A stretch of 55,953 bases of DNA, counting the filler, from Jimgerdemannia flammicorona (taxonomy: Eukaryota): the NCBI GenBank assembly GCA_003990765.1. It is 3 parts of 3 records of this genome, joined end to end, with 100 filler letters (N's around TTAATTAATTAA, not from the genome) between each part and the next. Parts side by side here need not be neighbours in the genome. Positions count along the whole stretch, not along the records: positions 1 to 18,587 come from RBNJ01002170.1; 2 more parts are not named here. One strand, 5' to 3'. Position 1 is the stretch's first letter. Each line of letters starts with the position of its first letter. Below the pieces are notes generated by a model that searched no databases, was not told the origin of the DNA, and saw only the letters and a list, made by a program, of their open reading frames with translations. Of this stretch, positions 1-55,953 are shown in pieces. A program made the translations under genes and the position numbers.

Positions 1-63
1 GGGGGGGGGAGACAATCAAAAAGAACCGCAATATTAAACACCGATCCCTGGTTTTCCCCATCC

Positions 64-2120
64 TCAGACTCCACACATCTCCGTGGCCCCAATCTTCAGC
101 ACGGCGCCAGTATCGTTGAAATCCCATATGCCACAGTCCACGCAGCCTTCCTCAACAAAGCACTCGGGTACTTCTTCCCAAACAGTGAGGACTCTTTCGA
201 TCACGTCGTGGATCCGGTGCGACCGGATATCCACCTTCCAACCCGATTGGTTCACTACGTCGTACACGCACACGCGGCCTGTGTGGCACTGCGACTCCAT
301 CGCGAAGCCGCCATACCAGCAGCTGCTAGATGGGCCCTGGTTATAAAAAAATGAATGTTCCTTCAGAGATCCCCCTCAATATTCTTGCTCCAATAATCGG
401 CAATCACCTTCATTTCCAACACACACTCCTCAAACAAACTTACCGTGCACACACCCATGAATACCGGATCAGCCGTATGTCCAATATGCCACATCGGGAT
501 CTGGGAGTAATCCACCCCGGCCCCGTACGGAAGGTGGAGTCGACGAGCCGCGAGCAATTCGCCGGGAGCCTCGTACGTCACGGTCGGAAGGCCATATGTA
601 AGACCCAGCAGGCCAGCCAGGGCACCACCGAGGGAGTGACCCGTGGCCCAGATCGTGGCGTTCGTGTAGTCGTCGACGAGGTCCTCAAAAATTTTCTGGG
701 TGTGTGCAGGGGTGAGGCGAATAGGCAGCGATGGCAGTGATTGAGCTAGATTTCTGTCTGTTTTTCCTTTTGCTAATTGCCACCAATACGAAAATAAAGA
801 CAACAAAAGAGTAAGAAAGGTAAGAAAGCAAATACCAATGGATTCACACCTTGGCTATTGAATAATATAGCTCCTCGCTCTCCAAACTACTCTGCACGCA
901 TTCCCCATCGCATGAGTACTCGTCGCCTCTATAGCAATCACAGACCGTTTTCCAACTACTACCGACGCGCGCGCAGCAGCACGAGAAGAGGAGATTGTCC
1001 TGCGTAAAAATAATTTGATGGACCGGTAAGAGCATGAGTGGGGAATCATTGGATCTATGCGAGGGGCCGTGCAAGAGAATACAAGCTTTGGAATAAAGAG
1101 GGAATCGGCGACGGGGATGAGAAGTACCACTCCTAATCGACCCTAGTATACTGTTTTCCTAATAAGATAAGCATACACTTACATTAAACTTGTCTTTGAC
1201 AGCAGTATCTCCACCACCGAAGATTCCAGCGCTTGTGCCCTTTATCGCGATAACCAAGGTGGTGTTATCGGCGTCGCCAAAGATGTGGCCGCGGAGACCG
1301 TCGGTTTCCCATCCAAACGAGATATTCTGTCAGAATCGGTAGAAATGGCGAGTAGAAATGCAGTGGAAGAGAATTAAGGTGACAAGTGTGATCAATTGTT
1401 AGTCACGAACACCACGAACACCAGCGATGTTATGCTGACATTGAGTACTGCATTCCCATGACAACATCTATGTGAAAACAACGATCAAGGCAATTGATGG
1501 AATTGCCTGTAAGCTAAGATGCGACAACTCACCAAGCCCCACTTATCCTCCATATCATACCAATCTTCGCGCTTGTTCGCGTCATTGTACGCATTGTTGG
1601 TCATCTTTGCCAAGCTCACGACGGTATCGTTGTCCGTTACGTCGGGTAACAGGTCGAACCCCCACCTGTAAGCATCTACTCCCTTCGACTTCATAAAATC
1701 TCTCATCCCGCCATTTGTCCTGATGCTGCGGATCATCCGGAAGGTTTCGGCCGAGGGCTTGAACGTCTTGCCGATCTGCGAGTTGACCGTGAAGCTGGTC
1801 TCCTCGTCGGCCGAAAACTGTGCAGCTGAGAGTTGTCCAGCAGAGAAGTCGAGGCGACGGAAAGTGTTGCTAAATGGCCCGCCGGCGCTGCCGTGGTGGT
1901 ATATGCGCTTGAGGGTGAGGGTTTTGGGTGGGAAGGTTTTGGGTGGGAAAGGGTGGTCGCCTTCACGCGCGATTGGGGCATTGGGCAGGGGACCCTTGAA
2001 GGGTTTTTGTTCCGCAGAGGAGGATATAAAAGGGGGGAGAAGACAAAGCAGGAGAACGCATAGGGTGAACGCGTAGTTGGGAAGTAGCGGAGAGGCATGC
2101 CTCTGTGTTGTTTTCTGCAT
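64..2120 (-). CDS. ATG15: Vacuolar lipase Atg15 (class 3 lipase), 5 exons
   Basis: N-terminal hydrophobic anchor; motifs LAKMTNNAY, SFGWETDGLRGHIF, VIAIKGTS, DNLLFSCCCARV, lipase GHSLGG, HIGHTADPVFMGVC, MESQCHTG. GT-AG exons: 2120-1533, 1326-1183, 999-850, 695-444, 336-64. Confidence 0.93.
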
Positions 2121-2699
2121 GGTTGCGTCTTGACAGAAAGGTTAAAGAACAAAACAAGTCACACTATCCAATAGTCTGGGTCACATGACAAAACATTGGT
2201 GACATCTCGACCGAGAGCAAATATGGGGTGCTGCAACAAAACCATACAAAGTAAACATTTGACCATGACGCGAACGGCAACACGTGTTTCGCGTCTGTTT
2301 ACGCAGGTGAGTCAAAGAATTTTAACACTGTAATTACTGGCGACCCACAGTATCCAGCACCCGTACGCGCTTAGCTTAGCACTTGATGCTTTGCGACTCC
2401 TGCGGCTGTTGTTTAGAGCAAGACGCGAAGGATACTCTCTTTGACGTCGTCCTGATGGACGCCCTCTTAGTAGCCTACTCCTTTGATCTTGCGTCTAGTA
2501 TGCTGGACATGGTGCTTCCTACACCTGTTTGTGCTTAGCTAAGTCCTCAGTGCTTAGTGACTCTTGCAGCTGATGTTTGGTAGAGGAGGGGCGGGATATT
2601 CTCTTTGACAGAGTCCTCCACTGATGGACTTTCTTTCTGTAGTCTATTCTTTGATCTCTTTTACCAGAAGTATCATGTCAAGCTAATCTTTTTTCTTGT

Positions 2700-4400
2700 C
2701 TTCTTATATTCTGTCATTGTCAGTATCCTCTATTTAGCTAATATTTTATATTATTTTATTTTTATTTTTTTTGGCAGAAATGAACTTTAAAGATTATATT
2801 TTAAAGTATTTGAATTTTATTGATTATATAGAATAGAGTTTATAGTATTTGGCAGAAAATATCAATTATATGAGTATAAGTTTAGAAGATATTAGTAATA
2901 ATTTTATAGATTTTTTATAAATTAGATTAATAAATAATATTTATTTTAAATTAGTATAAAGGAAGGTTAAAAGACTTTATATGAATTATTATAGTATTAG
3001 ATATATATTAAATTAATAGTAAAATGAATATAAAGCTCTATATATATATAAGTATATGTATTTAATAATAACTCAAAGTATATTCCTTTGACTGTTTTGT
3101 ATTTATATTTAAAGACAAGATTTTAAAAGTTTATAACTTTTAAAATCATAATAACTTTTAAAAAAAAAAATTATAAAAAAAAAAAAAAATTTTTTTTAAA
3201 CAAATTAAGATAGAAAAACAATGTTTCAAAAAAACTTTAATTTATCTGCTAAATTATTTTAAAAGATGATCTTATTTATAATTAAGAAGATATTTAAAAC
3301 TATTATAAAATAGTTTATAGATTATAAAATTTATATCTTAAACTAGTCTATATATATAATTCTCTAATATCAATCTAATTGAATATTTATAATACTTCTT
3401 CAAAAGAAAGCTCAATATATATAAAATATCAGTAAAAAAGATAAAAGAGTTGTAGGAGTAAGTAAAGAATAAGTAGAATGATATTCTATAAGATATTTAT
3501 ATACTACTAGTATACTAAATATATTATTACAATAATTAAAGCTAAGAAAAAATATACAAAATATTAATTATTATTAATAAAGTGATTTAGATATCATCAG
3601 GATTATAAGTATACTAATGATTAATTTAACTTTAAAAGATAATAATTATATATAATTATTTAAATAAGATAAAACTAATATAGTTAAAAGCTTTAAACTT
3701 ACTTTATTACTAGTTAAAAATAACTTTAATATTATTTTTATTTAAGCCATAATAAATTTAAAAAGTAAAAATAATTTAATATTAATATACTTATATCTGT
3801 TATTGTAAATATAATAAAAAGATCTAGTATCATTAGACTAAATAAAGCTCAATATTATAATAGTAGTAAAGATTTTTAATACTTTAATATTCTGAATAAT
3901 TTGGAAATCTACTTTAAAAAGCTGTTTAATATATAAAAGTTTTAACATTTTCTTTTTATTAGTTCTAATTCCAGTATAGTAAAAAATCAAAAAGTTATAA
4001 ATAATCTTTTTCAGAAATTCAAGCTATTAAAAAGTAGTAAATCTAAGACTTCAAAAATTATAGAAAAAATCAAGATCTTGTTATTTTCAGTATTAATGCC
4101 TTCTCTTATAGAATTAAAATATCAGAAATATCTTTATTATAATATTTACCCATTTGTTCAGAATAAATTTAAAGATATTATTTATCTAAACCCAATCTAA
4201 TCTATACTCTTAATAAATAAAAATATTTATATTATTGAAGTTATAAAAACATAAATAATCAAAATAAAATAAATTATCTTTACTACTTTATCAAAGAACA
4301 AACAAAAGTCAAAGAGAGAAAACTAAAAATTATTTATAATTGAGATGAGTGTCTAATAGCTTCTAAACTCTTTTTGCTATGGAAAATGAGTGTGAAAAAA
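2700..4400. mobile_element. Extremely AT-rich degenerate repeat/transposon relic, family not identifiable
   Basis: Abrupt switch to very AT-rich, nearly CpG-free, TpA-rich sequence with no long ORF; same texture as the decayed Gypsy DNA at 44-54 kb. Boundaries are approximate. Confidence 0.45.
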
Positions 4401-4669
4401 ACCCCTTTTGCAGAATACTTTAAGAAATTTTGGGACAAAGCACAAATTGTTTATTCTACACCTCGTGGCTCTAAGTTGAATGAAAAATCATGAGAATATT
4501 CTTATGTTGATCTAAATGATCCCAATGAAAAGAAGAATATTGAAATGTTCACTTTATCTGGTTTTGTTGCAGTACGGCCCATATAATGGAGGTATACATG
4601 TGCTCGACACAAACGTCTATCCATCCTCAATTAAAATCCACCCTCACAACACCTTCCTAACCATCCACA

Positions 4670-7600
4670 TCAATCATATAGGCGCTTCACGCCCACCGGA
4701 CGATCGCTATAAATGTAAGCGATGAATCGACCAGCGATGCCCTTCTCATATGTGGAGAAGACGATAACATAACCTGCGATAAGAAATGGATTATAGAGAG
4801 TGCATCGTGAGTCCAAGGGGTGCTTGCCAAGGGGTGCTGCCAAGCTTGGCAGAATACTCCTGCCTGATAGGCCCAACGATAGTCACATCCCTCACCTCGG
4901 TCACTAGGTGTCAAGACTACATCGTTTGTTGCCACACCCTATGGAAACATCATTCATCGTCATTAATACGCCGATACGAGCATGTACGGTAAATACAACC
5001 ATTAAGGTCAATGCAAACTCGGATCACACAACCAATTCTACCTGAATAGCATTCGTGTAAGGGCCCGAGGTTGCGACTTCCTTGACAAACGGCTTGCCCG
5101 CACCATTGCGCTCAAAAATTGTTACATTGGTCGTCGGAATGGGCTTGATATCGGGGGTTTGCAGGCGGACCCTGAAGGGGTGGACACAAGATTCAAGCCT
5201 TCGCTATTACAACCATAACGCAGCATAGGCAACCCAACGTGATACTAAGATGAAGGAGCCACAATTGCAAATCCCACCTCACGGTCGTTAGCTCTCTCAC
5301 GTCGAGCTGGTAGCGAGGATTCCGGTTGTATCCACCGTTGCTGGAACATCCCATTGCGCTCACGCCAACAATCCTACGATTAAGAACAAAGTGATTAGTT
5401 GAGGGAAAGGTAAAAATGGTGGACTCGAAGATGAATAACGCGACAGTGAGTAGATGACGTACCATTCGCCGTTCACAATTTTACTAAACATTCCCTGCAT
5501 GACATGAACAATGATTGCAGATAAATCAATCATATCCACAGTTGCATCCTACAATTCTCTCATACTCGACCAAACAACGACCGTGCAACTCGATCAATCC
5601 GACTTACCGCTCCTTCCAGAGGTATTGGCGTGACCAAGAATTTCGTGCTACACCCGATGGTTAGGAAAAATTTGTTCAGCAAACCAGCTTCGAACGTAGA
5701 CGCCACCACGGTATAGTCACCGGCTGCGCGCGAGCGACGAGAGGATGATGAGCAACGATGAACAAGAATTTTGAAATGGAATTGATAGGAAGGCGAAGAC
5801 CATTTGAAGAAACGCGAAATCAACCAGGCAATGGTGACTTACGTCGCAAATCAGGCACCTCACAATAGCAAAACCCATGCCGATAATCGCCGGACTGCAC
5901 AACGATGTCCTTCATCGACACGCTACAAGGCAAGAAACGGGAAAATATCAGAACCCACTTAGTATCGAAACAGCCCTTTTCGGCTGTCAACAATCTCAAA
6001 CAAACCAGCCAAAACCCAACACACCTTGCTACCCTTTTGCCACCTTGCACTAACTTGACATGAACTGCGAACGTTCGTGGCGCCTCGAGTATCAAGATCG
6101 CCATCGCGTGGTACAGCGTCCCCGGTGCCACAGGTCCCGAGGCTGGTGGGATGGTTAGCCGCCATTGTGGGTTGTTCATGTACGTCGCGTTGGACGTGTT
6201 ACCGCCGGCAGTCTGTTCTGTCCATTGCCCCGGGATCTGTGGTAAGGATACAATGAGTGGATGATTGATATGAAGCTATTGATTTCATAGTGAGAGTGGC
6301 TGAATAACCGACCTTTTGCTCGAAGGAATACTTCTTCGGTACCTCCATTAAATTGAATGCGGACATGCAGTATGCTCGTAATGTAAAGTTGAGTGATCGT
6401 AATTTCTCGTGCTGCGAGACGACGATTGTATACCGCGAAGTGCCTTGCGGAGCGTTGAAACGGACCTGTGGAATACCAAAAAGATTAAATTAAACTTGAC
6501 CAAGTGATAACGTCGGTCGCAGAAGAGCCGTAAAAGCTTACTAAGATGTGCGGACTGTTGACATATGTGCCCTGTAACCAGACGTGAATGAGAGACCCAT
6601 GCAAACAATCAGGATAAATGATACAACGGTGAACATGGCAACTTCAAAATATACAACTCGAATTGCTTCTCGTTGAGCATAGCCCTCAATATTACCATCC
6701 TACTCACCTCTTTCATCGGATTTCCTGGATAAAACACCCGCTCGCCGTTGGTACCGGCATAGAGATGTAGTGTGATGTAATCCTTGTTTTCTTCCTTGAT
6801 GGTGATGTGCTTGGATAACAGCAACCATACCGCCGCAGGCTTCGGATCATTTACCGTGACTTCAAGACTGAACTGCGGATTGTAGCCTGAATTGGGAGCA
6901 TAAAAATACGAAATGTTCACATTGTTTACTACTGTAGGTTTATAAAGCAAAAAAAGGATCTGAAGCGATGCAACGAAGAGGAGATATTGAACACTTACCA
7001 AGGTTATAAACGTCTTTCTTTGGGCCCATATTCGATGGCCATGGTCTGTATATGGCCAGGCAATTCCGTCCACAAACAATATGAGCTAATTTCATGTGCA
7101 GAGTGCAAACATCTTGCTCGTAACTGCCTCCTCCATCCTTTTAATTGTAATGTTCTGAATAAAACACACTTACGAATGTATGCTTGACTTATACTTGAAC
7201 AGCTCCGGGCTCCAGTTCATGTGAATCGAATCGAAATTGGCGCACATGGAGTCAAAATCAATCCAAAAGATGCCTGGAGGAATGGAAAAGATAAAATAAA
7301 CCTACAACACCAAAAACAAATGCCGAAAAAGCGCACTGAAAATCGCAAGCCGTTCCAGTCGACCACCTCTCATCAAACACGAACCGTCATCTTTTTGGGC
7401 GGCGGTCCTGTAATCATAATCAAGCGCACGCATCAGCTCCGGCGTCCAGCTTGCGGCGTCCATGTGACTGAAAGGCCCTGTCCACCGCTTGTGACTCCAC
7501 GGGTTTTTGACCTGCAAGAACCTTCGGCCTAGTGTCTCACGTATGTCTGCAAGAGTCACGCAGAATAATCAGTAGCGATAAAGACTGGACAGTTTGACAG

Positions 7601-10600
7601 TTTGATGATTGCAATGAGAATCTGGCTGAGAATACGATCGATGTCTTACCTAGAACGGCATATGCGTGCGTCGGCACCAGGCCAATCGCGTCCGCATCCG
7701 CATCTGTTAACTCTCCAGTGGCAATGGTAATAAGTGCGTCGCCTTCAAATTACAATGGGAGCCACATAGAGTGAAGAGTGAGCAATTTTGGCTGTAGGGT
7801 CTCTTCACAATTAGGGCCAGTGATTCGTTGTATTGTGTATCTTGTTTTCATGGACGCTTACCGTACTTTTGCCCAGCCAAGAGCCGTTTCCACACATTGT
7901 CACGGACGAAGTTCTTGCTAGAGCATGAAATGAACACGTAGTTAGATCATCGGATCCAATAGAACTCAAGAACACCCAGTATTCAATTTGTTTCCCTCGT
8001 CATGGAGTAAGTCTCCGCCGACGTACTCATTAATGAATATATGCTCTGGTATCCAGCCCGTGAGAGCGCTTCATCGAGATCGCAATTGTAGGTTAAAAAG
8101 CAATATAAAAATCGAACATAGATAATTGTCAGTGGTGTTGTGAATACCATCATAACAAATGACCATTGCATGAAAGTGGGCTGCCACTTACTGTAAATCG
8201 ATGCCTGAATTGCTATGAGGGAGAAGGTAGATGCAAAACGTGAGATTTAGAAACATGTTGCGCGCTTATTCCACCCTGTCGACTGCGATTGTCAGTGACC
8301 CCAGAAACGGAGGGCGGGATCGATGAGACAACTATACATACGATCCAGGAAAGTCGTATCCACCCATTAGCTTCATATACTACAATCCACCGAATTTTTA
8401 TTGTTTCACATGACATTCTCAGTTTCAGTATTTATGAAAGTCGCTAGAAACATTTAAACTCGTAAACAGTGATAAATTGCGATGGAGCGGACTCCGATAG
8501 TTAACAGCGCAGCAACAAAATACAAGAAAGTACGTACGGCCTTTTCAATAATGCTTGGCCATAACTCCTCCTTGTTCGTCGAGAAAGTGCACATGAGCGT
8601 TCCATCACGCGATACAGGAAGATAGTCGTCGACAACTGGCCGTACATAGCAACAAGGACAACAATATTTGAAGGGAGGAAAGTGGGAAGAAGGGGGTAGA
8701 ACGAGCATATACACACATTCAGTGAATTGATGGGAATGAATGTCGATAGCAAAGGTAAAGGATGAATATACTCACCAACCTAATGTAATGCAAGGAAGCA
8801 CTGGTAATGATCAGTTCAACCGAATTGGCGCCAGATTCCCGTTGACCATGAAGCAAGAACGCTATTTTCTATTGAACACTAGTGCTATAGAGCAAGCTCT
8901 CCAATACCGCCAGTGGTAGACATACCTTTCGCGGGATCCCATTGTAATGTAGCTTAATAATGTACTTGCCGCTCGGATTATAGCATGGCTGGCCATACTT
9001 ATTCTGTGGGTATATGCAAGCTGTGATCAGCTGTGTGGGAGACAAAGGAGAAAGGACAACATCAGATGTTATAAATGATGATACTCATCTTGAAGAGTCA
9101 GTATGCCCCCCCTCCCTCCCCGTCCTCGAACAAAAGTGGACAATTTTAGTTTTTGCGAACCTGCTTATTGAACTTTCGCTCATACGCCGCAGATACGCAC
9201 AGCGAAGCGACAAAGGAACAGTCTGTGACAATATCTTGGACGATATTTGAACTAAGAGCGGATGGATAACACGAAGGACAAAAAAAAAAAAACCATAAAT
9301 AGATAGCCGTGTAAATGACAGTCATCCGCGCAGCCTCTGCAACATGTTTCTCAATTTCTTATATAACCTATAACCTCCTTACTCACCTCGATATCTGATG
9401 AATCATCTTTGGGTTGTTCATGATCTGCGAAGGTCGCTTCCATGCGCCGAATTTAGACTTTTGCTTGTCGGATAAAGGGAGTGCACCATCTAGATCCCTG
9501 CTCGGTGTGCCAACAAACGAAGTCGAGTTGAAACCCAGGGAAATCGCAAACAATGCAAATATATTTGGATCGTTGAAAATACACATCCTACTAACATGAA
9601 CGGTTCCGGAGACGAGAACTTTTCCTTCAGATCCAATTCATCCCAGGGTAAATATAATCGACCGTTCACCTTCGATGTCGTTGTCAACAAATTTTTCTCC
9701 TGCGCCGTATAACGAGGCGCATCTGCGATTCCCGCACCAGATACTACACTCGCAGAAGAGGCAACAGAGGTAATTGATTTCGCACTATGTGTCGAGAGAA
9801 CAGGCGATGGTGGCCGCGGTGGGGTGCTGCTGCTTGACTGGACAGCTGCTGATTGGTTAGAAAATATTCCTTTGACTATCGAATTTTCAAAAAAGCAATA
9901 TGTATCAACAAAGGAAGCATATATAGGGGAAGAATTTCGCATGCTACCTATTATGGACATTTGATTTTTCTGCATCGCTTTCAGTTCCTCTACCCGGTTA
10001 GCAGTCTTTGTAAACTTGGACTTAAGCTCCAAACGATAGGTCTCGTCGGTTGATTCTGCGAGCATCGAGCAATCGACGAAAGTTCATGAAAACGGGTGCC
10101 GCATGCTTTCACTCTGCAGACAAACTGATTGTCCTGGGATACGAGACCCACGAACCTTTGAAGGCCTTGAGAAACCATTCAGCCGCATCCATGTATAGCT
10201 CGAGTGCGTCTTCAGTGTTGTTTTTTTCATCGTGCAAAACCGCTTGATCAAGCGAGAACTATCATTGCAAATGTGAACAGCGGATTAACAATAAAGACAT
10301 TTAATCAACCGTTCACCGAAAAATCCTAACATTGAACAAAAAGCATTCGTTCGTCCTCCTTTCTCTTCTCAAACCCTATGCTCTCTTCCGCTTCCCGCTT
10401 GCAAAAAACTTCGCAAGCAACACAAACACATAATGCTGTACATACCTGCGCCCGTTCAAGCTTCAGATCCAGCTGTGTCCTGGGTCGAGATGCGAGCGAT
10501 GGTGTCTCCGTAGGTGAAGATAGAGAGGATCGCTGAGATGCATCCAGTGAACCTGCAGCAGCGTTTAGTATCTGACTTAACTGCTCGACACGTGTAATGT

Positions 10601-11136
10601 ATTCTTGTGATTTCTGAATCACCATGCTTCTTTTCGCTGGGTCCTGTTCCACTATTAGTATAGGCCGGTTAAGGTATATTGAGGATGAGAGTAAGTATCT
10701 TGCGTCAACAAAGGATATTAACACTACTGTACTGAGACTTACATTGGCAGATATCTGCAAAAATCTGTATATCAATGTGGAAAGTATCAACACGAATGTT
10801 AAGTGTACTTCAAGAACAAACCAACAGGAATCCGCAATAGGGCTACAGAAACACTCCGATTTTTTAACTACTCCGCACTAAGCGCAGGTTCTCTATTTCG
10901 TTTCGTACCTGAATAACCTGCGAATACAACGTTCTGGCCACCTCATACCTCTTACGCTGATCTTCAAAGACTGCCTGTTCGGCAGCCTTGGAGGCCCTTG
11001 AGTATAGCTCTGGGAGGCCCCGCGGGAAAGGGCTCACGGGCGAAGAGGCTGAGGCAACAGAGTTGGTGGGTGAAGGCGTCGAATCACGTAGGATCTGTGG
11101 AACAATGGAGTTAATGATTGGTTTATTGTCTGACAT
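4670..11136 (-). CDS. palB: Calpain-like protease PalB/Rim13/calpain-7 (MIT domains + CysPc + calpain-III domains), many exons
   Basis: Catalytic triad segments in separate exons: [13 protein letters not shown] (~9195-9240, Cys), [11 protein letters not shown] (~7650-7685, His), QVKNPWS (~7495-7515, Asn). Also [28 protein letters not shown] and NPRYQL, plus an N-terminal MIT-like helix. The last exon ends ...VKRLYD* at 4670. Confidence 0.92.
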
Positions 11137-11337
11137 CCCGAATGAGTAGAGGAGTCGAGGAATAGTGAATTGTCAGTTGGATGTGGACGGGCAATTCTAT
11201 GCGGTCATTGCGTTCGATGAAGCACCATGACAGGAGAAGGGTTCCGTGGGATCTCTAGTGGCGGAGCGTGACTGTCTTTAATGCGGCCAAACAAAACTTC
11301 CACCGCGCTTCTTTAGCTTTAGCAGAACTCTCTCGCC

Positions 11338-11911
11338 ATGACCGCACAACTACAGACTGAACTCGACCTGGACTCTTTAGTTCACCTCGAAACAATGTAA
11401 ATATATTTTTTTATTTTATTTTTTTAGCCATTCGTACTCTCCGATCAGTATTCAATATGTAATTTACTCTCAGGTTCGAAGAGCTTGGCCACAAGGATGG
11501 TATCCGAGACGGCAGGCGCTCTGGCACTGTTGAGGGCCGTGTTCTTGGCTGCGAGAAGGGCTTCGAGCTTGCCCGAGAAGTCTATTTTTACTCTGGCTGT
11601 GCTGCCATGTGGTTGAGACTCACCGCCGCGTTCCCTGATCGGTTTCCTGCAAGGTTGGTCGATCGTGCAATGTGCTTGTCGGATTTCAACGAAAGATTCA
11701 TTCTGACAATTGTTTTTATGTTTTATTTAGAACTGTCAAGCAACTTCGTTCGCTGCAGTCCCTCATTGAGGCCTTCCCGACCGAGAACTCTCTCAACACC
11801 GAGATCCTTGCTTTGCTCGACAAGATCCGCGCCAAATACAAGGTTGTCACGTCGCTGTTGGGCGTCACGCAGAAGTATCAAGCCATAGATAAACCTGCCA
11901 TGACCTATTGA
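11338..11911 (+). CDS. LTO1: LTO1/ORAOV1-like Fe-S assembly adaptor (Yae1_N family), 3 exons
   Basis: Exons 11338-11396, 11474-11653, 11731-11911 splice to MTAQ...LETMFEELGHKDGIRDGRRSGTVEGRVLGCEKGFELAREVYFYSG...LLDKIRAKYKVVTSLLGV; the periodic GxxxG repeat is typical of Lto1/Yae1. Confidence 0.85.
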
Positions 11912-13410
11912 CGGCATCCCTAAACCTTGTCTCGGGCGAGGGTCCTCATAAGCGAGGGAATGGCGTTTTTCTGGTTGTAGGTTTCGAACCTTCTTCAAGA
12001 TATAGCGGCAGAACTGCTCGCATAACAAATGCATGTTTTCTTTTATTAGAATTGCGAGCAACAAATTTTTAGAAAAGTAGTCAAAAAGAATATTGATATT
12101 TTATGTACAGCTATCCACACTTGTAGTTTATATCAAGTTGGAGAGTGTTGAAGAAGGACCGACACTCTACTAGGAGAGGCGCCACCTGTCCATCTATCCA
12201 CGTTCCTGCGAGCACACTACTCGCGCCACCGTCGTAATATATACTCCCGCAAGCGCAGATCTCGTCCCTCAGGAACGCATGCCATTAAACGTACCATACT
12301 TCCCGTGAGCACAGGTGTCGTTCGCGTCAGAATGTTATTCTGCCGAAACACTTTTTCCGCTTAATGCAAGGAAAATAATGACAATGCAGGGTCGCGATTT
12401 TGTGTCGCAGGCATGCGGGGTCATGGATACAGCCTCTCGGAAATGTTTAGTTCGGATTTTAGATAGCATGTATATTTTAATGCTCATGTATGAGTATGGT
12501 TCATGAACATGAACATGTTTCCTTTTAGCAAAATCTTCAACATCATGATCAGGATTGATATATTTTTTTGTTTTTTGTTTTTTGTTTTAAAAAAAAAAAA
12601 GAAATTTGTCTCTAATAAAGTCGGATCTATCGCGGGGCGGTTTGTAACCTGTAAAGGGCGACCCTTTTGCTAATATATTCCTTAAGCGAAGCGTCGTAGA
12701 GCAACCTGAAAGTCACCTATTAACTATATTATACATAAAATTAGAGTACCCAAATTCCGATACAGTCAGGCTAGCAGTTTCTGGACGGTTCGGGCGTTTG
12801 TGTGTTAGTGTTGTCTTATGTGTTAGTGTGGTCATTTTTCGACCCTTTTTTTTTATATTTAATAGTGGCCTGTGTGAAGTATGCCACTAACCATCGTATA
12901 CACTGAAATCGCCATCCCTACCATAGTATGATGTATGAGCCTGTATACACTGAAACGCATGAATGACGTGCGTGATGGAACCAATCACGCTCTACCAACC
13001 GTCGTTTTTATCCCCTACCGTAAAATCCTTCGCTGTATACACTGTCGCCACTTCCTCTTTTTGCCATCTAAAAGTTGAGTATAATGTCCTATATGTTTGC
13101 ACACAAGAAAGCTTACTTATTTCGAAAGACGAACTTCTCTGCTTGCAGGGGTACCTTGGCCTAAATGTCCATAGATGATGCCAGCTTGTAGATACGGCGT
13201 AGGTTCGGATGCTGGAGTACCAGATCCCACCCAAGGAGAGTGCCATGGCGAGGACCGTTACTCCTGTGATAGGTGGGCACTATAAACATATAACGCAAGA
13301 TATCAACGGTCCATGCCTATTTTCAGTAGGACGCGTGACGCGTCAATTCCAAAACGTATATACCCGTCGACGGAAACTACGTACTTGTTTACGAATGGCA
13401 AGAACATATT

Positions 13411-13465
13411 GGTTTCGGCCCTTGCCAAAGGGCCTCATCAGTGAGCTTAAAGGCTTGCCCAGACC
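13411..13465 (-). ncRNA. Type III hammerhead ribozyme
   Basis: The minus strand reads GG-UC^-UGGGC-AAGCCUUUAA-GCUCA-CUGAUGA-GGCCCUU-UGGC-AAGGGCC-GAAA-CC. It has the full CUGAUGA/GAAA core, a GUC cleavage triplet, 5-bp stem I, 7-bp stem II and 3-bp stem III. Predicted cut is between 13462 and 13461. Confidence 0.85.
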
Positions 13466-13582
13466 GGGGTTAGTTTGTGTCCGGCCATACTCACAAAAAT
13501 GTTGGGAGAGAAAATCTACTTGCGCGGTTGCCAGAATAGATTTGACGCGTATAATAGGTCGACAGGTTTGCCCTGCGACGCT

Positions 13583-14945
13583 TCACTTAATGAATTTACT
13601 AGCAAAAGCGTCATGATAGATCCGTTTTTTCAGACACTCGACCGCTCTAACGGTCTTCGGACGCATCTGGTCCTCCGATTTCCAATACCCGCCCGACAAC
13701 AATTTTGTCCAGTTCCAGCAGATTGGGCCAGACCGCGGTCGAAGTTGAGAGAGTGCATCATCTTGTCAATGGAGACAGGCCTCAACCATGAGACCAGCCT
13801 TCCTTGCGACTGTGTTAAGCACCTCAAGAGCTTTGAGCGTCATGCTGGTTGAAAGCGTCGCCACCCGTGCCGGCATCTCCATCGTTCCAAGAATTGCCGA
13901 CGATTAGACGCCGGAAGTTGCTACGTTCTTGACAATTGTCGTTTGTGGGTCTTGAAATACGTGGGTGTCGCTGGAGAATGCGACGGTACAGCTCTCAATT
14001 TTTTTTATTTAAGAATAATATGGTATTTTATGATACAGAAATATTTCTATTTAAATAAAAATATATACAATACTTGAATGATATTCTTTTATTATCTATC
14101 ATTATATATCTTGCTCTTATTATGTTATTTATTATTATTATTATTATCTATTTAATTTTAAATTATCAAAATATAAAGAGTTGAAAAATCATTAGATAAT
14201 AAATTAAAATTTTAGTCAATTTTATCTTGAATATTAATTAAAGTTTATTATATTGTTTATAATATTAAAAGAGTTAATTTACATATATTAAAAAGAGTAT
14301 TTTAATAATATATTTATTTAATATTTTCTATTTTTATTTTTATTTTTATTTTTATTTTTACTCTTTAATAATTTGTTATAAAATATATATTATAAATAAA
14401 TAGCTTTATAATTTTTTTAATACTGTCTTTAAGTTTAATATACTGTTTACTAATATATCTTATTTGTTATTATAATAAAGTTTCTTTCTTAATAGTATTA
14501 CTGATATCCCAGCTGCTACTATTATTATGAATCCTTTTTTACATACATCATGCATGTGGCCCATTATGCAGCTCATCCCAATCTTTTGGTATTTTAAATT
14601 CTTCATAATCTGCTGAAACCTCTCACCCATGCCTTTTCGCTGCCGAGACCTCTCTCTGATGAGCCATCGCAACCTCCAAGCAGCCAACATGGCAAAAATC
14701 GGGCGTGTGCAATGTACGCGAGGTTCCATACAGCATTGATCGCACGTAACCCGCCTGCAATAGCTTCGTTGACGGATTCCATATCGCACCGAATTTCGGC
14801 ATTGAATTGAATGGTGTAACGCTTGGTCTTTCGCTAAAAATCATAGTAACATTTAATATAAACCCACTCGCAGTGGCCGACCCGCTCATTCACCAACAGC
14901 CCTCCAAATTTCTCGTAAACGCCAAGTAATTATAGGTACCGGAAC
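13583..14945 (-). pseudogene. Decayed protein kinase (TKL-like) pseudogene interrupted by an AT-rich insertion
   Basis: Ordered frameshifted fragments resemble kinase subdomains: *LLGVYEKFGGLLVNE (IV/V, ~14885-14935), EAIAGGLRAIN (VIa, ~14735-14770), EM..TGGDAF (IX, ~13850-13885), YWKSEDQMRPKTVRAVECL (XI, ~13630-13690), stop at 13583. No intact HRD/DFG was seen. Confidence 0.45.
13998..14610. mobile_element. AT-rich degenerate insertion
   Basis: Sharp compositional boundary at ~13998; very AT-rich and CpG-free; separates the putative kinase fragments. The right boundary is approximate. Confidence 0.45.
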
Positions 14946-15677
14946 TTTGAAAGAGGCAACTCCGACGTGGAGCAAACAAAAAGTAAAACGGGGGGCATAT
15001 CGTCTTGACAGGGCGCACTTTACCGCTCCTTCGGCCGGATCAGATGCATCGCCCGTTCTGCCGGGCGTGAATTTCTTTTTCTCGGTTATACATACTCTTA
15101 TCCCAAATCCAGGTGCGAACGCGCAGAAATAAATAAATAAATAAAAACATCCGACAACACCGACATCTATCAAATCCCAGCGCAGACAATATCGTCGATG
15201 CGACGAGATAGCTCCGCTCTCGCGGGCGGACAGAGCCGTTCGAACCCGTAGCGGGGATGAACGTATCGTGTGCTACGACGCCGGGCCCGTCCGGATCAGT
15301 TGTTATCTCGCGGGATCCCTGTGTACACCGGGTGTATGAGAAACATACACAGGTATCCGTATCTTATATACGTAGTTATTTTATCAGTTAGGCTAATGTG
15401 CGCGCCTTTTGGCGTAGAGCCGGTTGCGTTTCCGATGAATTTTATTATTTTTTGAAGATTCGCAACATTCTGTTGAGAGTTTTTTTTTTTTTTTTTTTTT
15501 TTTGGCGCCACATTCTGATCTTGTGGGCTTCTCTAGAACGTGTAAGGTCGTTTCTTTGTTGGCTTTGCCACAACATTTATTAGTATGTATGAATGCCTTT
15601 ATATCAATAATTCAAAATCGCCATCGGAGAACCAAAATAGAGCGATTCGAATGAGAGCAGCGGTACACAGTGCCCGA

Positions 15678-17265
15678 TCAGAAGAATTCGCTACCATCCT
15701 CCTCGCTCTCGCTCTCCTCACTCTCCTCGCTCTCCTCGCTCTCCTCGCCCTCCTCGCCCTCCTCGCCCTCCTCGCCCTCCTCGCCCTCCTCACTCTCCTC
15801 ACTCTCCTCACTCTCCTCACTCTCCTCACTCTCCTCACTCTCCTCACTCTCCTCACTCTCCTCGCTCTCCTCGCTCTCCCTCCTTTCCTCGCTCTCCTCG
15901 CTCTCCTCTCCGGACGAACCCTCCTCACCGCTATCCCATTGCATCTCTTTCATCGCTCCAGCCTTGCGGAGCTTCACCTGCTCCTTCATGGGGGATTTAT
16001 CTACGTGGGATCCGGGCCCAATATCAGACACGATTTGTCAGCTTTCAGTGAAAACGCCACACACGATGTCGAAAAATGAGCGTGCAGTCTTTCCAATCTC
16101 AAAAGCACACATGACTACTCACGATACAGCCTCTGCTCGGCCGGCATCCGCTCCTCGGAGGATGCGTATTCGTCCACAGCACGAAGGATCCGCATTCGAT
16201 CTGGTTTGGCAGAGCATTCCAAAGGGATGCGGCGGAGAGCTGTTAGCAACGGAACAAAGAATCCAGCGGTTCATCATTGTACATCTCCCCGTGCACCATG
16301 GGAAACCCAAACCTAAGGTCGAGAAACGTACCGCATATGGTCATTATCTTTTGCGATTCGTACAATGCCGACAATCGTTTCGACGCCGTCTCGATCACTC
16401 TGTGGGATCATCAAATGGCGTCAGATATCAACAACCCGCCTGGTAGGATCACATACACAGAAAGGCAACCAACCCCAAATCCGTGGTATTCATACCTTTC
16501 CGGGAAAATCCTGGCGAGTGAGGCCGCGTTGAGCACCGTGATCCAGTCCATGGGTATGGATCGGCTCCTGAAAGCCCCGGTTTCGTTGCGGATGCTGTTT
16601 TCGTTGCGGAGATGGTGGCGTGTCGGAGAGATCGCCTCGTGAATGTGCCCGAGAACACACATTCTCTCCCGATACAAGAACAAACTCGTGCCAAAACCAT
16701 TAGCCATATCCGTTACCAATTCCACCAATCCCATTCTTACCGCGTCTGGTTGTTCTTCAGCATGTGTATCACCACGGCCAGTAGGTCGTGCAACGCCTCT
16801 GCCGCCTGCTCGCCGAACCACTGCCTCTCGATTCTCGTAGCCTTGTCTTCTTCCACATCCTCATCGCGGGACCGTTTGCTTCCTTTCCTGAACCGTTCCA
16901 CAATCGCCCTGGCCTGCGCCCTGAATTCGCCGTCGTGATCGGGTTCTTCCAGGTTGGAGGGACGGAGAAGTTGGGCGGCAAAGGTGGGTTTTGGCGGGAG
17001 CAGGAGGGAGGTACGGGTGGCGGATAATTCGTCGTCAGTGTCGTTAACGGAGACGTAGAAGCGATCGGATCTGAAGGGGATGGGCGTTTGGGGGGAGAAT
17101 GTAGGGTAGGAAAAGTCAGCAGTCAGTGGGAATAAGGTGTTTGGTTTGGTATATAACAGACCTTGGTAGTTCGTCAGGTAACAGCGGCCATGGTGGGAAT
17201 TGGTTATATGTAATGAGGTTGGGGTTGTTGAGGTTGTTCTTGACAAAGAGCAAGATAGGGTCCAT
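15678..17265 (-). CDS. Rrn9-like protein (putative Pol I upstream factor family) with an acidic ESE-repeat tail, ~6 exons
   Basis: Spliced model MDPILLF...FPPWPLLPDELPR|SDRF...MDWITVLNAASLARIFPER|VIETASKRLSALYE...(ESE)n...EFF*. The WPL and DWxxVLxAAxLA...VIxxAxxR segments resemble fungal Rrn9-domain proteins. GT-AG introns keep the frame. Confidence 0.55.
15700..15910. repeat. 9-bp coding tandem repeat (ctctcctca/ctctcctcg/ccctcctcg)
   Basis: About 20 units; encodes ESE/EGE on the minus strand. Confidence 0.95.
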
Positions 17266-17441
17266 AGTGACTTAGGGGGACGAAGAGCAAGAACTTCCTT
17301 TTGTGGGTGACTCGATTTTTGAAACCTCCGTCACTTTCCTTTGGAAATAAAAAACCCTCCGGTTCCCTTCCCCTACTTTTCTGTCCCCTTCCCACCCTAC
17401 TCCACCCCCCTCCACCCCCCTCCCACTCTAGTCCAATCGCA

Positions 17442-18496
17442 ATGGTCCGCCTAGTCTCCTCCCAGGAACTCGCACAGCATAATACCCAGGAGGTATGCCA
17501 GTACCAGTAGTCAAGCTGTCCTCCCCCTCACCACACCGCACCACACCACCCCACCCTCAGACGCGTCACCTCTCTCTTTGCCTCCACAGGACTGCTGGGT
17601 CATTATCCATGGCAAGGTCTACGACTTGACAAAGTTCCTTCCGGAGCACCCCGGTGGTATCAAAGTCATTACCCGCTGGGCAGGCCAGGACGCCACTCCC
17701 TCCTTCGAGTCCATTCACCCTCCGGACATCGTCGACCACTACCTCGGTCCCGAGGTCTTCATAGGCGAGATCGACAAATCCACCCTCTCCGTCACCAAGG
17801 TCGAGAGCGAAGAAGAGAAGCAACGCCGCGCCGCCCACGCCAAGAAGCCCGCGCTTGACGAAATGCTCAACATTTTCGACTTTGAAGGTATGTTGTTAGG
17901 GTGAATCTCGAGGGAGATTCATATGGAAGATGCCCACGGCCGTGACGGTGAACACGTATTTGGATGTACGAAATGGCTATATGTGAAGAGGTATGGAATT
18001 CTGGTAACCAACACCCACAACACCCCTTCTTCGTAGGCGTTGCCAAGCAAGTCCTCAAACCCGACGCCTGGGCGTACTACTCCTCTGGCGCAGACGACGA
18101 GATTACGCTCCGGGAGAACCACAACGCCTTCCATCGGCTCTGGCTTCGGCCGCGTGTGATGGTGAACGTGACCAACATCGACATGAGCACGACCTTCCTG
18201 GGCACGAAGACCTCGATTCCCGTCTACATCAGCGCTACCGCCCTGGGCAGGCTCGGTCATCCGGAGGGCGAGGTCGTTCTCACCCGCGCCTCCCACTCCG
18301 AGGGCATCATCCAAATGATCCCCACCCTCGCCTCGTGCTCGTTCAACGAGATGATCAACAACCGTGGTCGGGGACAGGCTCAGTGGTTCCAGTTGTACGT
18401 AAACAAGGATAGGAAGGTTACAGAGAAGTTGGTGAGGAACGCAGAGGAAAAGGGCGTCAAGGCCTTGTTCATCACCGTCGATGCCCCTCAGCTTGG
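17442..18496 (+). CDS. CYB2: L-lactate dehydrogenase (cytochrome)/flavocytochrome b2, 3'-truncated by an assembly gap
   Basis: Cytochrome b5 domain ([23 protein letters not shown]) followed by an FMN alpha-hydroxyacid dehydrogenase ([52 protein letters not shown]). Exons start at 17442, 17590 and 18037. Confidence 0.93.
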
Positions 18497-18587
18497 TGGG
18501 TCCCTCTTTGATCGATTGTTTATCATACGTGGGAAGGCCATAAGAAGCCAAACCTCATTTGGCTAAATTATCAACCCCTCCCCCCCC

Positions 18588-18687
18588 NNNNNNNNNNNNN
18601 NNNNNNNNNNNNNNNNNNNNNNNNNNNNNNNTTAATTAATTAANNNNNNNNNNNNNNNNNNNNNNNNNNNNNNNNNNNNNNNNNNNN
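18588..18687. other. Assembly gap with artificial TTAATTAATTAA spacer
   Basis: 100-nt N run with a six-frame-stop linker in the middle. Confidence 0.97.
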
Positions 18688-18762
18688 AAAAAAAAAAAAA
18701 AAAAAAAATCCATAATAATGATTCGATCGCAATCCAGTTAACTCCACCCGTCGATTATGTGC

Positions 18763-20246
18763 CTAGACGCGCATTCCCCGCACGGTTAAACCCCTTCCGG
18801 CGCTCAAGCCGACGCTCCTACGAACCGCACTTCCACTCGCTCCCGCACTCCCACCGGGTACAACCTGATCGTCATCCTCTGGCGTCGCGGCAGTTATGGA
18901 CGGTGTGGCTGGCGTCACTCTTCTCGTGGGAGTCACCGGCGCCGCGGGAACCATCGCCAGCATTGTGGACGACTCTCCTACTGACAAGGGCGTCAGCGTC
19001 GGCGTCGGCGACGAGGGTACCCTGCGTTTGCTATCTTGAAGTTTCTTGAGCCTCGGACTGCGTCGGAGCACAGGGACGACACTGATGCTCGATATCGGCG
19101 TTCCGGGAATCTGAAGGGATGGGACGTGGCGTCGCGAGTACGAGACAACGTTGCCTAATGCGTTATTAGATGGATTCTCGGAAAAGAGAATGGCACGCGG
19201 TGGATTCGGGAATGACAGGGAACGGCGTCGACGGTTTGTGTAAGGACGGGATGGATCTATGGCGTGATGCCTGCTGAGGGAGAGAGAGAAGGGATTGTTT
19301 ATGGTGTTGTTTGTATCATTATTAAAATTACTTTTTTTTTTTTTTTTTTTAACTAAAAAAAAAAAAAAAAAAAAAAAAAGCGCAACAAGTACACACACAA
19401 AAATAAGTTCATCAATACCTGTTCTGTCTCCGTATCGGTCCACCACCAGCCTCCCGTTGCTCGTGTTCCTCACGCTCGGGCTCTGGGCTGCTCCCTTCCG
19501 ACCTAGTCAAGCTAGGCCTCCTCGACAGAGATGAAGTCCCGCGAGAACCAAACGAGGACCCTGCGTCCGCAGCGTGGCGCTTCTTGATCAGGTACCGGAC
19601 GCGCGAGCGGGTGGCCTTGAGGCTGTGTGCCCACTCTTTCACTTTGCTATCGGATCGCTGTTTGCGGCGGTACTTCAGGATGGCCGCCCTCGAGATCTGC
19701 TGACGCGTTTGCTGTGGAGGAACGATGCTGTGTGGCTTGTGAGGAGGTGGCGGCGGAGAAGCCATTCTTGTCGGGGGGGTAGTTGCTGATTCTTGCGAGT
19801 TCGCGGCGGCGTTCTCTATGAAAGTCCGTGGATTCGTGAAATCGTCATAGGCCTTTGTTGAAAATAGGTGTGTCCAAGAGATTGTCAATGCCATTGTGAT
19901 GCTTGAAGAACGCTTGGCCCTGTTACTTCTGACAAACGATGTGATATTAATGGCCTCGCTAACTTACTTCCAACAGAACACCATCTTGGTCGGAGGTCCA
20001 GTCAGCATCAGTAGGCACTCCGTCGTCACCTTCGTCGGACGATGTGGACGACATGGACATGGCGCCTAGGCTATTTTCTGTGGAGAGGACGGCGCGCCAA
20101 TCCATCACCTTGGATGGTGGTGTGCAGGGTGGGGAGACTTGCCTACTCTGGACCGGTGTCGTTTCCCTCCATCTGTGCTGTTGGGATGGCGAAGGGCCGA
20201 TGTTTGCGAGTATCGAATGCTGGCTGTTGGAATTGGTACGTTGCAT
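18763..20246 (-). CDS. Hypothetical low-complexity S/P/R-rich protein, probably 3 exons
   Basis: Three consecutive minus-strand open segments (20246-~19967, ~19900-19419, ~19272-18763) separated by GT-AG intron-like stretches; no recognisable domain. Confidence 0.55.
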
Positions 20247-20680
20247 GGTGAGGTGGGTGTGTGGTGTATTCGTTGATCGAAGTTGGCTGCGGATGGCGCA
20301 AAAAGAAGGGGGGTTGCAGCGGACAGTTTAGATAGAAGTAGGGCAAGAGGGAGGGTTTGGAAAAAAGGTATTTGGGTGGTTCCTTCGGCACAACGCGCGC
20401 GCGAGACAGTCAGTCAGTGAGGAGCAAGTCGCGTCGAGTGTGGCGAGGTCCCACGAGCGGCCTTGTCTGCTGCGACGCGTATGATGATTTCGGCAGCGAA
20501 TCAACGCCTGACGATCAGATGACCATCGTCGAATCAAGCCCAGCCCACTGCCATATGAGGTTATATGGATTTTTTAATTACCCAAAGAAAGGTAGTTAAC
20601 AAAATGACCTTGAAATTGCTGTCCCTCCTACTATACCACATCGCAGATCCGCTTCAAAAAGCGACCTTGATTATCAATCT

Positions 20681-23600
20681 TTACACCGGCAAATGTACAA
20701 ACAATGTCATCGCCTTCTCTTTCACCTCTTCGATCGAGTTCACCACCGCCGGGCCTTGGGGCCCATTCTCCACCGTATACATTGCCTTTCCGAAATCCAT
20801 TATCCTCAGGCTGATTTCCTTCGGATCCGTCGCCACCACGCCCGACCGCCCAAACAATGCCTGGATCCGATCTACCAGCGCCGAGATCGAATCCACCTCC
20901 GCCAGATCGATATCTCGCTTCTGATTGGTCGCCTTGTCGATGCATCGGATCAACGTCGGCTGCGGCCCTGTCTTGACCGAGCGAACGTAATAATTACCGT
21001 GCGCAGGGGATTGTGCTTTCCAGCGGACCATGGAGCCCGACAGAGTTGTGGGAGGGGTGGCGGCGGGCTTGTTCGTGGCGGGCTCGATCCGTAGCGTGTT
21101 CGTGGCCGGATTGAAAAGATTCGTATTGGCGAGGGCCGGATTGAAAACACTGAGCGCGATGATGAGGCTACCAGCGGGACGAAGAACCATGCAAAGACCA
21201 TTCTTTTGGATCATCACGGCCTTTGAAGGTTTGTAAATAAAGCAAATAGTTAATTATATATTTTGTTACGAAAGCTAATCCAGATCAACTCGACTCCGTT
21301 TGTAGATACACAAAGCGAACCTTCAAACTTACAATTTGTGCCCGATTCATAGCGTTTAAGATACGGATAAACCCATCATGATTTGCAGAGTCGTCCGGAC
21401 GCGTCGCAACGGGTACAAATCCCACAAGCTGGCCATTTCCTAGTCCGTTCTTGTGGTTTCGGAACAGCTCGGTCGTTGCGTCTACATGCGAGGTTCCAGT
21501 CACTACCAGCGTCGGAACAGGGAACTGCCGAAATATAGGGCTAAAATATATGGTCAGCCAACTATCGTAATGACATCATGGGTGTGTGGGTAAGCTCAGC
21601 CAATACCAGATCAATATACTATACATACCACTCACGATTAGACGCTACGACTTCGTTATTTTCCCCATACAACAACGGGAACGAGTACACCTTGCATTCC
21701 ACCGCTTTGACCGCCTCCTTAACTTCCTCCCCACCCGTCAACCCCAACATGACCCCATTCACGACCGGCCAAGCAAATGCGCCATGCCAAATCATGGGAT
21801 TCTCCCCGCTATCGGGGCCGACCGGGATGGAGTTCAGCGGTGGCGATGGTCCAAGACCCTTGGGTGCGCGGAATGGTCCCGGTAGCCCGCGGGTAGTATG
21901 ATCGTTCGAGAGCTGGAGGTAGCGTGCGTACTCCACGCTCGCATGTTCGACAAGGTTGGAGACGACGATCTGCAGGGGCTCTGGCGCTATAGGGTGGTGG
22001 TGTTGTTGTTGAGGAGGTTGTTGTTGAGAAGGTTGTTGTTGAGGAAGAGGTTGTTGAGGAGGAGGTTGTTGAGGAGGAGGTTGTTGAGGTTGTTGTTGTT
22101 GAGGAGGAGGTTGTTGAGGAGGTTGTTGGCTAGGGGGTATTTTCCGTGGACGACCGCGTTTGCGTGGCCCCCCGGGTCGTGCGAATCCCGTGAAATACGC
22201 TTTGTTGCCGTTTGCTTGCTGCGAAGAGGCTCCGGTTGGGCCATCGTCCTCAACCATAATAAAGTCCGCGCCATCATTCGCGCCACGCTGCGCGTCCTTT
22301 TCTGCGCTCCGACTAATCCAATTATTCTCCGCCGGCGAGGTCACAAATGGGTTCTCATCGCCCCGTATCGGTCGCTTTCCTTTTCTGTCAATGGTTCTCA
22401 AGTTATCTGGCTCGTTGGAAAGCGAACGCAGAGTAGTTAGCTCATCCTCTGTCACCACTGGATCATTGTGATGATCCATCTTCGTCTTTTTACCCCTGCT
22501 CCCGCCCTCATCCGTCGAGGCCCGCTTGCCGGACGAAGACGGCGTTCGTCGAGTTGGCAAGGGCGCTGAACGGATGGCGAATTTCGCCGTTCCGGGTGTT
22601 TTAGTTGAGGTCACCATAGGCGAAGATGCATTTGCACTACCAATGGAAGCAGAAACCGACAATTTTTTTACGGAAGTCTTCTTTATCTTCTTGGCCGTCC
22701 GTTTCGTCCATGCATCGTAGTCCTCATCCAGCTCCTTCCAATCATTCGTACGCAGTACCTCGCTCCTTTTTGGTTGGCGCTCCGTGGAGCCCATCACCAC
22801 TCCAAGTTGCGGCCATGAGTAATAGTACCGCCCCGCAAGGTCCTCGAGATCGACCGTGTACTCAGCATTTTTCTTGTTTTTGGGAACCCACACATAAGGG
22901 TCCTTATCGATCCCCGAGTCGGCATCCAAATTGCGACGACGGAAGAATATAGTTCCCGTGAATTGAATTTTTTGCATCTCCATATTTTCGTAAATAGATC
23001 CAATTTCAAGGAATTCCAAGTTCTCGTTGTCGCCAGTGTTGCTACTCACAGACCCCGCCGCATCGTCATTCTTCCTCTCAGATGTCAGCCTAATCATATC
23101 CTTAATCATAACCTTCTCGGCCCCCAAGTAAAGCCCCTGATAATGCGGGAACGGCTCCAACTTCTGCAACCTCTGCCGCTCCTCCGGATCCGAAATATTT
23201 GCGAGTCGATGCTGATCCTCCTTATGTGCGTACTGCCCGATGGGTGTGAATGTGTGTACGATCTGGGTCGCAAGTTGCACGCTCTGGATAAACAGATGGC
23301 CTATGTGCTCGGAAGATAGTTCAGCCAGGTTCACGGGCAGTTGCTGGCTATTCAAGACGGCCGACGGTGCTTCATCGACCGGAGGCAGCTCTGGGACGTA
23401 GGCGAGCCAGGGCAGGAGTTGCTCCTCGGTAAACATATGCTCGTTGTCGAGGATGAGAGAACGTAGCTGGTAACAGGGCGTTGGAAGTTCGGCGGGTACG
23501 ACAGAAGGAGTCTTGTTTTGCTGCGTTTCCGGCGGAACGTGTTTCAACACGATGGATGGCCACAGCAGTCCTTCGTTCCCTGTTGTGGCAGGCACGGGAG

Positions 23601-24677
23601 CCGTGCTGCTTCCTTCACCACCGTTCGCATTCATAAACGCCGGGATTTCAACAAACGCCCACACAATCTCCCCCGTGCGGAACGACGGGCCGTCGATTTG
23701 GATCTCGGCGTCCGTCGAGTCGAGCGACATCGCGCCGACGCGTTGCTTCTTGATCGACTTGGGCGTGACCACGCCGGCGAGCGTGTCTTGGATCCTGACG
23801 AGAGAGGGGCAGTACTTGCACGTACAGTCACGCGGATCGCGGCTTGCTACAGTTGCAAGCCAGACGAGGTGTGGGAGGAATTCATTGGGAGAGCGGAAAC
23901 GTTGGCCTGTAGGATGGCCTGTTTTGAAATGAAACAATGTAGTAAAAAAGTGAGCTCGACATCTTTGATTAACATTTGTCGTGAGTCGTGATGCACGATG
24001 AGCGTCCAGCTGATGTGTACCGGTCATCGGCAACCAATCCATACCGTATATGGCCTGTAGTTCGATCCCGCAAACATCTTAGTCTTCCAGTGCATTACTC
24101 ATAAGCTCTGCCCCAGTACAGTTGACCCTATCCAGTACATACCAAAGAGATACGTATCACGTCTCGCCGGCACATTAGTGATAGGGCAGAGTGTCGGGTG
24201 AGAGTCCTTCGACGGAGTATCGGCAGCGCCATCGGCCTTCTTGGCTTTTGGTACAAAGTAATGACAAAAGAGCTTGTAGCCCCTGGGGAAATCCGAAAGA
24301 ATATATTGGCCAGACGATTTTTCCGGACCGGTGCGTTTCTTGGGCGTCGAGCCCTCGGCGTTGGGGTTGGGGTTCGGATTCGGATTTTCATTCGCAGCCG
24401 TGTCGATCTCAAGTTTAGCCAGTTCGTCGCCGAACTTTCCCAGCCACATGAGGCGCACGGGCTCATCATTGTCGTAGGCTCGGAAGTAATTTAGCTGGCC
24501 GTCTGGTCTGTAGAGTTTGGTGATGGAGAATTTGGGATGGTGCTCCTCCACCCCATCGCTGAACGTAGGCGGCTGAAAGACCTTCGCAGCCGGAGGAGGG
24601 GCTTTTGCAGTCGATTTCTGTTTGGCTTCCAGGTTCTGAGGTGATTTGGTATGGTTGGGAGTTGAGGTGCCCTCCAT
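20681..24677 (-). CDS. clr2: Cryptic loci regulator 2 (Clr2)-family chromatin silencing protein with AT-hook and extra C-terminal domains, 4 exons
   Basis: Clr2 N-terminal signature YILSDFPRGYKLF..RRDTYLFG|HPTGQRFRSPNEFLPHLVWL..DCTCKYC; FRTGEIVW..WP; Clr2 C-domain YQGLYLGAEKVMIKDMIRL; AT-hook RKRGRPRK. Exons 24677-24143, 23917-21629, 21540-21333, 21220-20681. Confidence 0.82.
22001..22128. repeat. Coding ~15-bp repeat (QQPPP/QQQP tract) inside clr2
   Basis: Repeated gaggaggttgttgtt-type units. Confidence 0.9.
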
Positions 24678-24689
24678 GGGAGCAGAGAA

Positions 24690-25150
24690 ATGAACACGCG
24701 ATTGAAATGTATGCCGAGTGTACAGTTCACTTTTCCCGAGTCACGCGCCCACCCTATCTCTCTGGCGAATCACAACCCGCGTTTCATGTGCTGCTAAATG
24801 GCAACAAGGGCTGCAGGAGAAAAAAAAAAGGATTCTTTTAAGATTCTTTGCTGATTAATTCTATCTGCCCTAAAATGTTTTAACCCTTTTAAAAAGTGAA
24901 CAGGTATGTATAAATATATTGATAAATTCATTTATATATAATTTGGGATATTGGGTTTGTTATGAACTCAGAATTTGAGTGACGTAACGACAACTGTCTC
25001 TGCGATCGTGACGCAACGCGATGATGAGATCACCCGTTAGACTTAGATGGTTAATGACCATTGCTATAAATGACGCGCGCTCTCGCATTCCACGCTCTTC
25101 ACTCCTTCCTTCCACACCCGCAACCCAAAACACGCGACAATACGCGACAA
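24690..25150. promoter_or_regulatory. Divergent clr2/RNR2 promoter with clustered MCB-like ACGCG motifs
   Basis: ACGCG cores near 24696, 24743, 25017, 25073, 25132 and 25142, plus CGCGT at ~24778. Confidence 0.5.
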
Positions 25151-25169
25151 CAGCTTATTCATCACAAAC

Positions 25170-26570
25170 ATGCTCAAGGCCCAGAATCCCAACGTTCCCA
25201 CAACCTCTAGCAAGAAGGCCACCACTTTGCTCTCCGAGCTGAAGGTCAAGGATTCCAAGAAGGCCAAGGTCGTTCCTGAACAATCCAAGCAGGAGGAGCC
25301 CAAGATCGAAGAAATGCTCACCCGCAAGAAGATTCATCTGGTCGCCGAAGACCTCGCCCGTAGCAATGCCGACGAAGAGGAGCCCATTCTCAAGCCCAAC
25401 CCCAAGCGATTCGTACTCTTCCCCATCAAGTACAACGAGGTACGTGTTTAACACGCTTTTACACGTGTTTATGTACCGAAACATGGTCAATTGGGATACC
25501 AGGTATCACCTTGAACATTTTTATGCCGCGATTCCACGACATTCCACGCTCATTAGCCCCTATGTCTACGCTGATATCTAGGTTTGGCAGTTCTACAAAA
25601 AGGCCGAAGCGTCCTTCTGGACCGCTGAAGAGGTCGACCTTTCTAAGGATCAGAATGACTGGGACAACAAATTGACGGAAGACGAGCGCTACTTCGTTTC
25701 CCACGTTCTCGCCTTCTTCTCCTCTTCGGATGGTATTGTCAACGAGAACCTCGTCGAACGCTTCAGCAATGACGTTCAGATTCCCGAGGCGCGGTGCTTC
25801 TATGGGTTCCAGATTATGATTGAAAACATCCATTCCGAGATGTACTCACTACTCATTGACACTTACGTCAAGGAACCTGCGCAGAGGGAGTACCTGTTTG
25901 ATGCTATTGAAACGAGTAAGCATTTTTTTTTTCCCGACCGTTTATCATTCTTCGTGATGTATCTCACCTCCAACTTTCAAACATCAAATCTATTTTAGTT
26001 CCTTGCATTAGAAAGAAGGCTGAGTGGGCCTTCCGCTGGATTTCCAGTGGCAAGTCTTTTGCCGAGCGTCTGGTCGCCTTCGCAGCCGTCGAGGGCATCT
26101 TCTTCTCCGGGTCCTTCGCCTCTATCTTCTGGCTTAAGAAGCGCGGTCTCATGCCAGGACTCACCTTCTCGAACGAGCTCATCTCGCGCGATGAAGGTTT
26201 GCATTGCGACTTTGCTTGCCTACTTTTCTCTCTGCTCAAGAATCGGCCTTCCAACGCCACCGTCACGCGCATCATTACCGAGGCCGTCACCATCGAGAAG
26301 GAATTCACTACCGAGGCCCTCCCCGTTGGTCTCATCGGCATGAACGCCATCCTAATGTGCCAGTACATCGAGTTCGTCGCTGACCGCTTGCTTGTCTCCC
26401 TCGGCGTGCCCAAAAGCTATCATGCCGAGAACCCGTTTGATTTCATGGACCTAATCTCCCTCCAGGGTAAGACCAACTTTTTCGAGAAGCGCGTCTCCGA
26501 CTATCAGCGCGCAGGTGTCATGAACAAAGATCCTGCTGAGAAGGGATTCACTCTCGAGGCCGACTTCTAG
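25170..26570 (+). CDS. RNR2: Ribonucleoside-diphosphate reductase small subunit (class Ia R2), 3 exons
   Basis: [70 protein letters not shown]-terminal FTLEADF. Exons 25170-25439, 25582-25914, 25999-26570. Confidence 0.97.
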
Positions 26571-29028
26571 GCGGCATAGCTTAATGTTCTGAATCTGTCG
26601 CTGTATTTTTTTGTTTGTTTGTCTGTTTTGCTTATTATTGTAGATTATTAGTATATACTACTTGACAGTGAAGCTAGAAAGATCGTTTGAAAACAATGAA
26701 TTTCTTTGTTCTCAAGTAACCTTTCTGCCTCACTTTTGCACTTGCATTGTTAGTATTATTTCTTCTCGTTGTACATAAATATCTTTTCAAAATTATCTGA
26801 CGTCTCCAGTTACCTCAAAGGCGTGAGCTTCCATGGTGTACTTTGTGGTTTGTGTAACTAATAAACCTGTCACTTTTCCTCGTCATGAAGGGTAAATCCT
26901 CCGATTCCTACCACCAGTTAACACTAACTCGATTTGACGTTTTGGAAAAGACAATTTGGTTCTTAAATGCATCACAGATTTGACGAGCTCCACCGGGGAG
27001 AAACTGGAGACATCGCTTGAATATCAACGTGGAGAGTTTTATTTCCTGAAGATATTAATTCCTGCTTACAAAGGTAGCACGCAAACACGCATAAAGAGAT
27101 CTAATAATGTCAACACTCAAGCATACTGTTCTACAATGGGTGTCGGAGCTGGCATAGTTTGAGAATCTTATCTTAGGTAAAAAATATACAAATCACATAT
27201 ACATAATGAGCATAAAAATCTTCAATCGTATTTATATCTATGCGTGTGGATAATCTTTTTGATTTGTCTGTTTTGTCTGTGCAAAAGCACCGAACTGTTT
27301 ATGTATTGATCGGAATGTTCATGCATTGATCGGAGATACCAGCATCAACTTTAAATATGTTACCTACTTCGACATTTGTTTCTGTCTGGTGATATGGCTA
27401 CCGTCGCTCCAGTTTGCTGTCGGATCCGATACGTCATTCGGATCGAGGGAGGGATTGCCCTGGCATGGCACAATTTGGTGGCATCGAGATAACATTTCCG
27501 CAATCGATACATAACATACCATACCCTTGCAATACGGACAGTAGAACCCTTCTCCCTTGTTTCAGTTCTTATCCCAATTGCATACCGGATTCTGACAATG
27601 TAACGCGCGGTCCAGTCTCATCTCTGTCTCGCATCGCGGGCACTTCTCTTTTCGTGGTGGAGGCTTTGTCATGGCTGTAATGAATGTGGTGATATGCCAG
27701 AGTTTTTCTGAATCACGGTTCCTATCAAGTGTTTCATCAGAGCGGGCACTTTATAAACATTAGCGTCGGTATTGATGGTCATGTTAGAGAGAAAAAAAAA
27801 ACGTTTTTAATATTTCTGGGCCAGATTCGTAGCGATCAGACAACCAACCAAAAGATAAAGGTGAGAAACTCGGGAGATCTTACGATATATCTTGCTACCC
27901 ATGTTAATTTCGGGGGTGCGAGGGTTTTTCACTGGAGGGCCGATCGTTCCCGCGCAAAAACAATATTCATCACGTCGTGCCTCGTGCGATGGTAAGCCAA
28001 ATTAAGCTTCAAAGCCACAAATAGAACGATGTCTCATCCCAATATTCCGACGCCAGTGTACAATCAAATACGGACCCACCGTCCTTCTAGTCCTTCTACT
28101 GATCCGATGATAGCACAGAATCCACCTTGATGATGGTCCACGCAAGGACAATGAATCTTCCTTATTCGAATCTCCCGGCCAGCTGCGAGTTGCGAGCGAA
28201 GCGAAAAGAGAAATGACATTTGTCAAAAAAAAAAAAATTTATTCCCATTCCTGCCGCGATACGATAGCTCAATTGGTCGTAACAAACTATGATTATGCAA
28301 AAAAAATCCGAGCCTCTTCGAGAAAGAGAACCTCTTTAAATCAGAATCGTGCCAATATTGATGATGAAGGTGATGCCAAACCCGAACCTGCATAATCCGA
28401 AAGCGCAACTGTTTGCTGTACACGGGGAAGCGTAAGAACGTCGATAGATATGAGGGGATGAAACATACTGAGACCGGAGTCCGGAGTCACGATGATAGCA
28501 AGCAATTCTGTCCTAAATATGAACCAAGATTTTTACATTTATTCAAACGTAGCCGAAGTGGTTAATGAAAGGAAGTAATCGCGATTCTGAAACAACAAAC
28601 GCGAACCACGTACTCGAAAATATATCACGTGATGATGACGTTTAGCATTACCTTTTGATGCTTGTTGAGAAATGGAATCGTTGCGAGAGATGCCAAACAA
28701 CCCATGAAACCCAGACTACGTTGAAGGCGTACCATGACCCTAGCCGGCCCTCCTGTAACTTTTAGGTCATTGAGTAGGCCAGCGTCAATGCCTAAAGCAT
28801 CGAAGAGGTCATGACAAAAGCGCCGTTCGGCGCACTTGACCACTGCCTACAATTTTAATAATGTCGCCATAATTAGATTACTGTGGTTGACAAAGTATAG
28901 AACTCGTAGATGATGACGCAACCTATTCTCCAAGTGGCTTTCAATAATTGGTTGGACTGCAAATCATTTTAAAAAGTGTTGTGCCCGCCCTCTCTCTCTC
29001 GCCAACCCAAGCACTTGCCAACCTCACA

Positions 29029-31633
29029 ATGCGCTTCACTCGGCGCAACTTTGCACTACTAGTGTTAGGTACGCACTTCTTTGCCAATTCGCATGTGATA
29101 AACGTTACCACTCTGCCTCTGACCGCAGTTGAAACCGAACTCCTTTTCTCTGACATAGTGCTCCTCGCCTGCGTCCTCACGGCAGCCCAGGTGGAGGAGC
29201 CCGTTGGTGAATTACACAGGACAACGGATAAAGTCGTAGAGGAACAGGTAGATCTTTTTGTAACACTCTGACAATCTGAACTCAAGACTCAACATGTCAC
29301 ATGAATTCGAAGGCGCCCAGAGCTTACCTACGATCTCGTTCAAGTGTACGATACTCAAAACTTATCATTGTTTGGGTACCTTGTGATAGATCAGTGAATC
29401 GTCAGAGACACCGTCATCCGAAGATTCAAGTACAACTAGTCAGGAATCGGATTTATCCAAGCACGAGCGAGGTAAAGCAAATGCGAATTTCAGGTTGAAA
29501 TCGTATCTTCGAAACGCGTCGCCAAATTCGTTCTCAAAAGCTTGATTTATATACAGGCACGCAGCTTTACGAGTCCGCCCTCCTGTTACTTTCCGCACTG
29601 CAACCCCCAACAACTGCGCCTTCCTCCCGGCCACGTCGTCGCCATTCATCCTCCGACGAGCCAGGAATCTTGACCCTTACACTCCAGCTCATTACGCATT
29701 CTATACTCTCCTTGTTCCATGACGTGCCCGTAACCGACAACACGAAAGATGAGGCGCCTCTTGGGCGTGCAGTATCTGACTCAAATACAATGGACAGCCG
29801 GCTGGTACAGGCCGTGGAGATGCTGGAAAAGGCAGGTTATGATTATGAGAACAATGATGCTTTGTTCATTCTCGGCGAAATGAATTTCGTGAGTATTATA
29901 AATCATTGACAATTTTGGATGGATGCATGAGAAGTAGGAGATTGTTGAACAAAGAACAAATTTGGAGGTGCGTCATTGGTAATCGCTGTTTACTCTTCGT
30001 TCCTCTTTTCAAATCGCCCAATATAGCACTCTCGCTACACACACCCACGCAATTACACGGCCGCTCTATCCTATTACACTCATCTTGCTGCTCGCACTGG
30101 CAACGCGACCGCACAACAAAATCTGGGCTTTTTATACGCAACCGGATTAGGCGGGGCTGTCCCACAGCGGGATCAAGGCAAGGCCTTGCTTTATCACACT
30201 TTTGCCGCGCTGGGTCGAGATACAGCCGCGGAAATGACATTGGGTTACCGTTATCTGACGGGCATTGGGACGCCGCAAAAGTGTGAGGATGCGTTGTATT
30301 ATTATAAGAAAGTGGCGGACAAGGGTGGGTATTAATTCTTTTCTGTCTTAGTAACGTCTTTGGAACATCTTGATCCGGTAGCGATTGTGTAAAACGAAAT
30401 GCGGATTATTCGGGGTGTCTTGGAAAGGGGATGGAACAGTGTAAAAACCTGTTGATACGCAGATTTGGCGAAAATCCAGATGTCACGCTACGTAAGCTCA
30501 CGCTTGTTTTCTCTCATGCAGCCATAGCACACTATCTTTCAGGGCCCCCTGGCGGTCGTTCACCGCCCCTCTCCAAGGTTCGCCTGGCTGACGAGGACGG
30601 TGGCGTGTACGGCTCTGGCGCAAGCTCCACCACTGACGGCGGTTATCGCAGCCATGGTGATAGTACTGGAAATCTGGACGATGTGCTCGATTATTATAAG
30701 TACATCGCACGGACCAAGAGCGAATATTCTGCACAGGTGAGTACTATATGAAGATTTAATGGCATCGTATGTCATGACTTCCGTACGCCCAAGTTTTAAT
30801 TGATCAAACCCCGATGCCAACAATACTGAAAAAATTTATCTTTCGCTACTCAAAGCTCATCCTAGGCCAGCTATACTATCAGGGCACCCGTGCCATTCCT
30901 CAGGATTTTGAGCTTGCCTTTCACTTCCTAAAGCAAGTGGCCGACCAATTCTTCCCCACTACACCCTCGAGCCCGGGCTCCGGGATTGGTCTTTTCAGCA
31001 ACGCTGCCACTGGCGCCACCACCTCGAATAATAATGCTGCACAAGCCGCCGGGCAGGCTGCAGGCCTGCTAGGAAAAATGTATCGGCGCGGCGAGTATGT
31101 GAAACAAGATAATCGTACGGCTTTGAAGTGGTTCGTGAGAGGCGCGGAACTCGAAAATCCGACCGCGTTGAACGGGTTAGGAAGCATGTATTTAGAGGGG
31201 GTAGTGGTGCAGCAAGATCATGAAAAGGCGATGTCCTACTTCCAGAAGGCGGCTGAGCAAGATAATGAAGATGCGCAGGTCAATCTTGCGATACAGTATC
31301 TCCGTATGTTGCAACATATATTTCTTCTACCTCATTTTTGCACCTTATTTTGGCTCGTTATTTATCGGTACTCCATTATATATCTAAAATATTCAATCGT
31401 GCAGCCCAGAAGCAAACCATCCCGTTCGCGTTACATTACTTCTCGCTTGCTTCCCGATCGAAGCATTTGCTGGCGTACTACTACCTTGCCCAGATGCATG
31501 AGCTTGGGTCCGGAACTTCTGCGTCATGCCAAATGGCTGTGGCTGTGAGTCTATTTTTTGATATTACGATGTCCGTCCTTGTTTGGCCGAGGGGAGCCGC
31601 AATCATGGGATTGACTGACTGGGGTATTCAGAG

Positions 31634-31665
<32 letters not shown>

Positions 31666-32916
31666 ACTCGTATTATGTTGCTTCATTGACAGTTCTACAA
31701 GATGGTTGCGGAACGTGGTGATTGGCTGCACAGCCCCTTTGAGAAGGCATACCAAGCCTATTTAAAGGGTGACGAAGAGACCGCTCTGCTCAACTATATG
31801 CTCGCCGCTGAGCGCGGCTACGAGGTGGCACAGTCAAATGTGGCGTGGATGTTAGATACAGGTACGTGCAATATTTGAGACTTAACAGATATCGTCTCAT
31901 TAAATTTATGGACGCGCCTGGCTGAAATCTGCATATTGCTGTAATAATTCCGTTTTACAGATAAACACTTCCTCGAAGTCCCCAGCGCACTCAAACCCGT
32001 CTCCTCGGAGCGTGATCCTGTATGGGATGAGTTAGCTCTAATCTATTGGACTCGTGCTGCCAACCAACACAATATCGACGCCCGAGTAAAGATGGGAGAC
32101 TACTACTATCGTGGATTGGGCACCGCTGTCGACCACGAGAAGGCGGCAGCGTGCTACCAAGTTGCCGCCGATATCGACTATTCGCCCCTGGCGATGTGGA
32201 ACCTCGGCTGGATGCATGAGAACGGGATTGGTGTCGCTCGTGACTTCCACCTGGCCAAGCGATGGTACGACAGTTCCCTCGCCGCGAATCCCGACGCATA
32301 CTTACCGGTCACCTTGTCCCTTATCAAGCTTAACGCGCTGTATCTATGGAACTGGGTTATGGGCCATGATGTTGGCGACGCTGCTGCTGGGAATTTTTTC
32401 GAAGGCACCACACCAGTGAAGGGTTCGCGTGGGCCGGCGCTTGGTGCCTCGGGACAGGAAAGTGATGAGGTTGGGAAAACGACACCGGCAGGAGCGAGAC
32501 GAAAGGATGGTAGCGGAGGAACGACAGATTCGCAAAAACCGGAGTGGGATATTGGACGAGATGGCGAGCGCATTACAAACAAGTACAAAAAAGATCAGTG
32601 GCATCGACGCCTGGAAGGTGGAGAGGAGTATGACGACGAAGTGCTAGCTGCTGCCGCGGCGGCAGCACAGGAAGAGTACGCGGATGAAGAGGAGGGCGAA
32701 CTGATCGAGAGCTTGATGATACTGGGATTGTGCGTACTCGTTGGGTGGCTTGTTTACGTGAGGCAGTTCCGATTCGGCAATGGACAAGGCCAAGGACAAG
32801 GCAACAACAATAACAATAACAATGCAAATCAACAGGAGGGTGTGGCTGAAGGCCCTGGTGCGCAGGGTGATGAAGATTTCAGACGATGGGGATGGGCGGC
32901 GGGTGGGGGACATTAA
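29029..32916 (+). CDS. HRD3: ERAD component Hrd3/SEL1L (Sel1-repeat membrane protein), multi-exon
   Basis: Signal peptide [23 protein letters not shown]; several Sel1 repeats; [61 protein letters not shown]-terminal [21 protein letters not shown]. Confidence 0.92.
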
Positions 32917-34087
32917 TGAATGGATTGGATTCCTTGGAAGCATGGGCTTTAGCCGATTGGTGTAGAACAGAACGTTGATTGTTTGATAGTTAGAGGCACT
33001 TTGGTGCTGATTTACTAATTCTGATTGAAGTTATAACCCACGTCCATTGTATTCATGTAGCATATTTTGTCATTCTATCGTTTTGATCGCTCTCTGTGTT
33101 TTGGAAGGGCAAAAAAAAAAAAAAAAAGAAAGAAAAGAAAGAAAAGAAAAAATAGAATTGGAACTAAGTTGCTTTCGAATCCCACGCTTACACGTATTGT
33201 GGATGCGACCATTATAACACGGGCCCTACGAAATGACGATACCCACATGTATTCATCATGAGATGCCGGAGTTGGAGGCCTGATCATGTGAGACGGCATC
33301 ACCCAGGATCAGCGTACATCGGAGGGAGTCCTCCGTGATACCGGCATGGAAGACCGCTGGAGGGACAATTCTGTTGCCAGGCTTGCAGTAGAGGGGTGGG
33401 AAGACCACATGTGATAGCTCTGATTGACACATATACACTTTGGAATGTGGGGTAAGCTGTACAAGAGAGAATTCTCAAGCGGAGAAATCCAGAAAGTACG
33501 AGCCTAATGGGAGCAACTGATGTCATCCTCAGTTGTTTGCGGTCAGGGGTGCCACAACTGGGCTGGGAATTTATAGGGATCGTCACGCAGTAGGGGTTAG
33601 AGCAGATGGGTACACCCGATTCCTCGGCTCATGTGATATAGTTCACCCTTCATTCCCAAAGCGGTAAGCTAAAAATTCTTCATGAGAGTTTATTGTATTG
33701 CGCAGGAGTATTAGCAAAGCGGCTGTGGATGGCAGAGAGACTTCAAAACAAAGGGGGCGATGAAGAAGATTGTACCCTTGTCGAGAAACGAACACCGTGG
33801 CTACTCTCGATCACATCGCCTTTTCTGGCAGGGCTACACAGACTGGTCCCGTCACACAGAGGGATGGGGGTATGCATTTGGCTGGAACGGGTTGGAAGGA
33901 CAGTGCTTGTTCCCACTTCATTTGGTAGGTTTGGTTTCCCCACCTTGAACCCCTGCCCCCAAAAAGAGCCATAAAGGTAACAGGGACGATGTTTATTTCC
34001 TCTGAATCTCCGATATATAACGCAGGCTATCAGAGGCGATTCTTCTGAACTGAACAACACACTACTACCATAATTACGTTCCGTAAC

Positions 34088-35370
34088 ATGACACGTTTTG
34101 AAGGTTACTTCTACATCAAATCCATTGCAAACGGCTACGTCATCACCCAGGACCCTAGCAACCTCGACCCACCAGCCAAGCTCATCACTTGCCAGCAGAC
34201 ATTCGAATCCCCAGCCTGCCACTTGCAGCTTTGGCGGTGGGATGGCGACTTCTTGGTTAACAAGGCTACAGAGTATGTGATTGATATCTACAAAGGTACG
34301 TAAAAGTATTCTTTCCCATCAAAGGAATGTTTTCTCGGTTCTAAGTTGTACTGCCTTCAATGTTCTGTGCTATTAGGCCGCCTTCGTGTGATCGAGGATA
34401 CCGAGCTTGTCGCGTGTTTCCGCAAAGGAGAAAACGCCAACAATCAACGATGGGGCGTCGAAGCGGCACGAGATCAACGGAATCGTCCGGAAGAAGGGTC
34501 GTACCTCTACCTGCTTGCCAATTCGGACTGGGTAATCGACGTGAAAGAGACAGGCACCGATGAGGGCGCCAAGGTGATTGCCTACCAAAGGAAGCCGTTC
34601 GACAATGACAACCAGAAGTGGGAATTCGAGCCGGCAGAGCCCGAGTACCCCGTCGGGAGCATGTCACCTGTTAACAGGCTCAGTGGCGAGTTCGACGAAA
34701 GTTATGCTGGGTGGAGTGATGCGATTGATCGAGTCGTGCTCACGGATGACAAGATGGAGGAAATCAGAAGCAAGCGACGGAGTAATACGTCGAATGGGAG
34801 TGTGTCCTCTATCATGGGAGGGCAGGGGATGCCAACCATGGAATTCATTAAGGAAGCATACCAACGTGCTTATCTAGATCACACACCACATCTGAGGTAA
34901 GCCTAAAGTTTATTCTATCCCGGGGATTCAAAAATTAGAATGGGTTTGGGCACGCTAAGGGTCTGGATGACATTGACTCAAGGTGTTCACGAGTTTTGCT
35001 GACATACCAGTTTTTTTTTTTTTTGTGGACTGTTGTATTGTAGCAATAGGCTAATTGCCGCCGCCGCCGCATACCACGCGTTGCAAACTTGGACCTTGCA
35101 ACTGGTGGAGGAGATAAGGGTGCACCCTGATCCTGTTCATGCCAAAAAAGAGCTAGCGGAAATTGCGGCAGTGGAGGTAAAAAAATACATTCCGAATCTT
35201 CATCATTAAAATTACATACAATTGACATTTTATGCCTTACGTTCTCTCAGGCCGCCCGCGTTTACGAATTGTCTGATCAACTTGGCACTCATCTGGAAAA
35301 GGCGCAAGCCATGGCAGGGGCTATCGTACATAAATTGTACGAACAACAGACAGGGTCAGTGTCACAGTGA
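34088..35370 (+). CDS. Ricin B-type lectin (QxW repeats) fused to a CipC/DUF3759-like C-terminal domain, 4 exons
   Basis: YFYIKS..NGYVI, QLWRWD, NQRWG, WVIDVK..NQKWEF; spliced C-terminus HL|SNRLIAAAAAYHALQTW..HAKKELAEIAAVE|AARVYE..QTGSVSQ*. No signal peptide. Confidence 0.78.
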
Positions 35371-35855
35371 TTGAAGTATAGTTGTCGGATTGCAACTGGA
35401 GGGGTGATGACCTCTTATCACCCCCAAAAAAAAAAAAAAAAACACTACGCGCACATACATACCATGATTTTGTGCTTTAGTTTGGAGCAATCTGCTCTTA
35501 AGTATGATACAGCTCCAGTCAGGGCATCCTTTCTGGCAGATTCTCTATTCGTATTTTGTTTTTATGGTCATTAACTTTCTTGCTTTCTTTCCTTCCCCCA
35601 ATTTTCATTTCATGTAATTATTTATGAAGATATTGTGTCTTCCAAATTCCTTTTTATGCCCATCTTTGAACTTTCCATGTGACTCTGGCGTTTTTTGTTT
35701 TTTGTTTTGTTTTTTGTTTTTGTTTTTGTTTTTTTATTTTGTTTTTTGTTTTCCCTCAATGGTGTAATCACGCTCACCATCCTGTACAGTTGCTCAAATG
35801 TTTGAATGTACAAATATATCTCTTGTGGATCCAGTCACATCGTATCACGTGAGCA

Positions 35856-37146
35856 ATGCGAAGAACAACAACGACATTGATATCACTGCGCCGCTTGAAT
35901 ATCCGCCCAACAATGGAACTTTCCTCTTCCTCTCCTGCTGGGTTCATCGTCACGAACTCGACAGACTCAGAAATTGCTTCGACGGTTCCAGCATGCTGTC
36001 ATTCCGAGCGTCAGGGGGTTGAGGTGTGTTAGATTGTAGACTTACTGGTTGCCATCCGCATACATGTACTTTTGAAACGCTGACCACTGCGTCAAATAAA
36101 TATAGTTGAAAATCCTTGAGGAAGAGACACCTACGCCGTCAAACACCGACCAACAACCCTCACCGACTAAAAGGCGGAAGACAGATAAATTCGAAAAGAA
36201 ATCTAAACTTCCGAAACAGAAGGGACGACCTGATTTGACCGAAGTGGACGATGTGAAGGATGCGATATATGTTTTTGAGAACGGTACGTTGCGTACAATC
36301 AGTATAATTTAGTGTTTGTGACGGACCGTTGATCTAATGGTCGTCAATATCAAGGCCTTCGAAGGGTCCTACCGTATTTTTACAAATACCAGACCTTTGC
36401 AAAAGGACGGTGGTTGAAACGAAGTATCTTGGAAGTTTTCAGCACGGAATTTCGGGATCGCTCCAGGGATTATTACGTACGAACAAGCTACTCTCAATCG
36501 GTCCATTCTTTGAACTGTAATTGGCCCCCAAGAAGTGCCCGCATACAATGATATTAATACGAACTGTTGGACCCTGTAGGAATATGCCATCACTAAAGGA
36601 TTGATTACGATCAACGATCGGAAAGTACCCACCGACACGCTAATCCGCAATCAAGACGTTATCGCGCACAACATTCACCGACACGAGCCACCAGTTACAG
36701 GGCACCCGATACGGATAGTTTCAAAGGAGGAGGAAGTTGTGGTAATCGATAAGCCAGGAAGTGTGCCGGTGCGTATTAGGCATTTGTCGCCTTGACGGGA
36801 AACCAGTCGGAATCTAATTTTGTTTTTCAACCCCAGGTTCACCCAAGCGGCAGGTACCGTCACAATACAGTTCTGCACATCCTCCAAAAGGAACATGGTT
36901 TGCCAAAACTATATCGTAGGTTTCATATCCCATCTTTGGCATGAGAAATTTGTTGCATAATCATCTTGCCCTAATTTTCTGACCATCGTCCATTTGCTTT
37001 CAGCTGTGAATCGCCTGGACCGCCTGACGTCCGGGTTGATGCTCCTGGCACTCAACTCCAATAAGGCGCAACAATTCGAGCAACAGATGAAGGGTCGCAA
37101 TATCCGGAAAGAATATGTGTGCCGCGTTCTCGGCGAATTCCCAGAG
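35856..37146 (+). CDS. PUS9: RluA-family tRNA pseudouridine-32 synthase (Pus9/Rib2/RPUSD2-like), 3'-truncated by a gap
   Basis: GLRRVLPYF..TFAKGRW, EFRDR, HRHEPPV, IDKPGSVP|VHPSGRYRHNT, catalytic VNRLDRLTSG, KEYVCRVLGEFP across GT-AG exons. Confidence 0.88.
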
Positions 37147-37272
37147 TACGTCTGCTTTCTTTTCATCCCCTCCCTCCCCCACTCCCAGGCATGTCCCCCT
37201 TATCATGGACTGCTGTAGATGATCATTTTATCTATCTATCCCCCCAACCCCTTCCCCCCAAGGGAAAAAAAA

Positions 37273-37372
37273 NNNNNNNNNNNNNNNNNNNNNNNNNNNN
37301 NNNNNNNNNNNNNNNNTTAATTAATTAANNNNNNNNNNNNNNNNNNNNNNNNNNNNNNNNNNNNNNNNNNNN
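37273..37372. other. Assembly gap with artificial TTAATTAATTAA spacer
   Basis: 100-nt N run with the same linker as the first gap. Confidence 0.97.
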
Positions 37373-38775
37373 CCCATCCCGACATCACCCGAAAAGCAGT
37401 CACCTATGCCAGAACCGCGCTCGCCGGGAAGCTCGCCAAAGCCAGAGGGCCCCACCACAGGCACCGAGGACCTGCAGGTAACCTACACTGAGCACTTGAC
37501 GCCCAAGGTCGGCCGACTCCCTACGTAGCCCGAGACACACCGAGACAGCACCTTGTTGACGACGGCAAAAGGAAGAAGGCGCCGCACCAAAACGGATGCA
37601 CTCCAGACGCAGCCGAAGACACCAGAAACCGCGAAAAAGTGGAGAAGACACCGATCGGACACCGATAAAGAGGCAACTCATCACCATTGCCCTCCTCCCA
37701 CCATGCCCATGCAGGCACAGCAAACCAACCCGAGGTAGAGGGGGTAATAATAAGGGAAAGGGGACTCGGAAGGTTGCCTACCAAACCTTGTGACCGGTAA
37801 GGTAGCGGAGAAAGGAGCCTGCCGCTCCAGCTATGCCTGTCGAACACCGGCTATGTCGACCCCAATGACATAGACTAGACTTGTCTGCTCACCAGGGCTG
37901 GATCATCATCTACACGTGAGAGCACACCTATGCGTCAGATCTAGCAGTACCGGGACTGAATAAAGAATAGCCCCCCGAACCCCAAAAGAAAGCCCAAGGC
38001 AAAGAAAAAACCCCCCAACCAACCAACAGGGAACAAAGTAGATTCAAAGCGGGTGAGTAAAGGACTTATACGTAGCACCTTCCTCAAAGGACTTATATAT
38101 GGGCTAGGGACTGAAAAGACCCCACTCCCACTCCCCGAGCCTGCGGGCCTCGATCACGTTGCCGTGTCAGCTCCCGGTTCCAGTCAGGTACTGCCAAATA
38201 AGGAAGGTCTCACTCCCCAAGCCTGCGGGCCTCGATCGCGTTGCCGCGTCAGCTCCCGGTTCCAGTTGGGTACAGCCAGGATGCCGGCCCCTGCACCACC
38301 CCACCCTCCACCAGCCAATCAAAAGGCCCCACTGAAATATTGTCCGCCCTAGCCCCGATAACCGCCCCCAGTCTGGCACCCCACTGGTTCACCGTAATCA
38401 CCCTTCCTCCTATCTGTGACGGCCATCTCCCCTCCCAACCCGACATCACCCGAAAAGCAGTCACCTACGCCAGAACCACGCTCGCCGGGAAGCTCGCCAA
38501 AGCCAGAGGGCCCCACCACAGGCACCGAGGACCTGCAGGTAACCTACACTGAACACTTGACGCCCAAGGTCGGCCGACTCCCTACGTAGCCCGAGACACA
38601 CCGAGACAGCACCTTGTTGGCGACGGCAAAAGGAAGAAGGCGCCACACCAAAACGGATGCACTCCAGATGCAGCCGAAGATACCAGAAACCACGAAAAAG
38701 TGGAGAAGACACCGATTGGACACCGATAAAGGGGCAACTCATCACCATTGCCCTCCTCCCACCATGCCCATGCAG
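37373..38775. repeat. Direct tandem repeat, period 1061 bp (one full unit 37715-38775 plus a partial copy 37373-37714)
   Basis: 37373-37714 matches 38434-38775 with ~11 substitutions. The unit contains an internal 68-nt repeat (38129-38196, 38211-38278) and a duplicated aaaggacttata. Confidence 0.9.
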
Positions 38776-41700
38776 CCTAGACAAGTACCTAGTAGACCGC
38801 TCTCCCTCCTCAAGCCCCTGCCATCTAAGCCGGGCTACCATACCTCACATATGAGTCACCTCCTCCTCTCACAACACCTGTTGTAGTTCTACAACCTCCA
38901 ATTTCACCCTCACTAACCTCCAATCCTCCACCTCATCAGATGCAAGCAAATCTGCCCACTCCAACTGCAATCTTTGCAGCCTATTGGAGGCAGACTGTAT
39001 TCGCCTCCTCCTCCTTCTCCCTGCCTCCCTACCAGCTCCTCCCTAATAAAACCTCACAGCCTCCTTCAATCTCATCCAACGGACACCCACAGATAAACCC
39101 TCCTGCCTCCAAAACGGAATCTTTGTCTGTATGTCCTCTACCCACGAGTCCCACAACCTCTTCTCGGCCAGCAGGGAGGAGTTAAGATGCCAATGTCCGG
39201 GTCCATCTCCACTCCCCCCAAACCACCCCTGCCCAATCAGTCCCCAGTGATCAGAACATGGGCACCACACTACCTCAAAAGTCTTCCAGACATCAGCACC
39301 CCAACATTCAGCTGTCAGAATCCAGTTAATCCGTGTCCCTAGGCCATTCACCCAGTACGTATAGACCCTGGCATCACCCCACCATGTTCGGCCCATATCT
39401 CCTAAGGAGCTAAGGTTTTCCACCTCCTCTCATGCATCCAGACCACCACTCCTCCCACCAGCATTTCTTCCTCCATCAGTCCTATCCAACCGTAAATCTC
39501 AAACCATGTTAAAATCACCACCAAGAACATCAACCCCTTCCTCCAAGAGAATGCCCTCCTCCAGTAGTTCCTTGATCCATGCAATCCTCTCTTCCCTAGC
39601 CACTGGGCAGTAGCATGAGCCCACCCTCACTGATTCTCACCCTGGCTGGTGCCATTCGCCCCAGACCAGTCGATCTCCCCAGTTCTTGATTCTCTCCAAA
39701 TCTCTCCTACCCTTCTTCAACAGAATCACCACTTTACCAAACCAAGCAGTAGTCCCACCCCATTCTCTAGTCCATTCCACCCGATCATCCTCATCCTCAC
39801 ACCGTATATCCTGCAGTAAAAAGAGATCAGCCTCCAATCTCTTTAGCCAAGTAAAAATGTTCTTACGTCACCCAGATCCTCAAAGACCATTCACATTGAG
39901 AGATAAAATGTTAGTTGTACTGTTCATGGAGAATATTGTTAAAGATTAAACCTCTCCTCTACAAATCCACACCCAAGTCCACTTGTGCCAAATCTAAGTC
40001 ATATTCTGCAGCCAGTTCCTTCTTCTCAGCTCCCTGCGCCTCCAGCCCCTTCAGAAGTTCAACCATTGCCCCATCCTCTTTCTCCTCAAAGTCCTCTCTA
40101 TACTCCCTACAGGCCTCCTGCCAGAACTGCAGACCATGGCATTCCACCAAACAGTAGGCCGCCTGCTCACCTGCAACAACCACCAGCTCCGTCTTCCTTA
40201 CCTCATCCACCTCATAACCCTCTTCCTCCAGTAGTATCATAAGAATCTCCATCTGCAGCACCTCTACCACTCCCCCACCTCGCAGAATCTGTGCCCAGTG
40301 CTCCTCCAGCATGACCCTCAGATCCACTTCCCCCAACACCTCAGCTGCAAGGTTATCCATCACCTTGCTCATCCACAGCAGATTCCTGATCTCCTTCCCT
40401 CCAGGGGTCCCTGGCCACCCTGTATCCAGCATCGTAGTATCCACACCCACACTGGCATCCTCATTCCACTTCTCTTCTGGGACATCCACCAGCTCATCCT
40501 CTCCAACAGCTACCACCTGGCCCCCTTTCGCCACATCTGGGACCCCAAAGGTAACCCGCTGGGCCCCCTTCATCAGTACATCTTCTGCTGCCCCTCGCTG
40601 CCCCACCGGGCCCCTCCTGATAAGTGGGGGGGGGGTACTATCCGACTCCTCCTCCCAGACCTCAAAAGTACCATCTGCATAGGGATCCCTGCCCAGCACC
40701 TTTGCAGCCCATTCTTCCATCACCACTGCCTCCTTTCCACCTTCACTAGCCCATATACTGGCTTTGACACCTCCAGACCTGACAGCCCCATCAACCTTCC
40801 TCTTCTTCCCTCCTGTCATACTCGCCAAGAGCTCCTTCTGCCTCAAGCGCCCCTGAGCCAGCTCCCACTGCCTCTTGTCAGTGCAGATACACTTCCCCTC
40901 CACAATCTCCAAATGCGTCGACTCCTCAAAGAGCTTCCAGGCCTTTGCCCGCCATTCTACCGCACCACTCATCTCCTTCAACACCTCCAACAAATCCTCC
41001 TCCTCCTCCTCCTCACTCCCCTTCACCCTCGACACCTTACAAATAAAGGCCCCCCACATCAACACTAAGGGCCAGTCACCAGTCTTCCCTGTAGCCTCCC
41101 TCCCTGCCAGCCAGATCCTGATATCAACATTGCCAGTCCTGATCATTGTCCCCTCCCACACCTGGAAGCCAATATCCACCACATCTCCATACTCCACCAT
41201 CACCTCCTCTACCCTCCTCCTCGTCTCCTCCTTTGTCACTGTGGGCACCCCCTTCACCAGCAGCTGCACCACCCTGGGGTCCCACCTCAAACAGCGTACC
41301 ATGGGGACCACCATCTCTCCAACTGCCACTCCTGCCCTCAGTGCCTCTTTCAGTAGGCCCACCTCTTCAAAGCCCACCTCAACTCCCTCCAGACCCTTCA
41401 GGAATTTCACCAAAGCTGCCCCAGCCACCTGCTTCGAGATAAGCCCCAAGACCATCCTCGCCATCACCCCTAAGCCTCGGAAGCACAGAGTCACTGCAAA
41501 CTCCGAGATCGACTTCTTGAGTAATGGTGCTACTGCCAGCTCCATAACACCATCAGCCAGGTCCCCCTTCCGCATTGGAACCCCCTGCCCCACCTGGCCA
41601 TCAGCCGTCACATCTCTTTTTTTTTCCTGATTCCCCATCACCCCCCATCAATAGTCACATCCCCAGCCACCGCCCCTCCAGCCCCTACTCCTGTAATTCC

Positions 41701-42081
41701 AGCCTGAGCACCACCCCCCCTCCCCAGGCTTGCCTTGCCCTTCCCCTCAGCAGCACCAGCCCTATTACCAGCCAGCCACCCACTCCCCTTGACCTTGTCT
41801 GCGAAGCTTGGAAACCCAGATCTTCCCCCATTGTCACTGGCAGACCCTTGCCCTCCAGCCCTGCCTCCTTCTCCACCATGTCCTCCCACCAGCAGGCCCC
41901 TCATGCTTCCCCCCAAGCCAGGTCCTCTCCCCACATGCTGCCATCCAAACGCTCCAGGGCCACCCTGCCCAGTATACACCTCAGGATTCTCGTCGGTAGC
42001 CATAATACTAGTAGCTTGTCTCCAGAAACTGCATCGAAAGTGTTGCCAAAAGATTGTGTAACCTGAATGTTACTGGAGAAA
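38734..42081 (-). mobile_element. L1/Tx1-type non-LTR retrotransposon, 5' part (short 5'UTR, ORF1, endonuclease region of ORF2)
   Basis: ORF1 42003-39959 with a frameshift near 41638. ORF2 starts at 39927: MNSTTNILSLNVNGL..FLLQD..GGDFNMV..TRINWI..SDH..GPGHWHLNSSLL..RWQGLEEGERSTRY (APE endonuclease plus L1 linker motif), broken by several TGA stops. Confidence 0.9.
39959..42003 (-). pseudogene. LINE ORF1 (Tx1-like, frameshifted)
   Basis: The 42003-41638 ORF (MATDENPE..SFADKVK) continues after a frameshift into the 560-aa ORF 41641-39959 (LLVKGVP..YGDVVDI..IRTGN); it ends 31 nt before the ORF2 ATG. Confidence 0.75.
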
Positions 42082-42190
42082 GTATAGACCCTGGTGTTGC
42101 CCCACCATGTTCTGCCCATATCCCCTAAGGAGCTGAGATACTCTACCTCCTCTCACACATCCAGACTACCACTCCTCCCACTCATATTTC
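42082..42190 (-). mobile_element. Fragment of another copy of the same LINE (endonuclease region)
   Basis: Homologous to ~39359-39468 (gtatagaccctgg...ccccaccatgttc..cccatat..cctaaggagct...ccactcctccca). Confidence 0.85.
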
Positions 42191-43560
42191 TCTTTTTATT
42201 TTTTTTTTTTTTTTTATAGTCACTTGGACTGCCCTTTATTTCCGATCTATTCTATAATTACAACCATCCCACCCCCTATCCAATCCCCCTAGGGGGTCCC
42301 CCCCCCCCTACCCCTTCCCTGTGAAAGGCCACTTTGTCTAACACCATCTCTATCTGCCCATCACTCTATACATAGATCTTTTCCACCAGACCATAACGTC
42401 ACCCACTCTGGGGATCCCAATCTACCTACCACCCAGTCAGCAGATCCCTCATCAACCCCTCCCACCATAATAACTTCTCCTATAAATCTATCTGTCACCC
42501 TTCCTTGAAAACAAAGAGCCAATGATCAGCCAGTTCTACCCATACTACTAAAACCCACCCTACAGTGAGCCAACTATTGTCCACCCCACCTACTAGCCAA
42601 GATTTCAAATCCTCCCAGCAGCCTCTCACACTATCCAGCCTCCTCTCTACACCCAGCCTATTCTCTACTTCTCTCCAAAAGTCCCCCAAAACCTCACACT
42701 CTCTTAGCCAATGTTCTGGTGTCTACACAAATTCTCCAACTTGTCCTACATTATAACACTCCTCACAATCTAATTGGCTGCCTTTCACCAGATACTCTAC
42801 ATGAAAATTCAACATAACATTCCTCCACAGTATTCTCCACCATACCATCCAGAACTTGGGAGAAAGTCACCTCTGTACCTCAGCACTCCATAATCAGACA
42901 CCTGCCCAGTCCTACTCCTCATCAATCCTTGCCACCTGCTAGCCACTTGGCTAAAGATCCTGGCCAAGACTCTGCTGACACTCCACTCCATTCTCAATAT
43001 CAAACTCAGCAAGCAGAGTACCCCCCAGAAGAAGTCTGTCTCATTACCATATATTAGGACCCAATATCATCTCTCCCTCATTACCTCACCAGCACAGGTC
43101 AATTCTGTGTACTCCATCCACCACCCCCTATCAAAAACCCTTAAACCACATCCATTGACTTCCATTCAGTCCCACCAAAGAGAGCAAATCTCCTGAGAAC
43201 TCTTGAGGGGAGGATCTCATCTCTTACACCTTCTGCAACAGTAGCACCCAACCCCCTCCCTGCAGTTCAACAGCTCTCTTCAACCATCAGGCTTGCAGGC
43301 AGTACAACCTCTTAGGGAAATCCACAAGGCCCAGACCTCCCCTAACCACCAGTATTGCAAGAGTATCCCAACTGATCTGGGACCTCCTCCCTGCCCAAAT
43401 TCAATCTCTAGCCATCTTTATCAGCCTCTTCACCACCCAAGCTGAGAAGTCTAGATGATATACCATATACCATAGCTTGGGGAACAGTAGACATTCAGAA
43501 TTAATATCTGCCCTGTCAGAGAGATATGGTGGCCCCCCCACCCTTGAAGGGCTTCTCCCC
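42191..43560 (-). mobile_element. 5'-truncated L1/Tx1 LINE 3' end with poly(A) tail
   Basis: GWGGHHISLTGQILILN, WDTL..GGLGLVDF..QA*WLKR, zinc-knuckle remnant TPEHWLREC..FWREVE; poly-T on the + strand at ~42193-42215. Confidence 0.85.
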
Positions 43561-43564
43561 AAAT

Positions 43565-46500
43565 GGTCACCCTACTCTCTCACTACAAAGAGAAGGAACT
43601 CCTACAAGAGGAGGCTGCTTTCCATTTATCCAAATGAATCAAGAACTATACCTTGCTCTCATCTAGAGCCTGTACCATAGAAGCCTCAAAAAGATAATTC
43701 AGCTAGCTCACAAGCTATTTATTTAAAGAAATTTTAAGAAATTTCAAGAAGGTGATGACAAACTTTAGAGAGTTGAAGGAGACTAATATACCTGAGTTTT
43801 ACAAAAAGATTAAATACAGAAGATACTCATAACAAACTATAATCAGAATGTATACTGAGGAATTGGAGCCACTATTGTAAGAATCAAGAAGAGATACTAG
43901 TAGTTAAAAATAAGAAAACAAATTTCAACACACATTTAATAATATGATATCTGTCAAAGATACTGACAAATACCAACTGACAAAGCACCACTAATACTAA
44001 TTACAACACTAGTTAGAACCTTTCAAAGACTAGGAATAGACATCATTGACTCTCTGCTAGTAATTAATCAGAGAAAATGCTATATTCTCACCATTGAAGA
44101 TCATCTGATGAAATAGCCTAAAGTTCTTGCCATTGAGACTACTGATACTCAGACAATCATTGAGATCTTATATGATGAAATTTTCAGCTACTACAGTGTC
44201 CCTAAGGAAATTATCACAGACCAAGATCAGGAATTTATTAACAAAGCCATGAAGACCTTTGCAGCCAACTTTAAGATCAAACTGCATCTAATAACAGCTT
44301 ATCACTTATAAGCAAATAGACTTACTGAATAAATGAACCAGACCATTAAGCAAGACCTCAGTAAAACTAGAGATTAATTGAATTGGGACATCTATCTTCT
44401 AGTAATCCTATTCAGCATCTATACTTCAAAAGCTACTACTACTCAACAGACCCCTTTCTATTTGGTGTATAGCCAAGAAGTACAAGACTCTACTGAACTA
44501 ACTCAGCTAGACTTGGCAAAATGAGTCACTGAAGAGATCACCTAGTTATATATAAAGTATGCCAATAAGTATAAGGTTTTATTGCTAAAATACAAGAGTG
44601 ATAAAAGAAGTACTATGACCACAAAGCAGACCTCAAACCCCTACTTATTAGATAATAAGTCTTGGTATACTACACTATCATAGAGGGGAACTGGAGTACC
44701 AAACTCAAACTGAAATAGAAAGGACTCTATCTCATCTATCAAAAATTCACAAACTATACTTATCAACTTAAGACTCTGAATAGAGTTATACTCAAGACTA
44801 AGATATACTATAACTATATAAGATCTTATTACTCAGTAGAAGTAAAATACATTGAATAACTCCATTCACTCTATCTGTGTTATCTCTATTAGAGAATAAT
44901 AGATACTGACATTACTGAAACCAATCTCAAGTCTATCTATATAATATATATAACTACTAGAAATTATCTCAGATGGTAGAAAAATCCATTTCTGAGAGAT
45001 TCAAATTCCCAGCCATAACAATGGGAGCCCTCACCCCAGACAAAGATGGCTAGTTCTTACAAATATACCAATAGTTTTAAAAAAAAGAGAACTAAGATCT
45101 GCTATTTCTGTATAACTATCACTACTGAGAACAGTTATAATTTTGCAAGAGGCAGATGTGATAACACCTTTGAAACCAGTGACATCAGAATTCAGAAGAC
45201 TGCTTTGACTTCACAAGCTATTAGTTACAAATTATAACTCAACACTAACTCATTCTGATTATAAGATGATCTGTATCTGAACTCATAATAACTTATGATA
45301 ACTCTAGTAGTATACTACTACTAGTTAGATGACCCTACTCTCTGAACTAAAGAAGAAGACCTTCAAGATATAAAAGAAGCATCAAGAGAAGAAGTACAAA
45401 GTATTAACTATAAATAGAAAACCTACTATAAAACAAAATATCTGTTATCTGCCAAATAGTTAGATTAAGGAGCTATCTAGGTCTATTAGTTCAAGAACAG
45501 ATATTAACTGATATTAAGAGGGCAATGAGGCTGTATATAAGAAGAATCTCTAGTCTGAACCTCTATATAAAGGGCCTCTATCACTATATCCTCAACTGCC
45601 AAGAAATAGAGATAAGAATTATTACTACTACTGAGTATCTTTAGATGTAATAAGAATATGAGCTAGAATATTACCTCCATCAAGAGTTCATATAAGCCAG
45701 CTCAAGAAATTGTGAATGCCACAGATATAGACAGATATATATAAACAGAAACTGATCAAAAGAGTCTACCAGATCTTCAGACATATACCCTGGACCATTC
45801 TTAACCTAGAATATATCAAAGTCTCTGATATTCAAGAATTGATAAGTTACTTTATAGACTACTTTGAGGAAATAGTTATAGAAGAGGTCCAATCTACTAT
45901 CATAATTAAAAGTGATAAGACTCAAGACCTTTGGAACTCCATCTTAAAGGACAATCCAGACCAATTTATTTATGATCTGATTGTACTATTTCAAGGCTCT
46001 CCCTTGAGAGTCTGCTATCTCTAGAATTTTACAGATATTCTCTACTTTGTAGATAACCTCACTATTGACTAGAGATCTCAAGAGTAGAATGATCTTATAT
46101 CTTTTAATAATATCACCCTCTCAGACAACTTGGAGAATGGTGATAACTTACTTATTTTATTAGAAGATGATATCAATAACTTCCTTTCTATACTTCCAGA
46201 GCCCACTACTAACTTCAGTACAACTGTGGGGAATATAAAAAATGATTTGGCCAGACTTTCTAAAGAAAATACAAAGGAGGATGAGGATGATATAATTCCA
46301 GTCATATTGAATTTTAAGATATATGAGAATAGTTCTATTAGCCAAATTGAGTAAGTTAGTTAGTTGTATAAATAGTAACTATATATTAACTAGCTAAATT
46401 TGTCACAAACATAAAATTAGTCTTATCTAGTTAGTTAGTCACCTGAATTTCAAAAGTATACTAAATAGTATCTTCTAGTAATTATGAGTTATAGTCAATT

Positions 46501-47830
46501 ACCTAGCCTTATTCTTAGCCTGAAAGTTGTATAAATACCCCCTAATCTGTAGTGAATAAATCTTAGTCAATTAGTTCTGAAAAATAAGAGAAGTTAAGTA
46601 TAAGAACTTTAGAAAAGACTCCAAGAGCTAAAGGAATTTACTCTTGCTGCTACTACTATAAAATTAAATATGAGACTATAGAAATTAAGATACAAGTCAA
46701 GACCACTTTATTCAAGATATAAGTTAGTTTGAGTTTGAAGTAAAAAGAATTATAGAGAAATCTACTGCCTCTAAGAGATAGAATAATTCTAAAAATAAGA
46801 TAACTAGAGTAATAACTACTTAAGATTTGAGTTAAAGAATTTCTCTTACTACAGAATTCAAGACCACTATCAGAAATAATTACCATTAGGATATAAGACT
46901 CTGGAAAATATCAGAATATCACTAGGAAACATAGAGAATCTGCAAAATGATCACCAGGAAACTCTAGAACAACTCACTATCATCATAAAAATTAGATATG
47001 AGATTATAGAAATCAAAATTGAGATCATAATTCAAGTTCAGAAAAACTTGCTAAAAAACTTAGTCAAGGATACTAAAATAATTGCCAATCTACCAGAAGA
47101 CAATAAAGTACTATCAAGAAATATAGAGAATCTGTGATATATATTCTTTAACCTTTCATCATTCTGAACATTCAGTCATATGATTAATGACTTGTGATAT
47201 ATAAATCACAACTCAGACAAATTGAATAGCAGTTAAAGTAAACATTGAGCCAGAATATTTTTAGTAGAAGAGATAAATAGTATATAAATAACCAGTGGCA
47301 TATTGAGCTATATAATTTAATAAAAAATCCATATAAATTATATACTATATTATATAGAGATATTGGAGAACAGAAGGTGAAAATTCTCATTAATATAGAA
47401 GTAGCTATCTGTATCATTACCAAATAATTTCTAAATAACCTCTAGTGGCTCATTGATGGACTATCTAATTTTAGCATTATAGTAGCAGAACTCAATCTCT
47501 TAGAAAAGTACAAAATATTACCATCTCTCTTAGATATATTTAGTTCTCTATTTCAAAAGCTATTGTTACCAAAACTGTCACTTAGAACTTAATCCTTAGT
47601 ACTAACTAGATGAAGGAAATAAATACAATTATTAATATTGGCCAACAGGTACTCAAATTTAACTATAGAGAAAAGAAGTACAGAATCAAGGTAACTAGCT
47701 ATAAGTAATCAAAGAAAAAGAAGAAGATTATTATCTGGGAAGAGTATACCAGTAGTGAAGAATCTACTATAAAGGAAGAAGAAGAATCTGAAGATAGAAA
47801 TGATTCCAGACTCAATTTATATATCAATCT
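43565..47830 (+). mobile_element. Heavily mutated Ty3/Gypsy LTR retrotransposon (integrase, 3' region, LTR-like segment, then gag/protease of an adjacent copy)
   Basis: Integrase remnants PFQRLGIDII, VPKEIITDQDQEF, TAYHL*ANRLTE*MNQTIK (~44019-44350) and a decayed GPY-type motif KLKLK*KGLY (~44700); noncoding ~46355-46610; protease-like KVKILINIEVA (~47375-47405). Confidence 0.8.
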
Positions 47831-47974
47831 AGTAGATGACAGACTGTAAGAGAGTACTTTCTTAGAGTATTGTTATATAATTCTGGAAGAGTTTCTGGAA
47901 ATTCTAGAAGACTGTTTTCTTAAGATTAAGATCAATTTTATATAGAGTATATCTTCTATGTAGTACTCTGAATG

Positions 47975-48130
47975 AATGGAATTGATCCAGATGAGATTTG
48001 ATTCAGATTCATCATACATATAATGGATTCGAATCAACTCAGATTAGTCTTGTGATCTGATCCAGATTGATCCATCTGGATTGATCCATTCAGATTGATC
48101 TATCTGAATTGATCTATTTATATTGATTAT
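47975..48130. repeat. Degenerate ~14-bp tandem repeat (gattgatccatctg-like)
   Basis: Repeated attgatcca/gattc units. Confidence 0.7.
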
Positions 48131-49199
48131 ATGAAATCTTTAATGACATCACCCTTTCTTTTGTTCATTTTTCACTCTATTTTTTTTCCTACCATACTTT
48201 AGTAATATCACTCTTTCTTTTATTCTCTCTCTTCTTTTGTTCTTTCTTTGTTCTTTTTCTTTGTTTTTTTTCTTTTCTACTATATTATGAGTAAACAAAA
48301 CAGTAGTTCTTAATTGTACATTGGTCCAGTCTATTCATTTTTTTTACCCTACAATAATCATCAAAAGAGAGAGTATTTGAGGTAGAAATGCACTCTCTAC
48401 TGACCATATTAAATTTTTTCTCATATGGGTAGCACACAAGCTGCTCATCAAGAGCCAAAGGGATGACAGCAGTGGTAATGGTAGTGGCAATGGTGATGGT
48501 GGTGGCAATGGTGGAGATGAGGGAGAATTCCAGCAACAACTCATAGCAGCCCTTCAGATCTCAGAATTCACAGACCTCACAGCTATGTACACAGTAGCCT
48601 TTTTGGAGCAGCTGATAGTAGATGTAGGTCACTCATTCTACTGTCACTTGTTTACTTGTATTTACTTTTTTAATTTCCTCCAGCACAACCCAATTCATCT
48701 TATGTTTTTCTTAAGGTCTACAGCTCTACAGTAAGATCTACTGACTTTATTTGCAATATCTGGTCAAGATGAAGAAAGGCTGGCAGATATTGTGGGGTAT
48801 GCCTTTGGTAGCTGAGCTGTTGAGTCAATATATTGTATGATGGAGATCTCAAAAGGAACAGAAGTAAGCCTTCATGAGCAATCTTATGTAACTTGTGCAA
48901 CTCATTGGTATGCAACTCACTCACTTATGCTCTTTTTCTGAAATATCTATCTTTGTGTTTTATTTAACTTTATTTTTATGTAGTCTCTCCTAAAAACACC
49001 CACATGACACCTGTATGCAATTTGTCTGCACACAATTCATCTGTATATATATATATATATATAAAGAAGGAAATTCTATCTATAAGATATGCTGATAATA
49101 TACTTAATAATTATATAGAAGGAGAAATATTATGTATATAATAATATTATATTAGAGTTTTTCTACAAATAGTATTAATAATTTATATAAGAATATCAC

Positions 49200-50900
49200 T
49201 CTTATTATTAGTGTGATATTATAGTGAAGTCTTTATAACAATCTTATAAAAAGACTCCTAAGTATTTGATGTAAAATTGTCTAGAATACCAAAGTTCTAA
49301 ATAGTATATATGTAAGATCAACAAGCCACTGATGAAGCTTTAGAAGCTATAGTTTAAATATACTTATATCATAAATAGAGCTATGAATTCCTGACCTTAG
49401 TGTATTTCTAGTTTTCAAAAATCTTAAATATTAGAGAGTATTTGAGTCTTTATCCTTGATATAGAATAATGTTCTAAGAATATAGTAAAAACATAAAGAA
49501 GAGAAATAAATTATATAATAAATAAGTTAAAATTATTAGTAAATAAATATATCAAATAATACAGAATACTATTAATATCTTTAATAATAAAAGATATATA
49601 TAGCTGATCTCAGTACTCTAAAGTAGTAAATATAATAGTAGAGCCAAAGATAGGATTCTTAAAGATATTAAGTTCTGGCTATTATGATATTTTTATATAA
49701 TAAGTATTAAGTATTCTCAATAGCTCAGTAACACTCTGTATAAAATTTATTATGAAATATTATACTATCAAAGAAATAAGCATTATGAATAGACTAAGAT
49801 TAATAGTATATATATAATTAAAAGATAGTATATAATAGATATTAAATAACTTATATCTCTAAATATATTTTCTATAAGTCAAAATGAGTATTTCTATATA
49901 ATGTTTTATATATTAGTAATATTATTTAGCTGTTTGAATATAAGAACTACTTGCTGAGGTTTTTTCATCTTTGCTTCAGTATACCATAGTTCTTCTAGCT
50001 CAGATTCATCAATATTGAGAGTATTAAACTACTGATTAAGAATAAAACAACCATGATATCTATATTTTGAGTTTTATAATCTATATATAGCTAATATAGT
50101 TGATGCTTCAAGCCAGTCTATAATAAAAAAAGAGAGAAGATATATCTATATATATGATAATTACTAAGTTGAAATGAGATTTCTAAATTGTACTATTGCT
50201 TAATTAGTATGAGAATAATATTGAAATATTTGTGATAAATGTTAATCTATATAGATATAAATAAATTACTTTGACTCTCTGATATACTTAAGGCTTAAAG
50301 TATAGATAAATAGATAATTATAGACTTTACTTTTATTGTTATATATATTGTAGCTGAAATATTTCCAAGAGAAATATAGATAAGATATACAATACTATAA
50401 TTTGTCAGAGTTATATCAATATAGAGAATAATAGAGATAATACTTATATTATTATCTAGAATATTTTATAAGTATTTTTGTATCTTTTTCTACTAAGATG
50501 TTATCTAAACCTCTGAGATAATGTGTTCTAAAGTTCTATTTATATCTTTCATCATCAAGATAAACTTAAATTGCAGAACTAACTAAAATTATTTCAAAAG
50601 TTCAAAAATACTCTCTACTGTATCATAATACTTCATATATATTACCTTATTGTTATATATAAATACTTCTGTAGTTCTCTACTTATTGTTTTCTTGATAA
50701 GCATCTTCAAGCTATCTATATATAGTATCAATTATATATAGTAGATTATCTGTAAGCATACAAGAATTACTATATATTTGTAAATATTTGAGAAGTCTGA
50801 TATAAGATTTTTTAAAATATTTAGATAATTTATAATAAGCATTATAAAATCTTAAGTAAAATTATTATAAGGAGAAAGTGAAAGCTCCTTTGAAAGAAAT
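49200..50900 (-). mobile_element. Probable decayed hAT-type DNA transposase
   Basis: Very AT-rich. On the minus strand there is an ASSVAC segment near 49320-49345 with a DF(W)K-like segment just upstream (resembles the hAT dimerisation motif) and a possible decayed LNPKY-type motif near 50060-50090. Weak. Confidence 0.3.
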
Positions 50901-50914
50901 CTAGAGTGAAGTAA

Positions 50915-51240
50915 TAAATCTTATCAATTTGGTAAATTTAGCAAATTTAACATATTTTATAAATTTGATATATTTTACAAATTTGACATATTTTACAAAT
51001 TTAATATATTCTGTAAATTTAATATATTTATCTATAAATTCAATATATTCTACAAATTTAATGTATTCTACAAATTTGACATATTTTGCAAATTCAATAT
51101 ATTTTACAAATTTGACATATTCTGCAAATTTGCTATATTCATCTACAAATTTAATATATTTTACAAATTTAATATATTTTGCAAATTTGATATATTTAGC
51201 AAATTTGATATCAATATATTCTACAAATTTGGTAAATTTT
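50915..51240. repeat. 18/21-bp tandem repeat (aaatttgacatattttac-like)
   Basis: More than 15 units; reads as repeated KFxEYx/NLxYFT peptides, probably a decayed coding repeat of a transposon. Confidence 0.85.
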
Positions 51241-51459
51241 CCTCAGATATTCTATTATTACTTTTTTATAATAAGTTCAACTCTGGAATTTATTAATGAT
51301 ATATCATAAGATGAAGATTATAGAAGCTTATATAATTTACAAGTACTGAGTATGTTCCAAACTGATAGTTATAATGATCACAGAAATATAACATTTTTCT
51401 ACTAAGAAATCAAAGCTGTATACCAGCAAGCTAAGTAAAGATATATAAATTGAAGCTAC

Positions 51460-51560
51460 ATATATATTGAATAGAAGCTAAAGCTGTATACTGAATAGAA
51501 GCTAAAGCTATATATTGAATGGAAACTGGAGCTATATACTAGATAGAAGACTAAATAATT
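51460..51560. repeat. 24-bp tandem repeat (tatattgaatagaagctaaagctg-like)
   Basis: About 4 degenerate units. Confidence 0.7.
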
Positions 51561-52139
51561 AAAATAAAAGCTAAATAGTTCATAGTAAACATTATTACAT
51601 CTAGTCACTTTTTCATTATTCTTCCTTTTATTCTCCATCTCTACTATTACTGTTATTTATTTGCCACTATTACTACTATTTTGCCACTATTATCTCCTAT
51701 CTCTATTACTAGTTACTATTGTTAATACTATCTATCATCTTGATTAGTTCAATTGTCTAATTGCTATTGCCTTATTATTATTGTCTCTTGCTAAGCCTGA
51801 ACTTAAGGATACTAAGTTGGTAATCTTGAAATATGAGTATCTGAAGTTTGAAAGGATTGAGGAAGAGATCAGATAGCAGAAAGAAATTGAATGAAGTTAG
51901 TGAGAAGAGAGATTCAGTTTTGAGAAGTAGAATTAGATAAGGTTAGTAAGAAGAGAGATATAGTTTTGGAGAGCAGTAATAGGATTATTAAATAAAAGAT
52001 ACTGCCTGGTATTATAAAAAAAAAAAAGAGATTTGAAAAGGTCAGGAAAAGAATGTTGAATCTATTATAGTTTAGGAGTAACTTAATTTCAAATCTAGTA
52101 TTCAATAGTACTTTATATTTATATAAATTATTTATATAT

Positions 52140-54432
52140 ACTATAGTATATGATTTGTATGAGTCTAGTTACTAATAGATGCTAATATGTATGGCTCAAT
52201 AGTGTTACTGATTATATATAGACTATTGATGTCTTTACTAGTAATATTCTGGCTTAATGTTCAGTTCAACTACTATTCAATTTTTTGTATTTCTTACATT
52301 AGATTGAAATTTGTATATCATGGGTCATTGGTTATATAACTAGATATTTAGAATAGCAAAAAGTAAAAGAATATATATTGTAGATTCTAGTATACTGATG
52401 ATTATTCTAGTATTTCTGACTAAGTTTCTAGTGAGTTTTGTAATATTTTCTGAGTCTAATGTCTTATTTCTATAGCAATTTTAACTGACTATCTTAGGTA
52501 TATAGTTCTGACTTGTATTTTGAATATGTGGTCTTGGTTGGTTATCAATTTTTGTAGTGGTATATTTAATTGACTCATTCATATATTATTCTTGAGTTTC
52601 TTAGCTAGTAGTTATTTTGTGAGTTCTTTATATTTTCTAGTAGCATTCTGATATTTTCCAGAAATAGTATTTAGCTGACTAACTTGAATTCCATAAGTCT
52701 TGATTTCTAATTTCCATGGTTTTCCATAGTGATAATTAACTGGCTGACTTGACTAGCAGTAGTAATAAGAGTGATTCATCTTCTCAATCTCTAAACTTCA
52801 TGTTCCAGATAGATATCTTAATCTCTAGAATTTATTCTTATAGCAGTATTTCCTAATCTTGTATTCAATTTTCATAGCAATAGTAAGAGTGATTTCCTTC
52901 AGCTCTTGGAGTCTTTTTCCAAAGTTCTTACACTCAACTTCTCTTATCTTTTAGAACTTAAGTTGGTATTACAAACTAATTGACTTATGTTACATACTAA
53001 TTAGCTAAGGTTTATTCACTATAGATCAGAGGGGTATTTATATATATTTCAGACTATGTGTAAGGCTGAGTAATTAGTTAAAACTTATAATTACTAAAAG
53101 ATACTATTTAGTATACTTTTGGAATTTAGATAACTAACTAACTAAAAAAGACTAGTTTTATATTTATGACAAATTTGACTAGTTAAAGTATAGTCACTGT
53201 TTGTGCAACTAACTAACTAATCCAAATATAGCTAGTTAAATATATAGTTACTAACTTACTCAAATTTGGCTAATAGAGCCATCCTTATATATCTTAAAGT
53301 TCAATATGATAAAGATTATATCATCTTCATCTTTCTTCTCATTTTCTTCAGAGAGTCTGGTCAAATTATTTTCTACATTCTCTACAGTTATGTTGGAGTT
53401 AGTGAGAGGGTCTTGGAAAGAGAAAAGAAAGTTGTAGACATCATCTTTCAGTATAATAAGTGGGTTATTATTATTCTTCAAGTTGTCTGGGGGAGTAATA
53501 TTATTCTGCTCTTAAGATCTCTAGTCAATAGTGAGATTATCTATAAAGTAGGAAATATCTATAGAGTTCTGAGAGTAGTAGACTCTTAGGGGGAGGGCTT
53601 TGAAATAGTATAATCAGACCATAGAGAAATTGATCTGAGTTATTCTCTAAAATAGAGTTCTAAAGATCTTAGACTTTATCACTTTTGACTGTAATAGTAG
53701 ATTTGGACCTCCTCAGCAACTATTTCCCCTTGAGATAGTCTGTATAACAGTTTGTCAATTCTTAAATATCAGAGATCTTGACATACTTAAGATTGAGAAT
53801 AACTCAGAGCATATATCTAAAGATCTGGTGAACTCTTCTGACCAGTTTTTGCTCATATTTATTTATATATATAATATCTCCAATTTCTTAAAAACTGATC
53901 TATAAAAACTTCTAGTAGAGGTGATGTCTTATTTTATATTTTTATCATATCTAGAGATACTTAGTGATGGTAGTAATTCTTGTTTCTATTTTCTAACAGT
54001 TGAAGATATAGTAGTAGAGATCTCTTATATAGAGGTTCAGACTAGGGGTTCTTCTTATATATAGTCTCATTACTCTCTTAATATATATTAGTGAATATTT
54101 ATTTTTAGACTAATAGACCTGGATGACTCCTTGATCTTACTGTTTAGCAGATGACAGATATTTTGTTTTATAGTAAACTTTGTAATTGATATCTTATCCT
54201 CCTTCTCTTAATACTTCTTTTATATCTTGAGAATCTGCTCCTTTGATCCAGAGTGTAAAGTCACCTAATTAGAGTAATATACTGCTAAAGTCATTATGAG
54301 TCATCATGAGTTCAGTTACAAATCATCTTATAATTGAGATGAGTCATAGTTGAATCATAACTTATAACTGGTGGCTTGCTAAGTCTAAACAGTCTTCAGG
54401 TTCTGATGTCACCAGTTTCAAAGGTGTCATCA
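52140..54432 (-). mobile_element. Second, inverted decayed copy of the Gypsy family at ~45150-47400
   Basis: The reverse complement of 54370-54432 matches ~45160-45225. ORF 53481-53260 (..LKDDVYNFL..DEDDII..LNFKIYKDGSISQI) parallels ORF 46130-46354 (..LEDDINNFL..DEDDIIPVILNFKIYENSSISQIE). Confidence 0.85.
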
Positions 54433-54548
54433 CAATACATATTTCCAAACCTTGGACAGCTCGGTACTTCCACCCCACCTACTCTATAACTGATAACCCG
54501 CACACCTCACACACCCTCGCTTCCCTTATATTATGAAAGATGCAATGT

Positions 54549-55953
54549 CTACACGCCCTCCCTCCCATCCCCACCCTTCCCTTCCGCCACTCCCACTCTC
54601 GCCTCCCTCTTCCTATACAAAATCCCTACCGAATCTACCCAATTCTTTGCAGTCCCCCACATGCCTACGAGTTCATACCTGTCCGGCGGCGCGAGGGAAC
54701 CGGGTCCACCGCCTCGGCCACCGCACCACTCAGTAGAGCGTCCCTTGGTAGTATGAATCTCGAGGCCATCTACCCAAGCGCCCGATTGGAGCGTGATTCT
54801 CTCAATTTTCTCATCGGGCGCAAGTTCCAGCTCCGTCACGCCGCCGCCCTGCGTCCCGATGATATTGGTGGTCCCGTCGGCAAAGCCGAACACGATCCCG
54901 TCGAGGAAGTCGCCGTGGTGTACGCAAATTTTTGTCAAGCGCGCACCCTGGGGCGGGAACGGCACGATCGTTTCCGCGCCATTGAGCCCACGATGACCCG
55001 CGGGGGCAGACTTGATGCACTTCCCGCCCGGGATGGTTACGACTCTATCCTTGAAGAACGCAGTCACATCACCAATGGCTGCCGAATGGGTATTGCTAGC
55101 TGTGGCCTCAATCCTAAGCCTCCCAGAGCCGGGTTTAACACCGACGCGGCGCCACAGATCATCCTCCGAAAAGGGTAAACGCGTTGGCTGGCCATTCTGA
55201 TTGGGGAATTCGATATGGGTTTTGTATCGGCCGTCGAGCTCGAACTCGACCATAACTAGGCCGGCCGCGGCGTGGATTTCCAAGCCCGAGTCGAGTGGGA
55301 TGAAGGTCGGGGTGTGGTCTTTGTGTGGACTGCGAGACAAATCTAGGGGGAGACGGAAGGAGGGATGGAAACGCAAGCGGAGAGTGTCGACGCGGTGCCT
55401 AAATGAGGGGGGTGGCGATGGCATTAAGGAGAGGTACGGTGTTTGTGTCGAAGTGGATGATCTCAAGCAAGAAAATCAAGATGCTCAAACCAATGTGCTC
55501 ACCAATGCGCCCCCGCCTCCTCATGCGGCCTGACGGGCCCGTTGAAGTGCGGCTCCTTGACCATAAAAGCTCGGTTCCAGTTATTGAAGCCGCGGCTCAT
55601 GATACCTGTGCGCAAGGTTGCCAAAATAGCGGTCAACTCGAGGGTTAAGAATGGACACATCAAATGCGCAAAAAGGGAATTGGGAATTAAAATATTGTCT
55701 CACCGGTGGCGGTGTGGGTCAGGGTGTGGGCGTGGCCGACCTCGTGGAGCTGTGATCATGGGACATGAAATGAAGAAGCGAACAGCGGGTATATTAGGGT
55801 CGATTGATGCATACGAGCCATTCAAAGATAGCAAGGGACTAAAAACAACACGGAAGGCAAGACAGAGACCCTGTCCAACCGTTCGTTGCATTGCACTAAG
55901 ATATCGTCCCCATCGGCTCGGCCCTCTCCTCCATCAAGCATGTCGCCCCAAAG
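54549..55953 (-). CDS. Putative zinc metalloprotease with C-terminal jacalin-like lectin domain (YIL108W-like), 5' end outside the window
   Basis: Exons give LHEVGHAHTLTHT (HExxH, ~55703-55750), GIMSRGFNNWNRAFMVKEP..AHW|HRVDTLRLRFHPSFRLP, and jacalin motifs (FLDGIVF, GAWVDGLEIHTTKGR, GGRGGG, ELVGMWG..WVDSVGILY). Confidence 0.85.

Follow-up and report, generated by a model that had tools for sequence, protein, structure and literature searches.

Hammerhead ribozymes are known by the thousand. Those of type III, which the Rfam family RF00008 (Hammerhead_3) describes, occur in viroids, plant satellite RNAs, and plant retrozymes, and there are bacterial and phage examples as well. In retrozymes the hammerhead lies in two direct long terminal repeats and is accompanied by target-site duplications. 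To our knowledge, the retrozyme-like elements without a reverse transcriptase (RT) that have been described so far have hammerheads of type III if they come from plants and of type I if they come from animals. The plant retrozymes of Cervera et al. 2016 are said to be non-coding, transcribed, RT-less repeated elements containing a type III hammerhead.

These plant retrozymes are cited in the accessible part of PMC10886601. According to Perreault et al. 2011 (PMC3088659), a number of eukaryotes, among them the fungus Yarrowia lipolytica, have hammerheads in interspersed repeats. Fungal Penelope-like elements carry type I hammerheads with a large helix III beside a reverse-transcriptase ORF, according to excerpts of Cervera and de la Pena 2014 (PMC4209133). 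Within the open full-text literature, we found no type III hammerhead repeat family in fungal nuclear genomes. Genomic hammerheads of fungi were represented in the literature searched only by the repeats of Yarrowia and by the type I motifs that Penelope-like elements carry, and two reviews were silent on fungi by term search of the text that they make accessible (PMC7761336 and PMC6155905).

Here we describe a hammerhead motif on the minus strand of the window, by which we mean the whole 55,953-nt stretch of DNA that was analyzed. With moderate confidence, we read this motif as a true type III hammerhead inherited within a probably transcribed, multi-copy interspersed repeat of a fungus-like nuclear genome. 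One more hammerhead motif would be ordinary, because thousands are known; a type III hammerhead on a probably transcribed repeat family in a fungus-like nuclear genome is less so. If the family is active, it would provide a handle on the movement and processing of such repeats in fungi and would add cases that the Rfam threshold misses.

Compared with RF00008, the motif has the full core, the GUC triplet, closed helices I and II, an open helix III, and helix I and II sequences near the consensus, but it carries 7 extra nucleotides in loop I, forms 3 of the 7 model helix III pairs, and sits in a host that looks fungal. The Yarrowia lipolytica repeats are likened to it by description only, drawn from the accessible text of that report: both are multi-copy genomic repeat hammerheads in a fungus or fungus-like genome. 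The hammerheads of fungal Penelope-like elements, as far as the excerpts describe them, share the fungal host and the association with repeats, whereas the present motif is of type III, has a short open helix III, and has no RT in the window. Reverse transcriptase, endonuclease, transposase, and polymerase families were all absent from the 96 ORF translations scanned (11 + 85), and the hammerhead is of type III, so that the locus does not show the features of a Penelope-like element. The ORF scans thus agree with the earlier note, which had reported no Penelope ORF in the window and no second copy of the ribozyme; neither our descriptor nor Rfam revealed a second hammerhead.

The motif resembles the plant retrozymes in that a repeated, probably transcribed element without its own RT carries the type III hammerhead. 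In contrast to them, the window has a single hammerhead, with neither direct repeats around it nor TG..CA ends accompanied by a target-site duplication. The locus therefore does not qualify as an LTR retrozyme, and it may be a solo or truncated retrozyme copy. Nor does it have the makeup of a viroid-like or ambivirus-like element, since no other ribozyme was found on either strand and no polymerase family was detected.

The earlier note had read the minus strand from 13465 to 13411 as a type III hammerhead with a GUC triplet and a specific cleavage site, and our reading reproduces the motif, its coordinates, the triplet, and the predicted cleavage site (Table 1). All 11 of the 11 core nucleotides are present along with GUC, a UH site. 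The junction is that of type III, with helices I and II closed by loops, helix III open, and the G10.1-C11.1 and A15.1-U16.1 pairs in place, although helix III is marginal. Helix III has only three pairs because A13410 faces C13466. With 3 bp, compared to 4-5 bp in other copies, and a pairing probability near zero, the description of the ribozyme as intact was too strong. The note had further proposed a contact between the two loops. GCC in loop I is indeed complementary to GGC in loop II on reading the sequence, but when loops of the same sizes are paired at random, 21% of the pairs offer a contact of at least three base pairs. The GCC/GGC contact is therefore at chance level and is a lead rather than evidence; pseudoknot contacts are attributed to ~40% of hammerheads in the accessible text of PMC3088659.

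Table 1. Coordinates of the hammerhead, its parts, and the surrounding features, counted along the window
Feature	Position	Strand	Basis or remark
Repeat family with hammerhead	13062..13987	.	Piecewise cover by diverged same-organism contigs
Type III hammerhead, whole	13411..13465	-	RF00008 33.6 bits, model positions 1-54; sole descriptor site in window
G16.3 G16.2 U16.1 C17	13465-13462	-	Sequence reading
GUC triplet	13462..13464	-	Sequence and cmscan alignment; predicted cut 3' of C17, between 13462/13461
Helix I and loop I	13442..13461	-	13461-13457 with 13446-13442, 5 bp including one G-U
Loop I, 10 nt	13456-13447	-	Closes helix I
CUGAUGA core (C3-A9)	13435..13441	-	Sequence and RF00008 alignment
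Helix II and loop II	13417..13434	-	13434-13428 with 13423-13417, 7 Watson-Crick pairs
G10.1-C11.1		-	Base pair at foot of helix II
Loop II, 4 nt	13427-13424	-	Closes helix II
GAAA (G12-A15.1)	13416-13413	-	Adjoins C15.2, C15.3 (helix III 3' strand, to 13411)
Helix III, open	13465-13463 with 13411-13413	-	3 bp
A15.4	13410	-	Opposite C16.4 (13466); helix III stops here in window copy
Yae1-like gene	11463..12556	+	PF09811 Yae1_N, E 5.1e-7; end about 12556
Yae1-like gene intron, 77 nt, GT..AG	11652-11728	+	11651 joined to 11729, one contig each in X1 and X2
Conserved block, right inverted-repeat arm	13552..13612	-	87 nt upstream of hammerhead; highest contig depths here
Left inverted-repeat arm	12660..12722	+	Second, inverted fragment of conserved block 13552..13612

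A search with the Hammerhead_3 covariance model, a check that the earlier note had proposed, gave a full-length match below the gathering score. The alignment spans all 54 model positions, at 13469-13407 on the minus strand, and has an E-value of 0.002 for the whole window searched against 4227 Rfam families (1.8e-5 on 501 nt and 1.4e-4 on 4001 nt); its 33.6 bits fall short of the gathering score of 48.5. In the whole-window Rfam search, this match ranked first among six and was the sole ribozyme, and no family, RF00008 included, reached its gathering score anywhere in the window. The low score is due to the 7 inserted loop I nucleotides and to four unpaired outer helix III columns on each side.

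We also searched with a descriptor of our own (helix I and helix II of at least 4 pairs each, helix III of at least 3, loops of 3-20, and a UH site), which matched exactly one site on both strands of the window. Chance expectation was modeled with 3,000,000 random CUGAUGA contexts at 45% G+C, the equivalent of ~4.6e10 nt. These contexts yielded 61 descriptor sites, 8 of which had at least 15 pairs like the window motif. At that level of pairing, the chance rate is 1.7e-10 per nt, corresponding to 1.9e-5 per window or ~0.014 per 40-Mb genome.

Folding predictions are less favorable to the window copy. For the 68-nt stretch, the minimum free energy structure (-18.2 kcal/mol) is a non-hammerhead fold with a z-score of -0.05 relative to shuffled sequences, and the hammerhead fold, at -17.1 kcal/mol, lies 1.1 above it. 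Helix II has a pairing probability of 0.92-0.97, with 0.67-0.68 at its last pair, in 241-nt and 421-nt contexts; the corresponding values for helix I are 0.28-0.37 (241-421 nt contexts). For helix III, the probability is 0.1 in the 68-nt stretch and approximately zero in the 121-, 241-, and 421-nt contexts. Longer transcripts are thus predicted to leave the 3-bp helix III of the window copy unpaired.

The ribozyme was originally taken to stand alone, with nothing in the window to explain it. Contigs of the same organism do not support this view, as diverged copies cover 13062-13987, including the hammerhead. Contigs of four runs (X1-X4) were aligned to 11500-15400 at 82% likeness; X1 and X2 are two sequencing runs of this organism, guessed to be RNA, X3 is a soil metagenome run, and X5-X8 (shares 0.04-0.05) were left out. 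Over this interval, 20 of 27 X1 contigs are less than 99% alike to the window and 19 fit in part only, and in X2 the counts are 27 of 33 and 27, respectively. Because many diverged, part-fitting contigs cover 13062-13987, we regard that interval as a repeated family that includes the hammerhead. Cover peaks at position 13613 with seven different X2 contigs, and family contigs also fall on 12677-12708. The cover by X1 and X2 contigs is blank at 13989-15400 and 12810-12940, and these blanks carry no weight.

Several contigs show that the family takes in the hammerhead. A 3018-nt X2 contig matches the window only at 13295-13460, and in a 151-nt X3 contig the two stretches that correspond to 13411-13443 and 13498-13521 are separated by 73 letters instead of 54. 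The depth at 13417 is 105.8 in X1, where the window-identical contig accounts for 12.8, and 337.4 in X2. Loop I is crossed by three X2 contigs, going by their summed depths (30.1 + 52.9 + 57.4 = 140.4).

Among the differences listed inside 13411-13465, none lies in CUGAUGA, GAAA, or GUC. C15.2 (13412) is replaced by U in one X1 contig and still pairs with G16.2. At C11.1 (13417), X1, X2, and X3 each have one contig with U instead; the base still pairs with G10.1, and the change weakens a normally conserved pair in these copies. As for indels, those given here for the hammerhead are among the rows listed, besides which 32 further indel rows exist: position 13427 of loop II is missing in one X2 contig, loop I has indels at 13449 and 13455 in other copies, and 13457 (C1.5, in the fifth pair of helix I) is deleted in another copy. 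One X2 contig loses its likeness at 13460, and, judged by where the match stops, it may represent a copy without the GUC and without the 5' side of helix III.

The copies also vary at the outer end of helix III. Two contigs of X1, with 44.2 of a depth of 57, and two of X2, with 43.2 of 43.2, have a T-to-C change at 13410 (+ strand). Four X2 contigs and one X3 contig diverge from the window immediately before 13411, and the X2 consensus there, with an agreement of 0.71, has CC as its last letters, equivalent to minus-strand GG. Since G at 13410, or GG after 13411, stands opposite C13466 and C13467, helix III has 4-5 bp in other copies. The pair-preserving variation consists of two C-to-U changes opposite G and an A-to-G change at 15.4 that gains a pair, which are few events. 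This is the pattern that a selected ribozyme would show, and it hints weakly at selection; the chance that the six listed events would spare the 13 core and site positions is ~0.2. Multiple copies are themselves no proof of selection, because common descent alone makes repeat copies alike in any of their sequence.

Spliced contigs of the Yae1-like gene in both X1 and X2 indicate that both runs contain cDNA. X1 contigs are identical to the locus at 13328-13442 and 13659-13987 (0 differences), and another differs once over 13235-13357. Given these identical contigs and the cDNA in X1, the locus is probably represented in RNA. DNA carry-over in X1 is possible, and the contigs do not prove transcription and tell neither the strand nor the ends of such RNA.

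The interval 13592-13647 stands apart in depth. Its summed X2 depth is ~3000, compared to 35.5 for the neighboring gene, and depth subtraction assigns most of this to one contig. Some copy of the block, which has no match among the Rfam families, seems to be part of a very abundant RNA.

The analysis shows the motif, its statistical weight, and diverged copies in which the core is kept; we infer that the repeat is transcribed from the minus strand of the window, that its RNA cleaves, and that cleavage has a role in processing. The repeat, transcribed in the sense of the hammerhead, would give an RNA that adopts the three-way junction fold and cleaves itself 3' of C17. The downstream product would then begin with nearly the whole ribozyme and bear a 5'-OH, and the upstream RNA would be freed with a 2',3'-cyclic phosphate. 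Such cleavage could trim the repeat RNA from longer transcripts, as hammerheads of other repeat and retroelement families do. By analogy, the best reading is that the hammerhead of this repeat would work like repeat-associated hammerheads elsewhere and would be a new fungal member of that group. The window copy itself is probably a solitary member that is slow or inactive because its helix III is shortened (3 bp vs 4-5 bp).

A rival explanation, which we consider unlikely, is that the motif is a chance match or a fossil that does not cleave in the cell, having been carried along with the repeat or representing a ribozyme that is dead here. A chance origin in one window is very unlikely. On the scale of ~250,000 windows (2.8e10 nt), at which the random model predicts ~5 equally good motifs, the motif alone cannot settle the question. 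The subthreshold score, the 3-bp helix III that is predicted to stay unformed, the z-score of -0.05, and a loop match at the chance level of 0.21 all fit this explanation. Infernal gives a lower expectation, however, as its E of 0.002 scales to ~0.1 for one family over the same 2.8e10 nt. Moreover, the core is retained in other copies of the family and helix III is longer there, which would be unexpected for a chance match. A more specific form of the repeat reading, which we find doubtful and put forward tentatively, is that the family is a fungal counterpart of the retrozymes. It would then be a non-autonomous, RT-less repeat whose hammerhead cuts out unit RNAs; these RNAs, which might be circular, would be returned to the genome as copies, and what the window contains would be one decayed unit.

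The DNA could instead derive from a hammerhead-bearing circular RNA replicon of fungi, viroid-like or ambivirus-like, that was reverse-transcribed into the genome, with some of the contigs being the replicon, but this seems quite improbable. Fungi do have viroid-like RNAs and RNA viruses with ribozymes, according to the accessible text of PMC13725137, and the 3018-nt X2 contig that shares just 13295-13460 with the window would suit such a molecule. Against this, neither 11400-15400 nor the whole window contains a second ribozyme of either polarity, and no polymerase-like ORF was found among the translations scanned. Two pattern scans of viral contigs returned no copy of this hammerhead: a pattern with its helix II and GAAAC gave 0 matches, and a helix I pattern gave 4, all with a different helix II. 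A genomic repeat better fits the many diverged copies in differing contexts and the inverted partial copy nearby. We regard it as very improbable that the ribozyme was co-opted at this one locus as a cis-regulator, cleaving the 3' UTR or a read-through transcript of a neighbor. The accessible part of PMC3088659 describes hammerheads in gene contexts, such as mammalian introns, and the motif does lie between a Yae1-like gene and other ORFs. That gene, however, is on the opposite strand (its GT..AG reads on +), the same sequence recurs in many other contexts, and relatives have an 11-nt insertion after 13230 that disrupts the minus-strand ORF lying downstream of the motif (12995-13279). The inherited repeat hammerhead remains the reading that we prefer.

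The motif sits in ~1.9 kb between the Yae1-like gene (+) and the ORFs at 14463-15272. Pfam assigned no family to the ORFs that overlap or adjoin it (13209-13616+, 13475-13852+, and 12995-13279-). ORFs in the window encode Clr2, Yae1_N, calpain, cytochrome b5 with FMN dehydrogenase, and ribonucleotide reductase small chain domains, as well as Sel1, jacalin, and lipase domains, all in exon-like pieces. Judged by its sequence, the window resembles fungal nuclear DNA. Searches of the window turned up no tRNA or tRNA-like parts and, on both strands and at E up to 10, no second ribozyme family. Around the motif, we found no direct repeats, no solo-LTR signature (TG..CA ends with a 4-6 bp duplication), and no element boundaries or target-site duplication.

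The conserved block upstream of the hammerhead has a partner in inverted orientation. The two arms are 84% alike over 50 nt (E 1.4e-8), with a local score of 65 compared to at most 25 in 100 shuffles, and no hammerhead follows the left arm. The inverted repeat was considered as a pair of transposon ends and rejected, since the likeness of the family runs past the right arm beyond 13647. Between the left arm and conserved sequence at 13062-13296 lies a cluster of the 10-mer CAGTGTATAC, which has a palindromic core, GTATAC, and occurs three times in ~130 nt (12900-13040, minus strand). Just upstream of the repeat, in terms of the minus strand, ~570 nt of A/T-rich low-complexity DNA occupy 13990-14560.

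A metagenome scan with a loose hammerhead pattern returned at least 121 loci. In a blastn comparison of 12601-14000 with 120 metagenome loci among the matches listed, at most 41 nt were shared, nearly all of them hammerhead core, and the metagenome loci listed are therefore unrelated hammerheads. When the descriptor was applied to 124 loci among the matches listed (120 metagenome and 4 viral), it gave 31 type III hits on 28 loci. Compared with these descriptor hits, which mostly have a helix I of 6 bp and a helix II of 4-5 bp, the window motif has 5 and 7 bp, respectively. A protein search with the 79-aa minus-strand frame that runs through the motif produced no candidate. Three metagenome loci (L024, L090, and L098) were considered as relatives for their near-identical helices I and II and were set aside, as theirs is another hammerhead (40.1 bits) within a 609-aa ORF. 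In L024, this type III (RF00008) hammerhead lies at 2168-2228, antisense within the ORF (1592-3421, minus strand).

Other aspects of the window's organization were observed in passing. Positions 18588-18687 and 37273-37372 each comprise two 44-N runs flanking 12 nt, the first 12 nt being a TTAATTAATTAA-type palindrome with stops in all frames. These segments look like artificial linkers joining three contigs, and neighborhoods across the joints are perhaps unreal; the hammerhead lies within the first joined contig (1-18587). Blocks of 23-33% G+C (2001-4000, 13990-14560, and 44001-54000) alternate with gene-bearing DNA of 45-57% G+C. The interval 38001-44000 has a very strong negative GC skew of -0.38 to -0.50 and contains a 562-aa minus-strand frame (39962-41647) without a Pfam family. 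Finally, a tandem array with a 9-bp period and at least 22 registers extends over 15672-15968, inside a plus-strand ORF (15655-16443) that likewise has no Pfam family.
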